Positions 1 to 64,000 of a stretch of 64,000 nucleotides of DNA are shown piece after piece (position 1 is the first letter of the stretch; each line of letters opens with the position of its first letter). The position numbers and the translations under genes were made by a program. Source of the DNA: Eubacteriales bacterium (GTDB lineage: Bacteria > Bacillota > Clostridia > Oscillospirales > CAG-272); the NCBI GenBank assembly GCA_045634385.1, contig JAZRAE010000084.1, positions 13,425 to 77,424 on the forward strand, read 5' to 3'. The notes under the pieces are model-generated. The model was not told where the DNA came from. It saw only the letters and a list, made by a program, of their open reading frames with translations, and did no database searches.

Positions 1-12
1 ACCGTCTCTCAT
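1..12 (-). CDS. 5' start of the next cluster gene (MRDG..., truncated by the window edge)
   Basis: GGAGGT RBS followed by ATG at 12, immediately after the stop of 14..385. Confidence 0.45.
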
Positions 13-13
13 A

Positions 14-385
14 TTAACCTCCCGAGATGCTGTATCTCTTCGCAACCTTAAACATAAGCGAGCCCAAAAGATTTGTAACGAATCCAACGAATGATATTAC
101 CGTTACTTCATCTGCAATCTTGGAGAGAAGGAAAAAGACGAGAAAAAATATCAGCCACATTACAGGTGCAGATGGCGTGCGAAATATCTGTTTCAGATAC
201 TTAAAAAGGGGGATGATTGCCGCTCCTAAAAGAATAAGTGACAGCCCTGATAGAATGCTTGCATCTTCTCTTGCAATCCATAGAGGAAAGTACGAAAAAA
301 TCGTCACGGCTACGGGTATAATAGATATTCCAATGCCGAGCGTGTTAAATAAAAGGCGCTTTGCGGGGTTAGTCCGTGTTGGCAT
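14..385 (-). CDS. Small membrane protein, about 4 TM segments (possible holin-like protein)
   Basis: 123 aa with four hydrophobic stretches; overlaps the upstream ORF; lies in the phage-like operon. Confidence 0.6.
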   Translation of the reverse strand: MPTRTNPAKRLLFNTLGIGISIIPVAVTIFSYFPLWIAREDASILSGLSLILLGAAIIPLFKYLKQIFRTPSAPVMWLIFFLVFFLLSKIADEVTVISFVGFVTNLLGSLMFKVAKRYSISGG

Positions 386-989
386 TTTCCCTGATCGCCC
401 CCTTCATTTTTGCTATTCTTTCCCCAACGGCATCCTTCTGATATTGGGGTAGAGCAGAGCACATAAAGATATCATATAGCATATCTATTTGCGCATCTAC
501 AACGATTCTCAACTGCTCATTTTCGAGTCTTGCCGCACTCTCGTTTTCAAAACTTGCGTTAAGACTTTCTTCGAGTGCGCCTATTTTTTTACCAAGACAG
601 GTTAGAAGCTCTTGCGTATCATTTAGCTTGCTTTCGATATTCACACCGAGTTGAGAGCTTAACTCGGTGTTTTCTTTAGTGTTTTCTTTAATTTTTGTTA
701 CCGCATTTCCGATAGTTACAAGTGATTTTTCCACAAGGGGTAAGAACCCCTTTTTGTAGGCGAGGGCAAGAGTCATCGAGCCGGTAAAGGTGAGCGCACA
801 AAGTATTTCGCTTGTATATGCGCTGACTTCATGGTACACCTTTTCAAAGAAGTTTGTGTTATCCTCGTATTCTTCGGATTCGTATTCTTTTTCCGTGTAT
901 TCCTCTTCGGCGTATGCATATATCGCACACGGCATAGTAAACATAACGAGGAGAATTGATACAATAAAGTATTTTAGCTTGTTTTTCAT
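369..989 (-). CDS. Hypothetical membrane protein (signal peptide, acidic linker, TM, coiled coil)
   Basis: N-terminus MKNKLKYFIVSILLVMF...AYA, E/Y-rich linker, second hydrophobic segment, heptad-rich C-terminus. Confidence 0.7.
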   Translation of the reverse strand: MKNKLKYFIVSILLVMFTMPCAIYAYAEEEYTEKEYESEEYEDNTNFFEKVYHEVSAYTSEILCALTFTGSMTLALAYKKGFLPLVEKSLVTIGNAVTKIKENTKENTELSSQLGVNIESKLNDTQELLTCLGKKIGALEESLNASFENESAARLENEQLRIVVDAQIDMLYDIFMCSALPQYQKDAVGERIAKMKGAIRENANTD

Positions 990-1399
990 TTTTCCATCCT
1001 TTCAAAATCAAATATCTTGTGCCCTCGGCACATAGTTTCAAGATGTGCGACCTTTTTTTCGAGAGAGCAACACGCCTTTTCAAGATTGTAGCATCTTGAG
1101 ATAAGTCTTCTTATGATGGTATCATCGGTTTTTAACATTTCGACAACAGGGCCGATTTTGCAAAAGCCTTCTACGACGAACACACCGATATCAGACTCCA
1201 GCTTAGGATGATATTCTTCGTTATGCAAGGAACTAAGCGGTATTTTAACTTCTCCGTTATTTACCTCAAACATTGAGTTCCCAAGCTTGATAACGCCAAA
1301 GCATTTTGGGGTGAATATCATATGTAGTACGTTCTTGCCATCATCGTCGATAGCTACCCATTCGGCAGTACCGTGTGAAGTTTCATAGCGTATTTTCAT
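986..1399 (-). CDS. Hypothetical protein with C-terminal coiled coil
   Basis: 137 aa ORF overlapping both neighbours; RBS AAGGAGGT. Confidence 0.7.
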   Translation of the reverse strand: MKIRYETSHGTAEWVAIDDDGKNVLHMIFTPKCFGVIKLGNSMFEVNNGEVKIPLSSLHNEEYHPKLESDIGVFVVEGFCKIGPVVEMLKTDDTIIRRLISRCYNLEKACCSLEKKVAHLETMCRGHKIFDFERMEK

Positions 1400-1806
1400 T
1401 ACTTATCCACCTCCTTCTCGCTATTGAGAGATTCTATTTTTCTCTTCAACTCGTCAAGTTCACTGTAGATGGATATCATATGGTTTAATAGACTTTTTCC
1501 AAAAAAGCTGAAATACGTGGCAAAAGCTCCGGTTTGCATATCTTCAAAAAGCGAGTGCAGAGTGTGTCCGTCTTTTATTCCGCTTGGAATGGCTGAAGCG
1601 ATCGAATCCTCTCCGTAACTTGAGACGTCGCTGACAAGTTTGTTGTACTGTTCTATAATGTATAGGGGGAGCTTATCGAATGCTTCCTTCATTTGTGCCG
1701 CGCCGTATCCCTTTCCTCCGAGAGAACGAGGTGCTGTGGGACGAGTTGGGAGAGAGGATATCATTATATCGGCAATGTCGGAATTCAGTATTTTTTTAGC
1801 GTTCAT
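1399..1806 (-). CDS. Putative tail-fibre base/attachment-like protein (short)
   Basis: ATG at 1806 with AGAAAGGA RBS. The motif SSLPTRPT..G.GAAQMKEAFDKLP resembles N-termini of fibre-like proteins that follow the nozzle in Firmicute short-tailed phages (recalled, unverified). Confidence 0.5.
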   Translation of the reverse strand: MNAKKILNSDIADIMISSLPTRPTAPRSLGGKGYGAAQMKEAFDKLPLYIIEQYNKLVSDVSSYGEDSIASAIPSGIKDGHTLHSLFEDMQTGAFATYFSFFGKSLLNHMISIYSELDELKRKIESLNSEKEVDK

Positions 1807-1897
1807 ATTTTTGTCCTTTCTTAAATGCAAGAGGTGTTTGCGCTCGGTGCAATGAGGTTTCACATTGCGTGCAAGTGTGCATTATTATCCCCCCTGC

Positions 1898-4603
1898 TTA
1901 GATGTTGTTTTTAATATTGCCTTTTATGGTATAACGATAACTTATTGAGTAGACAGATAATGGTGAGGCAAATTTGTCACATGATAGTATTACTTGCTTC
2001 TCAATCCAGCGCTTCTCCTTTTCCGGGAGTGCCGTTGCGAGGTAGCGGGGGACGTTCCATGGCATATCCGAGAAGTCAAAGTCATCAAAGCTTGTACCTG
2101 CTGTTGGGAAGCTGCTGATATGTACAGAATCTTGACTGTCTGTTACAATGTCGCATTTAATACTGTTTGCAGCATAGCTCTTGGCCTTTACGATCAGGGA
2201 GTTTTTTACTGTGTTTTTTGTTAGGTGAGGTATGCCGCAATCGTCGAGCGAGGTCTTTATAACATACTTTGCGGGGTGGTGGTCAAAGCTGTAGTAGTAG
2301 GGGTGTATTCTGTTACCCATGAGAGCAGCATATTCCACCTCGTCATATTCATCGGAATCCATAACACTTTGTGGAGCAACACCGCGCATATCATTGTTAA
2401 AAACACAAATGTGACCGTTTTCTGTTGCAAAGAAAAGTAAATTGTCATATGAGATAAACACGGTGGCAGGATGAAAGTCACCGCCAATATATTCTTCGGT
2501 CAATTCAATGGCATACTTGTTTTGGTTTTCCATTACATAAAAGTATGCTTGTCCGTTTATCGCAACGCTATAGATGCAATCACTTACAACCACCTCTCCG
2601 GCGAGAGTCGGATGAGATAGAAATCCCGACGGTGGATTTTTTGAGTATCTGAAGAGCAGTTCGTCATCGATATATCCACCAATATCCGTAAGATAAAACC
2701 ACTCGTATTCTCGTGCGCCGGTTGGGTGTGAGAATATCGATCGTGAGTCAGCTAAAAAGATTTTTCCATTGACACCCACAACGAGATATCCGAGCCACTC
2801 ACACAAAGATGCTTTTGATAAATCTTCTTTAAGTAAAGCATAATTTACATTATGCGATCTACAGACAACATTTCGTTGATAGTTGATGTTTTCGCTGTTG
2901 AGAGCCATCAATCCGTCCTTTGTTAAAAACACAGGGTCGTCAAGGAAGGAGAGAGAGACACCGGTTGAACATATTCCTGAGTGGACGTATGCGACGGGGT
3001 ATATCGTATGTACCGCGCCTTGATCCACCGCCTCCTTCTTGTGGTAGAAGATGCTTCCTGAACCATCGTCTCCTTCTTTGAATACTGCGAGCATGTCTCT
3101 GACAGCGAGGAGTGATTTGACTTTATACCGTCCGCTGCCGTCATTGAAGTAGTTGTATACACCCACATACATTTCCTTTTCGTGATTGTCTTTTGGCATT
3201 TCGGTGTAAAAGACTGTGTTGGGAAAATTCGGGTTTCCGCTTAAGAATACTCTATTGTCAAATACCTCGGCTATTGTGCATCCGGCTATTGCTGCGTATG
3301 ATGTACAAGGGGTAAGAGCCGACATTTCCTCAGACCACTCATCCGAAAGGGGAGCGAGTGTTCCCTTTATTTCAACCTTGACGTTCGTGACGTCTACAAG
3401 ACTTGCGAATTTCACGGTTACGCTTTTCACATATTCACCTTCGTATCTCGGCTCGTATTCCGCTTCTTCACCGTTAAGTGTTACATATTCAACATCATCA
3501 ACCTTTCCGTTCAAGGGCAGTGTTATACATAATTGATCGTATGTGGTGTTGTATGAAATGCTTTTTTGAGTGATTATATCTTTACCATCTATGAGATTTA
3601 ACTCCTCGCTGCTGAGCTCGTAGTTTATACATGTGAGTGACGGGCAGGCTGAAAACGCTGCAGCACCCACGTATGATAGTCCCGCACTGAGATATAGCGA
3701 GTTAAGCTTCGCACAATTGTAAAACGCCTTTTCTCCTATATGTGTGACTGTGGATGACGTTACTACCGTGGTGAGATTTGTACATCCTGCAAAGGCCTTG
3801 TCACCGATTTTTGTCATACCGTCGGGTAGATATATTTCTTTTAGGTTCTGGTTGTTTTCAAATGCGTGGCTATCTACGGAAACGACCTTGTAGCTTATGC
3901 CGGACATATTCACGTAGGCGGGTATATAAATTTGATCATCGGAGTCGTCTTTTATACCCTTGACTGTGCAGAGATTGAGAATGGGATCTGTGATGCCGTA
4001 TTTAACACCGTCCGATGCGTGCAGATATACCTTAGGATCTACAAGATAGTATTCCTCCTTAAAATCCTCTATGAGAAGGTTTCTCTGCTCATATGGTTCG
4101 CCGGAGACATGAGTGGTCGGTATATACGGATAGATGCCGTCCTGACCAATAGTACTGCATTCTCCGTCTTCATTTATGCAGTATATCGTGCTGCCGTCCA
4201 TAATGTAGAGATTTCGGCCGTATTCAAATCCGAAGCTCTTTGTATCCTCAAGCGTGGCAATCTCTTCTCCATAGGTATCTTCCAAGTAAATATCCGACAC
4301 GGGGTGGCGCATAAGCTTGTTTGCGACGTGTGCAATTATATAATCCTCACCGCCCGATGAGGAATGCATGTAAAACAGAGAATGTATCGGCTCTTCATAA
4401 TGAGCAAAGCATCTAAAGCCGGGTACACTCTCAATTACGTCTGCTCCATCACCATCGTAATCCTTATACACGTTTTGTGCATAAGCGAGTCTGTCTGATG
4501 ATGTAATTGATGAGCTGCCGTTTAGCTCAACACCGCGAAACCCTTTGTAAACTTTTGTGTATTCCGCGGTAGAGTAGATCAGATTTCTGTATCTGTTAGC
4601 CAT
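1898..4603 (-). CDS. Putative tail nozzle / head-closure protein (P22 gp10 or T7 tubular-B-like position) with an internal BspA-type LRR domain
   Basis: About 900 aa, beta-rich; N-terminal FRGVEL...RLAYAQNVY; directly after the adaptor; four TxIGxxAFxxCxxL-type repeats at ~3620-4010. Confidence 0.65.
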   Translation of the reverse strand: MANRYRNLIYSTAEYTKVYKGFRGVELNGSSSITSSDRLAYAQNVYKDYDGDGADVIESVPGFRCFAHYEEPIHSLFYMHSSSGGEDYIIAHVANKLMRHPVSDIYLEDTYGEEIATLEDTKSFGFEYGRNLYIMDGSTIYCINEDGECSTIGQDGIYPYIPTTHVSGEPYEQRNLLIEDFKEEYYLVDPKVYLHASDGVKYGITDPILNLCTVKGIKDDSDDQIYIPAYVNMSGISYKVVSVDSHAFENNQNLKEIYLPDGMTKIGDKAFAGCTNLTTVVTSSTVTHIGEKAFYNCAKLNSLYLSAGLSYVGAAAFSACPSLTCINYELSSEELNLIDGKDIITQKSISYNTTYDQLCITLPLNGKVDDVEYVTLNGEEAEYEPRYEGEYVKSVTVKFASLVDVTNVKVEIKGTLAPLSDEWSEEMSALTPCTSYAAIAGCTIAEVFDNRVFLSGNPNFPNTVFYTEMPKDNHEKEMYVGVYNYFNDGSGRYKVKSLLAVRDMLAVFKEGDDGSGSIFYHKKEAVDQGAVHTIYPVAYVHSGICSTGVSLSFLDDPVFLTKDGLMALNSENINYQRNVVCRSHNVNYALLKEDLSKASLCEWLGYLVVGVNGKIFLADSRSIFSHPTGAREYEWFYLTDIGGYIDDELLFRYSKNPPSGFLSHPTLAGEVVVSDCIYSVAINGQAYFYVMENQNKYAIELTEEYIGGDFHPATVFISYDNLLFFATENGHICVFNNDMRGVAPQSVMDSDEYDEVEYAALMGNRIHPYYYSFDHHPAKYVIKTSLDDCGIPHLTKNTVKNSLIVKAKSYAANSIKCDIVTDSQDSVHISSFPTAGTSFDDFDFSDMPWNVPRYLATALPEKEKRWIEKQVILSCDKFASPLSVYSISYRYTIKGNIKNNI

Positions 4604-5439
4604 CACGCCCACCCGTTAACGCGGTATTCCGCATCTATCCTATCGGTAGAGTATCTCTTTATGTTTGCAACAAGATCACGGTACAGGCTCATGTAATACT
4701 GCGCCTTTGCCGCATCGTCATCAAGCCACATAAATGAGGCGGTTAAAAGTGGCAGAAGCTGAACACATTCGTTTGAAATATCAATAGGAATATTTTTTGT
4801 ATCCGCAGAGATGGGCGTTGGAGTTCTGTGATACGTGATGTACATTTTTCCTCTAAAATCATAGGGAACAATTATTCTACCGCCTTCGAGCTTGACCGAT
4901 TCTATCTCGTTTCCATATTCGTCGTACGGCTTTTTTGAAAAGGAATGGAAGTCTCGACACCAGTCTGCAGGATAAAGCTCTCTGTACGGAGTGTATTCCG
5001 GAATATCCGGTGTGTTATTGCTTATCACGTCCTTGAAAACAACGAGGTTGCTAATTGTAAAATAAAAATCACCCGAGAAGGTGATGTTTCCTTCTCCGAA
5101 AACATATTGCTTAGTTATTTGATCTTTGATGGAGAGGGGCACAGTGTTAGAACCTGTACGATCTGTAATTATGCACGTCCCCCTGCCGGAGGATCTAAAC
5201 GAAATGGATTTTCCGTTGAAGGGGATGGTGATAACAGATCCCGATGTGTGTTCAATGAACTCTCGCACAAGTTCAATTCTCGGTCCGCTAAAGACAACTA
5301 TTGCGGTTTTGGATACGGGCCTGTCTGTATATATGAGCGAGAGGGCGCGGTTTGCAGAATCTACAAAGAGGCTTTCATCCTCAATGTAGTTTTCAAATCC
5401 CAAATGCGCCACGTGAGTTTTTAATTCGTTAAAATACAT
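4603..5439 (-). CDS. Putative head-tail adaptor (gatekeeper) protein
   Basis: Follows the capsid gene; helical N-terminus (FNELK...ANRAL) and C-terminal Y.R.P..I...LLPLLTA...DD..KAQYY pattern typical of podoviral adaptors. Confidence 0.55.
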   Translation of the reverse strand: MYFNELKTHVAHLGFENYIEDESLFVDSANRALSLIYTDRPVSKTAIVVFSGPRIELVREFIEHTSGSVITIPFNGKSISFRSSGRGTCIITDRTGSNTVPLSIKDQITKQYVFGEGNITFSGDFYFTISNLVVFKDVISNNTPDIPEYTPYRELYPADWCRDFHSFSKKPYDEYGNEIESVKLEGGRIIVPYDFRGKMYITYHRTPTPISADTKNIPIDISNECVQLLPLLTASFMWLDDDAAKAQYYMSLYRDLVANIKRYSTDRIDAEYRVNGWA

Positions 5440-5569
5440 ATACGGTCCTTTCTTTAAAATTTGGCGGGATGAACGTTCCGGTCTTGCGTAGCATAATGGA
5501 TTTTTAAGCGCTCGATTCCCGCCGACAGATTATCACACGAATGAAGTCGGAAAAGTATCCTAATTCAAA

Positions 5570-5635
5570 AGGCAGATAGGTAAGAGCGAAGGCATTAAAG
5601 CCTTTTTAGAGTGTTAAATTTTATTCTATCTGCCT
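5570..5635 (-). terminator. Long-loop hairpin after the capsid gene (probably a weak terminator or stabiliser)
   Basis: 10-bp inverted repeat AGGCAGATAG/CTATCTGCCT with a short T run on the minus strand. Confidence 0.45.
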
Positions 5636-5656
5636 AACCGTGTAATTTTTCAGCTA

Positions 5657-6718
5657 TCAGAGTTGTGTTGAAGAGTCATGTGCCGTAGCAGAATCCACCG
5701 CGAGAAGAATGTGCTTGTAATTACCGAAGCCTACACCGAATCGGCATCTGCCGTTCCAGTAATAGTTTCCGGTGTGATGATCAACCCAGTTGGATACCGT
5801 GAGAGGAATTCTGTTGAAGAACATATTGCCCGCAAGATTCTTGTTTGCCTCGCTTGACATAATCATAATTCTGTTGTCGGTAGGCTGCCAGTTGGGTAGA
5901 ATTATCACGTTCCAGTTGCCAAAGTGGAGGTTTATATCGTTGTAACCGTTGCCGAGTGCACCGTCACTACCGCATACCTTCTTAACTATTTGTTCGATCT
6001 TAGGTTTGTTGCCCGGGAGAATTATGGTATCTGCGGTGTAGCCGAGTGCCTCACCGTTTTCATCCTTCATGTTTCTGAGCTTTACGGAAAGCTCGGCGAG
6101 AGATTCCTCAAAGACACTTGTAGACAGCACTCTTGAGTCCGAAGTACCGGTTGCAAAGATATCACCGTAGTAGTAATTTGACTGCGTGCCGTTTGTACCC
6201 GATCCGCCGCCCCATGTGTGTGTTGAAGAGAAGAGCGGGAGATTATCCGAGGTCGTTAGATCAATTGAAGAGCCGGCAAATGTACAGGAAGTTGCGGTTG
6301 CGTTTACAAGTGCCGCTTCACAGAGCTTGTTCATTGTCTTGTAGTAGGCTCTTGCAAAGTTTTCTGCTCTGCGTTTTGCATCTATTGCCAGACCATAGTT
6401 GCAGTCTTCCACCATCTCTGCGGTTACGATAAACTCCTTCATATACTGAATATGCTCGATGAATTTTGTTCCGGTTTCGGATACGGTGTCACTTTCAGCA
6501 CCGCTTCCTTCGACAACGGACTTGAAGATACCGAACTCGTTCTGGGTAACTATTGTTTCACCGAACTTGTTACTTTTTTCTACGTTGAAGAGCCAGTCGC
6601 GTATGCCGCCCTTCCTGCTGAGAATGTCGCTTTCGTTTTCGATTACCATTTTGATAGGAAGCTGTATCTTACCGAAGGCGGCATTATTTACAGTTGAATT
6701 TTTAGAATAAATTATCAT
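5657..6718 (-). CDS. Major capsid protein (HK97 fold)
   Basis: 353 aa; position after scaffold/decoration genes; motifs D.LPLFS..H, MKDENGEALGYTADTIILP and RFGVGFGNYK fit a phage MCP. Confidence 0.8.
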   Translation of the reverse strand: MIIYSKNSTVNNAAFGKIQLPIKMVIENESDILSRKGGIRDWLFNVEKSNKFGETIVTQNEFGIFKSVVEGSGAESDTVSETGTKFIEHIQYMKEFIVTAEMVEDCNYGLAIDAKRRAENFARAYYKTMNKLCEAALVNATATSCTFAGSSIDLTTSDNLPLFSSTHTWGGGSGTNGTQSNYYYGDIFATGTSDSRVLSTSVFEESLAELSVKLRNMKDENGEALGYTADTIILPGNKPKIEQIVKKVCGSDGALGNGYNDINLHFGNWNVIILPNWQPTDNRIMIMSSEANKNLAGNMFFNRIPLTVSNWVDHHTGNYYWNGRCRFGVGFGNYKHILLAVDSATAHDSSTQL

Positions 6719-6736
6719 ATTTATCTCCTTTAAAAT

Positions 6737-7129
6737 TTATTTGCGGAACTTGACGTAGACCATTTTCTGATCGTCCTCGATCTGAACAATTCTGCCTTTT
6801 CCGCTTGAGTTATATGTTACCGAGTCCATTTTTGTTTTACCGGTTGCAAGACCGACAGACATTCCTATCTGAGGTGTCGTTGTGCCTGTGTATTCAACCT
6901 TGAAGATCATATCCTCGGTAACGAGCATAGCGTCAATTTGTTTTCTTGCCTCATCGATATTTCCCGTTAGAGAAATGTAATCGGGCATTGCCGTTCCGGA
7001 TGCTAATGTTGCAATTCCGTTAGTGCAGGTAAGAGCGCAACCCGGAGCAATTACAAGAGATTCCGAGTAGTTGAGCTTTGAAATCTCGCACTGATTATTT
7101 CCGTTTAATACTTTTACGAGTCTGAACAA
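6737..7129 (-). CDS. Putative capsid decoration/cement protein
   Basis: 130 aa, beta-rich, between scaffold and MCP; TTG start with AAGGGGT RBS. Confidence 0.55.
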   Translation of the reverse strand: MFRLVKVLNGNNQCEISKLNYSESLVIAPGCALTCTNGIATLASGTAMPDYISLTGNIDEARKQIDAMLVTEDMIFKVEYTGTTTPQIGMSVGLATGKTKMDSVTYNSSGKGRIVQIEDDQKMVYVKFRK

Positions 7130-7148
7130 TGTTTTACCCCTTTCTTGT

Positions 7149-7616
7149 TTACTTAGTTACCTTTTTATAAAGGCGTTGTATATCCGAATCGTTAAGACCG
7201 GGGAAAAGCTCTCTGGCAGTTGCCAGCTCATACTGTGTCATCATATCTGTGGGAGCTGCTGCACTTCTTCCGTGAGCACTTTTCAAATGTGCACGAGTAT
7301 CTTGAGTTTTTCTCTTCGCCGTCGCCATATAAGCCTCTGTGGGTGACAAACCGAGGTCGCGTAAAGCTGCATATCGCAATGGATTGTTAAGCTCGGTGAT
7401 TTCTGTAATATCTCTGAGTTCGGGGAATTCTGCCTTGAGTGCGGCAATATCGCTTTTAATAACTGCCTCGTAATCGATTGCCTCGTCGTGCTTTGTTTCT
7501 TCCGGTTCGGCGAATGTCTCTTCGACCTTACCATCCATACCCGGCATATCTGTGGATTTTGCGTCCTCGTCAGCGAGGGTTACTATCTCGTCTGTGCTGT
7601 AAGCGGCTTCCATCAT
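7149..7616 (-). CDS. Putative capsid scaffolding protein
   Basis: Acidic N-terminus, LKAEFPEL...LSPTEAY, C-terminal RELFPGLNDSDIQRLYKK; ATG at 7616 overlaps the upstream stop. Confidence 0.65.
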   Translation of the reverse strand: MMEAAYSTDEIVTLADEDAKSTDMPGMDGKVEETFAEPEETKHDEAIDYEAVIKSDIAALKAEFPELRDITEITELNNPLRYAALRDLGLSPTEAYMATAKRKTQDTRAHLKSAHGRSAAAPTDMMTQYELATARELFPGLNDSDIQRLYKKVTK

Positions 7617-7768
7617 TCCTTGCCTCCCTTGCATCTTAGATCGTCATTACCTTTAATTATTCTGCATTTCGGTTCGTTTTGCGGCTTGACGGGTGCCGTA
7701 ATTTTACCCAAACCGAGATTTCGGTAGGGCGCGCTGTTATCGATTGTTATCTTGGGTTTCTTATTCAT
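7613..7768 (-). CDS. Small basic virion-cluster protein (51 aa; not in the ORF track)
   Basis: AGAAAGGA RBS; MNKKPKITIDNSAPYRNLGLGKITAPVKPQNEPKCRIIKGNDDLRCKGGKE; ATGA overlap with the scaffold gene. Confidence 0.65.
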   Translation of the reverse strand: MNKKPKITIDNSAPYRNLGLGKITAPVKPQNEPKCRIIKGNDDLRCKGGKE

Positions 7769-7794
7769 ATTATTTTCCTTTCTGATTAGGTTTC

Positions 7795-8502
7795 TTAGTG
7801 CGTTCTTTGCTCAAGAAAATCAAGGTAATCCTTGGATATGGTTCCGTAGTATCTCAAAAGCTCGCTTACCTCATTTGCCAATGCATTGGAATCGTCCTCC
7901 GAGACACCCATTTTTAGAGCGAGCATTTTTGCCCCCTCACTGTCGAGTCCAAGGCTTGCCGTCTGTTCGAGAATTTTGTTGAAGACCTTTTGCTTAGTTA
8001 CCTCGTAAGCACTTTGGCCAACAAATTCGGCATCCTCCTTTGAAAGGCCCGCACTTATTCCGTAGGCTACCGCGGTGTTAAGATCCACGACGTCATTGCT
8101 TATAAGATGCGACATTACGCTCTTTTTAAGGCCTGACGTTTTGTCAGCGTAATTGTCGAGATATGACGCATATGACGTCATCGCCTTTGTGCGGTTTTCG
8201 CCGTATTGCTTTTCGAGTGATTTGAGTCCTGATTTAAATGAGCTTTTAGCTATATTGTCAATATAATCGGAATATCCACTGTTTTGCAAACCTTTGTTAT
8301 TAATTTTACGCATGTTCTCGCCGTAAGAGGATAATGCACGCTTGGATGATGCATAGAGCGATCCGACAGCGTCGGAATAACTTTTAGCATCTTCGAGTCC
8401 GTTTTTGTGTTTATAGAGATCGAATGAGTCAGCCGATCCTATCGTACTGTTTGAACCGAGATATTTCTTAACAAGCTCTTCGAGTGTATTTACTTTACTC
8501 AT
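7795..8502 (-). CDS. Hypothetical helical protein, possible ejection/internal virion protein
   Basis: ATG at 8502 overlaps the portal stop, RBS AGGAGG; 235 aa, S/A/K-rich, with a KGLQNSGYSDY motif. Confidence 0.55.
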   Translation of the reverse strand: MSKVNTLEELVKKYLGSNSTIGSADSFDLYKHKNGLEDAKSYSDAVGSLYASSKRALSSYGENMRKINNKGLQNSGYSDYIDNIAKSSFKSGLKSLEKQYGENRTKAMTSYASYLDNYADKTSGLKKSVMSHLISNDVVDLNTAVAYGISAGLSKEDAEFVGQSAYEVTKQKVFNKILEQTASLGLDSEGAKMLALKMGVSEDDSNALANEVSELLRYYGTISKDYLDFLEQRTH

Positions 8503-10214
8503 AAAGTTATGCCTCCTGTACCTACGTCTATATCTGAAAAGTACTCCACGTTTTCTCTTGCATATGGGTAGTGTGCTCTTTCTTGGCATTGCCAGTAGCG
8601 GAGCAGAGTAGCGGGGCTTCCCGGATCTCCGAGAGTGCCCGCCTTCAAATTTTCGAGATTTCTTTGCCAAAGCGATTCTCTTTGATATTCGTTTCCGCCA
8701 TTAAGATCTACCGAGAATAGATAAGCATCATCATAGAAGTGGCAATCCCTTCTTGGATCGTATTCTATAAAGTCATATCTTGAAAATTCCGTTTCATGTA
8801 TTCTGCCGTATGCATCCTTGTATGAGAGGGTTCTTGGCTCATCTGCAAAGGCAAGATAGAGCGAAAAGATGATCTTATCTATTCTTGCGTAAACGGTATG
8901 CTTCATCTTTTTCTTTGATAAGAGTCTTCCGGATGCTTGATTGATTCTCAGTTGCTTTGCATAACCTGATTCGGCATATACTCCTGTGTCAACACCCTGA
9001 AATGCATCGGATATACCAATAACTCTTTTGGCGTGGTCGTAAAGTCTTTCTGCCTCGGCAATATCTTGAGATATGTCGGGGGTCGTGTCAACTTTTCCAT
9101 ACTGCGCGGTGCTTTCTCCCGGCTTCATTTTGATAACCTGGCCAAAGACTGAGTTGTTCAAGGATATGCTCGCGTCCTCAGGTACTATGGGAGTAATACC
9201 TGCACGAAGAAGTTTTTTCAGTATCCTTGATTCCACCTTGTTTATCGCTTGCTGTTCGGGCCTTATGTAGTCGCAGTCAGACTGTCCGAACAACTGCTTT
9301 TCTGCCGAAGTATTCTTTCTGATAGCTATAGGAAAGAGCTTTGGAACATAGTAGGGAATATTGACAACTCGCATTTCGTTTTGGCTATGGATGATTTGCT
9401 CACTTTCAACCTCTGTCATTACGATCTTTTTATTTTTGCAACGGCAGACTTCCTCATCCTCGCCGCATAAGGTGCAGACCTTTTTCTTTCTTCTGTAGTA
9501 TTTTGGAAGGTCGGAAAGGGTAAGATCACCCGAGAAGATAAATCTGCCTATCTCCCCGTCTTCGTCGCGGTAGAAACAGGTTACTACCTTAACAGTATCC
9601 GATACGTCCGATCCGCCGTCGTACTCGTACTCAAAGTCGGCAAATGCTGTTTTTTCCTCGGATATGCCGTACGTTCTTGTTAGCTCGCTTCTTGTTGTAA
9701 CAAACTTTAAGAAACAGTACTCCATATCGTCGATATCGTATATATTAGGTTGAGGTACAAAGTCACAGGGTGAAAGACATTCAACCTTCACACCGCCGAT
9801 CTCACCCATATATTCGGACGTATTGTCCCAGTCAATATACCACACGCTGCCGCCATAGATGTAGGTGTACCTTTCGTCTATATCATTCATTTCGTCGAAA
9901 GGCAGACGCTTTCTTATCGATCTTAACAGCCTTTCTATCGATGTGGCATTCTTTCCTCGCTTCTCACTGTATGAGGTAGCATCCGTCTTTGGGGATGGGA
10001 TATCGGAGCTTACCTGACTTTCCACTATCTCGTAGGTGATGTTTCTGACTGTAATTGCCGCCTCGTCTGAGCCGTCGATCTCCGTCGAGCCTTTGTACTG
10101 TCGCATGGCTCGATCAAAGTCCTCAAGCTTCGAGGCGTAAGCGTTTTCGGCGCACGTATAAAGAGTTTTGAAGAACTCCAGCTTTAGCGCCTCGTTTTTG
10201 TTTTCAATTTTCAC
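8499..10214 (-). CDS. Portal protein (P22-like size)
   Basis: 571 aa directly after terL; motifs EIVESQV, FGQSDCDYIR.EQQAINK, IGISDAFQG, SGYAKQL. Confidence 0.8.
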   Translation of the reverse strand: MKIENKNEALKLEFFKTLYTCAENAYASKLEDFDRAMRQYKGSTEIDGSDEAAITVRNITYEIVESQVSSDIPSPKTDATSYSEKRGKNATSIERLLRSIRKRLPFDEMNDIDERYTYIYGGSVWYIDWDNTSEYMGEIGGVKVECLSPCDFVPQPNIYDIDDMEYCFLKFVTTRSELTRTYGISEEKTAFADFEYEYDGGSDVSDTVKVVTCFYRDEDGEIGRFIFSGDLTLSDLPKYYRRKKKVCTLCGEDEEVCRCKNKKIVMTEVESEQIIHSQNEMRVVNIPYYVPKLFPIAIRKNTSAEKQLFGQSDCDYIRPEQQAINKVESRILKKLLRAGITPIVPEDASISLNNSVFGQVIKMKPGESTAQYGKVDTTPDISQDIAEAERLYDHAKRVIGISDAFQGVDTGVYAESGYAKQLRINQASGRLLSKKKMKHTVYARIDKIIFSLYLAFADEPRTLSYKDAYGRIHETEFSRYDFIEYDPRRDCHFYDDAYLFSVDLNGGNEYQRESLWQRNLENLKAGTLGDPGSPATLLRYWQCQERAHYPYARENVEYFSDIDVGTGGITL

Positions 10215-11575
10215 TGCGGTTCTCCGTATTTTTGTTTGAGATATTTTTTGCCTCCCTCGTCTGCGGCGTCATAATCCTCCCACATATCCCTCGTCCACGT
10301 AGAACGTTTAGCTACAACCTTCTTTTCGTTGGGACGAGTGTGAAAAATGGCAAAGCCTCGCAGAGCATCGGGGGCGTGTGTGATTTCGTGGGGCTCGTTT
10401 GCGCAATCCGTAGGCCTGATTTTATCCACAGTAAGTGCGGGAAGGCACTTGATCAACTCGCTGCAGTTTTTGAAGATCTTAAGCCTTATCCCCGCGCCCG
10501 TGTCACATAAAAGCTCCTTTATTGCCAGCCATCCGCACTCTCTGTCGTTAGAAGTTTTGGTAAAGGTAACGCCAAATTCGTGGAATAGGCTTGCCTTTGT
10601 TTTGCCCGACTCCTGTGTTCTTGCGAATAGGTCGGGCGGAGCCAGCGTTGCGTATATATCTTCGCCTGTCGGAGTTCTGTCGGTTATTGCCTTTGCCGCG
10701 GTGCTTATCGGTAATCCCGATTCACAAAATTCGCGGTATACGTAAGAACGCTCATCTGGTGATACGGCTATCCATAATACTGCCAAACGGTCAAGACCGT
10801 AGTCGATAGTCCTGTATTTTCTCCATCCCGGCGGTATTTCAAAGGGCTCACACACGTGCTTTTCTGTTGAAAACTCGGTAAAATACTGTCCCTCAAAAAT
10901 GTTGCAATCTCTGTAGAGTAGGTCTTTTCTCTCCCATTCGGGCAGAGCCTCAAGACGCAGTTTGTAGTTTGGATCGCTATTTGTAAGAAATCCGTTGTCC
11001 CCGAGCAGAGAAGGGAGAAACACGCGCGTCATTTCTCCCTCGCCGACGAATGTTTCTCCGCTTGGGGATGGATCGATAAATCTTTTTTTAACCCAGGAAT
11101 GCCCCACGCCCCCGGGGTTAGTGGAGGATTTGATCTGTTTTGGAAAGGCGTTTGCACCTCTCACTCTCGAAATCAAATATACGTATTGCATTTCGGTGAA
11201 ATGCGTCAGCTCGTCAAATCTTATAAGATCATATTCCGCGCTTTGGTATTGATAAACGTCATTTTCGTTAGCACAGTATCCAAAGTCAATGCACGAGCCG
11301 TTCTTGAATCTGCCTGTATGACTTGATGAATTGAAGGAGTATATCTCTTTTGGATATAGACCGAGACTTGTGCGTATCAAGGATTTATCAAGCTCTGCAA
11401 AGGTACGCCTTAGGATCAGCTGCTTTGATCCGGGATATTTTAGTGCGAAAAGCAAAGCATCCACGATTTGTCCGTAGGATTTTCCGCCGCCGGCAGCCCC
11501 GCCGAACAGCACCTCGTTTTCTCTTGCATCTATGAATTTCTTTTGCTTTTTCGTTACCTTTAGATCAAGCCTCAT
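10211..11575 (-). CDS. terL: Terminase large subunit
   Basis: Walker A GGAAGGGKS, Walker B IRFDE, coupling motif STNPGG, nuclease motifs IDYG and HAPDALR. Confidence 0.93.
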   Translation of the reverse strand: MRLDLKVTKKQKKFIDARENEVLFGGAAGGGKSYGQIVDALLFALKYPGSKQLILRRTFAELDKSLIRTSLGLYPKEIYSFNSSSHTGRFKNGSCIDFGYCANENDVYQYQSAEYDLIRFDELTHFTEMQYVYLISRVRGANAFPKQIKSSTNPGGVGHSWVKKRFIDPSPSGETFVGEGEMTRVFLPSLLGDNGFLTNSDPNYKLRLEALPEWERKDLLYRDCNIFEGQYFTEFSTEKHVCEPFEIPPGWRKYRTIDYGLDRLAVLWIAVSPDERSYVYREFCESGLPISTAAKAITDRTPTGEDIYATLAPPDLFARTQESGKTKASLFHEFGVTFTKTSNDRECGWLAIKELLCDTGAGIRLKIFKNCSELIKCLPALTVDKIRPTDCANEPHEITHAPDALRGFAIFHTRPNEKKVVAKRSTWTRDMWEDYDAADEGGKKYLKQKYGEPQ

Positions 11576-11912
11576 CGCCTATCACCTCAAGTGTTACTTG
11601 TATTTCCTTGTCAGTATCTATGTCCTTGTCACCCATACCGAACTCCGAGGTTAAGATAAACTTTGTAAATGAAGAGTCAAACCGTTTTACCAGCCCATTG
11701 TCAATCAGATAATCTCTGCGGATTTCGCTGCACTCTTGGTAAGCCCTCTCAAATTCATTTTTTTCTCTAAACCCTTCGATGTCGGATAGCGTTGCCCCGA
11801 TACTTCTCGCAAATTTTGAGAAGCTTGGAGCTCCGGGTCCCTCATATCCGTGGAAAAATGTATATAGCCTCCTTGGAAGATCGCTTGTATATTTCGAATG
11901 ATTTTTCTTCAT
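11565..11912 (-). CDS. terS: Putative terminase small subunit
   Basis: 115 aa immediately upstream of and overlapping terL; HTH-like PSFSKFARSIG; ATG at 11912 with AGGAGG RBS. Confidence 0.7.
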   Translation of the reverse strand: MKKNHSKYTSDLPRRLYTFFHGYEGPGAPSFSKFARSIGATLSDIEGFREKNEFERAYQECSEIRRDYLIDNGLVKRFDSSFTKFILTSEFGMGDKDIDTDKEIQVTLEVIGDEA

Positions 11913-12063
11913 ATGTCTTATCCTCCTGCCAATGCGGTTTTGTCGCGGGAGCATTGAAAAATGTTCGCTTTGCTCCTATATCCTTTGGCTCTATAGCACC
12001 TCGGGATTTCTCAACGTTCATGACTCGTTGAGGCGTCATTTTCTCATCGGCAAGACCATTATA
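11913..12063 (-). promoter_or_regulatory. TATAAT box and structured 5' leader of the virion operon
   Basis: TATAAT at 12063-12058 with no good -35; stem TCTTGCCGATG/CATTGGCAGGA covers part of the RBS; several internal helices. Confidence 0.45.
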
Positions 12064-12144
12064 CCTCACCCCGTGTGAAAAGTAAGTAGAGTACCAATCC
12101 AAAAAAACAGTACGCTCAGTTTCTGACTTTTGTCAAAATAGCAC

Positions 12145-12170
12145 AAAAAAAGCCCCCTTTTTAGGGGGTC
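12145..12170 (-). terminator. Intrinsic terminator-like hairpin upstream of the virion operon
   Basis: CCCCCT-AAAA-AGGGGG then C and T7 on the minus strand. Confidence 0.55.
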
Positions 12171-12223
12171 GAAAAACGGTAAGGTTATTATGCGCTGTTT
12201 TTGTAGTTCTTGTTGTGTTGTGC

Positions 12224-12268
12224 AAAAGGGAAAAGAGTAAGAACGAGTGTTGCCCATTCTTACTCTTT
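12224..12268 (-). terminator. Intrinsic terminator of the ABC-F gene
   Basis: 12-bp stem AAAGAGTAAGAA/TTCTTACTCTTT with a T-rich tail on the minus strand. Confidence 0.7.
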
Positions 12269-12288
12269 GGCGTGTGTTTTTTAAAGAG

Positions 12289-14220
12289 TTACATAACTAA
12301 TTCGTAAAGCTCAAGAAGTTCTTCTTCGATCTTTACCTTTTCTTCTTCTATCTCAGCGGCTCTTACGTAGTTGGATGCCGCGTCGCCAAACAGCTCTTCT
12401 TCAAGCTCCAAAAGCTTGCCTTCAAGCTCGGGGATTCGTTGCTTCGCTTTTTCCACTCTTTTCTCTTCCGAGCGGCGCTTGGCGTTTTCGCGCTTTCTTT
12501 CCTCATAATCTGCCTTTGAGTCAGAGGTTTTTATTACGGCGCTTGTTGCTGCATTTCTTTCCTTTATTATCTGACGCATACGCATATATTCGGAGAATGC
12601 ATCATCGTAGCTCTCAAGCTCATAGTCGCGCATCCCCTTGTCACTTGTCGGATCAAGCTCTATGATTCTCGTTGCTACCTTATTAATAAAGTATCTGTCG
12701 TGAGACACCGCGATAATCGTGCCGGGGAAGGCTATGAGCGAACTTTCGAGCGCCTCGCACGATCCTATGTCAAGATGGTTGGTTGGCTCGTCCATTATCA
12801 AGAGGTTAACCTTCTTTAAGATAAGCTTTGCCAAAGTGAGTCTTGCTCTTTCTCCACCCGATAGTGTAGATATTTTTTTATCAATATCGTCTGCGCCAAA
12901 GAGGAACAGAGCAAGGGTGCTGCGAAGCTCGAGATCTTTTTTCTCGGGGTATTCGTCGTGCATTTCCTCAAATACGGTCTTTGAGTCGTCAAGACCTCTG
13001 TTCTCCTGATCGTAGTAGCCTATCTTTATATTATATCCGAGTGTGATGCGTCCCTCTTTGGGTACAAGCATCGAGTTCATCAGCTTCATAAGAGTGGATT
13101 TGCCCGAGCCGTTAGGACCGAGGAACATCACTCTCTCATCCTTTCTTATAAGGAAGGAAAGATTCCTGATAAGCGGCTTTGTTCCGTAGTCGAAGGTCAG
13201 CTCCTTGACTTCCATTACGTCGCCTGCGCTCTCCTCCTCTGCGGTAAATCTTACACGGATATCCTTTGGAGCCTTTGGTGCAAGCTCTACAAGCTCCATT
13301 CTTGCGAGTTGTTTTTCCTTGGAGCGTATCGTCACGAAATTGTGCTCGCGGTTACATCTGCGCTGAAATTCTATATTTGCCTTAATTCTGGCAATTTCCT
13401 TTTGCTGCTCTTTGTATCTCTTTTCGAGTGAAGCCGCCTCTGCCTCTTGCTGATCCTTACACTGCGAGTATGAGCCGTGGAAGAGTCTTGCCTTTGTATA
13501 TTGTATATGAAGCGTTTTATTTGTCGTGCGGTCGAGAAAGTATCTGTCGTGCGAGATTATCAGCACCGTCTTTTTGTAGGATGCTATATATCCCTCAAGC
13601 CATTCGAGCGCATCGATATCAAGGTGGTTTGTCGGCTCATCGAGCATAAGGATATCAGGCTCGGTTGCAAGCAGACGCGCAAGTGCCAATCGTGTATACT
13701 GTCCGCCCGAGAGGGTGCGGATTCTTTGGTTGATTAGTCCTTCTTCGAAGCCGAGTCGCATCAGCATTCCGCGACAACGCGAGCGAAATTCAAGTCCGCC
13801 ATCCTCGGAGAATTTTCTGCTCTGCTCGTTGAGCCTGTTTGTCAACTCCGCGACCATATCGTGATCACCCTTGTTTGCCGCTTGTGCAAGTAGGGTTTCG
13901 GTTCTCGTTATAGCCGATTCAAGCTCAAGAAGCTCGGGGAACGCCGTATACATATATTCAAGGCAGGTCACCTCGCCCGGCAGGGCGGTAAGGTCGGGGT
14001 TTTGTTCAAGCATACCGACCGTGTGTCCTTTTTGAATGTATACCGCTCCCGAGTCAGGATCGTTTACTCCTGCTATAATACGGAACAAAGACGTCTTACC
14101 CGCTCCGTTTACACCGATAATGCCGACTCTGTCACCGTCGTTCACCGCGAAGGATATATCTTTTAGAATTACGTCCGTGCCAAAGGCGAGCGAAATACTC
14201 TCTGTTGAAAGTGCAATCAT
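12289..14220 (-). CDS. ABC-F family ATPase (ribosome-associated, YdiF/Uup-like)
   Basis: Two ABC domains (GVNGAGKT, LSGGQ, DEPTNHLD; GPNGSGKS, LSGGE), no TM segments, C-terminal coiled coil. Confidence 0.92.
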   Translation of the reverse strand: MIALSTESISLAFGTDVILKDISFAVNDGDRVGIIGVNGAGKTSLFRIIAGVNDPDSGAVYIQKGHTVGMLEQNPDLTALPGEVTCLEYMYTAFPELLELESAITRTETLLAQAANKGDHDMVAELTNRLNEQSRKFSEDGGLEFRSRCRGMLMRLGFEEGLINQRIRTLSGGQYTRLALARLLATEPDILMLDEPTNHLDIDALEWLEGYIASYKKTVLIISHDRYFLDRTTNKTLHIQYTKARLFHGSYSQCKDQQEAEAASLEKRYKEQQKEIARIKANIEFQRRCNREHNFVTIRSKEKQLARMELVELAPKAPKDIRVRFTAEEESAGDVMEVKELTFDYGTKPLIRNLSFLIRKDERVMFLGPNGSGKSTLMKLMNSMLVPKEGRITLGYNIKIGYYDQENRGLDDSKTVFEEMHDEYPEKKDLELRSTLALFLFGADDIDKKISTLSGGERARLTLAKLILKKVNLLIMDEPTNHLDIGSCEALESSLIAFPGTIIAVSHDRYFINKVATRIIELDPTSDKGMRDYELESYDDAFSEYMRMRQIIKERNAATSAVIKTSDSKADYEERKRENAKRRSEEKRVEKAKQRIPELEGKLLELEEELFGDAASNYVRAAEIEEEKVKIEEELLELYELVM

Positions 14221-14293
14221 TATATCTCCTTAACGCGCATAGCGCACTCGTGAAAATAAACAAGATATTTTCCATTTATAAAATCTTTCTACA

Positions 14294-14322
14294 ATTGTAC
14301 CATTTTTCATGTATTCTGTCAA
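14294..14322 (-). promoter_or_regulatory. Sigma-A promoter of the ABC-F gene
   Basis: TTGACA-17 bp-TACAAT with an extended -10 TG. Confidence 0.75.
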
Positions 14323-14377
14323 TAGTTCGTGTTACACGATATGGCAAAAAGTACAGAACTGAATATATTCAGTATAG

Positions 14378-14562
14378 ATTGCATAAATATTCATTTTTGG
14401 TCGAATAAATTCGTTTTTCTCGAAAAATATTTTCGCGTATGCACAAAAAATAAAAGCTTTAAAATCCCAAAAATATCTATAGGTTTGTTTAATCTGCACA
14501 AATTTCAATTAATTTAAAACCGATATGAATAAAAATGCAACAAAAATGAATTATTTTTCAAA
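14378..14562. promoter_or_regulatory. ArgR/AhrC ARG boxes
   Basis: ATTGCATAAATATTCATT (14378-14395); tandem TATGAATAAAAATGCAAC and AATGAATTATTTTTCAAA (14524-14562) 3 bp apart. Confidence 0.7.
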
Positions 14563-14568
14563 AAAGTG

Positions 14569-14597
14569 TTGACTTTATGCATTGATGGGTGTATAAT
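14569..14597 (+). promoter_or_regulatory. Sigma-A promoter of the amino-acid ABC operon
   Basis: TTGACT-17 bp-TATAAT. Confidence 0.8.
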
Positions 14598-14659
14598 AGT
14601 CACGTTCCAAAAAGCAAGGGATTGAAAAATCCCGAAGAAAAAGAAAGAAGGAAAATGAA

Positions 14660-15544
14660 ATGAAAAAGATTATATCGCTTATTTTAGCTATGACTATGCT
14701 CCTTGGAGCAATGTTCGTTATGACGTCTTGCGACCTCTTCGGCGGCAATGACGAAGACCAGAAAATTTATGTACAGACCAATGCGTACTTCGCTCCCTTT
14801 GAATACTATGATGGCACAGAGATCGTAGGTGTTGACGTTGAGATCATGGAAATGGTTGGCGATAAGATGAACAAGAAGATCGTATGGCAGGACGGCGACT
14901 TCGGTATCATCATCGATACTGTTAAGGCAGGTGAGCTTGCAGATTGCGGCGCGGCAGGTCTTACTATTACTGATGAAAGAAAAGAAAAGGTTGATTTCTC
15001 CAACCCCTATTACACCTCTATTCAGTATGTTATTCTTCCTGCAGACTCTGACGTAGCAACCAAGACCGCTGACGGTGTTGAGTACATCGTTTGGGAGGCT
15101 CTCGCAGGTAAGACAATCGCTACACAGACCGATACAACCGGTTGGATCTATACTGATGGTGAAATTAACGCTACTGCAGACAACGATTACGGTTATGACG
15201 GCGTTCTTTACGGCACCGACACCAAGCACGAAGCTATGGATTCCGCTAACGTTGCAGCTGATGCGCTCGGCACTACCATTGATGCCATCATCGTTGATGA
15301 GCTTCCCGCAAAGTATATCGTAGCTAACAGCACAAAGGGCTTCACTTGCTATCCTCTCTACTACTCAGGTGCAGAGGGCGAGGCTGATTCTCCTGTTGAA
15401 GAGCAGTATGCTATCGCAGTAACAAAGGGTAACGACGAGCTTCTTGATGCTATCAACGCAGTTCTTGCAGAGCTTCTCATTAAAGGTGAGGACGGCAAGA
15501 CCGAGATCGAGAAGATGGTTATGGAACACATGGGAATGAACTGA
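14660..15544 (+). CDS. Polar amino-acid ABC transporter substrate-binding lipoprotein
   Basis: Lipobox MTSC; SBP family 3 motifs FAPFEY, GVDVEI, ITDERKEKVDFSNPYY. Confidence 0.9.
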   Translation: MKKIISLILAMTMLLGAMFVMTSCDLFGGNDEDQKIYVQTNAYFAPFEYYDGTEIVGVDVEIMEMVGDKMNKKIVWQDGDFGIIIDTVKAGELADCGAAGLTITDERKEKVDFSNPYYTSIQYVILPADSDVATKTADGVEYIVWEALAGKTIATQTDTTGWIYTDGEINATADNDYGYDGVLYGTDTKHEAMDSANVAADALGTTIDAIIVDELPAKYIVANSTKGFTCYPLYYSGAEGEADSPVEEQYAIAVTKGNDELLDAINAVLAELLIKGEDGKTEIEKMVMEHMGMN

Positions 15545-15619
15545 TAAATAAATGAGAGAGAAAAAGAACCGCATCTACACGATGCAGTTCTTTTTCCACG
15601 TTTTGGAGAAAAGAAAAAT

Positions 15620-16312
15620 ATGGATTTTATTAAGAATGTTGGTGTTCTCTTAAGTAATGAAAAGTATATGGGAATGCTTTTTGAGGGACTTGGCAAGACT
15701 GTACTTGTTTCTGTATTTGCTGCTTTGCTCGGCCTTTTGCTTGGTACTGCGGTGGCTATGATCGGTATAGCAAGTGACAGTCCTTTAATGAAGATTCCCA
15801 AAATTTTATGTAAGATTTATGTCACCGTAATCAGAGGAACTCCGATGGCACTTCAGCTTTTTATAATGGCGTATACAGTGTTTGCAATCAGAGGATTTCC
15901 TAAGGAGATTACAGCTATTATAGCCTTTGGAATCAACTCGGGAGCGTATGTTTCCGAGAATATCAGAGCCGGTATTCTTTCTGTCGATATAGGACAAACC
16001 GAGGCAGGCCGTGCGCTTGGCCTTAATGGTAGAGTAACCATGATGAAGATTGTTATCCCACAGGCAATTAAAAATGTTATTCCGGCTATCGGCAATGAGT
16101 TGATAGCGTTGATTAAAGAAACGTCTATTGTAAGTATGATCGGCATGTACGATCTTACCCAGGCTGCAAAAGTTATTGGTGCAGGTAACAATATGGCAAG
16201 TTATATTGTTCCTATGAGTGTGGCAGCTTGTTTCTACCTTGCGATAGTTTATACTCTCACATTTGCAATAAAAAAGATCGAAGGAAGGTTGAGAGCCGGT
16301 GATAAGCGTTAA
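15620..16312 (+). CDS. Polar amino-acid ABC transporter permease
   Basis: IRGTPMALQ; EAA motif [11 protein letters not shown]; KETSIVS. Confidence 0.92.
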
Positions 16313-17207
16313 GAATATAATTAAGATATTTGAGGATGGTGTATCAGTACTCAATGGTATTGATTGCGAAATTAAAGATGGCGAGGTCGTTGCAATAATC
16401 GGTCCTTCCGGCAGTGGAAAGTCTACCTTTTTACGTTGTATGAATCTCCTCTCCGTACCCACTTACGGTGAAGTATGGCTTGATGATAAGATGCTTACTC
16501 CTGTAGATCCCTATCTTCATCGCGAAGTAATTGAGGCATCTAATACGTATAAAAAGCTTGTATCAGGCGGAATGGACGGCGATGAAGCTATTAAAAAAAT
16601 AAAGGCAGAGGATTTACTTAAAGAAAAGTTTGCCACAGCGGAGGGCAAGGAATACAAATTAAAGATGAAGGAGATTTTTAATAACAACCATATTGATATA
16701 AATGAAGCAAGACAAAATATGGGCATGGTATTCCAACACTTTAATCTCTTTAATAATCTTACGGTAATGGAAAACCTCACTCTTGCTCCTGTGGAGCTTA
16801 AGATAAAGAGTAAGCCGGAAGCTGAAAAAAGAGCAATGGAGCTTTTAAAACGTATTGGTCTTGAAGAAAAGGCTAACGTTTACCCCTCGACTTTATCCGG
16901 TGGTCAGAAGCAGAGAATAGCAATAGTTCGCGCTCTTGCGATGGATCCCAAGGTTATGCTCTTTGACGAGCCTACCTCGGCACTTGACCCTGAGATGGTA
17001 GGTGAGGTACTTGATCTTATGAAGCAGCTTGCCAACGAAGGTATGACGATGGTTATCGTTACACATGAGATGGGATTTGCACGTGAGGTTGCAGACCGAG
17101 TTCTCTTTGTAGATGAAGGAAAGATCAAGGAAGAGGGTACACCCGCAGAGGTGTTTGAAAATCCCAAGAATCCAAGACTTAAGGAGTTCCTTTCCAAGGT
17201 TCTTTAA
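16299..17207 (+). CDS. Polar amino-acid ABC ATPase (GlnQ-like) with an insertion of about 60 aa
   Basis: [44 protein letters not shown]. Confidence 0.92.
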
Positions 17208-17210
17208 GTA

Positions 17211-17258
17211 AAAAAATGACACGGTTAACCACTAAAGCTGGGTACCGTGTCATTTTTT
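17211..17258. terminator. Bidirectional terminator (copy 1)
   Basis: AAAAAATGACACGGT...ACCGTGTCATTTTTT between convergent genes. Confidence 0.8.
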
Positions 17259-17261
17259 GCT

Positions 17262-17552
17262 TTATTTGTTCTTGCTTCTTAATGCTTCAACTGTGGCTAA
17301 CAGAAGCTTGATATCATCATCCGAGAGATCGGATACGTCTATAGTTTTGTTTCTTTCTACACCCAAGAGATAATCTGTACTTACACGAAAGATGAGTGCC
17401 AGGTCCTTTAATACATCAGGCGAGGGGATGCGTTCGCTTAATTCATAGTATGAAACTACGGATTTGGTTATACCAAGCTTATCGGCTAATTGCCGTTGTG
17501 TCATACCCGATTGTTTTCGTAACTCTTTAAGCTTTTTGCCAAAATCAACCAT
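17262..17552 (-). CDS. XRE-family HTH transcriptional regulator
   Basis: LKELRKQSGMTQRQLADKLGITKSVVSYYE...VSTDYLLG. Confidence 0.9.
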   Translation of the reverse strand: MVDFGKKLKELRKQSGMTQRQLADKLGITKSVVSYYELSERIPSPDVLKDLALIFRVSTDYLLGVERNKTIDVSDLSDDDIKLLLATVEALRSKNK

Positions 17553-17677
17553 AATAATACCTCCGTATAAATTTAGTTTACCAAAACAATATCCGCAATT
17601 GGTGGAATTATGTATTAAAATAGTTGAATTTTGTTTTGCATTGTGCTATTATTGAAGTGAACGAAAGGAGAGAATTT

Positions 17678-17896
17678 ATGTACTTTGATAATATAAAGGA
17701 GAGCTTTTTAAACGTAGCTGCCTCTGAGGAAAAAGGGCTTGACGCGATATATGAATTGTCAGAGCAATGTAGGGAGCGACTCTACGAGGTTTTAGATGAG
17801 GATGGAATTTTAATACTCGAAAAATATATCCTATGCCTTGATCTGTTAAATAAAGGCTGCGATTTTTTTCATCCAACTACAATTGATAAAAAATGA
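17678..17896 (+). CDS. Small hypothetical protein (72 aa) divergent from the XRE gene
   Basis: AAAGGAG RBS, ATG at 17678. Confidence 0.6.
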   Translation: MYFDNIKESFLNVAASEEKGLDAIYELSEQCRERLYEVLDEDGILILEKYILCLDLLNKGCDFFHPTTIDKK

Positions 17897-17917
17897 TGAT
17901 TGGCATTTTGCCGATAA

Positions 17918-17965
17918 TAGAAATGACACGGTACCCCATTTAAACGGAGCACCGTGTCATTTCTA
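17918..17965. terminator. Bidirectional terminator (copy 2, same stem as copy 1)
   Basis: 15-bp inverted repeat TAGAAATGACACGGT...ACCGTGTCATTTCTA. Confidence 0.75.
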
Positions 17966-17980
17966 TACTATATTATTCTT

Positions 17981-18307
17981 TTATTCAGCTGCTGCCTCGG
18001 ATATTTCACCAACGATATGGGTGTGAGAAACGATCCACTGCTGCATCTTAATGGAAAGCCAGAAGCCGTAAATACCAAAGGTTACAATGGTAAGAAGGAA
18101 CCACTTAATGTAGTTGCCGAACAACTGCATGCCTGTGCCGTCAAAGTGAAGCTGCTTTCCGTCAACGATGGTGTGATTGGTGAGCCAACGCTGATACATA
18201 CATACTGCCCAGGGAAGAGCAATTCCGAAGGTACAGCTGGCAATAATACAGCTGAAAACGCTGATACCAATCATTTCGATAATTCCGCCGGTAAACTTAG
18301 ATTTCAT
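17981..18307 (-). CDS. YjgN/DUF898-like membrane protein
   Basis: Repeated TFGI..PW / TFGIYGFW segments and GKQLHFDGTG; promoter TTGACA-17-TATAAT at 18375-18347. Confidence 0.75.
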   Translation of the reverse strand: MKSKFTGGIIEMIGISVFSCIIASCTFGIALPWAVCMYQRWLTNHTIVDGKQLHFDGTGMQLFGNYIKWFLLTIVTFGIYGFWLSIKMQQWIVSHTHIVGEISEAAAE

Positions 18308-18491
18308 AATGCTAAACCTCCAAATGTTTTTTGTGGAACTACCTGCATTATAACAGTATTTGCGTTTTGTGTCAATAGCAATTTGATATCTTTATACAAT
18401 CAAACTGAAAACAAACTTTGTATAATGTATAAAATAGACAAAGAAATAGCAAAAAACACCTCTGCAATCTAAAACTGCAGAGGCGTTTTGT

Positions 18492-18767
18492 TTATCCGAA
18501 AATAATATGAATTAAGGCTGCAAGAAGAACGGTAGCAATTACACCGAGCGCAGTACCCACTCCTGCTGCCCGTGACATAGGCTTCGATCTTTTTCTGTAA
18601 TACAAGCACATCACTATACCCGCAATAGGTATTAAAAATGACAAAGCACCAATAGCGAAATTCACATAATCAAAAGAACCGATTTTAGTATTTACGATCG
18701 ATCCGCAGTCATAACATATAAGTGCTTTATCGCCAAGCTCACGATTGCAATTCGGACATTTTTTCAT
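18492..18767 (-). CDS. Zinc-ribbon membrane protein
   Basis: CPNC...CYDCG followed by two TM helices. Confidence 0.75.
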   Translation of the reverse strand: MKKCPNCNRELGDKALICYDCGSIVNTKIGSFDYVNFAIGALSFLIPIAGIVMCLYYRKRSKPMSRAAGVGTALGVIATVLLAALIHIIFG

Positions 18768-18782
18768 ACTGCTTACTCCTGC

Positions 18783-20456
18783 TTATATTTTGGACTTGAT
18801 CATTTCATTGATTCTCTCGCGGATAGCAAGCATAGTTGCTTCTGTCTTTGCACAGACGTTGAATGCGAGCGTCTCACCCATAATCTTTTCTATCTCGGCG
18901 ACAACTTCTTCCTTGGAGTACAGGATTTCGCAAAGCTTCATCGCTCTCATATCTTGGAGTGCATCGTGGAATACTGCTATTCTGAGCGACTCATATACCT
19001 GCCCATGAGGCGCGGGGTATACGGAATATGTATCACCTGCGGGTACCCAATGTTCACCGGATGCATCGGTGTATGGCTCTGCCTCATCAACTGAGAACTG
19101 ATTGTTGTAGAAGTTGTAGCCCCACTGAAGAAAGCCAACGATATCATACTTGTACATCTGCATACCGATGGAACGGTTACGCCAGGAGGGCATAGCTAAG
19201 AGTCTGTTTGACACGCCTATACACTGACCGCAACAGTAGTAGGTCCAAAGGCCGGGAACATTGTTTTCAATAAACGGCTTTATATGATCGTTACAGGGAA
19301 TCGGAGTATCCACAATGCCCATCTTCCAGAAGTCGTAGTCAGAGAGAGCATCCATGATTACGTAACCTTCAAGAAGATCGGAAATAGAGTTCTTCGCCGC
19401 ACGGTAGGATTCAAGATGATCAATCTGAGGCTCATCTGAAACGTGGAAGAAGCAACGCTTGTCGTTTCCGCTCTTCTTCATATGTTCAAGGAAAGCCGGA
19501 ATAAACGTACGGAGGAATCTAACGTACTCATCCGAGGTAGCATCTGTCTCCCAACCAAAGATCTTCTTGTACTCGCCGTCAACGGTAGCCATGATCTTAG
19601 GAGCATGCTTTGCACCCCATTGTGTGAAGAGATGCGCGATCTCAAAGTACTTTATTCCAATCCTGTCACACATAGCAACCCATCTGTCAACGAGGTCGAA
19701 GTTGAAAGAGTATTTCCCGTTTTCAACCGTTACGGCAACGAGCTGGTTTGTGAGTCTTTCACCGCCAACCTGTGTGTCGAGCGGAGGGGTAAAGGTAGGG
19801 GTGAGAAGAAGGTTGATACCGTTCTTATGTGCCACCCGTGCGAAGTTTTCGACGATTTCCCAGTGCTTTTCGCTCCAAACAGGGACGTCATAGTAGTTTG
19901 CAAGGCAGTCGCAATGGAACCACTGAGTGAGAATAAGCTTTTGCTCGGGAAGTATAGCGTTGATAACGTCAACGGTGAGTACTTCCGTACTACCAACAAC
20001 ACCTGCATCATTGATCATTTCGATCTTCAGCTCGCTTGCTCCAATCTCACTTGCATCAATGGGGATGTTAATATCAATCCAAAGGGATGTAGGCAGAGTT
20101 GTTTTTGCAATAGTCTTTCCGCCGTAGTGAAGCGGGCGGAGAACGTCCGGGTAGAGTCCGGGGGTTGTGCGCTCGAAGTATTCGTCGCTGTTACCCGGCA
20201 CGATTGGGAGCTCAACGCCAACGTTCTTAACTTCTCTTACGCTTACGTATTTTGCAAGCTCACCTGAAAACTTCGGTGTAAACATTTCTCTGTACATATA
20301 CATATTGTCGCCTTCATCCATAACTCTTATATGTACGAGCTGGAAGGAAACTCTCTCGCCCTTAAGTACAGACAGCTTTTCTATGGACTTAAGGGAGTCG
20401 ATAGAGCTGTCGGTAAATACTCTTGAAAGCGAAGAAATAAGCTTGGTCTTTAACAT
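18783..20456 (-). CDS. DUF4091-domain putative glycoside hydrolase (GH123-like)
   Basis: SDEP catalytic-like motif, WTYYCC, GFLQWGYNFY, AGDTYSVYP, SLR. Confidence 0.75.
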   Translation of the reverse strand: MLKTKLISSLSRVFTDSSIDSLKSIEKLSVLKGERVSFQLVHIRVMDEGDNMYMYREMFTPKFSGELAKYVSVREVKNVGVELPIVPGNSDEYFERTTPGLYPDVLRPLHYGGKTIAKTTLPTSLWIDINIPIDASEIGASELKIEMINDAGVVGSTEVLTVDVINAILPEQKLILTQWFHCDCLANYYDVPVWSEKHWEIVENFARVAHKNGINLLLTPTFTPPLDTQVGGERLTNQLVAVTVENGKYSFNFDLVDRWVAMCDRIGIKYFEIAHLFTQWGAKHAPKIMATVDGEYKKIFGWETDATSDEYVRFLRTFIPAFLEHMKKSGNDKRCFFHVSDEPQIDHLESYRAAKNSISDLLEGYVIMDALSDYDFWKMGIVDTPIPCNDHIKPFIENNVPGLWTYYCCGQCIGVSNRLLAMPSWRNRSIGMQMYKYDIVGFLQWGYNFYNNQFSVDEAEPYTDASGEHWVPAGDTYSVYPAPHGQVYESLRIAVFHDALQDMRAMKLCEILYSKEEVVAEIEKIMGETLAFNVCAKTEATMLAIRERINEMIKSKI

Positions 20457-20474
20457 TTTGTTTACCTCACAATA

Positions 20475-21407
20475 TTATTGTTGATTGTCGAGAATATCAA
20501 TAAGTTTTTTGAAATTGTCGGGGAGTTCACACTCAAACGTCATTCTTTTCTGTGTTTTAGGGTGAGTAAGAGAAAGGCGCTTTGCATGAAGCATCTGACC
20601 GTCAAACAGGGGGGCGTGTTGCTTTTCAAACAACGTTTTGGAGCTTGAATATACTTCGTCGCCAAGCAGAGCGTGCCCAAGATGCGACATATGCACGCGT
20701 ATTTGATGAGTTCTGCCGGTTTCAAGCCTAAGCTTTAGGTACGTTATCTGACCGTAGCTCCTTATAACCTCATAATGTGTTACCGCCTCGCGTGCGCCAT
20801 CACCATTCTTTATGACTGCCATTCTTTTACGGTCTATGGGGTGACGGCCAATAGGCAAATTAACCGTGCCCGTTTCTTCCTTGAATCCACCTCGCACAAG
20901 CGCGTGATATTCACGCTCAATACCGTGATAGCCAAGTTCCTCGGATAAAGCTCGGTGGGAGGCATCGTTTTTTGCCACTACGAGCAGTCCTGAGGTATCT
21001 TTGTCGATTCTGTGTACTATACCAGGGCGCATCACGCCTCCGATACCCGAAAGGCTGTCACGACAGTGATATAGCAGGGCGTTGACGAGCGTACCCGTGT
21101 AATTTCCCGGGGCAGGATGTACCACCATGCCCGAGGGTTTGTTTATGACTATAATATCCGAGTCTTCGTAAATAACGTTGAGGGGAATATTCTCCGGCTG
21201 TGCCTCATATTCCTCGACTTCGGGTAGAACAAGTTCCACCTCGTCCTTTTCTTTGACTTGGTACTTTTTCTCTGATTTTTCACCGTTTACCGTTACCGCG
21301 CCAGACTCGATAAGCTTCGCTGCCGCACTTCGTGACAGATCGGTGTTTTCAGCGAGATAGGCATCGAGCCGCTTTCTCGCATGTTGTTCTTCTACCGTAT
21401 ATTTCAT
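20475..21407 (-). CDS. rluD: 23S rRNA pseudouridine synthase (RluA/RluD family)
   Basis: S4 domain, NKPSGMVVHP, VHRIDKDTSG, TGRTHQIRVH. Confidence 0.9.
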   Translation of the reverse strand: MKYTVEEQHARKRLDAYLAENTDLSRSAAAKLIESGAVTVNGEKSEKKYQVKEKDEVELVLPEVEEYEAQPENIPLNVIYEDSDIIVINKPSGMVVHPAPGNYTGTLVNALLYHCRDSLSGIGGVMRPGIVHRIDKDTSGLLVVAKNDASHRALSEELGYHGIEREYHALVRGGFKEETGTVNLPIGRHPIDRKRMAVIKNGDGAREAVTHYEVIRSYGQITYLKLRLETGRTHQIRVHMSHLGHALLGDEVYSSSKTLFEKQHAPLFDGQMLHAKRLSLTHPKTQKRMTFECELPDNFKKLIDILDNQQ

Positions 21408-22057
21408 TCCTCTGTGCCTTCGCCCGCAACGGTTTCATTTTCACAATCGGAAGTGTCGAGTGCGTCAGCCTCATCGGTTTCCAAATCAAGCACTGCGTTT
21501 TCTTCATCACAGCTTTCTGCACTTGAAGATGCCTTTGCCAAGGCTTCCTTTTTCATTTCTTCCTTCATTTCAAGGATGAGAGCAAGGGTGAGAAGTCCTG
21601 CGCCAATGCAAACAAAGGAGTCAGCCCCGTTGAATACGGCAAAATTGATAAGTCTGAAGTCAATGAAGTCTACAACGTAGTGCAAAGAAATGCGGTCTAT
21701 CATATTTCCTATACCGCCCGAGACCATCATACCAAGAGCGATACCGGAGAGTCTTGACTCCGCGTGTCCGAGGAAGAGATAGGAGAGCATAACGACGATT
21801 GCTATTGTTGATATTGTATTAAATACCCAAGGTGCATCCTTAAGCATACCGAATGCCGCCCCTGTGTTTTCAACATACGTCAGGTTAAGAACCTGTACAT
21901 CGCCTATTTTTATAAGCGGTACACTTGCTACCGGCATAAGGTATTTTATTGCGAGAAGCTTGGTTATTTGATCAATAATTATTCCACCCACAAGCACCGA
22001 TACGTAGATGATGTAGTCGGTGAGGGTTCTTTTTTTGAATAGATCTTGAAGTTTCAT
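21404..22057 (-). CDS. lspA: Lipoprotein signal peptidase II with an acidic C-terminal tail
   Basis: DQITK, NTGAAFG, GGIGNMIDR, VVDFIDF, FNGADSF. Confidence 0.92.
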   Translation of the reverse strand: MKLQDLFKKRTLTDYIIYVSVLVGGIIIDQITKLLAIKYLMPVASVPLIKIGDVQVLNLTYVENTGAAFGMLKDAPWVFNTISTIAIVVMLSYLFLGHAESRLSGIALGMMVSGGIGNMIDRISLHYVVDFIDFRLINFAVFNGADSFVCIGAGLLTLALILEMKEEMKKEALAKASSSAESCDEENAVLDLETDEADALDTSDCENETVAGEGTEE

Positions 22058-22078
22058 ATTGTTAGTTCCAAATCATTT

Positions 22079-22369
22079 TTAGATAATGGGTAAAAAGCTT
22101 AGCAAGAGCGAGACTGTTATGTACGCTATGAAAAACGGTGCATCTATCGGAGTCCTCTGAAATAGATTGAACTTTGCGCAAAGATATCTGAACGGTGTGA
22201 CAAATATCTCGGTGAAAGTATAGCAGAAAATAAATATTTTGCTTCCTTCCATATCATAGGACGTCATACGGGATACCAGCTCCATTATCATTCTCGAAAA
22301 CATAGCTAATGAGATCGCACTAAGCATAAGCGAAATTACCTTAGCAATTATATAGAAAACGGTTTCCAT
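22079..22369 (-). CDS. YggT/YlmG membrane protein
   Basis: TE..VTPFR...PID.PF motif; follows sepF. Confidence 0.75.
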   Translation of the reverse strand: METVFYIIAKVISLMLSAISLAMFSRMIMELVSRMTSYDMEGSKIFIFCYTFTEIFVTPFRYLCAKFNLFQRTPIDAPFFIAYITVSLLLSFLPII

Positions 22370-22466
22370 TATTAATCCTCCTTCATATCGAAAGTTCCGT
22401 ACCGCATGTAGGAGGTGTCGGTACGGAACGAGGGTGAATTATTTTCCGACTGTGAATTGTCCGGTA

Positions 22467-22865
22467 TTACATATCGGAGATGTCAACGTCGTTATGAGGC
22501 GTGATGATAAAGGTGCTGGGTGCAACTCTCTTGATCTCGCCGTCCTGGCAGTATGTAACTCCGTTAAGGAAGTCAAGCATTCTGTAAATTACGTGCTTGT
22601 CAAGCGCCTCAACGTTGAGTACTACGGTGCATCCGGAAAGAAGGTTGTCGGCTACGGTTCTTACCTCCTCGTATGACTCGGGACGGATAACCTTAAGCTC
22701 AACACCGTTAGAACGGTTATCGGATGTCTTTTCCACGGTAGTGTCAGCCTCTTTTACCTGAGGAGCAACAACCTCCGCTCTCTGAGTCTGCTCAAAAGGC
22801 TTGAACTCCATTTCATCTCTTTCAGCCTCTCTCTTGGCGAACTTTTCCATAAACTTTTCAAACAT
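22467..22865 (-). CDS. sepF: Cell division protein SepF
   Basis: P.SYEE...VADNL..G.TVVLN, RMLDFLNG, FIITP. Confidence 0.9.
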   Translation of the reverse strand: MFEKFMEKFAKREAERDEMEFKPFEQTQRAEVVAPQVKEADTTVEKTSDNRSNGVELKVIRPESYEEVRTVADNLLSGCTVVLNVEALDKHVIYRMLDFLNGVTYCQDGEIKRVAPSTFIITPHNDVDISDM

Positions 22866-22870
22866 TTTCT

Positions 22871-23572
22871 TTATCTCCCTTCGTTTTTATCAAAAAGTTT
22901 TCTTCCGACTCGAATTAAGGTCGAGCCTTCCTCTATTGCTACGGCGTAGCTATTGCTCATACCCATGGAGAGTATGCCGTCATCAGCGAAGCCGTATACT
23001 TGGTTTATTCTGTCAAATATCTCCTTGGTAAGCTTGAAGTAAGGGCGCATAGCTTCGGCGTTATCGATAGCCGGACCCATAGTCATAATACCTCTGACCG
23101 ATATACCGGGCAGTTCTCTCACTTTGAGAAAGAGAGCCTCAGCATCCTCGGGGAAGACACCGCTTTTGTTTTCTTCCTTTGCGCTGTTGATTTCTATCAG
23201 CACGGGTACTGTGATGCCGAGCTTTACCGCCTGACGGCTTATCTCCTCTGCAAGCTCGAGCTTACCTACGGAGTGTATAAGAGATGCTATATCGACAACA
23301 AGTTTTACCTTGTTGCGCTGCAGATTACCTATCTCGTGGAGTCTTGGTGTGTATCCGTTATCTCGGAGCAACTCACCGCGCCTTTTCAGCTCGCCGGGGC
23401 GGTTTTCTCCGATATCGGTAGCACCCGCATTTGCAAGAGCAATGAGCTCCTCGTCGCTTCCGCTTTTTGTTACAGCAACAAGAGTGATCTTCCTTCCGTA
23501 ACGCGCTTCGTACTCACCAATCTCTTTCATCAAAAACTCATAGTTTTCTCTTATGTATCCGTATTCACTCAT
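22871..23572 (-). CDS. yggS: PLP homeostasis protein YggS/YlmE
   Basis: LVAVTK, IGNLQRNKVK, LSMGMS, EGSTLIRVGR. Confidence 0.92.
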   Translation of the reverse strand: MSEYGYIRENYEFLMKEIGEYEARYGRKITLVAVTKSGSDEELIALANAGATDIGENRPGELKRRGELLRDNGYTPRLHEIGNLQRNKVKLVVDIASLIHSVGKLELAEEISRQAVKLGITVPVLIEINSAKEENKSGVFPEDAEALFLKVRELPGISVRGIMTMGPAIDNAEAMRPYFKLTKEIFDRINQVYGFADDGILSMGMSNSYAVAIEEGSTLIRVGRKLFDKNEGR

Positions 23573-23618
23573 CTCGTATTACCTCTTGAGTATGACAGAA
23601 CATACTTTTCTATTTAAT

Positions 23619-23720
23619 ATTATATCAAAGTATTTTTATATTTTCAAGTATTTTCGCGCATTTTATTTTTTTATTTTATGATATGTTTCACTTGACAAAA
23701 TACCTCGCGTATATTATACT
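23619..23720. promoter_or_regulatory. Divergent sigma-A promoters (yggS operon / mrnC-hisS)
   Basis: Minus strand: TTGAAA-17-TATAAT (23647-23619). Plus strand: TTGACA-17-TATACT (23692-23720). Confidence 0.7.
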
Positions 23721-23788
23721 AATTATTAGAAACATTTAAAATGGTGAATTGTATGCCATTTTCATATATCATTTAAGGAGATATAGCT

Positions 23789-24196
23789 TTGCACGATAAA
23801 GTACTTGGAGCATCGCTCCCCTCGACACAGGCTCTTGCCTATCTTGGAGATGCTGCTTATTCGCTGTTTGTTAGGCGTATGCTCGTAGGTCGCGGACTCT
23901 CTAAATCGAAGGATCTTAACCGCGAAACGTTGAAATACGTTACTGCGGAGGCGCAGGCGGCAATGTACAGAAAAATTGAATATTTACTTCTCGAAGATGA
24001 GAGGGAGGTTTTTAAGAGAGCGGCTAATTCCACCCATCTTAACAGGCCTAAGCACGCTAGCGTTACCGACTACAGATATGCCACGGGATTTGAGGCTGTA
24101 ATAGGTATGCTTGTGTGGATAAATGATAATGAGAGAATTGAAGAATTGTTGAAAGAAGCACATAAGGAGATTAGTGAAAATGATACAGAAGATTAA
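23789..24196 (+). CDS. mrnC: Mini-ribonuclease III
   Basis: LAYLGDAAY...YRYATGFEAVIG; no dsRBD. Confidence 0.88.
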   Translation: MHDKVLGASLPSTQALAYLGDAAYSLFVRRMLVGRGLSKSKDLNRETLKYVTAEAQAAMYRKIEYLLLEDEREVFKRAANSTHLNRPKHASVTDYRYATGFEAVIGMLVWINDNERIEELLKEAHKEISENDTED

Positions 24197-25421
24197 AGGT
24201 ACAATGGATATACTTCCAAGTGAAACACCTCTTTTCAGATACATCGAGGGGGTTATGCGTGAGGAAGCTGAGAAATACGGCTACGGTGAGATTCGCACTC
24301 CTACATTTGAGAATACCGAGCTGTTCGTACGCGGAGTTGGAGATACTACCGACGTTGTGCAAAAGGAAATGTACACCTTCCAAGACAGAGATGAGAACAG
24401 ATCTATCTCGCTGCGTCCTGAGGGCACAGCTTCTGTTGTAAGAGCTATTATCGAAAACGGTAGATGTTCCGACCCTATGCCTCTTAAATATTACTATATC
24501 ATTTCTTGCTTCCGCCATGAGAAGCCCCAGGCAGGACGCAGCCGCGAGTTCTTCCAGTTTGGTACGGAAATGTTCGGCTCAGAGAGTCCTGCGGCGGATG
24601 CTACAGCTATAGCTCTTGCATCCTCTGTTTTGAAGAGACTCGGACTTACTAACGTTACTTTGCACTTAAATTCCATAGGCTGCAAAAACTGCAGACCTGA
24701 TTACAGAAATGCTCTTATTGACCACTTTGGTTGTCAAAAGGACAAGCTTTGCGATACTTGCAAGTCAAGACTTGAGAAAAATCCTTTAAGACTTCTTGAC
24801 TGCAAGAACCCGGAATGTGCCAAGATTGCGGCGACTGCTCCGAAGACTGTTGACCATCTTTGCGAGGAGTGCGATGGCAAGTTTAAGATGCTTTGCTCTG
24901 CACTTGACGCTATGAAAATTGATTATGTTGTTGACTCCTCTATAGTAAGAGGACTTGACTACTACACCGGTGCTGTGTTTGAATTTATCGCAGAGGGAAT
25001 TGGTGCACAGTCCACCGTCTGCGGAGGCGGTAGATACGACGGGCTTGTAGAGTCCCTTGGCGGACCTAAGCTCTCTGGTATTGGATTCGGTATGGGTATT
25101 ACCAGACTGATTCTTGCCATGAAGGAGCTTGGTAATGCGGACATCGCGATACCTACGCCCGACCTTTATATTGCCGCTTTGGGTGATAGGGCGACTATCG
25201 AGGCTCTCGCTATTACGGAAAGACTGCGTAGTGATGGTAGATATGTTGAGTGCGATATAGTTGGCAGAAGCCTAAAGGCACAGATGAAGTATGCCAATAA
25301 GATCGGTGCAAAATACACTCTTATTATCGGTGACTCCGAGATAGATGCGGGCGTTGCACAGCTCAAAAACATGTCGGACGGTACGCAGACCGAGGTCGAG
25401 CTTGGCTCGTTTACACTTTGA
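24174..25421 (+). CDS. hisS: Histidine--tRNA ligase
   Basis: KEMYTF, LRPEGTA, FRHEKPQAGRSREF.Q, VRGLDYY, GGGRYD. Confidence 0.96.
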   Translation: MKMIQKIKGTMDILPSETPLFRYIEGVMREEAEKYGYGEIRTPTFENTELFVRGVGDTTDVVQKEMYTFQDRDENRSISLRPEGTASVVRAIIENGRCSDPMPLKYYYIISCFRHEKPQAGRSREFFQFGTEMFGSESPAADATAIALASSVLKRLGLTNVTLHLNSIGCKNCRPDYRNALIDHFGCQKDKLCDTCKSRLEKNPLRLLDCKNPECAKIAATAPKTVDHLCEECDGKFKMLCSALDAMKIDYVVDSSIVRGLDYYTGAVFEFIAEGIGAQSTVCGGGRYDGLVESLGGPKLSGIGFGMGITRLILAMKELGNADIAIPTPDLYIAALGDRATIEALAITERLRSDGRYVECDIVGRSLKAQMKYANKIGAKYTLIIGDSEIDAGVAQLKNMSDGTQTEVELGSFTL

Positions 25422-25560
25422 TGCTTATCCCGAGGTCGCATAAGACGGCTTCGGGATTTTTTAAAAAAGAACTCTATATAAATAAGAGCAAGAGCAATAC
25501 GTTTTTGCCTTAAGGAAATCACGTTTTTCCTGTGTATCTCTTGCTTAAAGGAAAAATAAA

Positions 25561-27720
25561 ATGACAGACAGAACAGCATTTTTACCGGTCAATGCCTCTG
25601 ATGTTAAGGCGCGCAATTGGTCGGATGTAGATTTTGTATACGTAACGGGTGATGCATATGTTGATCATCCGTCATTTGGCGTGTCAATCATCTCCCGTGT
25701 GCTTGAGGCGGAGGGGTTCAGAGTGGCGATACTCTCTCAGCCGGACTTTAGATCCTGCGAGGACTTTAAGCGATTCGGACGCCCGAGACTTGGATTCCTT
25801 GTTACGAGCGGAAATATTGACTCTATGGTAGCTCATTACACTGTTTCCAAGAAAAAGCGTTCCTATGATTATTATACCGCGGGCGGCAAAATGGGTAGAA
25901 GACCCGATCGTGCGGTTATTGTATATTGCAACAGGATAAGAGAGGCGTATGGCGACGTTCCGATCATAATAGGTGGGCTTGAGGCATCGCTTCGCCGATT
26001 TGCACATTACGATTATTGGGATGATAGAGTGAGGAGAAGTGTTCTTGTAGATTCGAGAGCGGATATACTTACCTATGGTATGGGAGAGAACATTCTCGTA
26101 AGAATTGCAAAGCTGCTTGATAAGGGCGTGCCCGTAAAGAAGATAAGGGACGTTCGCGGCACAGTTTATCTTGCAAAAAAAGATGATACCATTCACTTCG
26201 AGAGTATCGAGGTTGGTGACTTTGATGAGCTGAAGACGGACAAGCGAGCTTATGCGAAGGCATTCTCGATTCAGTATAAAAACACGGATTCCGTGCATGG
26301 TAAAGCTATTATTGAATACTACGGTGATAAAATGCTTGTGCAGAATCCCCCTATGCCTCCGCTTGAGCGCGAGGAGCTTGACCGCGTTTACTCATTGCCA
26401 TACGCGAGAGATTTTCACCCGGATTATATTGCCGAGGGCGGAGTGCCTGCAATCACAGAGGTTAAATTCTCTATAACCCATAACCGTGGTTGCTTTGGCG
26501 CGTGTAACTTCTGTGCCATAGCTTTTCATCAGGGAAGAGCGGTACGCTCAAGGAGTGAAGAGGGCGTTGTCAGAGAGGCGGAAATTATTGCTTCAATGCC
26601 CGATTTTAAGGGGTATATAAATGACGTTGGCGGACCTACCGCTAACTTCCGTTATCCGTCGTGCGACAAGCAGGAAAAGTGCGGTGTTTGCCCGGGCAAA
26701 AAATGTCTTGCGCCAACACCATGTAAGAACCTAAAGGTTGATCATACGGAATACGCACATATGCTGCGTGAAATAGAAAAGGTGAAGGGAGTAAAGAAGG
26801 TATTTGTACGTTCCGGCATCAGATTTGATTACTTGATACTTGATGAGGACGACACCTTCTTCCGTCAGCTTGTTACCCATCACACATCGGGACAGCTAAA
26901 GGTTGCTCCCGAACACTGCGCTCTCAACGCCTTGACAATGATGGGCAAGCCTCCTGTTGAGGTGTTTGAGAAGTTTAAAAAGAAGTTCTTTAAATTAAGC
27001 GGCGAGGCGGGGCTTGAGCAATATCTTGTTCCGTATCTGATGTCGAGCCACCCGGGTTCTACGATGAAGGATGCGGTGGATATGGCATTATGGCTTAAGC
27101 AATGGGGATATTCTCCCGAGCAGGTACAGGACTTTTATCCCACCCCGGGTACTATTTCTACAGTAATGTATTATACGGGTATTCACCCTATGACCGGTAA
27201 GAACGTATACGTAACCACGGATTATCACGAAAAACAGCTTCAGCGCGCGCTTCTCCAATATTCAAGACCGGAGAATGCCAACCTTGTAAGAGAGGCACTT
27301 AAGGTAGCGGGTCGCGAGGATCTTATCGGCAACGGTCCGGAATGCCTTGTGAGGGCGGCATTTGGTCAAGACGGCCATACAAGATATATACCGCCTAAAA
27401 AAGGAAACAAGAGTAGTCATAATTCGTCTAAAGGGACAAACTCTAAGGCGAAGAAGACGTCTGGGGTAAAGAAGACGGAATCTAATCGAGACAAATATTA
27501 TCAGCCGATTCTTGATGCAAGAAAGCCTAAAAAGAGCAAGCTTGAACGCGTTTTTGGTGAGGAAGCATCAAGAATTCGCATAGAAAGCGCGAGAATGTCG
27601 GATAAGGAGCGCAAAAACAGTTTCTCGACAAGCTCTCGCGGACAAACACCCCCATCTAAAAAGGGTATAAATGTAACCCAAAGGGCTACAAAATCGAGTC
27701 AAAAAAGCAAAAAACGCTAA
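25561..27720 (+). CDS. YgiQ-family radical SAM protein
   Basis: GDAYVDHPSFG, RGCFGACNFC, VQDFYPTP; long basic C-terminal tail. Confidence 0.9.
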   Translation: MTDRTAFLPVNASDVKARNWSDVDFVYVTGDAYVDHPSFGVSIISRVLEAEGFRVAILSQPDFRSCEDFKRFGRPRLGFLVTSGNIDSMVAHYTVSKKKRSYDYYTAGGKMGRRPDRAVIVYCNRIREAYGDVPIIIGGLEASLRRFAHYDYWDDRVRRSVLVDSRADILTYGMGENILVRIAKLLDKGVPVKKIRDVRGTVYLAKKDDTIHFESIEVGDFDELKTDKRAYAKAFSIQYKNTDSVHGKAIIEYYGDKMLVQNPPMPPLEREELDRVYSLPYARDFHPDYIAEGGVPAITEVKFSITHNRGCFGACNFCAIAFHQGRAVRSRSEEGVVREAEIIASMPDFKGYINDVGGPTANFRYPSCDKQEKCGVCPGKKCLAPTPCKNLKVDHTEYAHMLREIEKVKGVKKVFVRSGIRFDYLILDEDDTFFRQLVTHHTSGQLKVAPEHCALNALTMMGKPPVEVFEKFKKKFFKLSGEAGLEQYLVPYLMSSHPGSTMKDAVDMALWLKQWGYSPEQVQDFYPTPGTISTVMYYTGIHPMTGKNVYVTTDYHEKQLQRALLQYSRPENANLVREALKVAGREDLIGNGPECLVRAAFGQDGHTRYIPPKKGNKSSHNSSKGTNSKAKKTSGVKKTESNRDKYYQPILDARKPKKSKLERVFGEEASRIRIESARMSDKERKNSFSTSSRGQTPPSKKGINVTQRATKSSQKSKKR

Positions 27721-27930
27721 GTAGAACGTAAAAGCGTTGTATTCGGGCTTCGAGGACTATGATTTTGTGTAAAACAGCAAGTACTTTCGGTAACCTTCGT
27801 AAAAAACGCGAACTGCGTAAAACGAAAAAACGGAGCAGAGAAGTAAAAAAACAAAAAACAATATAAAAGTTCGATTTTTGATGATAAAACCGAAACAACG
27901 GGAAAAGAGAGTTTTTGGTATAGTAGCGAC

Positions 27931-28062
27931 TTATCAACACATTCAACACAGAAAATGTTGATAACATGTTGGTTTCTTTGTTCAAACGCGGACAAACCTT
28001 GATAATTCGGACTTTTTCGACAAAGAGTTTTCCACATTTTCAACACTGTTGAATGTTGATAA
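27931..28062. promoter_or_regulatory. DnaA-box cluster
   Basis: TTATCAACA at 27931; TGTTGATAA at 27956 and 28054; TTTTCCACA at 28028; TTTTCAACA at 28037; TTTTCGACA at 28014; inside an AT-rich intergenic gap of about 520 bp. Confidence 0.65.
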
Positions 28063-28246
28063 CTTTTTCATAAGTTAAGCTTCTCTTATAAAAAATCGGG
28101 GAATTTGAAAGTTTATCGAGAGAAAATCGATCATTTTCAAAAAGAGAAAAATGTGTTTTTAAATTCTTTTTGCAATTTTGATTGAGTATTTTTTACGAAA
28201 AAGGAAAAAAGTGTAAAAAGACACGTAAAAATCATTGGTGAAGGTA

Positions 28247-30670
28247 ATGGATAGAAGTATAATTAAACAAGAATTTTTAAAAGCCAAAAGAGCACTCTTT
28301 GATAAGGTATACTCGGAGTTTCTTAACCCCGAGCAATGCCGCGCGGTCTTTACCGTAAATGGGCCTGTTCTCGTTCTTGCAGGAGCCGGATCGGGTAAAA
28401 CGACCGTGCTTGTTAACAGAGTGGCGTACATAATCAAATATGGAAATGCGTACTTCTCGGATTATCTTCCCGATGATGTTGATATGGATACCGTGGATGC
28501 ATTACGAATGGCGCAAAATATGAGTGCTGAAGACATATCCGAAATACTTCCTCAGTTCATTACAGCGCCTTGCCCTCCGTGGTCGGTTCTTGCCATAACC
28601 TTTACGAATAAGGCGGCGGGAGAGATCAAGAGTCGATTGCTTGAGGTCTTCGGCGACGGAGATATTGCGGGGAGCGTATGGGCAGGTACATTCCACTCCA
28701 TATGCTTGCGTATGCTTCGTAAGTGGGGTGACAGGCTCGGACTTCGTGAGGGGTTCTCTATCTACGATACGGACGATAAAAAGAGAATGATTGCTCTTTG
28801 TATGAAGGAGCTTGAAATTGATGAAAAAAGACTTGCGGCAAAGGCGATTGCATCCGCTATATCTATAGCAAAGGACAAGCTTGAACACCCTTCGGATATG
28901 GAGTTTACAAGAGATCCGAGGTCTCGCGACATTAAGAGGGTATATGAACTTTATCAGAAGAAAATGATGATTAATAATGCTGTCGATTTTGACGATATTA
29001 TTATGATGTGCGTGGAGCTTTTGCAGGATAACCCCGACATACTTGAATACTATCAAAACAAATTCAGATACGTGCTTGTCGATGAGTATCAGGACACCAA
29101 CTATGCACAGTTCGTGCTTACCAAACTTTTAGCGGACGGAAGACGCAATATAATGGTTGTCGGCGATGACGACCAGAGCATATACCGTTTCCGTGGAGCA
29201 ACTATTGAGAATATATTGAATTTTGATACAACATATCCCGATGCAGCGGTAATTAAGCTTGAGCAAAATTATCGTTCAACCGCGAATATTCTTGCTGCGG
29301 CAAATGCCATAATTGCGCACAATAGCGACAGACATGCGAAGAAGCTGTGGTGCGCCAAGGGGGACGGAGAGAAAATAACCGTAAAGGAAGCTATAGACCA
29401 AAACGACGAGGGTAGATTCATCGTTGATAAGGTAATCAAGGGTATACGTACGGAGGGACGCAAATATTCTGATTTTGCAGTTCTATATCGTGTCAATGCA
29501 CTTGGCAGAGCTTTGCAGACCGCCTTTACCAAGAGCGGTGTACCCTTCAGAGTTATCGGAGATATGGGATTCTATGACCGCAAGGAAGTTAAGGATATGA
29601 TAGCATATCTGTCCGTCGTTTCCTTTTCGGGCGATAATTTGAGACTTAAAAGGATAATTAACGAGCCTAAGCGCAAGATAGGAGCGGCTACAGTAGAGGC
29701 TATTGAGTCACTCGCAAACGCAAACGGCTTGTCTATGTATAATATAATTGAAAGAATTGATGAATATCCCGTTCTTGCAAAGAGTAAGGAGAAGCTGACC
29801 GCGTTTGTCTCGCTTATTGAGGATGTAAAGAGCAACCATACACTTCCTTCGGATATGCTTACCGCACTTTTTGAAAAGTCGGGCTATCATGCTATGCTTA
29901 AGGCGGAGGGCTTTGAAGGAGAAGGTAAGATCGAAAACGTAAACGAGCTTGTTACTGCGGCTCTTGAATATGAGAAGCGAGTAACGGACAACGGCGAAGA
30001 TCCGACTCTTACCGGATTTCTTGAGGAAGTATTCCTTATCAGTGACGTGGATAAGTATGATGAAAATGCCGATGCGGTTGTACTTATGACCGTGCACGCG
30101 GCAAAGGGACTTGAGTTCCCGGTTGTCTTTCTTGCGGGTATGGAGGATGGAATATTCCCCTCCGAGCAAGATAGGGAGAGCGATACCGAGCTGAGCGAAG
30201 AACGCAGACTTGCCTACGTAGCGATAACAAGGGCAAAGGAAATGCTGTATATAAGCTATGCAAAGGAAAGAATGATGTATGGAAGAACTCTGTATGGCAG
30301 ACTTTCCTGCTTTATCAGAGATGAATTGCCGGTTGAACTTACTGTAAGAGATGTTCCAAGACGAGAGCCTCCGAGACTCAGAAATACTTACGCGTCTTAC
30401 CGAGATCGAGCGTTTGAGCCGTCTGTTAAGACTGCAGGCGAGTTATCTCGCCGTCCGGAGATAGGAATTTCTGCCGATAAGAGACGCGGAGCAGAGAAAT
30501 TTGGCGTTGAAAGGCTCTCGGTCGGTGACAGAGTGATACACGCTATGTTTGGAGAGGGAAGCATCCTTTCTTCTCGTGATATGGGCGGTGACGTTTTGTA
30601 TGAGGTGCGTTTTGATAACGGACAGACCAAAAAGCTAATGGCTACATTTGCCAAACTGAAGAAAATATAA
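28247..30670 (+). CDS. pcrA: ATP-dependent DNA helicase PcrA/UvrD
   Basis: LAGAGSGKT, VDEYQD, VGDDDQSIY, LEQNYRST, AKGLEF, EERRLAYVAITRA. Confidence 0.95.
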   Translation: MDRSIIKQEFLKAKRALFDKVYSEFLNPEQCRAVFTVNGPVLVLAGAGSGKTTVLVNRVAYIIKYGNAYFSDYLPDDVDMDTVDALRMAQNMSAEDISEILPQFITAPCPPWSVLAITFTNKAAGEIKSRLLEVFGDGDIAGSVWAGTFHSICLRMLRKWGDRLGLREGFSIYDTDDKKRMIALCMKELEIDEKRLAAKAIASAISIAKDKLEHPSDMEFTRDPRSRDIKRVYELYQKKMMINNAVDFDDIIMMCVELLQDNPDILEYYQNKFRYVLVDEYQDTNYAQFVLTKLLADGRRNIMVVGDDDQSIYRFRGATIENILNFDTTYPDAAVIKLEQNYRSTANILAAANAIIAHNSDRHAKKLWCAKGDGEKITVKEAIDQNDEGRFIVDKVIKGIRTEGRKYSDFAVLYRVNALGRALQTAFTKSGVPFRVIGDMGFYDRKEVKDMIAYLSVVSFSGDNLRLKRIINEPKRKIGAATVEAIESLANANGLSMYNIIERIDEYPVLAKSKEKLTAFVSLIEDVKSNHTLPSDMLTALFEKSGYHAMLKAEGFEGEGKIENVNELVTAALEYEKRVTDNGEDPTLTGFLEEVFLISDVDKYDENADAVVLMTVHAAKGLEFPVVFLAGMEDGIFPSEQDRESDTELSEERRLAYVAITRAKEMLYISYAKERMMYGRTLYGRLSCFIRDELPVELTVRDVPRREPPRLRNTYASYRDRAFEPSVKTAGELSRRPEIGISADKRRGAEKFGVERLSVGDRVIHAMFGEGSILSSRDMGGDVLYEVRFDNGQTKKLMATFAKLKKI

Positions 30671-30780
30671 CTTTGTCTTCAGTTTGCACATCAAACGTGA
30701 AAATGGTAATTTTCAAAGATTATCATTTGCAAATGTAATAAAAAATATAACATAAACTGCAAAATGGAAAGAATATTAAG

Positions 30781-31449
30781 ATGATAAAATACGTTTTGTT
30801 CGACCTTGACGGAACTCTGTTAGCTACTCTTGATACGATTACGTATCATTTAAACAGCGCACTTTCGGCACACGGACTACAAACTATAACGGCGCATGAT
30901 ACACGCAACTTTATAGGCAACGGTGCGAGAAAACTTGTCTCGCGCGCAGTTAATATGAGCGGAGTCGACAATGAGAACGTTATATCCGATGTACTTACAA
31001 TGTATAATGGCGCCTATCACTCGGATCCGATCCCGTCTACACAGCCTTATGAGGGGATTATAAACCTCGTAGATATCTTACATAAGAAGGGAATAAAGCT
31101 TGCTGTACTTACAAACAAGCCGGATGATACCGCTAAAAAACTTGTAGAACACTTTTTTGAGGGGAAATTTGACATTGTCAGCGGTGGCAGATCGGGCATC
31201 GTGTTAAAGCCTGATCCTAAAGAAGCACTTTGTGTCCTTGCGGGGCTTGGCGGTGCTCTTAAGGAATGTGCATTCATCGGTGATACCTCTGTTGATATCC
31301 TTACAGGAAAGAATATGGGTGCGGCACTTTCTATTGGTGTATCCTGGGGATTTAGATCACGTGAAGAACTATATGACTCCGGGGCGGATTATGTCACTGA
31401 TACCGCAGATGAGTTACTTAAAATTTTAGGTGGTGGACATGAGAATTAA
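30781..31449 (+). CDS. HAD phosphatase (phosphoglycolate phosphatase-like)
   Basis: FDLDGTL, TNK, KPDP, IGDTSVD. Confidence 0.88.
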   Translation: MIKYVLFDLDGTLLATLDTITYHLNSALSAHGLQTITAHDTRNFIGNGARKLVSRAVNMSGVDNENVISDVLTMYNGAYHSDPIPSTQPYEGIINLVDILHKKGIKLAVLTNKPDDTAKKLVEHFFEGKFDIVSGGRSGIVLKPDPKEALCVLAGLGGALKECAFIGDTSVDILTGKNMGAALSIGVSWGFRSREELYDSGADYVTDTADELLKILGGGHEN

Positions 31450-31939
31450 AGTCTTTATTTCGCTTTTGATCCTAATTTGTATTTTAACTTCTTTGGTGTC
31501 GTGCGGTGATGAAAAAAAGATTGAACATTGTGAACTTGGTATCGTGCTTACTAAGGATTTTTGTGAGTATGATTCGGGTGGTGCGTATAGCGTTGCATAC
31601 TCTGACGGAAAGACTATAGTCGGCATTGCGAGATATTCATTTGTTGATTGTGAGGAGTACGGACTCCTTAGCACATATACACCTTTAAAGCTTGCTAACG
31701 TATATCTTGATATGATGGACCGTACGGTTGACGAAACTGTAAAAACACAAGGGGATGTGCCCTATTTTACTTATACCAAAGTCGCGGAAGATGGCTCGCA
31801 GTACTTCTATATGCCTACGTTTTACCGCACTCCTTACGCATATTTTGTGATCACCTTTATTACACCAAAATCACGAGAAGTACAGGGGCGTGTTGAATTT
31901 TTAGAATATGTAAAAACTGTATACTTGATTGATATTTAA
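31439..31939 (+). CDS. Hypothetical lipoprotein
   Basis: Signal peptide with LVSC lipobox. Confidence 0.7.
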   Translation: MRIKVFISLLILICILTSLVSCGDEKKIEHCELGIVLTKDFCEYDSGGAYSVAYSDGKTIVGIARYSFVDCEEYGLLSTYTPLKLANVYLDMMDRTVDETVKTQGDVPYFTYTKVAEDGSQYFYMPTFYRTPYAYFVITFITPKSREVQGRVEFLEYVKTVYLIDI

Positions 31940-32038
31940 AGTACTCGTTTTTATGCCTCATCTTTATAAATCAACAAAAACCATTTAAATGACAACTACT
32001 GTTTGCGAATAATGCTAAAAATGAAAGAGGAACAATGT

Positions 32039-33346
32039 ATGAAAAATAAATTGATATCTTTTCTACTCGCTTTTGTGTTTTTGTTTAACGTGCTGTCGTT
32101 TTCTGCGTGCAATATAAAAAATGACGATGATAATGGTAATTCTTTGGAAGATACAAATGACACACAGGTAAAGGATGAGTATTTCTCTTGCGACTGTGTA
32201 CCCTCGTCCGATATCTCACGAGAAAAACTTGAGGCTGCTCTTTTAGATGCTCTTTTGAAGATAGATCGTGGGATAGAAGATTTTGACGGACTTTTTCCGG
32301 GAGAATACAGCACTGATAACGTTTACAAAAAAACTGAAAACGTTTCCGGATGGGGCAATGGATTTTGGACGGGTATTCTTTGGCATGCTTACGAGCTTAC
32401 CGGTGACTATAAGTACTGGAATGTTGCTACCTCGCACATCGAGTCCTTCTATAATAGAATAGATAAAAAGATCGGCGTTAACCATCACGATATGGGCTTC
32501 TTATTTACTCCGTCCTGCGTTGCCGCATTTAAGCTTTCCGGTAACGTACAGGCAAGGGATGCTGCGCTTCTCGCCGCAGATCACTTGATCTCAAGATACC
32601 ACGAGACAGGCGAATTTATTCAGGCTTGGGGTACTGTTGGAGCTGATGATAATTACCGTCTTATCGTTGACTGCCTTCTCAATATTCCTCTTCTTTACTG
32701 GGCAACCGAGGTTACGGGGGATAGCACCTACCGTGACATTGCCTATAAGCATTTTAAGACCACAATCAGTGTCTGTTACCGTGAGGATGGTAGTACCTAT
32801 CACACCTACTATTTCGATAAGGTAACAGGTCTTCCTTTAAAGGGAGTTACAGCACAAGGAGCGAGTGATGATTCCACCTGGGCGAGAGGTCAGGCGTGGG
32901 GAATGTACGGCCCTCTTTTAACCTACATATACGAAAAGGATGAGGCTGCTCTCGAGGTCTTCTATAAGACGACCGATTATTACCTCTCCTATCTCCCCTC
33001 TGACTATATTGCATATTGGGATCTTTCTTTCTCCGACGGAGCATACGAGCCTAAGGACTCATCAAGTGCTGCAATTGCCCTTTGTGCTATGCTCGAGGGT
33101 ATCAAATATATGGAAGAATCTGATCCGCGCCGCGAGACCTACGTCAAGGCGTGCAACAAGATTATGAACTCGCTTATCGATCACTACACAACCAAGGATA
33201 CTCCCGAAGCTAACGGACTGCTCCTCCACGCAACCTATAGCAAGCCCGGTAACGTCGGTGTAGATGAGATGAACATTTGGGGCGATTATTTCTATATGGA
33301 AGCACTTCACAGAATGCTCGATCCCGACTGGGATCTCTATTGGTAA
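32039..33346 (+). CDS. GH88 unsaturated glucuronyl hydrolase with a lipoprotein signal
   Basis: W..GFW.G, HHDMGF, IVDCLLN, TWARGQAW, KDSSSAA, WGDYFYMEAL; lipobox FSAC. Confidence 0.88.
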   Translation: MKNKLISFLLAFVFLFNVLSFSACNIKNDDDNGNSLEDTNDTQVKDEYFSCDCVPSSDISREKLEAALLDALLKIDRGIEDFDGLFPGEYSTDNVYKKTENVSGWGNGFWTGILWHAYELTGDYKYWNVATSHIESFYNRIDKKIGVNHHDMGFLFTPSCVAAFKLSGNVQARDAALLAADHLISRYHETGEFIQAWGTVGADDNYRLIVDCLLNIPLLYWATEVTGDSTYRDIAYKHFKTTISVCYREDGSTYHTYYFDKVTGLPLKGVTAQGASDDSTWARGQAWGMYGPLLTYIYEKDEAALEVFYKTTDYYLSYLPSDYIAYWDLSFSDGAYEPKDSSSAAIALCAMLEGIKYMEESDPRRETYVKACNKIMNSLIDHYTTKDTPEANGLLLHATYSKPGNVGVDEMNIWGDYFYMEALHRMLDPDWDLYW

Positions 33347-33515
33347 ATTTTGTGTTCTAACTGCCGTTTTCTCACAAGCTCGCCGTAGATAGCTACGCCT
33401 TCGGTGAGAAGAACGACACTTATAACTTCAAAATTACATTTTATGTTCTAACTGCCGTTTTTTTCACTGTCCCGATATAGCAAACTATAACTTTGGTGAG
33501 AAAAAGACAGCGTTT
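33346..33515. repeat. Two tandem degenerate palindromic (REP-like) repeats of about 90 bp
   Basis: TGTTCTAACTGCCGTTTT...GGTGAGAA occurs twice, each copy with nested hairpins. Confidence 0.65.
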
Positions 33516-33540
33516 AAAAGAATTTAAAAAAGATAAAAAA

Positions 33541-33582
33541 CAGTGGATAAAGCGACACGGTATGCCGCCTTATCCACTATTT
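33541..33582. terminator. Bidirectional terminator
   Basis: AGTGGATAA...TTATCCACT stem flanked by A and T runs, between convergent genes. Confidence 0.6.
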
Positions 33583-33596
33583 TGTTATTTTACAAT

Positions 33597-34355
33597 TTAA
33601 ACGTACACATCAACCATTGCATTCAGTTTGCCCTTTCGGCTTGTTGAGTCAAAGCTACGGTAGATGAATCTTCCGTGCCCTCTTACGCTCACCTTGTCGC
33701 CGTCCTTGGGAGTATAGGATGCGCTGTTTATCTCACGCCCGTTCACAAATATAAGACTTCGTTTGACAAGAGCCTGTGAGTCGTCGCGGGAGAGAGAAAA
33801 GACTTTTGCGACTACGGCATCGATTCTCTCGCTCTGTATCTGTATGCGTTTGATTTCTGTTTTATACAGTTCTCCCTCGGGGAGAACATCGATGATAGCC
33901 GCCATAACGTCTGTTCTTTTTACACGGGATAGCTCACCCGTGATAAATTCCGCAATTTTTTCCTCGGCGAAAACATATCCCACATTTTCTCTTATCACAA
34001 TGTCTCCAAGCGTGCTTCTTTCTATTCCGAGATTTAAGAGCGCACCGAGAAAATCACGGTGTGTCAGCTTGTCTGCAAACTTCATTGAAAGTGGCTCGAC
34101 CTTGATGCACAAGATAGGGAATGGAGAGTCGTAACCGATCTCATCCGAGTTGCCGAATCGCGCCATAACGCGTTCTGCCCCTTCTGCTCCGCCGTACAGC
34201 GTTACGTTTTCACGACGGATCTTGGATAGCATCTCCGAGAGCACCGACTGCTCGGCAAGACCGAGAAACTCCGTGAAAGTGAAGTATCCGCCCCTGTCCG
34301 CTTTATCGTAAAGCTCTTTGAAGCGCTTCTTTAAAAGGTCTAAATCGTCATTCAT
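33597..34355 (-). CDS. ylmH: YlmH-family S4 RNA-binding protein
   Basis: LTHRDFLGALLNLGIER..LGDI; C-terminal S4 domain (RIDAVVA...SVRGHGR). Confidence 0.85.
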   Translation of the reverse strand: MNDDLDLLKKRFKELYDKADRGGYFTFTEFLGLAEQSVLSEMLSKIRRENVTLYGGAEGAERVMARFGNSDEIGYDSPFPILCIKVEPLSMKFADKLTHRDFLGALLNLGIERSTLGDIVIRENVGYVFAEEKIAEFITGELSRVKRTDVMAAIIDVLPEGELYKTEIKRIQIQSERIDAVVAKVFSLSRDDSQALVKRSLIFVNGREINSASYTPKDGDKVSVRGHGRFIYRSFDSTSRKGKLNAMVDVYV

Positions 34356-35098
34356 CAGATAAGTTCAACGGGGTAGAGAATTTTGAGCTGATTGATCTTT
34401 CTCTCGTATGCCTCGCGTCTTTTCTCATTTAACACCATTTCGGAAAGCTGGGGTGCAATCTGCTCATAAGGCATAACGCTCGCCTCGGACTTGGAGTTGA
34501 GCTTAATGAGGTGATAACCGAACTGAGTCTTAACGGGTGTCTTTGTAACTTCATCCACCTCAAGCTCAAATACAGCAGTATCGAATTCGGGCACCATTTG
34601 ACCTCTGCCAAAGTCGCCGAGATTTCCGCCTCTCTGACCCGAAGGGCAGGTGGAGTATTCCTTTGCGGCATCTACAAAGCTCATCTCTCCGCTTTCAATT
34701 TTTGCAAGTATCTCAAGTGCTTTTTCTTCACTCTCAACGAGGATGTGATCTGCGTTGACAGTCTCGCCCTGCTTGAACTTGTCGAGGTTGTCCTCATAGT
34801 ACTTCTTGACGTCCTCGTCGTTTACCTTTACTGCAGAAATAACCTTGTTACCTGCATAGTTGATGAGCAAGTTTTCGCGCAGCTTTGCAAGCTCTGCTTT
34901 GAACTCGGGCTCTGTCTCGAGGAGGTTGTGTCTTGCATCGATCAGGAGCAGTTTTGAGCTGATGATCTGCTCAAGTATTGCACGTCTTCCATCGGGGGTA
35001 TTGTATCCCTGACCCCTCTGGCCAAGCTCTGCGAGGAACTCGTCAACCTCATTTTCTGTTACGGTGAGAGCGCCCACCTTTGCTAAAATCTTATCCAT
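34355..35098 (-). CDS. Parvulin-type peptidyl-prolyl isomerase
   Basis: HILV, AKEYSTCPS..GG.LG, MVPEFD, KTQFGYHLIK. Confidence 0.9.
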   Translation of the reverse strand: MDKILAKVGALTVTENEVDEFLAELGQRGQGYNTPDGRRAILEQIISSKLLLIDARHNLLETEPEFKAELAKLRENLLINYAGNKVISAVKVNDEDVKKYYEDNLDKFKQGETVNADHILVESEEKALEILAKIESGEMSFVDAAKEYSTCPSGQRGGNLGDFGRGQMVPEFDTAVFELEVDEVTKTPVKTQFGYHLIKLNSKSEASVMPYEQIAPQLSEMVLNEKRREAYERKINQLKILYPVELI

Positions 35099-35119
35099 TT
35101 CTATCTCCTTAAAATTTAA

Positions 35120-36493
35120 TTATCTATTTCGAAGTCCCTTTGGGTAGTGATTTTTTATTTTTTCCGATGATGCTTTTCCACCGCCGAGGGCTGCCCCCTC
35201 AAAGAGCACTGCGCACCATCCCTTGATATCCGAGCTTGCTTTGATTTCTTCTCCTAAAAGATACTTATCCACTCTTTCGTCACCGCGCAAAAGGTTTTCT
35301 TTGTTTTTGAACAGCTCTGAATATGCAGAGAAAAACTGATGGTGAGGGAAGAAGGTTGAGCCCTTGATCTCGCCTATCAGAACCCCCGACATAAATACCG
35401 ATCCACGCGGTATCGGGCAGGAGTGATTGACGAGCACAATATTATCGCCGACCTTTACAACTCTGCCGCTCGGAACGGAGGATAACGATTCTTTGAAGAA
35501 AGTGTTTATCATAGCACTCTCTTGCTTTGATAATGGCTTTGCCTCGTCTTTGTAAAGTATTCTTTGCTTTATATCGCAGTTTTCATCTCTTTGCATCAAT
35601 GCGAGAAATTGCCCTTCGCCATCGCTTACGTGTGGATAAAAGCGTCTTGCATATTCAATATTCTTGATACCCTTACCAAATTCAATTATACCGGGAAGAG
35701 TTTTTTCTTCAAGGCTCTTTTTGACTCTGACAAGATGAAAATCCGGATTGCTTATAATGAAGCTTGCGACGTTCTCCTCGTTTTCTTCGGGAGAATAGGT
35801 GCATGTGGAGTAAAGAAGAAATCCACCCGGTTTGACAAGCCCCTTGGCGTTTTCGAGTATTTCTCTTTGACGCTCGGCGCACATAGCCACGTTTTCATCG
35901 CTCCAATCGTTCACCGCTTCTTCGCTCTTACGGAACATACCCTCTCCCGAGCAGGGAGCGTCAACTATAACGAGATCAAACACACCCTCGTACATTTCCT
36001 TCAGTCTTGCCGTATCAAGCGATGTAACTATCGCATTTCTTACACCGAGTCTTTCAAGGTTGCCGACGATGATCTTAGCTCTTTTAGGTACGTATTCATT
36101 TGACAGCAAGAATCCACCATCACCAAGTCTTTCAGCTACCTGCGAGGACTTACCTCCCGGGGCAGCACATAGATCCGCTACCCACCAATTTGGCTCAATA
36201 TCGAGAGCCGCCGCACTTGCCATAGCACCGGGATCTTGCATATAAACCATTCCCGCGTGGTGATAAGGAGATGCCCCCATCGCTCTTTCTTCGCGCAGAA
36301 TAAATCCGTTATCAAGGTAGTCGATTGGTTCAAGCTTAAATTCTCCGTCCGAGATCAGCTTTGCGGGCGTGGTTTTAATAAGGTTTGCTCGCATACCTCG
36401 GACCGCCTCGCGATTTTCAAGTGCATCAATAAAAACGGGGTACTCATCCCCGAGAATATTCTTCATTTTTTCTTTGAATCTTTCGGGAATCAT
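35120..36493 (-). CDS. RsmF/RsmB (NOL1/NOP2) rRNA m5C methyltransferase
   Basis: DLCAAPGGKS, VDAPCSGEGM, YSTCT, IKNHYPKGLR. Confidence 0.9.
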   Translation of the reverse strand: MIPERFKEKMKNILGDEYPVFIDALENREAVRGMRANLIKTTPAKLISDGEFKLEPIDYLDNGFILREERAMGASPYHHAGMVYMQDPGAMASAAALDIEPNWWVADLCAAPGGKSSQVAERLGDGGFLLSNEYVPKRAKIIVGNLERLGVRNAIVTSLDTARLKEMYEGVFDLVIVDAPCSGEGMFRKSEEAVNDWSDENVAMCAERQREILENAKGLVKPGGFLLYSTCTYSPEENEENVASFIISNPDFHLVRVKKSLEEKTLPGIIEFGKGIKNIEYARRFYPHVSDGEGQFLALMQRDENCDIKQRILYKDEAKPLSKQESAMINTFFKESLSSVPSGRVVKVGDNIVLVNHSCPIPRGSVFMSGVLIGEIKGSTFFPHHQFFSAYSELFKNKENLLRGDERVDKYLLGEEIKASSDIKGWCAVLFEGAALGGGKASSEKIKNHYPKGLRNR

Positions 36494-36709
36494 TACCTCA
36501 CCCCTTTCTGAAAATGCCACATAAAGTATACAGCATTTGATCGGTAAAGTCAATCTTTTTGTAGATTAATGTACAAGATTAAAAATATTTTTACGCGAAA
36601 AATTTACACATTCGTAATTTTTGCAGGGCGTTTTGGTATGTATTTTATTGACTTTTAGATATTTTAATGATAAAATTTAAGTACGAAAGCATGAAAGGAG
36701 CTTCAATCC

Positions 36710-38443
36710 ATGGCATTTAAGAACAGAAAGAAGAACTATCCTCTTTACCAGACTACTGAATTTGAAAACTTTAGAGTAATGACAGAGAACGTCGCAAAGA
36801 GATTCCCTGATAAGTACGCACTGACCTACAAAATTAAGCCAACCTCTAAGGAGGTGCTCCATTACACATATTCCGAAGGCAGAGATTATATCCGCTCCAT
36901 CGCGACGGAATTTATCTCAATGGGTATGCGCGACAATAACGTAGCAATTATAGGCGAAGCATCACCGGAGTGGGTGTTCAGCTATTTTGCACTTATGTCT
37001 ATAGGCTCTGTTACCGTTCCGATCGATAAGGATCTTCCTGTAGATGATATGGCGTCTATTCTTAACACCTCCGCTTGTCCGTTTGTTGTTTACTCAACTT
37101 CCATAGCCGAAAAAATAAAGGCGGTAAAAGAGATCGTACCGAGCCTGCACACCTTTGTTGAGATGGGTGCGGGATGTGAAGAATTTGCCACAAATCTTAA
37201 CACGGTACGTGAGCTTGGAGCTAAAAAGTTTGCTGATGGTGACAATTCATACTATGACTATGAGATTGATCCCAAGCGTCTTGCATCAATAGTTTTCACA
37301 TCGGGAACAACCGGCAAAGGAAAGGGAGTTATGCTCACTACCGAGAACATCTGTATGGATATGCAACAGGGTATGTATAACTTCAATATCACCGAGCGCA
37401 CTATGTGTGTTCTCCCCCCTCACCATACTTTTGGCTCGACTGTTAACTTCGTCGGTCATTATGCGCAGGGCTGTGAGATCTACATCTCCTCCGGCCTCAA
37501 GTATATAATGAACGAGCTTAAGATCTTTAAGCCGACGCACCTTGTACTTGTTCCTCTCTTCGTTGAAACATTCTATAAGAGAATTATGTCAGCTGCGGAA
37601 AAATCCGGTAAGCTTGACACACTCAAGAAGGGTATAAAGATCTCTAACTTCCTTCTTAAATTCGGTATAGATATCAGAAAGAAGCTCTTTGGCGAGAGCG
37701 TTCTCTCCAACTTCGGCGGTGAGCTTGAAATGATCATATGCGGCGGAGCTGCGCTTAACCAGGATATCATTGATTTCTTCGAGTCCATTGGCATCACTAT
37801 CCTTAACGGCTACGGTATAACCGAGTGCGCACCTCTTATCTCCTGTAACAGAAATGAGTACAGAAAGCAGGGCTCTGTTGGTCTTCCCATTATCGGCGGA
37901 CACGTAAAGATCCTTAACCCCGATGAGAACGGAGAGGGCGAAATTTCTTACAAGGGTCCTAACGTTATGATGGGTTATTATAAGGATGAGGATGCCACCC
38001 GTGCTGTATTTACCGAGGATGGATACTTTAGAACAGGTGACTACGGTAAAGTTGAGATGGAGGGTGATGATCAGTGGATCTACATCACAGGCAGACTTAA
38101 GAATCTTATCATCTTCTCTAACGGAAAGAACGTCTACCCTGAGGAAATCGAGACCGATATTCAGGGTGTTTATGGCGTAAACGAAGTTGTTGTTTACGCG
38201 GGTGAGAGTAAGTCCGATCCAAAGAAGGAAGTCATCGTTGCTGAGATTTATCCCGATTTTGAAGCTCTTGAGCGTCACAATATTACGGATGCACAGAAGT
38301 ACTTTGACGATGCCATTATCAAAATAAACGAGAAGAACGTTGTTTATAAAAAAGTCGGAAAAGTAAAGATCAGACATGAGGAATTCCCCAAGAATACCTC
38401 TCGTAAGATCACAAGATTCAAGATTGATAAATCTATTGATTGA
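36710..38443 (+). CDS. Long-chain fatty acid--CoA ligase (AMP-binding)
   Basis: FTSGTTGKGKG, GYGITE, RTGD, GRLKNLII.SNGKNVYPEEIE. Confidence 0.88.
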   Translation: MAFKNRKKNYPLYQTTEFENFRVMTENVAKRFPDKYALTYKIKPTSKEVLHYTYSEGRDYIRSIATEFISMGMRDNNVAIIGEASPEWVFSYFALMSIGSVTVPIDKDLPVDDMASILNTSACPFVVYSTSIAEKIKAVKEIVPSLHTFVEMGAGCEEFATNLNTVRELGAKKFADGDNSYYDYEIDPKRLASIVFTSGTTGKGKGVMLTTENICMDMQQGMYNFNITERTMCVLPPHHTFGSTVNFVGHYAQGCEIYISSGLKYIMNELKIFKPTHLVLVPLFVETFYKRIMSAAEKSGKLDTLKKGIKISNFLLKFGIDIRKKLFGESVLSNFGGELEMIICGGAALNQDIIDFFESIGITILNGYGITECAPLISCNRNEYRKQGSVGLPIIGGHVKILNPDENGEGEISYKGPNVMMGYYKDEDATRAVFTEDGYFRTGDYGKVEMEGDDQWIYITGRLKNLIIFSNGKNVYPEEIETDIQGVYGVNEVVVYAGESKSDPKKEVIVAEIYPDFEALERHNITDAQKYFDDAIIKINEKNVVYKKVGKVKIRHEEFPKNTSRKITRFKIDKSID

Positions 38444-38461
38444 TAACTGTAGAATATGCAG

Positions 38462-38508
38462 ATAATAGGCAGGGCGGAGAATAAGTTTCTCGTCCTGCCT
38501 ATTATTTT
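38462..38508 (+). terminator. Intrinsic terminator
   Basis: ATAATAGGCAGG...CCTGCCTATTAT followed by TTT. Confidence 0.65.
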
Positions 38509-38575
38509 ATCGTGACACTTGAAATGTTTTAAAATATATGTTAAAATATCACTAATGAAAAAGGAGGTATCCTGT

Positions 38576-39844
38576 ATGGAAGAGAAACGAATAGTAGCAA
38601 AAAACGGGATACCCGTTTATAGCTTAACCAATGAGAATAATCACAGCTTCTTTATCTCAATGTTCTTGAAGGCGGGATGTATGTATGAGAGTGAGGATGA
38701 GAACGGAATAACTCACTTCCTTGAGCATGCCGCGATAAGAAATGTCAATAAGCTTATGGGAGAGGGGCTTTACCGTGAGCTTGACAAACGCGGTATGGAG
38801 TTCAACGCCTCGACCTATTCCGAGATGGTTCAGTTTTATATCTCGGGCGCAAGCTGTCACTTCAGATCTGCCGCAGAGATGATATCGCTCTTGCTTTCCA
38901 AGATTGTCCTTAACCGAACGGAGCTTGATGCGGAGAGGGAAAGGATAAAGGCGGAGATACGCGAGGTGGACGACAAACGCACACTTGCGTTTATATCGGG
39001 AGAAAGTGTGTGGGACGGCACATCCTTAAAAAGGCCGATCACAGGTACTCTCGGCTCGGTATCGAAGATTTCTCTTGCCAAGCTTGAAGCCTATAGATGT
39101 CGAATATTCAACAAGGACAACATCTTCTTTTATGTAACAGGAAACGTTGATAATGACAACTTAAGTTATCTCTCTGAGCTTATTGGCGCATATAATGTTG
39201 ACGGTGATGAAAAGCACGAGAACATCGCACCGCTTCCCAAACACTTCATCAAAAGGGCAAGATGCATTACGATTAAGAACGCGGATTTTACTAAAATAAG
39301 GTATTCCTTCGATGTGGATATGTCGCGCGTGAGTTGCGCGGAACTTGACTTGCTTTACGATGCAGTGCTTGGTGGCTACAGCTCGGACTTCTTTATTGAG
39401 CTTAGTGAAAAGCGAGGACTGTTTTACGATCTTGGCGGCACGGTGGAAAGATATCGAAATGCGGGGGTCTTTTCTTTTTCATATGAGCTGAAGGAGTCGA
39501 AGCTCTATATAGCCGCACAGATGACATCGGAGCTTTTGGAAAGGTATAAAACACAGCCGATCGACACCGACAGGTGTATGCGAGCATGCTACGTAGATAA
39601 CGCATATATGTTGCTTGACGACCCACGTGAATTGTGCTTCACTCTCGCTTATGATAACCACATTTTAGGACTTGGCTACGGTGGCATAGAGGAAAGACGC
39701 TCAACCTACGCGAGCATTACACCCGAGCGACTTCGCGAGGTGGCATCTATCGTGTTTCGCCCCGAAAATATGACCGTTACTCTAAAGGGAAATAAGAAAA
39801 GAATTGACATATCAAAACTTGAAAAAATAATTTTTGGAGAATAA
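38576..39844 (+). CDS. M16 (pitrilysin-like) zinc peptidase
   Basis: GITHFLEH inverted HxxEH motif; FNAST. Confidence 0.85.
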   Translation: MEEKRIVAKNGIPVYSLTNENNHSFFISMFLKAGCMYESEDENGITHFLEHAAIRNVNKLMGEGLYRELDKRGMEFNASTYSEMVQFYISGASCHFRSAAEMISLLLSKIVLNRTELDAERERIKAEIREVDDKRTLAFISGESVWDGTSLKRPITGTLGSVSKISLAKLEAYRCRIFNKDNIFFYVTGNVDNDNLSYLSELIGAYNVDGDEKHENIAPLPKHFIKRARCITIKNADFTKIRYSFDVDMSRVSCAELDLLYDAVLGGYSSDFFIELSEKRGLFYDLGGTVERYRNAGVFSFSYELKESKLYIAAQMTSELLERYKTQPIDTDRCMRACYVDNAYMLLDDPRELCFTLAYDNHILGLGYGGIEERRSTYASITPERLREVASIVFRPENMTVTLKGNKKRIDISKLEKIIFGE

Positions 39845-39848
39845 AGCT

Positions 39849-42617
39849 ATGGATTTTAAGAACGTAGACAAAAAATATCGTCCGATCCCCTTCTGGTCTT
39901 GGAACGAAAAGCTTGATGTCGAGGAAACAAAGCGACAAATCGGAATTATGGATGATGCGGGTATTGGTGGCTATTTTATGCACGCACGCGGTGGCCTTTT
40001 GACCGAATATATGGGCGACGAATGGTTTGATAACGTCAGAGCTTCTATAGATGAGGGTGACAAAAGAGGGATGCACTCCTGGGCGTATGACGAGAATGGT
40101 TGGCCATCCGGATTTGGCGGCGGTAAGGTCAACGGTCTTGGTGATGAGTACAGACAAAAGAGCCTTTACTATGAGCCCTTGACGGATGAAAATAAGACTG
40201 CGGAAAACACCGTACTTATCAAGGATGGTGTGAGATATTTCTACCGCATAAACGAGTTCTACGTAGATACTCTCGATATTAAGGTTACCAAGAAATTTAT
40301 TGAGGAGATATATCAGGCATACTACGATAAGTTCGGCCCTACCTTCGACGGATTCTTTACCGATGAGCCTCAGATCCTGCGCGGAGATGGCTACCCGTGG
40401 AGCTTTATCCTCGAGGAAGAGTTCACAAAGAGATTTGGCTACAGCCTTGTCGAGAACCTCGACCTTCTATTCTTCGACAATGACGGATATGAGATCGTCA
40501 GACTCGACTACTGGCAGCTCGTTACCGACCTTTTCTCCTACTCATTCTTTAAACCGATATACGACTTCTGCGACTCACACGGTTATAAGCTCACAGGTCA
40601 CCTTGTATGCGAGGAGAACTTTATGTCTCAGCTCGTTTCCAACGGTGCTTGTATGCCTCACTATGAATACTTCCATATACCCGGTATGGATTGGCTCGGT
40701 AGACCCGTGGTTGATTGCCTCACACCTATGCAGCTTTGCTCTGCGGCGGCACAGACCGGCAAGAAGCAGATACTCACCGAGACCTACGCGGCATCCGGAC
40801 ACAACGTTTCTCACGGTGAGCTTAAGCGTATTCTTGAGTGGCAGATGGTACACGGTGTAAACCTTCTTTGTACACACCTCGAGGGATATTCCTTCCGCGG
40901 CATTAGAAAGCGCGACTATCCCCCGGCAATGTATTATCAGCAGCCTTGGTGGGCGGATATGAAGGTGTTCTTCGACTCCATGTCACGTGTCGGTATGCTT
41001 ATTGCGGAGGGAAAGGTCAACGTTGACACTCTTCTTATCCATCCTCAGAGCACGGCTTGGACTATCTACAACGGATATGAGTTTAACACCGAGTCGGCAA
41101 ATAAGATATACGAATATAATAGCGCATTCTTGCAGGATATGCGCTCCATCGAGGATAAGCACGTAGAATATCACCTCGGTGACGAGACTATGATGAGACG
41201 TCACGGCTACGTAGAGGACGGCAAGCTCGTTATTGGTAAGATGTCCTACTCCACGGTCGTTCTTCCCACTAAGTACATAAAGCTTCTCCCCTTCACAGAA
41301 GAACTCCTTGACGAGTTCCGCGCGGCAGGCGGCAGAATCATAACCGTGAACGAGGTTGAGCCAAGCGGTATCACGGCACCCTCTCGCCTGAGCTTCACAT
41401 CCCGCAGCTTTGACGGCTACGATATGTACTACTTTGTAAACACCGACAACACCACCCTTACCGCCGAGATCGCCAAGGGTGACAAGATGATGGTAATTGA
41501 GACGGGCGAGCTCCTCCCCTTCTCGGGTACTCATACCTTCGAGCCTTACGAGTCCTTGGTGGTTATCGATACCCATAACGAAAGAACTGTAGAATATACC
41601 GAGTCCACCTCTGATACCTTATCTCTCGGCGGAGAGTGGAAGGTTGAGGGATTCACTCACAACTCTCTTACACTCGACAAATGCGACTACTATTTTGATG
41701 GCGAGCTTGTCGAGAAGGACGGATACGTGTTAAATATTCTCCCGAGAATCAACGAGCTTGAGAGGGAGGTTGCACTTAAGCAGGTATATCGCTTCGATAT
41801 AGATTCTGTGCCAAGCGAGATCTATCTTGCGACTGAAACACCTGATATATTTAAGATCGCTGTAAACGGTAAGACCATTGATAAGATCGACTGCGGCTAC
41901 TTCCGCGACACCGCGTTCAGAAAGCTAAATATCGCGTCATATATTAAGAAGGGCGAGAACGAGATCACCTTCGAGTCCACGATAGTGCAGACCCCCGCGT
42001 GCTACGAGCACATATCTAAGTCCTGGACATTTGAGAGTATGAAGAATTGCCTATCCTACGATATGGAGATCGAACCTATTTACATAGTCGGTGACTTCGG
42101 TCTAAAGCTTGTCGGTAATATTGACGAGAAGAGCGACAGCAGCTATATCATTGACGAGACGCCCATAATCACCGACACCCCAAAGAGCGTTGACATTGCA
42201 CATCTCGACTACTCGGGCTTTGCAGAGTTTGCAGGCGAGCTTACTCTCTCTCGCAAGATATTGGTCGATAGTACCGATTATCACGTTTACCTTAAAGGTA
42301 TGGCGATGAATGCTATAAGACTTAAGATCAACGGCAAGGACGTAGCGACAAAGCTTTATGCTCCCTACACCGTAGAGCTCGGCGATTATCTCGTTGAGGG
42401 GGAGAACACCTTTGAGCTCACCTTGGTTAACAACCTTAGAAATATGATGGGTCCCCACCATCTCTACAAGGAGGAGGATAGGTGGGTTTGTCCCGGTATC
42501 TTCTATAAGGAGTCTAATATATTCCACCATCCCGCAGGCGCAGGTGCTGACTGTCACGATAGAAACAGCTTCTACAATGACAGCTATCTGCTAATGAACT
42601 ACGGAATCAAGGACTGA
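39849..42617 (+). CDS. Glycoside hydrolase, GH106 (alpha-L-rhamnosidase)-like
   Basis: PFWSWN, YFMHARGGL, AYDENGWPSG, FFTDEP, RKRDYPP. Confidence 0.75.
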   Translation: MDFKNVDKKYRPIPFWSWNEKLDVEETKRQIGIMDDAGIGGYFMHARGGLLTEYMGDEWFDNVRASIDEGDKRGMHSWAYDENGWPSGFGGGKVNGLGDEYRQKSLYYEPLTDENKTAENTVLIKDGVRYFYRINEFYVDTLDIKVTKKFIEEIYQAYYDKFGPTFDGFFTDEPQILRGDGYPWSFILEEEFTKRFGYSLVENLDLLFFDNDGYEIVRLDYWQLVTDLFSYSFFKPIYDFCDSHGYKLTGHLVCEENFMSQLVSNGACMPHYEYFHIPGMDWLGRPVVDCLTPMQLCSAAAQTGKKQILTETYAASGHNVSHGELKRILEWQMVHGVNLLCTHLEGYSFRGIRKRDYPPAMYYQQPWWADMKVFFDSMSRVGMLIAEGKVNVDTLLIHPQSTAWTIYNGYEFNTESANKIYEYNSAFLQDMRSIEDKHVEYHLGDETMMRRHGYVEDGKLVIGKMSYSTVVLPTKYIKLLPFTEELLDEFRAAGGRIITVNEVEPSGITAPSRLSFTSRSFDGYDMYYFVNTDNTTLTAEIAKGDKMMVIETGELLPFSGTHTFEPYESLVVIDTHNERTVEYTESTSDTLSLGGEWKVEGFTHNSLTLDKCDYYFDGELVEKDGYVLNILPRINELEREVALKQVYRFDIDSVPSEIYLATETPDIFKIAVNGKTIDKIDCGYFRDTAFRKLNIASYIKKGENEITFESTIVQTPACYEHISKSWTFESMKNCLSYDMEIEPIYIVGDFGLKLVGNIDEKSDSSYIIDETPIITDTPKSVDIAHLDYSGFAEFAGELTLSRKILVDSTDYHVYLKGMAMNAIRLKINGKDVATKLYAPYTVELGDYLVEGENTFELTLVNNLRNMMGPHHLYKEEDRWVCPGIFYKESNIFHHPAGAGADCHDRNSFYNDSYLLMNYGIKD

Positions 42618-42618
42618 G

Positions 42619-43332
42619 ATGAAGAAAACCACGATACTATTTGACCTTGACGGAACGCTGATCAGAATGGATCAGGATGAGTTTATCAGGCTCTACTTTG
42701 TATCCATTCTTGATAAACTTGGAAGACTTGGCTACGACACCGTATTGATGAAAAACGCGCTTGAGAGCGCAGTTGTGGCAACTATCCGAAATGACGGACA
42801 AATGAGCAACGAGCAACGTTTTTGGCAAGCTTTTGATAAGATCTCGGGTGGACTCTCATCTAAGGTAAAAATGCAGATCGAGTCATACTATGCTACAGAG
42901 TTTTCCTCTGTCATAGAGGCGAGCTGTGAGGCTTATCCGAGAGTACGTGAGGTGCTCAATTTCGTAAAAGAGAAGGGACTTCGTCCAATCCTTGCGACCA
43001 ACCCTCTCTTTCCTATGGTTGCAACTCACGGACGTATTAGATTCGGAGGCATGTCACCCTCAGACTTTGAGTACATCACCGCTTACGAGAACAGCAGCTA
43101 CTGTAAACCAAACCCTTACTACTTCACAGAGCTTCTCGACAAGCTTGGGATATCGCCCGATGAATGCGTAATGATCGGTAACGATACACGCGACGATTTT
43201 TCTGCACACTCCCTCGGCATACCGGTCTTTGTGCTTACCGAGTGCCTTATTAATACGGGAAATGTTGATCTTTCAAATTATCCTCACGGCGGATTTGATG
43301 AGCTTATAGATTACATTGATGGGCTAAAGTAA
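42619..43332 (+). CDS. HAD-family hydrolase
   Basis: FDLDGTL, ATNP, KPNP, MIGND. Confidence 0.85.
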   Translation: MKKTTILFDLDGTLIRMDQDEFIRLYFVSILDKLGRLGYDTVLMKNALESAVVATIRNDGQMSNEQRFWQAFDKISGGLSSKVKMQIESYYATEFSSVIEASCEAYPRVREVLNFVKEKGLRPILATNPLFPMVATHGRIRFGGMSPSDFEYITAYENSSYCKPNPYYFTELLDKLGISPDECVMIGNDTRDDFSAHSLGIPVFVLTECLINTGNVDLSNYPHGGFDELIDYIDGLK

Positions 43333-43571
43333 TAGAAATAAACGGAGTCGAGCCTGATTGTGCGAGACTCCGTTTTTTAAATGAAATGAACAATTATTAT
43401 TTTAAGTTAAATCTATTGTTCTGGTGCTAAAATGAGATCGAATTACGAGTGACGCTTTGAGTTATCGTAACAATGATTCGATATTTGTTTAAAATGTTGA
43501 CAAATAAAAGAATTAGTGATATACTGAATTAACCTTTATAAATGGATATACTTACAAAGGAAGATAACAAT

Positions 43572-44696
43572 ATGAGTACTTTAATCAAAGAGGTTAAAAC
43601 AAGATCCGAGCTTTCAAGGTGGGTTGAATTTCCTAACACGCTATATAAAGACAACGAGTATTATGTTCCTTTTTTAAAGCCTGATGAGATGGCAACATTT
43701 ACTAAGGAGAAGAATCCCGCCCATGAGTTTTGTGATACAAGACTTTTTGCCGCATACCGCGATGGAAAAATGGTCGGACGTATAGCAGGTATTATCAACC
43801 ACGCGTACAATCAAAAGTGGAATAAAAACGCTATAAGGTTTACACGTTTTGACTTTATCGATGATCCGGAGGTTTCCGCCGCACTTTTTGATGCTGTTGT
43901 TAAGTGGGGCAGAGAACTCGGATACACCGAGATCATGGGCCCTATTGGATTTACCGATATGGATCACGAGGGAATGCTTGTTGAGGGGTATGACGAAATC
44001 AATATGTCTATTACGTTCTATAATCATCCCTATTACCTTGAGCATATGGAAAGACTCGGACTCAGAAAGGATATAGATTGGATAGAGTATCAGATCTTTG
44101 TTCCCGAGGCACCTGATCCGAGAATAGAGCATCTTTCCAAAATGGTAATGAAGCACCACGGTCTTAAGGTTGTAACGTATACCGATCGCAAGAAACTCTA
44201 TGAAGAAGCTTTTGAGGCATTCGAAATAATCGACGTTGCTTTTTCTCGTCTTTACGGAACTGTGCCGCTTACTAACGCCGTTATTAAGCGTGCGATCGAC
44301 GATAATATTCCGCTTGTCAATCTTGATTATGTATGTTCGATAAAGGATAGTGATGACAAGATTGTAGGTTTTGCTCTTATGGTTCCTTCTATTGCGAAGG
44401 CATTGAAAAAATCTAACGGAAAGCTTTTGCCCTTCGGTTTATTCAGAATGCTTCGCGCACTCGGAAGTGACAACGACACCCTTGAGATGTTCTTCGTAGC
44501 GGTTAAGCCCGAGTTGCAAAGCCACGGTGTTCCTGCAATCATTATCAATGAGCTTGTAAAGGTCTGTATCAAAAACGGTGTAAAGATCTGTGAAACAGGA
44601 CCTCAGCTTGAGACCAATCATGAGGTACATAGCTTATGGAATCACTTTGATAAGCGTCAGCACAGACGACGCCGTTGCTTCATAAAGGAGATATAA
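43572..44696 (+). CDS. YghO-like tandem GNAT acyltransferase
   Basis: FP..LY....YVP, NP, VGRIAGIIN, FDFIDD, G.LVEG, YN.PYY. Confidence 0.8.
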   Translation: MSTLIKEVKTRSELSRWVEFPNTLYKDNEYYVPFLKPDEMATFTKEKNPAHEFCDTRLFAAYRDGKMVGRIAGIINHAYNQKWNKNAIRFTRFDFIDDPEVSAALFDAVVKWGRELGYTEIMGPIGFTDMDHEGMLVEGYDEINMSITFYNHPYYLEHMERLGLRKDIDWIEYQIFVPEAPDPRIEHLSKMVMKHHGLKVVTYTDRKKLYEEAFEAFEIIDVAFSRLYGTVPLTNAVIKRAIDDNIPLVNLDYVCSIKDSDDKIVGFALMVPSIAKALKKSNGKLLPFGLFRMLRALGSDNDTLEMFFVAVKPELQSHGVPAIIINELVKVCIKNGVKICETGPQLETNHEVHSLWNHFDKRQHRRRRCFIKEI

Positions 44697-44699
44697 GCT

Positions 44700-45218
44700 A
44701 TGAAGAATAATGAGCTTATAAGAACAATAAAGTTCACTCTCTTTTCAATTAGCGCAGGTATAATTCAAATTCTGCTTTTTACCTTGATGAACGAGCTGTT
44801 ACTGCTCGATTATTGGGTGAGTTATCTAACGAGTCTTGTTGCTTCAATACTCTGGAACTTTACCATTAACCGCAAGGTAACATTCAAGTCATCAAATAAC
44901 GTAAAGCTATCAATGTTGCTCGTGTTCGCGTTCTATCTCGTGTTCACACCGATATCCACCGTGCTTGGCAACCTTGCGGAAAAAGCAGAGGTAAACGAAT
45001 ATATCATTCTCGCTTTTACTATGATATCCAACTTTGTACTTGAGTATCTCTTTACAAGATACGTTGTTTACAGAAACAGTTGTGATACATTAGAGTCCAA
45101 ATCGAAAAAAGATTTGGAAAACAAAGAAAATACAGATAATGCACAAGTCACAGATTGTGCAGAAAACATAGATAAAGCAGAAAGCACAAAAAGTGAAGAA
45201 AGCACGGAAAACGCATAA
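44700..45218 (+). CDS. GtrA-family membrane protein
   Basis: Four TM segments, KF...S, WNFTINRKVTF; acidic tail. Confidence 0.8.
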   Translation: MKNNELIRTIKFTLFSISAGIIQILLFTLMNELLLLDYWVSYLTSLVASILWNFTINRKVTFKSSNNVKLSMLLVFAFYLVFTPISTVLGNLAEKAEVNEYIILAFTMISNFVLEYLFTRYVVYRNSCDTLESKSKKDLENKENTDNAQVTDCAENIDKAESTKSEESTENA

Positions 45219-45238
45219 ATACAGAAAAATGAAAAAAG

Positions 45239-45265
45239 AAAAAGGCGGTCAAACGACCGCCTTTT
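45239..45265. terminator. Bidirectional terminator
   Basis: AAAAGGCGGTC-AAAC-GACCGCCTTTT. Confidence 0.85.
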
Positions 45266-45291
45266 GTCTATTTTAGTTTACAAAACACCTA

Positions 45292-46410
45292 TTATTTGTC
45301 TTCCGATTTTGAAAGCTGTTTAAGATAAGCGTTGATAAATCCATCAATATTTCCATCCATTACGGAGTCAATGTTTCCGTCTTCAAAGCCGGTTCTCGTA
45401 TCCTTTGCGAGAGTGTAGGGCATAAAGACGTAGCTCCTGATCTGGCTGCCCCATTCAATGTTTACCTTATTACCCTGGATATCCTCTATTCTCTCAAGGT
45501 TCTCACGGATCTTGATCTCCATAAGCTTTGCCTTAAGCATCTTGAGTGCGGTTTCTTTGTTCTGCAGCTGGCTTCTTTCCGTCTGACATCCTACTACAAT
45601 ACCCGTGGGCTTATGCACGATACGGATTGCCGAGTCGGTTTTGTTAATGTGCTGACCGCCCGCACCGCTGGAACGGTGTGCGGTAATTTCGAGATCTTCA
45701 TCTCTGAGCTCTACCTCTGTTACGTCTTCAAACTCGGGCATAACCTCTACCGATGCGAAGGATGTGTGACGTCTTCCGGATGAATCGAAGGGAGATACTC
45801 TGACAAGTCTGTGCACGCCATTCTCACTCTTGAGATAGCCGTATGCGTTAATACCTTCTATCATAATCGTAGCCGACTTAAGACCTGCTTCATCGCCGTC
45901 GAGCCAATCAACGAGTTTTACGTTATAGCCATGCTTCTCACCCCATCTGGTATACATACGGTAGAGCATAGATGCCCAGTCCTGAGCTTCTGTTCCGCCG
46001 GCACCGGGATGGAATGAAACAATTGCGTTACTCTTATCGTACTGACCGGAGAGAAGAACCTCAATTCTCTTTCTTTCTGCTTCGGCTTCGATAAAGTCTG
46101 TTTCGGACACAACCTCATCGGCAGAGTCTTCATCATTTGCTTCTATAGCCATTTCGCAAAGAACTGTAGCGTCCTCAAGTCTTGAGAGTAGATCTTCATA
46201 GCTCTCAACCTTATCTTTAAGTTGTTTTATTTCGCGTAGCTTCTTCGATGATTTTTCAGCATCGTTCCAAAAGTCTTGCACCATAGTCTCTCTTTCGAGA
46301 TCTGCAGCCTTTTCCTTTGCCTCGTCTATTCTTAACTGATTACCAAGTTCCGCAAGGACATCCTCGAGGGCGACAAGTCTTCTTTTTGCTTCTTCAAGCG
46401 CAACTATCAT
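45292..46410 (-). CDS. prfB: Peptide chain release factor 2 (single ORF, no programmed frameshift)
   Basis: GAGGTEAQDW, SPF tripeptide, GAGGQHIN, WGSQIRSY. Confidence 0.95.
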   Translation of the reverse strand: MIVALEEAKRRLVALEDVLAELGNQLRIDEAKEKAADLERETMVQDFWNDAEKSSKKLREIKQLKDKVESYEDLLSRLEDATVLCEMAIEANDEDSADEVVSETDFIEAEAERKRIEVLLSGQYDKSNAIVSFHPGAGGTEAQDWASMLYRMYTRWGEKHGYNVKLVDWLDGDEAGLKSATIMIEGINAYGYLKSENGVHRLVRVSPFDSSGRRHTSFASVEVMPEFEDVTEVELRDEDLEITAHRSSGAGGQHINKTDSAIRIVHKPTGIVVGCQTERSQLQNKETALKMLKAKLMEIKIRENLERIEDIQGNKVNIEWGSQIRSYVFMPYTLAKDTRTGFEDGNIDSVMDGNIDGFINAYLKQLSKSEDK

Positions 46411-46526
46411 TGTTTGCTCCTTTCTTCTCGGCGTTTAGATTCATCATCCAAACGTTGGGGAAATGCCCGTTACAGAGGCACGCCCCGAAAATAGCGCATA
46501 TTTCTCATTTTATCATTATCTACGAT

Positions 46527-46555
46527 ATAATAGCACAAATTTTCAAAAAAGTAAA
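46527..46555 (-). promoter_or_regulatory. Sigma-A promoter of prfB
   Basis: TTTACT-17 bp-TATTAT with an extended -10 TG. Confidence 0.55.
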
Positions 46556-46637
46556 GAGAAAAGCAGAAAATATGTTGATTTTTTAATAGCTTTGTGGTAT
46601 ACTAATCTCACAATTATAAAACGCGAGGTAAAATAAA

Positions 46638-46841
46638 ATGCTTGTAACCAAGGATACTATTATCGGCGACGTTATCGATTATGATGCTAATGCCGCTAAA
46701 ATCTTCCATATGAACGGAATGTTCTGCACCGGTTGCCCCCATGCGAGAAGCGAGTCTATCGCTGACGCTTGCGTAGCACACGGTATGGATTGTGATGCAC
46801 TTGTAAAGGCTCTTAACGAGTACTTTGAGTCAAAGAAGTGA
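46638..46841 (+). CDS. DUF1858-domain small protein
   Basis: GMFCTGCP...ESIADAC..HG. Confidence 0.8.
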   Translation: MLVTKDTIIGDVIDYDANAAKIFHMNGMFCTGCPHARSESIADACVAHGMDCDALVKALNEYFESKK

Positions 46842-47536
46842 TGAACGCAACGCTTGACAAGCGTCTCTTGTCTTGCGCCGGCTATGTGAGGGCAGGAGCT
46901 GTCTTTGCCGATATTGGCACAGATCACGGCTATCTGCCCCTCTTTCTTTTGAGGATGGGTAGAATTGAGCGTGCGTACCTTTCGGATATAAATCGCGGAC
47001 CTCTATCATCTGCCGAGCGCAATGCCCATGATGAGGGCTTTTTCGATAAGTGCGAATTTATCCTTACGGACGGCGCATCCGCTCTGAAAAACAAAGGAAT
47101 CACCGATTATGCAATATGTGGTATGGGCGGTGAGCTGATAGCACGAATTATAGAAGATGCACCGCATCTGAGGGATGAAAAAATCAGACTGATACTTCAG
47201 CCTATGACTAAGCAGGAGCATCTGAGAAGATACCTTGCCACGGCCGGATTTTCGGTGATTGACGAGTGCTTTTCCTATGACTCGGGCAAGTACTATGTGA
47301 CTATTGTTGCGGAGTATACAGCATCGGTACGTGAGTTGTCACTTGAAGAGGCCGAGCTTGGTCCCGATCTTCCTCATGATAAGGACCGTGTAGAGTATTT
47401 GGGCTTTTTAGAGGGGAAAAGAAGGGCTGCAAAGACCGCACTTTTGGGCAAGAGCTTAGGCGGATATGAGACACAAGACGAAGAAGAGCGTATTGCTCTT
47501 ATCGAAAAGAGAATTGCGAAAATAACAGGAGCTTAA
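46838..47536 (+). CDS. trmK: tRNA (adenine-22-N1)-methyltransferase
   Basis: ADIGTDHGYLP, ICGMGGELI, LILQPM. Confidence 0.9.
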   Translation: MMNATLDKRLLSCAGYVRAGAVFADIGTDHGYLPLFLLRMGRIERAYLSDINRGPLSSAERNAHDEGFFDKCEFILTDGASALKNKGITDYAICGMGGELIARIIEDAPHLRDEKIRLILQPMTKQEHLRRYLATAGFSVIDECFSYDSGKYYVTIVAEYTASVRELSLEEAELGPDLPHDKDRVEYLGFLEGKRRAAKTALLGKSLGGYETQDEEERIALIEKRIAKITGA

Positions 47537-47537
47537 T

Positions 47538-48299
47538 ATGACTGTAAAAACACTATATGAAAAACTGTGCGAGCGCATACCCGAGGAGCTTCGCGAGGAT
47601 TGGGATAACGACGGACTTATGTGCTCGTCGGATGACCAAAGAGAGGTAAAGCGCGCACTAATCACTCTTGATGTAACAGAGGATATCGTCGACTACGCGA
47701 TAGCTCACAACATTGATCTTATCGTTTCGCATCATCCTCTCATCTTCAAGCCGATGAAGTCGGTTACCGAGGACTCACATGTTGCGAGAAAGGTGATAAA
47801 GCTTATAAAGCACGATATTTCGGTAATGTCCTTCCACACCAGAGCGGATAAGGTTGAGGGCGGTGTAAACGACACGCTCGCGGACATTCTCGGCATAAAG
47901 GACCCTGTGCCCTTTGGCGAAGGCTTCCTCGGTAGGATAGGCACTCTTGAGGAGGAACTTACTATGGAGGACTTCTCCTATCTGCTCAAAGGACTTCTTG
48001 ACTGTGACGGCGTTAAGGTCTCCGACGCACTCATCCCTGTGCAGAGGGTTGCGGTTGTCGGCGGTGATGGCAAGTCCTACGTCGGTGCCGCCTTAAAAGC
48101 GGGAGCGGATACCTTTGTATCCGGCAGAATAGGCTACAATGTCATGGCTGAGGCGGGTGAGATGGGTATTAACCTGATTGAAGCAGGACACTTCTTCACC
48201 GAGCAGCCCGTGACTCAGTTCTTCCAGGGCCTTTTGCATAGACTTGACCCCGATATGTACGTTGAGATAATGGACTCAAACGTGATAAAGTTGATTTAA
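47538..48299 (+). CDS. Nif3-like dinuclear metal-centre protein
   Basis: DWDN.GL, SHHPLIF, HT..D, AGHFFTE. Confidence 0.9.
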   Translation: MTVKTLYEKLCERIPEELREDWDNDGLMCSSDDQREVKRALITLDVTEDIVDYAIAHNIDLIVSHHPLIFKPMKSVTEDSHVARKVIKLIKHDISVMSFHTRADKVEGGVNDTLADILGIKDPVPFGEGFLGRIGTLEEELTMEDFSYLLKGLLDCDGVKVSDALIPVQRVAVVGGDGKSYVGAALKAGADTFVSGRIGYNVMAEAGEMGINLIEAGHFFTEQPVTQFFQGLLHRLDPDMYVEIMDSNVIKLI

Positions 48300-48420
48300 T
48301 TAATATGATACGACCGAAATCGTATATTTTTTAGACAAAAATTATAATAATGTCAAAAAGGTTGGTTTCTCGACCGAATTATTGTATAATACTTCATTAT
48401 GACAGTAAGGAGGCGTGACT

Positions 48421-48975
48421 ATGCAATATACGTACTGTGAGATATCTTTGCTTTCGCTCGTTCTGATACCATTGTGTTTTGTTTTTTACGTAAAAAGCAG
48501 GATGAGCCATGGCTCTTCACTCTTTGCATTTGCGTGGCAATAGTTAACCTCGGATATACCTTGATAGCCTTTGCGGGGAGCGTTGAGTTTGCGCTTTTCG
48601 CAAATAAAATAACCTATCTCGGACAGGTTATGATGCCCCTTTGCATGTTTATGATCGTATCGAGGTTGTGCGGATATCTCTACCCAAAGTGGCTTATAGG
48701 TTCTCTTATCGGACTTGCGACACTTATGTTTGCTACAGCCTGTACGACGGGCTATCTCAATTGGTACTACACGAGTGTCATACATCGACGGTAGCTGCTC
48801 GGTTTGTGGAGATCCCGATCCTGATCCTACTCCCGATCCCGATCTTACTCCCGAGAAAAATCACGACGAGTGTGAAGCAAGCGGCTGGACGAGATTCTGG
48901 AATGCAATAGCAAACTTCATCCGTAACCTCTTCGGTATGCCTAAGAAGTGCGTTTGCGGTGATGAAGTCAAGTAA
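48421..48975 (+). pseudogene. Chimeric remnant: frameshifted, truncated 7TM sensor N-terminus joined to the C-terminus of a secreted protein
   Basis: RBS and ATG at 48421; frame change near 48470-48490; TM helices end at WYYTSV (~48780); then, in another frame, YIDGSCSVCGDPDPDPTPDP...FWNAIANFIRNLFG. Confidence 0.6.
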
Positions 48976-49006
48976 GTAATGTAAAATTTTAATGAGTAAA
49001 CATAAG

Positions 49007-49046
49007 CGATCCCCTTGTCCTCTCGGGCAAGGGGATTGTTTTTTTG
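49007..49046 (+). terminator. Intrinsic terminator
   Basis: ATCCCCTTGTCC-TCTC-GGGCAAGGGGAT followed by a T run. Confidence 0.75.
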
Positions 49047-49104
49047 AAGGTAAGTTTTTTAAAATGGAGATTTTATAGCAAGCAAAAAAGTCTTTTTTAT
49101 GATA

Positions 49105-49986
49105 TCACAAAAACTCAAACTCGTTTATTGCTTTATCTATTTTATCCCTTGTTGCCTTTGTCGGAAGCCACATTGGTAGCCTCATATCAGATCTGCAAAA
49201 CCCCTTCTTTGACATAGCATATTTGATGGGCGCGGGGTTGGTTTCAAGGAAAAGCGAGTTTATAACAGGCGACAGTTTCTTTTGAGCCTCAAGACTTTTA
49301 TCCTTGTTATTTGAAAAGTAAAGTTTGCAAATATTGGCAGTTTCCTTTGGGTATAGATTGGATACAACTGAGATAACACCGAGTCCGCCAAGTGATAAAA
49401 CGGGGTAGATCTGCGAGTCGTTGCCCGAGTAAAGTGCAAGCCCTTCTATACTACTTATACCGACAAGTCTGTCGAGCGAATCGGATGCTTCCTTAATACC
49501 GACTATATTTTCATTTTCTGCGAGCCTTGTTAGTGTATCAAGACTCAGATTTACTCCTGTTCTTGACGGCACGTTGTAGAGTAGAACAGGTACTCCGCTT
49601 ACCTTGGCGATTGCCTCGTAGTGCATAACCACGCCGTCCTGAGTACCTCTGTTGTAGTACGGTGTAACCACGAGCACACCGTCACACCCAAGCTCCGAGG
49701 CAAAGACTGTATGCTTGATTGCGACTCTCGTATCGTTTGTTCCCGTGCCATATATTAGCTTACACCTACCGTTTATCACCTCTTTGGAATATCTGTATAG
49801 CTCATATCTTTCCGTGTCCGACAGCGTTGCCGCTTCTGCAGTTGTTCCGCCTATAACAAGTGCGTCAATTCCCGCTTCTATTTGTCTTTCTATCAACGAC
49901 TCAAGTACTTTATAATCTATCTCTCCGTCCGAGAACGGGGTAACCAAAGCAGTACCGACACCACGGAATATTTCTGTCTTTTTCAT
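49105..49986 (-). CDS. dapA: 4-hydroxy-tetrahydrodipicolinate synthase
   Basis: ALVTPF, GTT.E, VTPYYN, LYNVPSRTG, GIKEAS, ETNPAPIK. Confidence 0.93.
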   Translation of the reverse strand: MKKTEIFRGVGTALVTPFSDGEIDYKVLESLIERQIEAGIDALVIGGTTAEAATLSDTERYELYRYSKEVINGRCKLIYGTGTNDTRVAIKHTVFASELGCDGVLVVTPYYNRGTQDGVVMHYEAIAKVSGVPVLLYNVPSRTGVNLSLDTLTRLAENENIVGIKEASDSLDRLVGISSIEGLALYSGNDSQIYPVLSLGGLGVISVVSNLYPKETANICKLYFSNNKDKSLEAQKKLSPVINSLFLETNPAPIKYAMSKKGFCRSDMRLPMWLPTKATRDKIDKAINEFEFL

Positions 49987-50116
49987 ATAGCCTCCTTAAA
50001 ATTTGCGCGTATGCACTTGCAAATCTTTTAAATATGTTATATAATAGCTTTAATATGGAGATGTATGCGCATTTTCAGTTTATGCGCGACATACGGTTTT
50101 TGATATGTGAGGACTA

Positions 50117-51199
50117 ATGGAAAAGCTTAACGAAACGATTATCAACGAGAGGGTAGAAACCTCTCTCACAACACACGATTTTTACTACGATCTTCCCGAG
50201 GAGCTTATAGCACAGTTTCCTTCTGCCGAGAGAGATATGTGCCGCCTTATGGTGCTTGACAGGAAGGCTGAGAGTGTGGATCACAAGGTCTTCCGCGATA
50301 TTATAGATTATCTTAATCCTGAGGATATGCTTGTTGTCAACTCCTCAAAGGTCATTCCCGCAAGATTGCTCGGCACTACCGAAAAGACGGGGGCTGCAAT
50401 GGAGCTTTTGCTCCTTCGTATGCTTGATAGCGGCGAGTGGGAGACGCTCGTACGCCCCGGTAAGAGAGCAAAGGTCGGAGCATCCTTTGATTTTGGCGGA
50501 ATACTTAAGGCAACCGTCACTGACGTGGTCGAAGGCGGCAACCGTGTAGTGAAATTCGACTATGATACCGAGAAATACAAGACTGTATACGAGGTTCTTG
50601 ACGCGATAGGCAACATGCCATTGCCACCCTACATAACCAAGAAGCTTGAGAACAAGAGCGACTATCAGACCGTCTATGCTAAGGAAGAAGGCTCTGCTGC
50701 AGCTCCTACTGCGGGACTGCATTTCACGGACGAGCTGCTCCGACGCATCAAGGAAAAGGGCGTCGGCTATGGGGAGGTAACTCTTCACGTTGGACTCGGC
50801 ACCTTCCGTCCGGTTAAGGTGGATAAGATAGAAGAGCATCTTATGCACGGTGAGTATTTCCACATCACCGACGAGGTTGCAAGAGAGATAAACGAGCGTC
50901 GCGCCAAGGGCGGCAGAATTATAGCAGTAGGAACTACCTCGTGCCGAGTTCTCGAGAGCGTAAGCACTCCCGACGGCAAGGTACATCCTATCGATGGCGA
51001 AACCTCAATATTCATCTACCCCGGATACAAATTCAAGGCGGTGGATGCACTTATCACCAACTTCCACCTTCCCGAAAGCACCTTGATTATGCTTGTCAGT
51101 GCCCTCGCAGGTAAAGAGTTTGTTATGAACGCCTATGAGCAGGCGGTAAACGAAAAATACAGATTCTTCTCCTTTGGAGATGCCATGTTTATTATGTAA
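50117..51199 (+). CDS. queA: SAM:tRNA ribosyltransferase-isomerase
   Basis: [42 protein letters not shown]. Confidence 0.96.
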
Positions 51200-51241
51200 C
51201 GGAGCCGGACGCTTAAATTATTCACTAAAGGAAAATTACTG

Positions 51242-52054
51242 ATGGATTTTGCTTGTCCTAAATGCAAGGGTGAAATGATCCTTGACGGAAATACGAAAAA
51301 ATGCAATAACGGTCATTGCTACGACCGCGCTAAAGCAGGATACTACAATCTCCTCTTGGGCGTTGGCGGTGGAACTCACGGTGACAATGCCGAGATGGTT
51401 TTAGCACGCCGCACATTCTTGTCACGTGGCTTTTATGAGCCTCTCGCAGACAGACTTGCCGCTCTCGTTACAGAACATACGCCGAAGGGCGGATGCGTGC
51501 TTGATGCCGGGTGCGGAGAAGGGTACTACACTGATAAGGTTGAGTCGATGCTTCACGCTCGTGACGGTGAGTCCAACGTCCTCGCCTATGATATTTCGCG
51601 TGATGCGGTGAAGTGCGCGTGCAAGAGCAACAAGGCGGTATCGTTTGCTGTTGCGACATCTTATGATATGCCGCTTGCAGACGGTTCAGTAGATACTGTA
51701 TTTAACGCATTTTCTCCACTCGCTAAAGATGAAGTCCGCCGTGTTTTAAAGTCGGGCGGGTGCTTTGTGATGGCTTACCCCGGAGTTGATCACCTCTACG
51801 GTCTAAAATCGGTCATCTATAAAGTTCCTTATAAAAATCAGCCGGAGGAATCCGCAATCGAGGGGTTCAATCTCTTATCACACGAAACGGTAAAGTATAC
51901 TCTAAAACTTAACACGGCAGAGGATATTAGCGCATTATTTATGATGACACCGTACGCATATCGCACCTCGCGAGAGGATAGGGAGCGCGTGCTTTCGCTC
52001 TCGGAAGTAACGACTGACGTTGAGTTTGTGATAGACGCTTACGAAAAAATATAG
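51242..52054 (+). CDS. RlmA-like rRNA (guanine-N1) methyltransferase
   Basis: N-terminal Zn finger CP.C...C..GH, LDAGCGEGYY, MTPY. Confidence 0.82.
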   Translation: MDFACPKCKGEMILDGNTKKCNNGHCYDRAKAGYYNLLLGVGGGTHGDNAEMVLARRTFLSRGFYEPLADRLAALVTEHTPKGGCVLDAGCGEGYYTDKVESMLHARDGESNVLAYDISRDAVKCACKSNKAVSFAVATSYDMPLADGSVDTVFNAFSPLAKDEVRRVLKSGGCFVMAYPGVDHLYGLKSVIYKVPYKNQPEESAIEGFNLLSHETVKYTLKLNTAEDISALFMMTPYAYRTSREDRERVLSLSEVTTDVEFVIDAYEKI

Positions 52055-52065
52055 AGGAAAAATAT

Positions 52066-52503
52066 ATGGATATAACACATGGAAAGTATCTCGGTGTTGA
52101 CTACGGTGACAAGCGCACCGGTCTTGCCGAGTGCGATATATCGGGCCTTATTGCAGGCGGTATCGGCACTATCTCCGAGGGCGGTATGAGAAAGACCGCA
52201 ATAAAGGTAGCCGAGGAGGCAGAAAAGCGCGCTTGCAAAAAAATAATAATCGGCTTACCGAAAAATATGGACGGCTCGGAAGGACCTCGCGCAGACGTTA
52301 TCAAGGCGTTCGGAGCGCTTCTTGCAGAGCTTACCGAAATACCAATTGATTACTACGACGAGAGAATGACGACTATGGTTGCCTACCGTTTCCTTGGTGA
52401 AACGGGTACTTACGGCAAGAAACGAAAGGATACCGTAGATACTCTCTCTGCGCAAATTATTCTGCAAAATTACATCGACCGCGAAAGGGCGATGAAAAAA
52501 TAA
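52066..52503 (+). CDS. ruvX: YqgF/RuvX pre-16S rRNA nuclease
   Basis: GVDYGDKRTGLA, GLPKNMDG, DERMTT, D..SA.IILQ. Confidence 0.92.
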   Translation: MDITHGKYLGVDYGDKRTGLAECDISGLIAGGIGTISEGGMRKTAIKVAEEAEKRACKKIIIGLPKNMDGSEGPRADVIKAFGALLAELTEIPIDYYDERMTTMVAYRFLGETGTYGKKRKDTVDTLSAQIILQNYIDRERAMKK

Positions 52504-52576
52504 ATCTATAAAAAACAAGAGCGATAATCTATGGTTAATACGCTCTTACAACAGGGTACAAGAAAAGAGGGATAAT

Positions 52577-53683
52577 ATGAAAATTTCTAAAGAAACCCTG
52601 ACCCGTGTGCGTTCTTTTCTTACTAAAAAAGGCGTGACACTCTCACCGAAAACCTATTTTGTTGATGCTATGAGTGCTATGGCACTTGGACTTTTTGCCT
52701 CGCTGCTTATGGCAACAATCTTCGGTACAATCCTTAAATACGTACCGAGCGGCAATGTCTTCCACGAGCTTTTGTCTATGCTCTCGCGTTATGCTCCGGC
52801 ATCCGGCGGCGCTACGGGAGTAATACTCGGTATAGCTGTTGCTTACGCTCTTAAAGCTCCGCCGCTTGTACTCTTTGCCTCGGGCGTTGTAGGTCTTTGC
52901 GGCAACGATATGCTTACGGCAATTACGGCTGCAGATGGAGTTGTTAAGTCTGTATCGGCAGGTCCTGCAGGTGCTTTTCTATGTGTGCTCGTTGCGTGTG
53001 AGATCGGTAAGCTCGCCGCAGGAGAAACAAAGGTAGATATAATTGTTACACCGGCCGTAACTCTGACTGTCGGTATGATCACAGCTATGCTTATCTGCCC
53101 TGCGGTTGCCTACGCCATGTATTGGCTCGGCTACTTTATCAATTATGCAACAACTATAATGCCTTTCTTTATGGGCATAATAATTTCCGTAGTTGTCGGA
53201 ATAATTCTCACCTTACCCATCTCATCTGCCGCTGTCTGTGCGATGATCGGAATCACGGGACTTGCAGGCGGTGCTGCGGTTGCAGGCTGTTGCGCGCAGA
53301 TGATTGGATTTGCCGTCATCTCTTTCCGTGAGAATAGATGGGGCGGCGTTGTTGCACAGGGCATCGGTACGTCAATGCTCCAGATGGGCAACATAGTAAA
53401 GAAGCCGATAATTTGGCTTCCCGCTACTCTTTCAGCCGCTATCACAGGACCCGTGTCAACTTGTCTATTTAAGCTTGAGTGTACGGGAGTATCCGCAGGC
53501 ATGGGTACGTGTGGACTTGTCGGACCTATCGGAGTCTTTACCGATATGGGATTTTCCGTGCAGTCTGTTCTTGGCGTTCTCGTCACCTGCTTGATTCTCC
53601 CGGCTCTTCTTTCACTTGCCTTCTCCGAAGTTATGAGAAAGCTCGGATGGATAGAGCTTGGCGATTTGAAGCTTGATTTGTAA
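52577..53683 (+). CDS. PTS EIIC-like membrane protein (PfoR/EIIC_2 family)
   Basis: MALGLFASL, LPISSAA, GIGTSMLQ, GMGTCGLVGP. Confidence 0.8.
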   Translation: MKISKETLTRVRSFLTKKGVTLSPKTYFVDAMSAMALGLFASLLMATIFGTILKYVPSGNVFHELLSMLSRYAPASGGATGVILGIAVAYALKAPPLVLFASGVVGLCGNDMLTAITAADGVVKSVSAGPAGAFLCVLVACEIGKLAAGETKVDIIVTPAVTLTVGMITAMLICPAVAYAMYWLGYFINYATTIMPFFMGIIISVVVGIILTLPISSAAVCAMIGITGLAGGAAVAGCCAQMIGFAVISFRENRWGGVVAQGIGTSMLQMGNIVKKPIIWLPATLSAAITGPVSTCLFKLECTGVSAGMGTCGLVGPIGVFTDMGFSVQSVLGVLVTCLILPALLSLAFSEVMRKLGWIELGDLKLDL

Positions 53684-53714
53684 AATGAAATAATTTAAGG
53701 AGAAACATAAGTCT

Positions 53715-55163
53715 ATGATGAATTACACTCTTCTTTGTGATTTTTATGAGCTTACTATGGCTAACGGATATTTTGAGCTTGGAAAGGCTGATGAAATATC
53801 CTACTTTGACGTGTTCTTCAGAAAGGTTCCCGACGGTGGTGGATTTGCCATTGCTGCAGGTTTGGAGCAGGTCATCGATTATATCAAAAATTTGAAGTTT
53901 ACCGAAGAGGACATAGCCTTCCTGCGTTCAAAGAAACTCTTCTCCGAGAACTTCTTAAATTATCTTCGCACGTTTAAGTTCACCGGTGATATATACGCAG
54001 TACCCGAAGGTACGCCCATTTTTCCTAATGAACCGATAATGACAGTACGCGCGCCCTCCGTTGAGGCGCAGTTTATAGAAACCTACGTGCTTCTTTGCCT
54101 TAACCATCAGTCTCTCATTGCGACCAAGGCTAACAGAATAGTTAGAGCCGCACAGGGCAGATCCGTAATGGAATTCGGCTCAAGACGTGCACAGGGAAGC
54201 GATGGCGCAATTATGGGATCAAGAGCGGCTTACATAGGCGGATGCTCGTCTACCGCTTGCGCTATTTCGGAAAAGCTTTTTGGCATCCCTGCCGTGGGCA
54301 CGATGGCTCATTCTTGGGTGCAGATGTTTGACAGTGAGTATGAAGCCTTTGAATCATACTGCAAAAAATATCCTAATAACGCAACTCTTCTCGTTGATAC
54401 CTACGATGTACTTAAGAGCGGAGTTCCAAACGCGATAAAGGCGTTTGACAAGGTCCTGAAGCCGCTTGGTATAAAGAATTGCGGAATTCGTCTTGACTCG
54501 GGAGATATCACCTACCTTTCGAAGAAGGCGAGAAAAATGCTTGATGAAGCAGGCTATACCGAGTGTAAGATTGTCGTATCCAATTCTCTTGACGAGATAA
54601 TTATACGCGACCTCTTCCTTCAGGGTGCAAGGATTGATCTGCTCGGTGTTGGTGAAAGACTCATTACCGCTAAGTCTAACCCCGTATTCGGCGGAGTGTA
54701 CAAACTTGTCGCGGTAGAAAAGGACGGAGATGTTATTCCTAAAATAAAGATATCCGAAAACCCCGAGAAGATCACTAATCCTCATTTTAAGAAGGTCTAC
54801 AGAATATTCGATAACGAGACGGGCACAGCTATTGCTGATCAGCTCTGTGTTTATGATGAGGTAATAGATGAAAACGAACCACTTGAGCTCTTCGATCCCG
54901 TGCAGGTGTGGAAGACCAAGACTGTAACCAACTTCACCGCAAAGGAGCTTTTGGTTCCGATATTCAAGAATGGTGAGTGTGTGTACGAGTGTCCTTCCAT
55001 CCACGAGGTGAGAGATTACTGCAAGGTGCAGATTATGACTCTTTGGGATGAGGTCAAGAGATTTGAGAATCCACACAGATACTACGTTGACCTTTCCCGC
55101 AAGCTGTGGGATATCAAGCACGGACTTCTTATGAACAGAGGAAAAAATAATGCAAAAAAATAA
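53715..55163 (+). CDS. pncB: Nicotinate phosphoribosyltransferase
   Basis: DFYELTM, EFGSRRAQ, GTMAHS, LVDTYD, RLDSGD, GVYKL. Confidence 0.95.
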   Translation: MMNYTLLCDFYELTMANGYFELGKADEISYFDVFFRKVPDGGGFAIAAGLEQVIDYIKNLKFTEEDIAFLRSKKLFSENFLNYLRTFKFTGDIYAVPEGTPIFPNEPIMTVRAPSVEAQFIETYVLLCLNHQSLIATKANRIVRAAQGRSVMEFGSRRAQGSDGAIMGSRAAYIGGCSSTACAISEKLFGIPAVGTMAHSWVQMFDSEYEAFESYCKKYPNNATLLVDTYDVLKSGVPNAIKAFDKVLKPLGIKNCGIRLDSGDITYLSKKARKMLDEAGYTECKIVVSNSLDEIIIRDLFLQGARIDLLGVGERLITAKSNPVFGGVYKLVAVEKDGDVIPKIKISENPEKITNPHFKKVYRIFDNETGTAIADQLCVYDEVIDENEPLELFDPVQVWKTKTVTNFTAKELLVPIFKNGECVYECPSIHEVRDYCKVQIMTLWDEVKRFENPHRYYVDLSRKLWDIKHGLLMNRGKNNAKK

Positions 55164-56181
55164 TTCCCTAAAGGAAAAAAAGGTTCTTATAATTCACACG
55201 GGCGGCACTATCGGTATGAAAAAGACCGAAAAGGGCTATACACCTGTTCCCGGATATCTTGCGGGCGAACTTAAGAATATTCCGGATCTAAATAGGTGCG
55301 ATTTTCCCAATTGGGATCTTTATGAGATGTCACCGCTCCTTGATTCATCAAATATGAGCGTTGATGAGTGGAATGAGATAGGCAGAGTTATTTACGAGAA
55401 TTATTCCTCCTACTCCGGTTTTGTCATACTTCACGGTACTGATACTATGGCGTATACAGCATCGGCACTTTCATTTATGCTCGAGGGACTTGATAAGCCG
55501 ATAATTCTCACCGGCTCACAGATACCGCTCTCCGAGCTGCGCTCTGACGGACGTGATAATCTAATAACTTCGATTATGATTGCTAACGACGGAGCTGTTC
55601 CCGAGGTTTGCCTTTATTTCAGCTCCAGACTTTTACGCGGTAACAGATCTATGAAGATGAGCGCGGATGGACTTGTTGCCTTTGATTCACCGAGTTATCC
55701 GCACCTTGCTGAGGCAGGTATTACCATTAAGTACAATTATCCCGCAATACTAAAGAAGAGAGAGGGAGGATTAAAATATCATCCCTTTGCCAAAATTCCT
55801 ATCGGTGTACTTAAGGTATTTCCCGGTATTCAGTTTGGCCTTTTTGAGGACATAATGACCGAGAAGCTCTCGGGTATCGTTCTTGAGACCTTTGGTGCGG
55901 GTAATATACCTATGGGCAACGGAGATCTTTTGCCTATTATTAAAAAGGCGTTTGCCTCGGGCGCAGTTATCACCGTTTGTTCGCAGTGTCCGAGTGGTAC
56001 GGTTACTCTCGGCGCATATGAGACCTCGTCACAGCTCAAGATTGCGGGTGCCGTCAGCGGAAGAGATATGACTACCGAGGCCGCTGTTGCAAAGCTGTAT
56101 CATCTCTTCAGCATTGATGCGTCAAAGGAAGATGTGAAAAGTCTTATGGAAAAAAATATATCGGGTGAGCTTACCGAGTAA
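55150..56181 (+). CDS. ansA: L-asparaginase type I
   Basis: HTGGTIGM, LLDSS, HGTDTMAY, TGSQIP, DMTTEAA. Confidence 0.92.
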   Translation: MQKNNSLKEKKVLIIHTGGTIGMKKTEKGYTPVPGYLAGELKNIPDLNRCDFPNWDLYEMSPLLDSSNMSVDEWNEIGRVIYENYSSYSGFVILHGTDTMAYTASALSFMLEGLDKPIILTGSQIPLSELRSDGRDNLITSIMIANDGAVPEVCLYFSSRLLRGNRSMKMSADGLVAFDSPSYPHLAEAGITIKYNYPAILKKREGGLKYHPFAKIPIGVLKVFPGIQFGLFEDIMTEKLSGIVLETFGAGNIPMGNGDLLPIIKKAFASGAVITVCSQCPSGTVTLGAYETSSQLKIAGAVSGRDMTTEAAVAKLYHLFSIDASKEDVKSLMEKNISGELTE

Positions 56182-56267
56182 GAATTATTATACTCATATC
56201 TTCATAAACTCCAATAACCGAAAGCGAGGTTTGGAAGATTGTTTTCCATCCTCATAAAGGAGTAAAC

Positions 56268-56717
56268 ATGAAGAAGGCGATTTCAATTATTCTTTTATTA
56301 TCACTTATGACTATTACCTCATGCAAAGGTACGGGAAATGCTCTCGATATTGCATACTCGTTTTGTGAAGAATATCCGCTCGAGGCCGAGGTATATTCCT
56401 CGCTTTTTAGTGAAGGAGAGGACGGATATATTGATGACGAAATGCTTGTCGCTCTTTATGGAAAATCCGAATTGTCTGTAAGTGAATTTGCGATCGTTTT
56501 ATATGGCAAGGTCGGTACCGTGTATGAAGTTGGAGTATTTATAACACCAAACGGCCACCAGAGAATGGATATAGTTGAGCTTGCCAAATACAGAATAGAT
56601 TTTCTCTCATCCTTGGCGGAGGGCGAGGGGTTTATCAAAAAATACCGCACAGTGACGGTTTACGGATTTTTAGATGATCCTTCACGTGCGGAAAGACTGC
56701 TTGACAGTTTAATATAA
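56268..56717 (+). CDS. Hypothetical lipoprotein
   Basis: Lipobox ITSC; AAAGGAG RBS. Confidence 0.7.
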   Translation: MKKAISIILLLSLMTITSCKGTGNALDIAYSFCEEYPLEAEVYSSLFSEGEDGYIDDEMLVALYGKSELSVSEFAIVLYGKVGTVYEVGVFITPNGHQRMDIVELAKYRIDFLSSLAEGEGFIKKYRTVTVYGFLDDPSRAERLLDSLI

Positions 56718-56760
56718 AAAAAGGACACCGCAGTGCGCGGTTGATCAGGAAAGAAAGAAT

Positions 56761-57984
56761 ATGGACTTTATGAATTCATTTGAGGAAAGATCCTCATATC
56801 CCGAGGTAATACTCTGTAAGTTTGGCGAGGTTATCTTAAAGGGAAATAACAGACAAAACTTTGAATCCGGACTTGTTAAGGAATTGCGCAGACGAGCATC
56901 ACCCTATGGCAACTTCAAGATATATTTCAAGCAGAGCACCATATACGTCGAGCCTCTTAACGATGAGTGCGATATGGAGGGAATGTACTCTGCGGCTAAA
57001 AAGGTGTTCGGTATCGTTGCCGTAAACCGTGCAGCAGTGTGCGAGAAGGATATGGACTCCATTAAGGAGTGCGCAAGAAACTACCTGCCCTTAAAGCTTG
57101 AGGGCAAGAGGACCTTTAAGGTTGATGCAAAGCGATCGGACAAAAAGTTCCCCTTGACTTCGCCCGAGATATCCCGAGATATAGGCGGAGTTATACTCTC
57201 CACCGTCAGAGGAATCAAGGTTGACGTAAAGAATCCCGATGTCATAGTTACTGTCGAGGTAAGAGATGATCACGCATATATCAGAGCAGGACAGGAACCC
57301 GGAGCGGGGGGCTTGCCGCTTCGCTCTGCGGGACGTGGACTTCTGCTTCTTTCGGGCGGAATAGACTCTCCCGTAGCGGGTTGTATGATGGCAAAGCGCG
57401 GTATGGAGATCGAGGCTTTACACTTTGAGTCGTTCCCCTATACCTCGGAAAGAGCGAGGGAAAAGGTATTGCAGTTAGCACAGGAGATGTGTGAGTTCTG
57501 TGCCAAGATCCACGTTCACGTTATCTCCTTGACACATATTCAGGAGGAACTGCGTGACAAGTGCGAGGAAGATTATTTCACCATTCTTCTCCGTATCTTT
57601 ATGATGCGTCTTGCCGAGAGATGTGCCGCTGATTATAAGTGCGGTGCGCTTATTACAGGTGAGAGTCTCGGCCAGGTGGCATCGCAGACTCTTGCGGCTA
57701 TCGGTGTTACGGACAGCGTTGTGAATATACCGGTGTTCCGCCCTTGTATCGGCCTTGATAAAAACGAGATCATCGCTTATGCAAGACATTATGGAACGTT
57801 TGATACTTCTATCCTTCCTTTTGAGGATTGCTGCACTGTGTTTACACCCAAGCATCCTAAGACACAGCCTAAGATCGAGCTGGTTATGAAGGAGCTTGAA
57901 AAGATCGACTTTGACGGACTGCTCGAGGAGGCGTACGCATCTATGTACACCGAGACGAAAAAGGTGTTTGAAAACTACAAATAA
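56761..57984 (+). CDS. thiI: tRNA 4-thiouridine synthase
   Basis: GE..LKG.NR, THUMP domain, LLSGGIDSPVA, GESLGQVASQT, EDCCT. Confidence 0.95.
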   Translation: MDFMNSFEERSSYPEVILCKFGEVILKGNNRQNFESGLVKELRRRASPYGNFKIYFKQSTIYVEPLNDECDMEGMYSAAKKVFGIVAVNRAAVCEKDMDSIKECARNYLPLKLEGKRTFKVDAKRSDKKFPLTSPEISRDIGGVILSTVRGIKVDVKNPDVIVTVEVRDDHAYIRAGQEPGAGGLPLRSAGRGLLLLSGGIDSPVAGCMMAKRGMEIEALHFESFPYTSERAREKVLQLAQEMCEFCAKIHVHVISLTHIQEELRDKCEEDYFTILLRIFMMRLAERCAADYKCGALITGESLGQVASQTLAAIGVTDSVVNIPVFRPCIGLDKNEIIAYARHYGTFDTSILPFEDCCTVFTPKHPKTQPKIELVMKELEKIDFDGLLEEAYASMYTETKKVFENYK

Positions 57985-58026
57985 TTTCACACGTGCCCGG
58001 GCTTTCTCGGGGAAAAGGAGTATTTT

Positions 58027-58743
58027 ATGCTTTTATTCTACGTTAGACACGGTGATCCGATATACGTTCCGGATTCGCTCACACCCTTTGGTGAGAGACA
58101 AGCCGAGGCGGTCGGCAGACTGCTTAGTAATTTGCGCATCGATGAGATATACGCATCCACGTCGGAGAGAGCAAAGCTTACCGCAAAGCCTCTTTGCGAG
58201 ATAACCAAAAAGGAGCCCACTCTCCTTGATTTTGCCAACGAGATATACGCTTGGAATGAGCTTACACTCTTCTCCAAGGTAGAAAACTGTCAGACCTGGC
58301 TATTCTTTGCTCCAGAGATGAAGGAGCTTTTCCATACACCCGAGATGCTTTCTCTCGGACAACGCTGGCACGAGCATCCGATGTTTAAGTCCGAGGAGTT
58401 CAAGGACAAGGATTACGCCGCAGGCATCAAGCGTATACAGGACGGCGCGGACAAGTTTATCGCGTCCCTCGGATATAAGCGAGTAGCCGACGGTAAGTAC
58501 GAGGTAATCAACCATAGCGACAAGCGCGTGGCTCTCTTTGCTCATCAGGGCTTCGGTCTCGCCTTCCTCTCCTGCGTCGTCGGTATCCCTTACCCGATGT
58601 TCTCGTCGCACTTTGACATCTGCACGACGGGAGTCACCGTCATAGAGTTTGCCGATAACGGCGGATATTCCTATCCCCGCATCCTGACTCTCTCGTCCGC
58701 CGCGCATCTCTACAAAGAGGGATTACCTACGAGATATAACTGA
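58027..58743 (+). CDS. Histidine phosphatase family protein
   Basis: VRHG, LT..G..QA, RAKLTA, FAHQG. Confidence 0.85.
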   Translation: MLLFYVRHGDPIYVPDSLTPFGERQAEAVGRLLSNLRIDEIYASTSERAKLTAKPLCEITKKEPTLLDFANEIYAWNELTLFSKVENCQTWLFFAPEMKELFHTPEMLSLGQRWHEHPMFKSEEFKDKDYAAGIKRIQDGADKFIASLGYKRVADGKYEVINHSDKRVALFAHQGFGLAFLSCVVGIPYPMFSSHFDICTTGVTVIEFADNGGYSYPRILTLSSAAHLYKEGLPTRYN

Positions 58744-58770
58744 CGGCTCGTTAATAAATATTTTTAAGTA

Positions 58771-58799
58771 TTGACAAGCGCGAAGTTTTGTGATACAAT
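58771..58799 (+). promoter_or_regulatory. Sigma-A promoter of the T-box/valS unit
   Basis: TTGACA-17 bp-TACAAT with an extended -10 TG. Confidence 0.8.
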
Positions 58800-58809
58800 A
58801 CTTCTGTTC

Positions 58810-59094
58810 ATAGGAATGGACGATCCTCGCGGAGGAGTAATCGGTTTTGATGCGCTGAGAGAGTGGGCGGTTGGTGCGAGCCCTGCGGTCGGACGGTGAA
58901 GGTAGCCGCGTTGTAACTGCGAAGAACGGTATTCGGTATAGCGAAGAGAACTGACAGCTTTCCGGATTTCTTATTAGACCGCGGCGTCACCTCGCGTTAA
59001 GAGGAAATGAGAAAGTATCGTTCGATACTTTGAATTTGGGTGGTACCGCGATTTATTCGCCCCAAGATGCTTTTCGGCATCTTGGGGTTTTTTT
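58810..59094 (+). ncRNA. T-box riboswitch (Val)
   Basis: Stem I CGCGG/CCGCG with AGTA/GAA, AGAGA and GGTG motifs; probable specifier GTA at 58902-58904; T-box AATTTGGGTGGTACCGCG; terminator CCCCAAGATGC/GCATCTTGGGG followed by T7. Confidence 0.9.
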
Positions 59095-59174
59095 GTTTTT
59101 AATCCCCACCCGTGTGAGCTTTTTACAAAAAAAGAGCGATTAAAACGATTAATAAACCGAAAGGACTAAATAAA

Positions 59175-61805
59175 ATGAGAAAAGAACTCGCAAAGAATTA
59201 CAACCCCTCCGAGTTTGAGGACAGACTCTACTCAGAGTGGTGCGACAAGGGCTATTTCAAGCCCGATCCCGATGAAAAGAAGAAACCCTTTTCAATAGTT
59301 ATTCCTCCGCCAAACGTTACCGGTCAGCTCCATATGGGACATGCTCTTGACGAAACGCTTCAGGATATACTCGTAAGAACCAAGCGTATGCAGGGCTACT
59401 CCACGCTTTGGGTACCCGGTACCGACCACGCGGGTATTGCAACTCAGATCAAGGTTGAGGAAAGACTCCGTGTTGACGAGGGGCTTTCCCGTTACGATCT
59501 CGGACGTGAAAAGTTCCTTGAGAGGGTATGGGATTGGAAGGATTCCTATGAGGCAAGAATCACCGGTCAGCTCAAGAAGCTCGGTGCATCCTGCGACTGG
59601 TCCCGTCAGAGATTCACTATGGACGAGGGCTGCTCAAGGGCGGTTCGCGAGGTGTTCGTTAACCTCTATGACAAGGGCCTCATCTATCGCGGACACAGAA
59701 TAATAAATTGGTGCCCCCGTTGTCTTACAGCGCTTTCCGACGCAGAAGTTGAGTACAAGGATCAGCCCGGCAACTTCTGGCACATCAAATACCCCATAAA
59801 GGGCGAGGATGCTTACGTTGAGATTGCTACCACCCGTCCCGAGACTATGTTTGGCGATACCGCCGTTGCGGTTAACCCCGAGGATGAGAACACCAAGCAT
59901 CTTATTGGTAAGACTCTCATTCTCCCCATCGTTGGCAGAGAGATTCCTGTTATCGCAGACGATTACGTTGAGATTGGATTTGGTACCGGTTGCGTAAAGA
60001 TTACTCCTGCTCACGACCCCAACGACTTCCTCGTTGGTCAAAGACACAACCTCGAGCAGATCAAGGTTATGAATGATGATGCTACCATGAACTCCTACGC
60101 AGGTAAGTATGAGGGCATGGACAGATATACTTGCCGTAAGGCACTTGTTGCAGATCTTGAGGCAGAGGGCTATCTTGTTAAGACAGAACCCCACGCACAC
60201 AACGTCGGTACCTGTTACCGTTGCGGCACTACCGTTGAGCCTCTTACTTCCGATCAGTGGTTCGTTAAGATGAAGCCCCTTGCAGCTCCCGCTATTGAAG
60301 CGGTAGAAAACGGATCTATTAAGTTTGTTCCCGAGAGGTTCTCCAAGAACTACTTTAACTGGATGAACAACATCCTCGACTGGTGTATTTCCCGTCAGCT
60401 TTGGTGGGGTCATAGAATTCCTGCCTTCTACTGTGACGAGTGTGGTCATATGGAGGTTTCTAAAGTAGATATCGACACCTGTCCCAAGTGCGGCGGCAAG
60501 GTTAGACAGGAAGAGGACGTTCTTGATACGTGGTTCTCCTCGGCACTTTGGCCCTTCTCGACTCTCGGTTGGCCCGATAAGACCGAAGATCTTTCACGCT
60601 ACTATCCTACTTCCGCTCTCGTTACCGGCTACGATATCATTACCTTCTGGGTGTCGAGAATGATCTTCTCCGGTCTTGAGCATATGGGTGTGAAGCCCTT
60701 CAGTACCGTATTCATCCACGGCCTCGTTAGAGACGCACAGGGCAGAAAGATGTCCAAGTCGCTCGGCAACGGTATTGATCCCCTTGAAATTATTGATAAG
60801 TACGGTGCTGACGCACTTCGTTTTGCACTTGCAACCGGCAACGCTCCCGGCAACGATATGAGATTCTCCGATGAGAAGATCGAGGCAGCGCGTAACTTTG
60901 CAAACAAGCTTTGGAACGCATCTCGCTTCGTTCTTATGAATCTCAAGAATGATGACGAAACATTACTCACCGAGCCGAAGACCGAGGATCTCAAGATAGA
61001 GGATAAGTGGATTCTTTCCCGTCTTAACGAGCTTATTAAGAGCGTAAATAATAACATTGAGAATTATGAGCTTGGTATCGCACTTGCAGAGATATATTCC
61101 TTCACTTGGGATCTGTTCTGCGACTGGTATATTGAGATGGTTAAGAGCCGATTCTTCGAGGGTGGCGAGACCGCACTCACCGCAGAGAGGGTACTCGTAA
61201 AGGTTCTTACTGCGATCCTTAAGCTCCTTCATCCCTATATGCCCTTCATTACCGAGGAGATCTATCAAGCTATTCCTCACGAGTGCGAGAGCATAGTTAT
61301 CGAGAACTATCCCGAGTATGATCCCACTCTTAACTTCAAGGAGGACGAAGGTCATATCGATAGAATTATTACCGCTATTACCGCGATCAGAGCGCGCCGT
61401 CAGGAGATGAACGTACCTCCCTCAAAGAAGGCGAAGCTCTACGTTGTTACCAAGTATCAGGATACCTTCAAGAGCGCTGAAAAGATTATCGAGAAGCTTG
61501 CTTCCGCTTCCGAGGTTATCCTTACCGATTCTTACGATTCCGACGATGCAGTTATGATTGCTACCGATTCCGGCTCTCTCTACATTCCTCTTTCCGAGGT
61601 TATCGACTTTGAGAAGGAGAAGGCTCGTCTTACCGCTGAGATGAAGAAGAACGAGGGCGAGATCGAGAGACTCGAGAAGAAGCTTTCCAACGAGGGCTTC
61701 GTTGCTAAGGCTCCCGCTGCCGTTATTGAGGGTGAGAAGGCTAAGCTCGCTAAGTATCTTGAAACAAGAGCTTCACTTACTGCAGCTCTCGAAAAACTCG
61801 GTTGA
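59175..61805 (+). CDS. valS: Valine--tRNA ligase
   Basis: [30 protein letters not shown]-terminal coiled coil. Confidence 0.97.
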
Positions 61806-61835
61806 TCTGTAATTTGTAAAAATAGGTTTACAAAA

Positions 61836-62744
61836 ATGACTGATTTTATCAAAAATCCTTGCGATAAGGAAAACAAAGTTTTGTATAAAGGCTTTTATGG
61901 GGACGTCGCTGATATAAGCGTCGTCCGCGTAGAAGAGGGGATTGAGGAAATAGGCGAAAATGCCTTTCGCGATTGTGAGTCGATTTGCGAGGTCTATCTT
62001 CCAAGATCGCTTAAAAAGATCTCGGCTTGCGCTTTTGCAGGATGTAAGAATCTTAAAAGGGTGTATATGGAGCTTGGTCTTATTGAGATTGGAGATGAAG
62101 CATTCTCCGGTTGCTCGTCTATTTACGACGTCAATATTCCCGATAGCGTTAAAAGGATAGGTGAAGGTGCTTTTGAAGGATGTGCAAGTCTTACTAAGGT
62201 GAAGCTCTCCGAGTCGCTCTACATTATTGGCGCAGGTGCGTTTGCTTATTGCTTCAACCTCGCGGAAATAACAATACCGGACTCTTGTGTGCTTGTTGAA
62301 TTCAATTGTTTTTATTCCTGCTTTTCGCTTGAAGCGGTGAAACTCTCTGATAATATGGGTCTTATCGATGACTGCACATTTGAGGGCTGCCGCTCTCTTA
62401 CGGTTGTGGATATGCCTGTGAAACTCAAGAAGATAGGCCGCAGAGCTTTTGCAGGATGCACATCTCTCCGCTCGCTCATTCTTCCCGTTGGTACTTCGTC
62501 AATAGGACTTGACGCATTTTTCGGTTGCTCGTCCTTGTCTCGCATAGCCATTCCAAAAAGACTTGCCGAGCTTGAGGATATCGAACTGTTTAACGGTTGT
62601 GATTTGCTTACCGAGATATCCTTCGGCGGTGACGAAAGATTATTTGAAAATCTTACACGGGGCAGGGCTATTACCGTGCAAAGAAGTGACCTTTCCACTC
62701 ACACACCAAAAATAACTTTTATGGATTTGAAAGATGAAATATAA
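61836..62744 (+). CDS. BspA-type leucine-rich repeat protein (no signal peptide)
   Basis: About 10 repeats of P.SL..IG..AF.GC.SL. Confidence 0.85.
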   Translation: MTDFIKNPCDKENKVLYKGFYGDVADISVVRVEEGIEEIGENAFRDCESICEVYLPRSLKKISACAFAGCKNLKRVYMELGLIEIGDEAFSGCSSIYDVNIPDSVKRIGEGAFEGCASLTKVKLSESLYIIGAGAFAYCFNLAEITIPDSCVLVEFNCFYSCFSLEAVKLSDNMGLIDDCTFEGCRSLTVVDMPVKLKKIGRRAFAGCTSLRSLILPVGTSSIGLDAFFGCSSLSRIAIPKRLAELEDIELFNGCDLLTEISFGGDERLFENLTRGRAITVQRSDLSTHTPKITFMDLKDEI

Positions 62745-63396
62745 ATGTCTTGTACTTGACCACGATGATACCGTGGTAGCCAGCTCGGAGACTATTCACT
62801 ATCCCTCATTTATTGCATACCTTGAGGACTACCGTCCCGAGTTGGTGAAAAACTACACTTTTGAGAGCTTTATTGTTAAGAACTTCGACCCTGGTATAGT
62901 TTCCTTGCTTGCCGACGAGGTTGGACTTAATGATGAAGAGATGAAACACGAGGAAAAATATTGGCTCGATTTTATAGAGACAAGATTCCCGAAGGTATAT
63001 GAGGGGATGTCCGAGATCATCTCTGACTTCAAGGCGCGTGGCGGTATAGTTGCCGTCGCCTCCCATTCTATGACTCACTATATCGTGCGTGACTATGAGC
63101 ATAATAATCTTCCTATGCCCGATACTATTTACGGCTGGGATATTCCCAAAGAGAACAGGAAACCGAGTCCTTGGTGTATTCTCGATCTTTGTGAGAAGTA
63201 CGATCTTCGACCTGAGGAGATACTTGTCGTTGACGATTTGAAGCCCGGTTACGATATGGCTCGCGGCGGCGGTGCACATTTTGCTGCGGCAGGGTGGGCG
63301 TACGATGTACCCGAGATCAAAGAGTTTATGAAGAAAAATTGCGACTACTATCTTGAATGTGTTGGAGAGCTCAAAGCTCTGCTTAGCGAAGAATAA
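62734..63396 (+). CDS. HAD-family hydrolase
   Basis: LDHDDT, KPSP, VDDLKPG. Confidence 0.8.
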   Translation: MKYKCLVLDHDDTVVASSETIHYPSFIAYLEDYRPELVKNYTFESFIVKNFDPGIVSLLADEVGLNDEEMKHEEKYWLDFIETRFPKVYEGMSEIISDFKARGGIVAVASHSMTHYIVRDYEHNNLPMPDTIYGWDIPKENRKPSPWCILDLCEKYDLRPEEILVVDDLKPGYDMARGGGAHFAAAGWAYDVPEIKEFMKKNCDYYLECVGELKALLSEE

Positions 63397-63449
63397 TAGC
63401 ACCCGTGTAGCGTTTTACACTATAATACACTTATAGGAGGTGAAGAAAT

Positions 63450-63734
63450 ATGAAATATCAAGCATTAAAAAGAATATGTGCTTTTTGCTGTCTTATATTG
63501 ATTATTGCTTACGCCTCCGTTGTTTTTTTACCGCATAATCACGGTTGCCCTGAAACGGATTGTACTGCGTGTGCAATAATAAAAATATCAAGCGAGTTTT
63601 TGCTCGGTATTTTATTTGTCAGCGGAGTATTCCGACTGATTAAATGCGTGTTATGTAAAAACAACATTCACTTTATTATTCCGTTCCTCCGCGAGATTAC
63701 TCCGGTTGGACTTAAGGTGAAGCTTTCGGATTAA
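63450..63734 (+). CDS. Small membrane protein with an H.H.C....C..C motif (DUF2946-like)
   Basis: AGGAGG RBS; two hydrophobic segments flanking HNHGCPETDCTAC. Confidence 0.6.
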   Translation: MKYQALKRICAFCCLILIIAYASVVFLPHNHGCPETDCTACAIIKISSEFLLGILFVSGVFRLIKCVLCKNNIHFIIPFLREITPVGLKVKLSD

Positions 63735-63779
63735 ACAACTCCTTTTATTTGGAATGTTTAATTTGAAAGGAGTTTAATA

Positions 63780-64000
63780 ATGATAGAAATCAAAGGTCTT
63801 GGGAAACAATTTCAAAACGAAACCGAGATCAATTATAAAGATATAGTTTTTGAAACCGGAAAATCCTATATGCTTCTCGGAGCATCCGGTTGCGGAAAGT
63901 CCACACTGCTGAATATGATAGCAGGCATCCTTTCTCCGACGAGGGGATCGATTATTATTGACGGAGCGGATATGAGTGCCGCTTCACAGAAGACAAAGGA
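63780..64000 (+). CDS. ABC transporter ATP-binding protein (5' part, truncated by the window edge)
   Basis: AAAGGAG RBS; ATG at 63780; MIEIKGLGKQF...LLGASGCGKSTLLN Walker A. Confidence 0.85.
   Translation, partial: MIEIKGLGKQFQNETEINYKDIVFETGKSYMLLGASGCGKSTLLNMIAGILSPTRGSIIIDGADMSAASQKTK

Follow-up and report, generated by a model that had tools for sequence, protein, structure and literature searches.

A vertically inherited, podovirus-type particle locus of gut Clostridia as a probable gene transfer agent-like element

To our knowledge, only a handful of gene transfer agents (GTAs) are known. RcGTA is siphovirus-like and has tube and tape-measure genes. Capsid-forming PICIs (cf-PICIs) and PBSX-type defective prophages are likewise chromosomal; they have capsid and terminase genes and are able to package DNA that is not viral. 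An integrase and replication genes are found in cf-PICIs, which lack tail genes, whereas PBSX has retained a repressor, lysis genes, and a contractile tail. According to its description, FpGTA of Faecalibacterium prausnitzii, described in 2024-2026, is the first podovirus-like GTA and the first from a gut commensal, carrying 8.4-8.9 kb of host DNA in capsids of ~40 nm (PMC12946183). The description also reports no obvious DNA-binding domain in the FpGTA TerS, as well as GTA-like host-DNA packaging in several other Clostridia lineages, for which it does not name the responsible genes (PMC12946183).

We analyzed a window of 64,000 nucleotides (C84:13425-77424) from a genome of the Oscillospirales lineage CAG-272 (GCA_045634385.1, termed G000). 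The assembly is 85% complete with 3.8% contamination, and all genomes compared with it are draft assemblies. An earlier note on the window had described an operon running from terS to a tail nozzle gene and proposed a Clostridia GTA-like element with podoviral architecture. Its gene content and reported absences held up, two gene labels need correcting, and five further ORFs beyond the nozzle gene were missing from its list. Its orientation has to be reversed, as all genes lie on the minus strand and are transcribed from right to left, and its cluster end at 11912 moves to 11954, the 5' end of terS. The cluster consists of 14 intact, co-oriented ORFs, predicted to form one transcription unit of about 12.9 kb. 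Its features, in window coordinates and in the order of transcription, are:

12153..12268, minus strand: pair of terminator-like hairpins behind the ABC-F stop codon (stems 12268-12232 and 12168-12153, both with a T-run next to them on the 3' side)
12058..12088, minus strand: promoter-like motif TACTTAC-N18-TATAAT, ~100 nt upstream of terS
11565..11954, minus strand: terS, small terminase subunit, 129 aa (phrog_3064, E 3e-10)
10211..11575, minus strand: TerL, large terminase subunit, 454 aa (phrog_979, E 1e-42; Terminase_3, 45.4 bits, cut-off 23)
8499..10214, minus strand: portal, 571 aa (phrog_156, E 3e-32; P22_portal, 28.3 bits, cut-off 26.1)
7795..8502, minus strand: conserved basic protein, 235 aa (the listed 291-aa ORF overlaps the portal 3' end; likely start M57)
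7149..7634, minus strand: acidic, scaffold-like protein, 161 aa (from position and a net charge of -11)
6737..7129, minus strand: possible decoration or cement protein, 130 aa (from position and a weak hint)
5657..6718, minus strand: major capsid protein with predicted HK97 fold, 353 aa (AF2 pLDDT 83.7; phrog_371, E 4e-6)
4603..5439, minus strand: probable head-to-tail adaptor, 278 aa (Pfam SU10_adaptor, E 3e-5, 25 bits, cut-off 27)
1898..4612, minus strand: tail nozzle, 904 aa (AF2 pLDDT 87; Foldseek matches to podophage nozzles)
1399..1863, minus strand: probable fibre anchor, 154 aa (in other species, longer proteins begin with its N-terminal domain)
986..1399, minus strand: protein of the variable region after the fibre anchor, 137 aa (orthologue in G023, 42% identity)
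369..989, minus strand: protein with N-terminal membrane anchor and acidic coiled-coil, 206 aa (hydropathy window residues 5-27; net charge -12)
14..385, minus strand: holin-like protein with ~three transmembrane segments, 123 aa (from hydropathy)
1..87, minus strand: 5' part of the final cluster gene (L001:12612-13511; 299 aa, or 274 aa with a start at M26; ~four transmembrane segments)

Both boundaries of the cluster are well defined. On the right, the ABC-F gene ends with its stop codon at 12289, leaving a gap of 334 bp to terS in place of the ~380 bp given earlier. On the left, the cluster reaches 812 bp beyond the window edge, where the last gene is followed by a strong terminator. Next come the gene of a DinG/XPD-like helicase and then housekeeping genes as far as rpmH-rnpA-yidC-jag-mnmE. 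Terminators bound the cluster at either end, and a promoter-like site of its own precedes the next gene. We found no integrase or replication genes in the cluster or in its housekeeping flanks on either side in G000, no att-like direct repeats bracketing it, and no tRNA gene nearby. The leftward extension agrees with the earlier note that lysogeny and replication modules are absent, and none of the integrase, replication module, and att repeats that would have spoken against its proposal turned up just left of the window. A Pfam scan of the flanks in 13 other species, on which the conclusions about these flanks rest, identified an integrase or recombinase in 0 of 57 ORFs; the greedy ORF calling also gave spurious antisense ORFs, chiefly at high-GC loci. 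An integrated temperate prophage would contain an integrase, att repeats, a repressor module, and a replication module; none of these was found in the cluster, whereas a related temperate phage in G000 (see below) has them all. Part of the stretch occurs in only five DNA sequencing runs of gut metagenomes, which come from two studies, and no RNA run is listed.

Among the packaging genes, the terS product also matches Pfam GP3_package with an E-value of 1e-4, below the cut-off. The alignment, judged by eye, shows a TerS core of ~100 aa with an HTH-like motif, which is also present in related temperate phages. Because this core is kept, the loss of the DNA-binding domain reported for FpGTA is not seen here, and packaging may still be specific, a point against the GTA-like reading. 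The portal scored 29.8 bits against SU10_portal (cut-off 30). The orthologue of the 235-aa basic protein in G023 starts past the portal stop codon; PHROG and Pfam scans returned no family match for this protein. The acidic 161-aa protein, also without a family match, is homologous to a 276-aa protein whose gene precedes that of the capsid in the temperate podophage that we call type-B (see below). A weak match to Phage_cement_2 (E 0.0096) appeared only in the type-B homologue of the 130-aa protein, and a PDB profile search with the 130-aa protein found nothing. The labels "scaffold" and "decoration" derive from gene position and weak hints. For the capsid protein, a PDB profile search by sequence gave nothing significant, and Foldseek matched the AF2 model to the capsids of HK97, SU10, and RcGTA with E-values of about 1e-10, confirming at the level of the predicted structure that the cluster encodes an HK97-fold capsid protein.

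The 278-aa protein, encoded between the capsid and nozzle genes, is probably the head-to-tail adaptor, with a marginal hit in the PDB profile search (E 0.002). The nozzle model matched the nozzles of phage A4, T7 (gp12), SU10, and P22 (gp10) with E-values from 3e-18 to 1e-10. The modeled T7 gp12/P22 gp10 fold confirms a podovirus-type tail and bears out the podoviral architecture proposed earlier. A BspA-type leucine-rich repeat (LRR) domain is inserted at residues ~190-330 of the nozzle (LRR_5, E 6e-23, together with PDB LRR matches), and this insert alone was recovered when the PDB was searched by sequence profile. The host genome has many loci with LRR repeats similar to the insert. None of the 14 ORFs scanned matched tape-measure, tube, or sheath families, as the earlier note had stated, and the nozzle is the sole ORF longer than 600 aa.

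Both variable and conserved genes follow downstream of the nozzle. The N-terminal domain of the fibre anchor heads proteins of 479-1122 aa in other species; in G004, such fibre proteins (L018:1-1171 and L047:9574-10764) carry YadA_head repeats, and fibre genes differ strongly between species. Elsewhere in the genus, a region of 0.4-2.8 kb takes the place of the 137-aa gene. The 206-aa membrane-anchored protein is conserved throughout the genus, and the holin-like protein is conserved at 33-57% identity without a family match. The last cluster gene adjoins the holin-like gene in most species; a PDB profile search with its product yielded no significant hit, and no named relative turned up in a protein atlas. 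Scanned against Pfam at lax thresholds, the small ORFs returned only noise. No endolysin was recognized in the cluster, which counts against a GTA-like reading. The endolysin families found in G000 (GH25 none, Amidase_3 three, Amidase_2 one) all lie outside the cluster, and the Amidase_2 neighborhood does not look phage-like, going by the ORF layout alone.

The two hairpins behind the ABC-F gene are predicted to insulate the cluster from upstream transcription; a 63-aa ORF across this stretch was judged spurious. The promoter-like motif recurs with equal spacing in 7 of the 12 terS upstream regions compared across species. A regular expression for it gave five matches in the whole G000 genome, four of which have a module of ~130 nt in common. 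Searches with a winged-helix (wHTH) profile mostly retrieved terS genes, and we counted as wHTH only the matches starting at about profile position 16-20. The leader matched no Rfam family above threshold, and its predicted fold is unremarkable (z -0.28).

An orthologous cluster, identified by its capsid protein, is present in 193 of the 213 species that represent the genus; among high-quality genomes, 69 of 74 have it. Most genomes give one match, and one of the matches listed has a stop codon. TerL orthologues occur in 22 of 24 congeners with 61-88% identity and no internal stop among the matches listed. The portal, too, is missing from the five high-quality genomes in which no capsid protein was matched, and four of these genomes form one clade (support 100) whose DinG flanks contain no cluster genes. 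Beyond the genus, homologues are found only at ≤54% identity, in 17 of 97 genera sampled. Patchy presence and frequent pseudogenization in relatives, which the earlier note had named as grounds for abandoning its proposal, were thus not observed: presence is near-universal and pseudogenes are almost absent.

Distances for TerL, portal, and nozzle correlate with those of the host marker ValRS (Mantel r of 0.80, 0.70, and 0.79, each exceeded by 0 of 5000 permutations), while capsid-protein distances do not track the host at all (r about 0). The agreement with the species tree that the earlier note had asked for therefore extends from TerL to portal and nozzle but not to the capsid protein, which counts against a GTA-like reading. 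The cluster tree shares 8 of 17 splits with a species tree built from four markers (ValRS, GlyRS, PcrA, and YgiQ), with a Mantel r of 0.60; permuting the labels left 0.18 common splits on average and 3 at most. A first Mantel test with mixed marker coverage gave an r of only 0.35. The nine splits absent from the species tree also weigh against the GTA-like reading. A conflict over G013 under a two-marker tree of ValRS and GlyRS (p-AU 5e-9) was gone once PcrA and YgiQ were added; since the four markers place G013 where the element tree does, the earlier conflict was an artefact of the species tree.

Between G000 and G023, the closest species pair, dN/dS is 0.055 (TerL), 0.09 (capsid protein), and 0.19-0.31 (small ORFs), in keeping with the values far below 1 that the earlier note had called for. 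With dS of at least 1, synonymous sites are saturated, and the 14 ORFs are still intact. The GC content of the cluster (43.8%) is close to that of the genome (43.1%), and its tetranucleotide distance ranks at the 33rd percentile among chunks drawn at random from the host; the type-B phage looks host-like as well, so that composition does not tell the two apart. Inheritance has been mainly vertical since before the radiation of the genus, and selection keeps the locus intact.

Type-B phages are relatives of the cluster present in the same genome (contigs C101 and C108) and in G004. The G000 phage has homologues of TerL (48-50% identity), the capsid protein (48%), the scaffold-like protein, adaptor, nozzle, fibre anchor, and the membrane proteins at the end of the cluster, with their genes in the identical order. 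Unlike the cluster, it carries a tyrosine integrase beside terL and encodes a polyvalent protein of 2924 aa that contains an ART-PolyVal domain; its early genes include those for SSB, a C5 methylase, DUF1064, and an HTH protein, and its nozzle has no LRR match. Type-B phages form a separate clade that crosses genera, whereas the conserved clusters are monophyletic (support 99/99) and confined to the genus.

We consider the cluster to be probably a vertically inherited, domesticated particle locus of podovirus type, GTA-like and of the same kind as FpGTA. As in GTAs, structural and packaging genes occur in G000 without replication, integration, or lysogeny functions, and vertical inheritance goes along with purifying selection, apart from some tree conflicts and the capsid protein. 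Boundaries, presence, co-divergence, selection, and nozzle fold all support what the earlier note had proposed. The locus would be the remnant of a temperate podovirus, reduced to DNA-packaging, head, short-tail, and membrane proteins. Some host signal would fire the conserved promoter; capsid protein, portal, and scaffold would assemble a small HK97-type head, which TerS and TerL would load with DNA; the adaptor, the LRR-bearing nozzle, and a short fibre would complete a podovirus-like tail; and release would be aided by the three membrane proteins encoded at the end of the cluster, of which one is holin-like. Since it has no replication, integration, or lysogeny function, the locus cannot propagate as a virus, and we infer that any particles would mostly carry and transfer host DNA, i.e., act as a GTA in the sense of FpGTA.

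The comparative evidence shows domestication, not function, and speaks equally for a domesticated particle that does not serve gene transfer, such as a PBSX-like killer or a delivery or adhesion device in which DNA packaging is incidental. The adhesion-type LRR domain of the nozzle and the variable fibre genes would fit a role aimed at other cells. We nevertheless regard such a particle as unlikely, because the tail genes are no better conserved than TerS, TerL, and portal, which argues that DNA packaging itself is under selection, and because Pfam scans of the cluster found no toxin or lysin domain. An inert prophage remnant, in which decay has merely not yet begun, would account for the absence of lysogeny, replication, and recognized lysis genes. 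However, the saturated synonymous sites of the closest pair, next to 14 intact ORFs with dN/dS of 0.05-0.3 and genes intact across the genus, bring this explanation close to refutation, and we give it almost no credence.

A mobile parasite, either a helper-dependent satellite or a late operon with lysogeny and replication supplied in trans, e.g., from type-B phages, appears quite improbable to us, even though some observations that also count against the GTA-like reading point toward it. A phage replisome-organizer gene lies directly upstream of terS in G001, a CI/LexA-like HTH-S24 gene adjoins the cluster in G222, the cluster of G014 has a circularly permuted arrangement, as would result if a circular form had re-integrated, and the chromosomal position is constant only inside subclades and differs between deep clades. 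The residual tree conflicts, the HTH-like TerS core in common with type-B phages, and the co-occurrence of type-B relatives in G000 and G004 fit a parasite as well. Against it stand the lack of an integrase in or beside the G000 cluster and in the flanks of the 13 other species, the lack of att-like repeats, the near-universal presence with most cluster-less high-quality genomes in one clade, the co-divergence of TerL, portal, and nozzle with the host, and the mostly single, monophyletic, genus-confined copies.

The domesticated, GTA-like locus may have a more specific history, which we put forward tentatively. A temperate podovirus with a T7/SU10-type nozzle could have been domesticated anciently, and independently of FpGTA, into a genus-wide GTA, while the free-living relatives of this ancestor, type-B, still infect the same hosts. 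The nozzle LRR would aim the particle, and the dedicated promoter module would be common in G000 to three small genes for wHTH proteins that descend from phage replication-initiator domains. In that case, podovirus-type GTAs would have arisen repeatedly in gut Clostridia, and the genus would offer the domesticated form beside its wild relative; such a pair in one genome would show which modules are lost and which kept in domestication. The cluster is a concrete candidate gene set for the GTA-like packaging reported in other Clostridia lineages, conserved across a genus of 213 species genomes in the searched collection, with clear boundaries and a conserved promoter-like motif. Should such particles transfer host DNA, they would provide a major route for gene flow among these uncultured gut bacteria.

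The nearest records in the phage collection searched are two unannotated faecal scaffolds with 25-33% identity. The remote faecal relative MT836833 has the identical gene order and a portal with 33% identity; its kin are MAGs labeled Oscillospiraceae, Allofournierella, and Lachnospiraceae, and a contig scan with its portal returned 17 loci, none of them a Faecalibacterium record. The cluster resembles SU10, T7, and P22 in its architecture of portal, adaptor, and nozzle and in the nozzle fold; it differs in its 5-11% identity to solved nozzles and in the LRR insertion, which is particular to its lineage. It differs from cf-PICIs and PBSX in combining the lack of integrase and replication genes with a podovirus tail, and the presence of tail genes likewise sets it apart from a capsid-forming PICI. 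With RcGTA and other alphaproteobacterial GTAs, it has in common the structural-only head-tail cluster, vertical inheritance, and purifying selection, and RcGTA entries are among the HK97-fold matches of its capsid; its adaptor-nozzle podovirus tail and different phylum distinguish it.

The likeness to FpGTA, drawn from the FpGTA description and not from sequence homology, comprises a chromosomal operon of about 10 kb with terS, terL, portal, scaffold, capsid, and short-tail-type genes in gut Clostridia, the absence of other phage modules, and presence in all or nearly all members of the genus. By that description, the two differ in host genus, in the endolysin not found in our cluster, in the HTH-like core kept by our TerS, and in the fibre-like and holin-like genes, which FpGTA has in a second locus of 5.5 kb and the cluster in the same operon. 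Because FpGTA is already published, podovirus-like GTAs are not a new kind, and the cluster, known here from its genes, would join this known kind.

The gene block at the left end of the window encodes phage head and short-tail proteins and lies entirely on the minus strand. It belongs to a 2.38-Mb draft genome (G000) of 128 contigs, in which the window corresponds to contig C84:13425-77424. The genes of this cluster are listed below.

Genes of the cluster from terS onward (window positions; L001 is a fetched locus that includes the contig start)
11565-11954, minus: terS (phrog_3064, E 3e-10)
10211-11575, minus: terL (phrog_979, E 1e-42; Terminase_3 above cut-off)
8499-10214, minus: portal (phrog_156, E 3e-32; P22_portal above cut-off, SU10_portal 0.2 bits below cut-off)
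After the portal gene, minus: 235-aa basic protein with no assigned role
After the 235-aa gene, minus: 161-aa acidic, scaffold-like protein (label from position)
Before the capsid gene, minus: 130-aa protein, "decoration" (label from position)
5657-6718, minus: capsid protein, 353 aa (HK97 fold by model)
After the capsid gene, minus: probable adaptor (SU10_adaptor, 25 bits versus a cut-off of 27)
1898-4612, minus: 904-aa nozzle protein with a BspA-type LRR domain (fold match by model)
After the nozzle gene, minus: small ORFs of 154, 137, 206 and 123 aa, in that order
L001:12612-13511, minus: final cluster gene, crossing the left window edge (about four transmembrane segments)

The 904-aa and 353-aa proteins were folded from alignments of their orthologues. 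The model of the former (pLDDT 87) matches the podophage nozzles of cyanophage A4, T7 gp12, SU10 and P22 gp10 with E-values from 3e-18 to 1e-10, the LRR domain being inserted at approximately residues 190-330, and the model of the latter (pLDDT 84) has the HK97 capsid fold, with matches including the HK97, SU10 and RcGTA capsids. Family scans found no match to tape-measure, tube or sheath families in any cluster ORF, and thus the short-tailed podovirus architecture proposed in the earlier note stands, with "scaffold" and "decoration" remaining labels based on position. Of the last three gene products, the first is a signal-anchored coiled-coil protein, the second is holin-like with three transmembrane segments, and the third has four such segments; together they may form a release module. 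No endolysin was recognisable within the cluster. The final gene also gave a very weak match to SLATT_5 (E 0.035), possibly by coincidence.

A second, related element resides in the same genome on contigs C101 (1-28818) and C108 (1-4626), covered by loci L044, L045 and L031. This temperate podophage, called here the type-B phage, carries homologous genes for TerL, the scaffold-like protein, the capsid protein (48% identity), the adaptor, the nozzle, the fibre anchor and the terminal membrane proteins in the same order as the cluster. Unlike the cluster, it has a tyrosine integrase gene adjoining terL, a gene for a 2924-aa polyvalent protein with an ART-PolyVal domain, and opposite-strand early genes including DUF1064, a C5 methylase, an SSB and an HTH protein. 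Similar elements occur in three other species genomes (G004, G046 and G116). In the capsid tree, the conserved clusters of the genus are monophyletic (99/99), and the type-B phages form their own clade, in which a member from another genus is included. Judging from the shared ordered genes and the extra modules of the type-B phage, the cluster has the appearance of a phage of this type after loss of its integrase, polyvalent protein and early genes. In the cluster nozzle, the LRR insert shares 30-43% identity with repeats from dozens of host BspA-type LRR loci, found in G000 on contigs C44, C45, C57, C59, C61, C80, C91, C99, C105, C114 and others. Because the type-B nozzle has no match to it, the insert may derive from host surface proteins.

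Contig C84 reaches a further 13.4 kb leftward of the window edge, a stretch that the earlier note proposed to check; it contains the last cluster gene and housekeeping genes, with no integrase, replication genes or att repeats. The last cluster gene is followed by a GC-rich terminator and then a promoter-like site, beyond which lie genes for a DinG/XPD-like helicase, an esterase, MTA nucleosidase, LuxS, glycine-tRNA ligase, a MiaB-like enzyme and HPRT; the flank ends in rpmH-rnpA-yidD-yidC-jag-mnmE. This last gene set, read as mnmE-jag-yidC-yidD-rnpA-rpmH from the contig start (L001:3-4153), usually flanks the replication origin, and going by it oriC would presumably lie about 10-20 kb or less from the cluster in this lineage. 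On the right side, two terminator-like hairpins separate terS from an ABC-F gene (window 12289-14220; NCBIfam "ribosomal protection-like ABC-F family protein", 445 bits versus a cut-off of 380), which is 68-94% identical in relatives. A 63-aa ORF over these hairpins was rejected as spurious. No direct repeats bracket the cluster in G000 and no tRNA gene lies nearby. Given these terminators, housekeeping flanks and the lack of repeats and tRNA genes, the element in G000 is a single transcription unit of about 12.9 kb, and neither within it nor next to it is there an integrase, repressor or replication gene. The gene identities and boundaries thereby confirm a stand-alone virion operon.

The cluster is widespread in its genus. 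TerL orthologues occur in 22 of the 24 other species at 61-88% identity and without internal stops, the two genomes lacking a match being 72% and 76% complete. Of 213 species genomes, 193 gave a capsid-protein match, among them 69 of the 74 that are at least 90% complete, mostly at 65-90% identity; one of the listed matches contains a stop codon. At family level, 27 of 201 genomes and 17 of 97 genera yielded matches, with at most 54% identity outside the genus. Portal matches are likewise absent from the five high-quality genomes in which no capsid was matched, though these genomes carry DinG and ValRS. Four of them form one clade in the ValRS tree (support 100), sister to G014, and the DinG flanks of three genomes of this clade contain no cluster genes, which amounts to a single loss in one clade and not to patchy presence. 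Gene order is kept in every locus fetched, apart from the stretch following the fibre anchor, which varies, and a permutation in G014. There, the cluster (L046, L021) is complete and on one strand but circularly permuted, the block that begins at the scaffold-like gene and closes with the last gene being placed ahead of terS-terL-portal.

Among 57 flank ORFs from 13 species, a Pfam scan found no integrase or recombinase, and most encode metabolic or housekeeping proteins. In G001 (L017:15443-16447), terS is preceded at a distance of 19 bp by a phage replisome-organiser gene, with a topoisomerase gene beyond, and in G222 (L052:16350-17771) a DUF6291 gene and an HTH_3/Peptidase_S24 repressor-like gene adjoin the cluster. 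The DinG side is kept in G000, G023, G010, G003, G007 and G001, and synteny between G010 and G000 spans about 30 kb, reaching YgiQ and PcrA. The ABC-F gene adjoins terS in G000, G023, G010, G156 and one IMG/VR contig; deeper clades have different neighbours. Synteny around DinG itself likewise decays between species. In two species the cluster has a SLOG-type neighbour, a DprA-like gene (DNA_processg_A; L015:16437-16925) in G010 and a YpsA gene (L025:422-1030) in G024; these neighbours and the SLATT_5 match may be coincidental.

We compared pairwise distances of cluster proteins with ValRS distances by Mantel tests with 5000 permutations. TerL (r = 0.80), nozzle (0.79) and portal (0.70) track the host, none of the 5000 permutations reaching r in each case, but the capsid protein does not (r about 0, not significant). 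A two-marker species tree conflicted strongly with the element tree over G013; the four-marker tree (ValRS, GlyRS, PcrA and YgiQ) took up the arrangement of the element tree. For 20 genomes, element and species trees have 8 of 17 splits in common, including the deepest, versus a mean of 0.18 and a maximum of 3 under label permutation, with a Mantel r of 0.60 against the four-marker tree. The conflict over G001 is not significant (p-AU 0.09), and those over G008, G014 and G017 persist. Synonymous sites are saturated (dS ≥1) between G000 and G023, the closest pair. In this comparison TerL has a dN/dS of 0.055, the adaptor approximately 0.06, the capsid protein 0.09 and the small ORFs 0.19-0.31, compared with 0.03 for host ValRS; these values lie far below 1, as the earlier note anticipated. 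The composition of the cluster is host-like, which does not discriminate because the co-resident phage looks host-like too.

Directly after the terminator upstream of terS we found a motif, TACTTAC-N18-TAnAAT, present in 7 of 12 species upstream regions, all seven from the clade holding G000. An extended module of about 130 nt (terminator hairpin, TTTTGGAnnGGTACTCTACTTAC, 17-18 nt, TATAAT) occurs four times in G000.

Copies of the extended module in G000
Window 12058-12200: promoter module of the cluster (hairpin, GGTACTCTACTTAC, N17-18, TATAAT)
C87, about 11850-12130: further copy
C51, about 14390-14530: further copy
C38, about 6750-6960: further copy

Downstream of the three further copies are genes for paralogous proteins (131-154 aa) with a resemblance to the winged-helix N-terminal domain found in phage replication initiators. 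Since this family is sparse in the genus, we treat a tie to the cluster as a lead rather than a finding. A fifth, looser motif match (C126:16106-18352), 239 nt upstream of a ComEC-type competence gene and without the extended module, is probably a chance match. The terS leader contains a hairpin (window 11980-12010, minus strand, CTCAACG...CGTTGAG), present at the same place in locus L032; the G023 form, TTCACCG...CGGTGAA, shows two apparently compensatory changes, and the hairpin matched no Rfam family.

The closest phage-collection records are two unannotated faecal scaffolds with the same gene order and 25-33% identity in portal and capsid. Their kin occur in MAGs labelled Oscillospiraceae, Allofournierella, Ruthenibacterium and Lachnospiraceae, at least one being a full prophage with an integrase, and named close capsid homologues bear the label "[Clostridia bacterium]". 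Genus-wide presence, co-divergence and low dN/dS support, as far as sequence reaches, a domesticated, vertically inherited podovirus-type particle locus, which most likely functions as a gene transfer agent (GTA), as the earlier note had proposed. The published account of the Faecalibacterium agent, FpGTA, was the one directly relevant paper that a literature search turned up, and it calls FpGTA the first podovirus-like GTA (PMC12946183). According to this account, the main operon, roughly 10.5 kb long, comprises genes for terS, terL, portal, scaffold, capsid and short-tail-type proteins; fibre and lysis genes occupy another locus of 5.5 kb, and the 40-nm capsids are filled with 8.4-8.9 kb of host DNA (PMC12946183). 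GTA-like packaging is also described there for other Ruminococcaceae, Oscillospiraceae and Christensenellaceae, for which the paper names no responsible gene clusters (PMC12946183). FpGTA TerS reportedly has no obvious DNA-binding domain (PMC12946183), whereas alignment of the cluster TerS reveals a conserved HTH-like core common to temperate relatives; this core and the lack of a recognisable endolysin in the cluster argue against a simple GTA reading. Judged by its gene content, the focal locus is the same kind of element as FpGTA, and its expression, particles and packaged DNA are predictions from those genes. If it is a GTA, it adds a further member to the kind first reported for Faecalibacterium.
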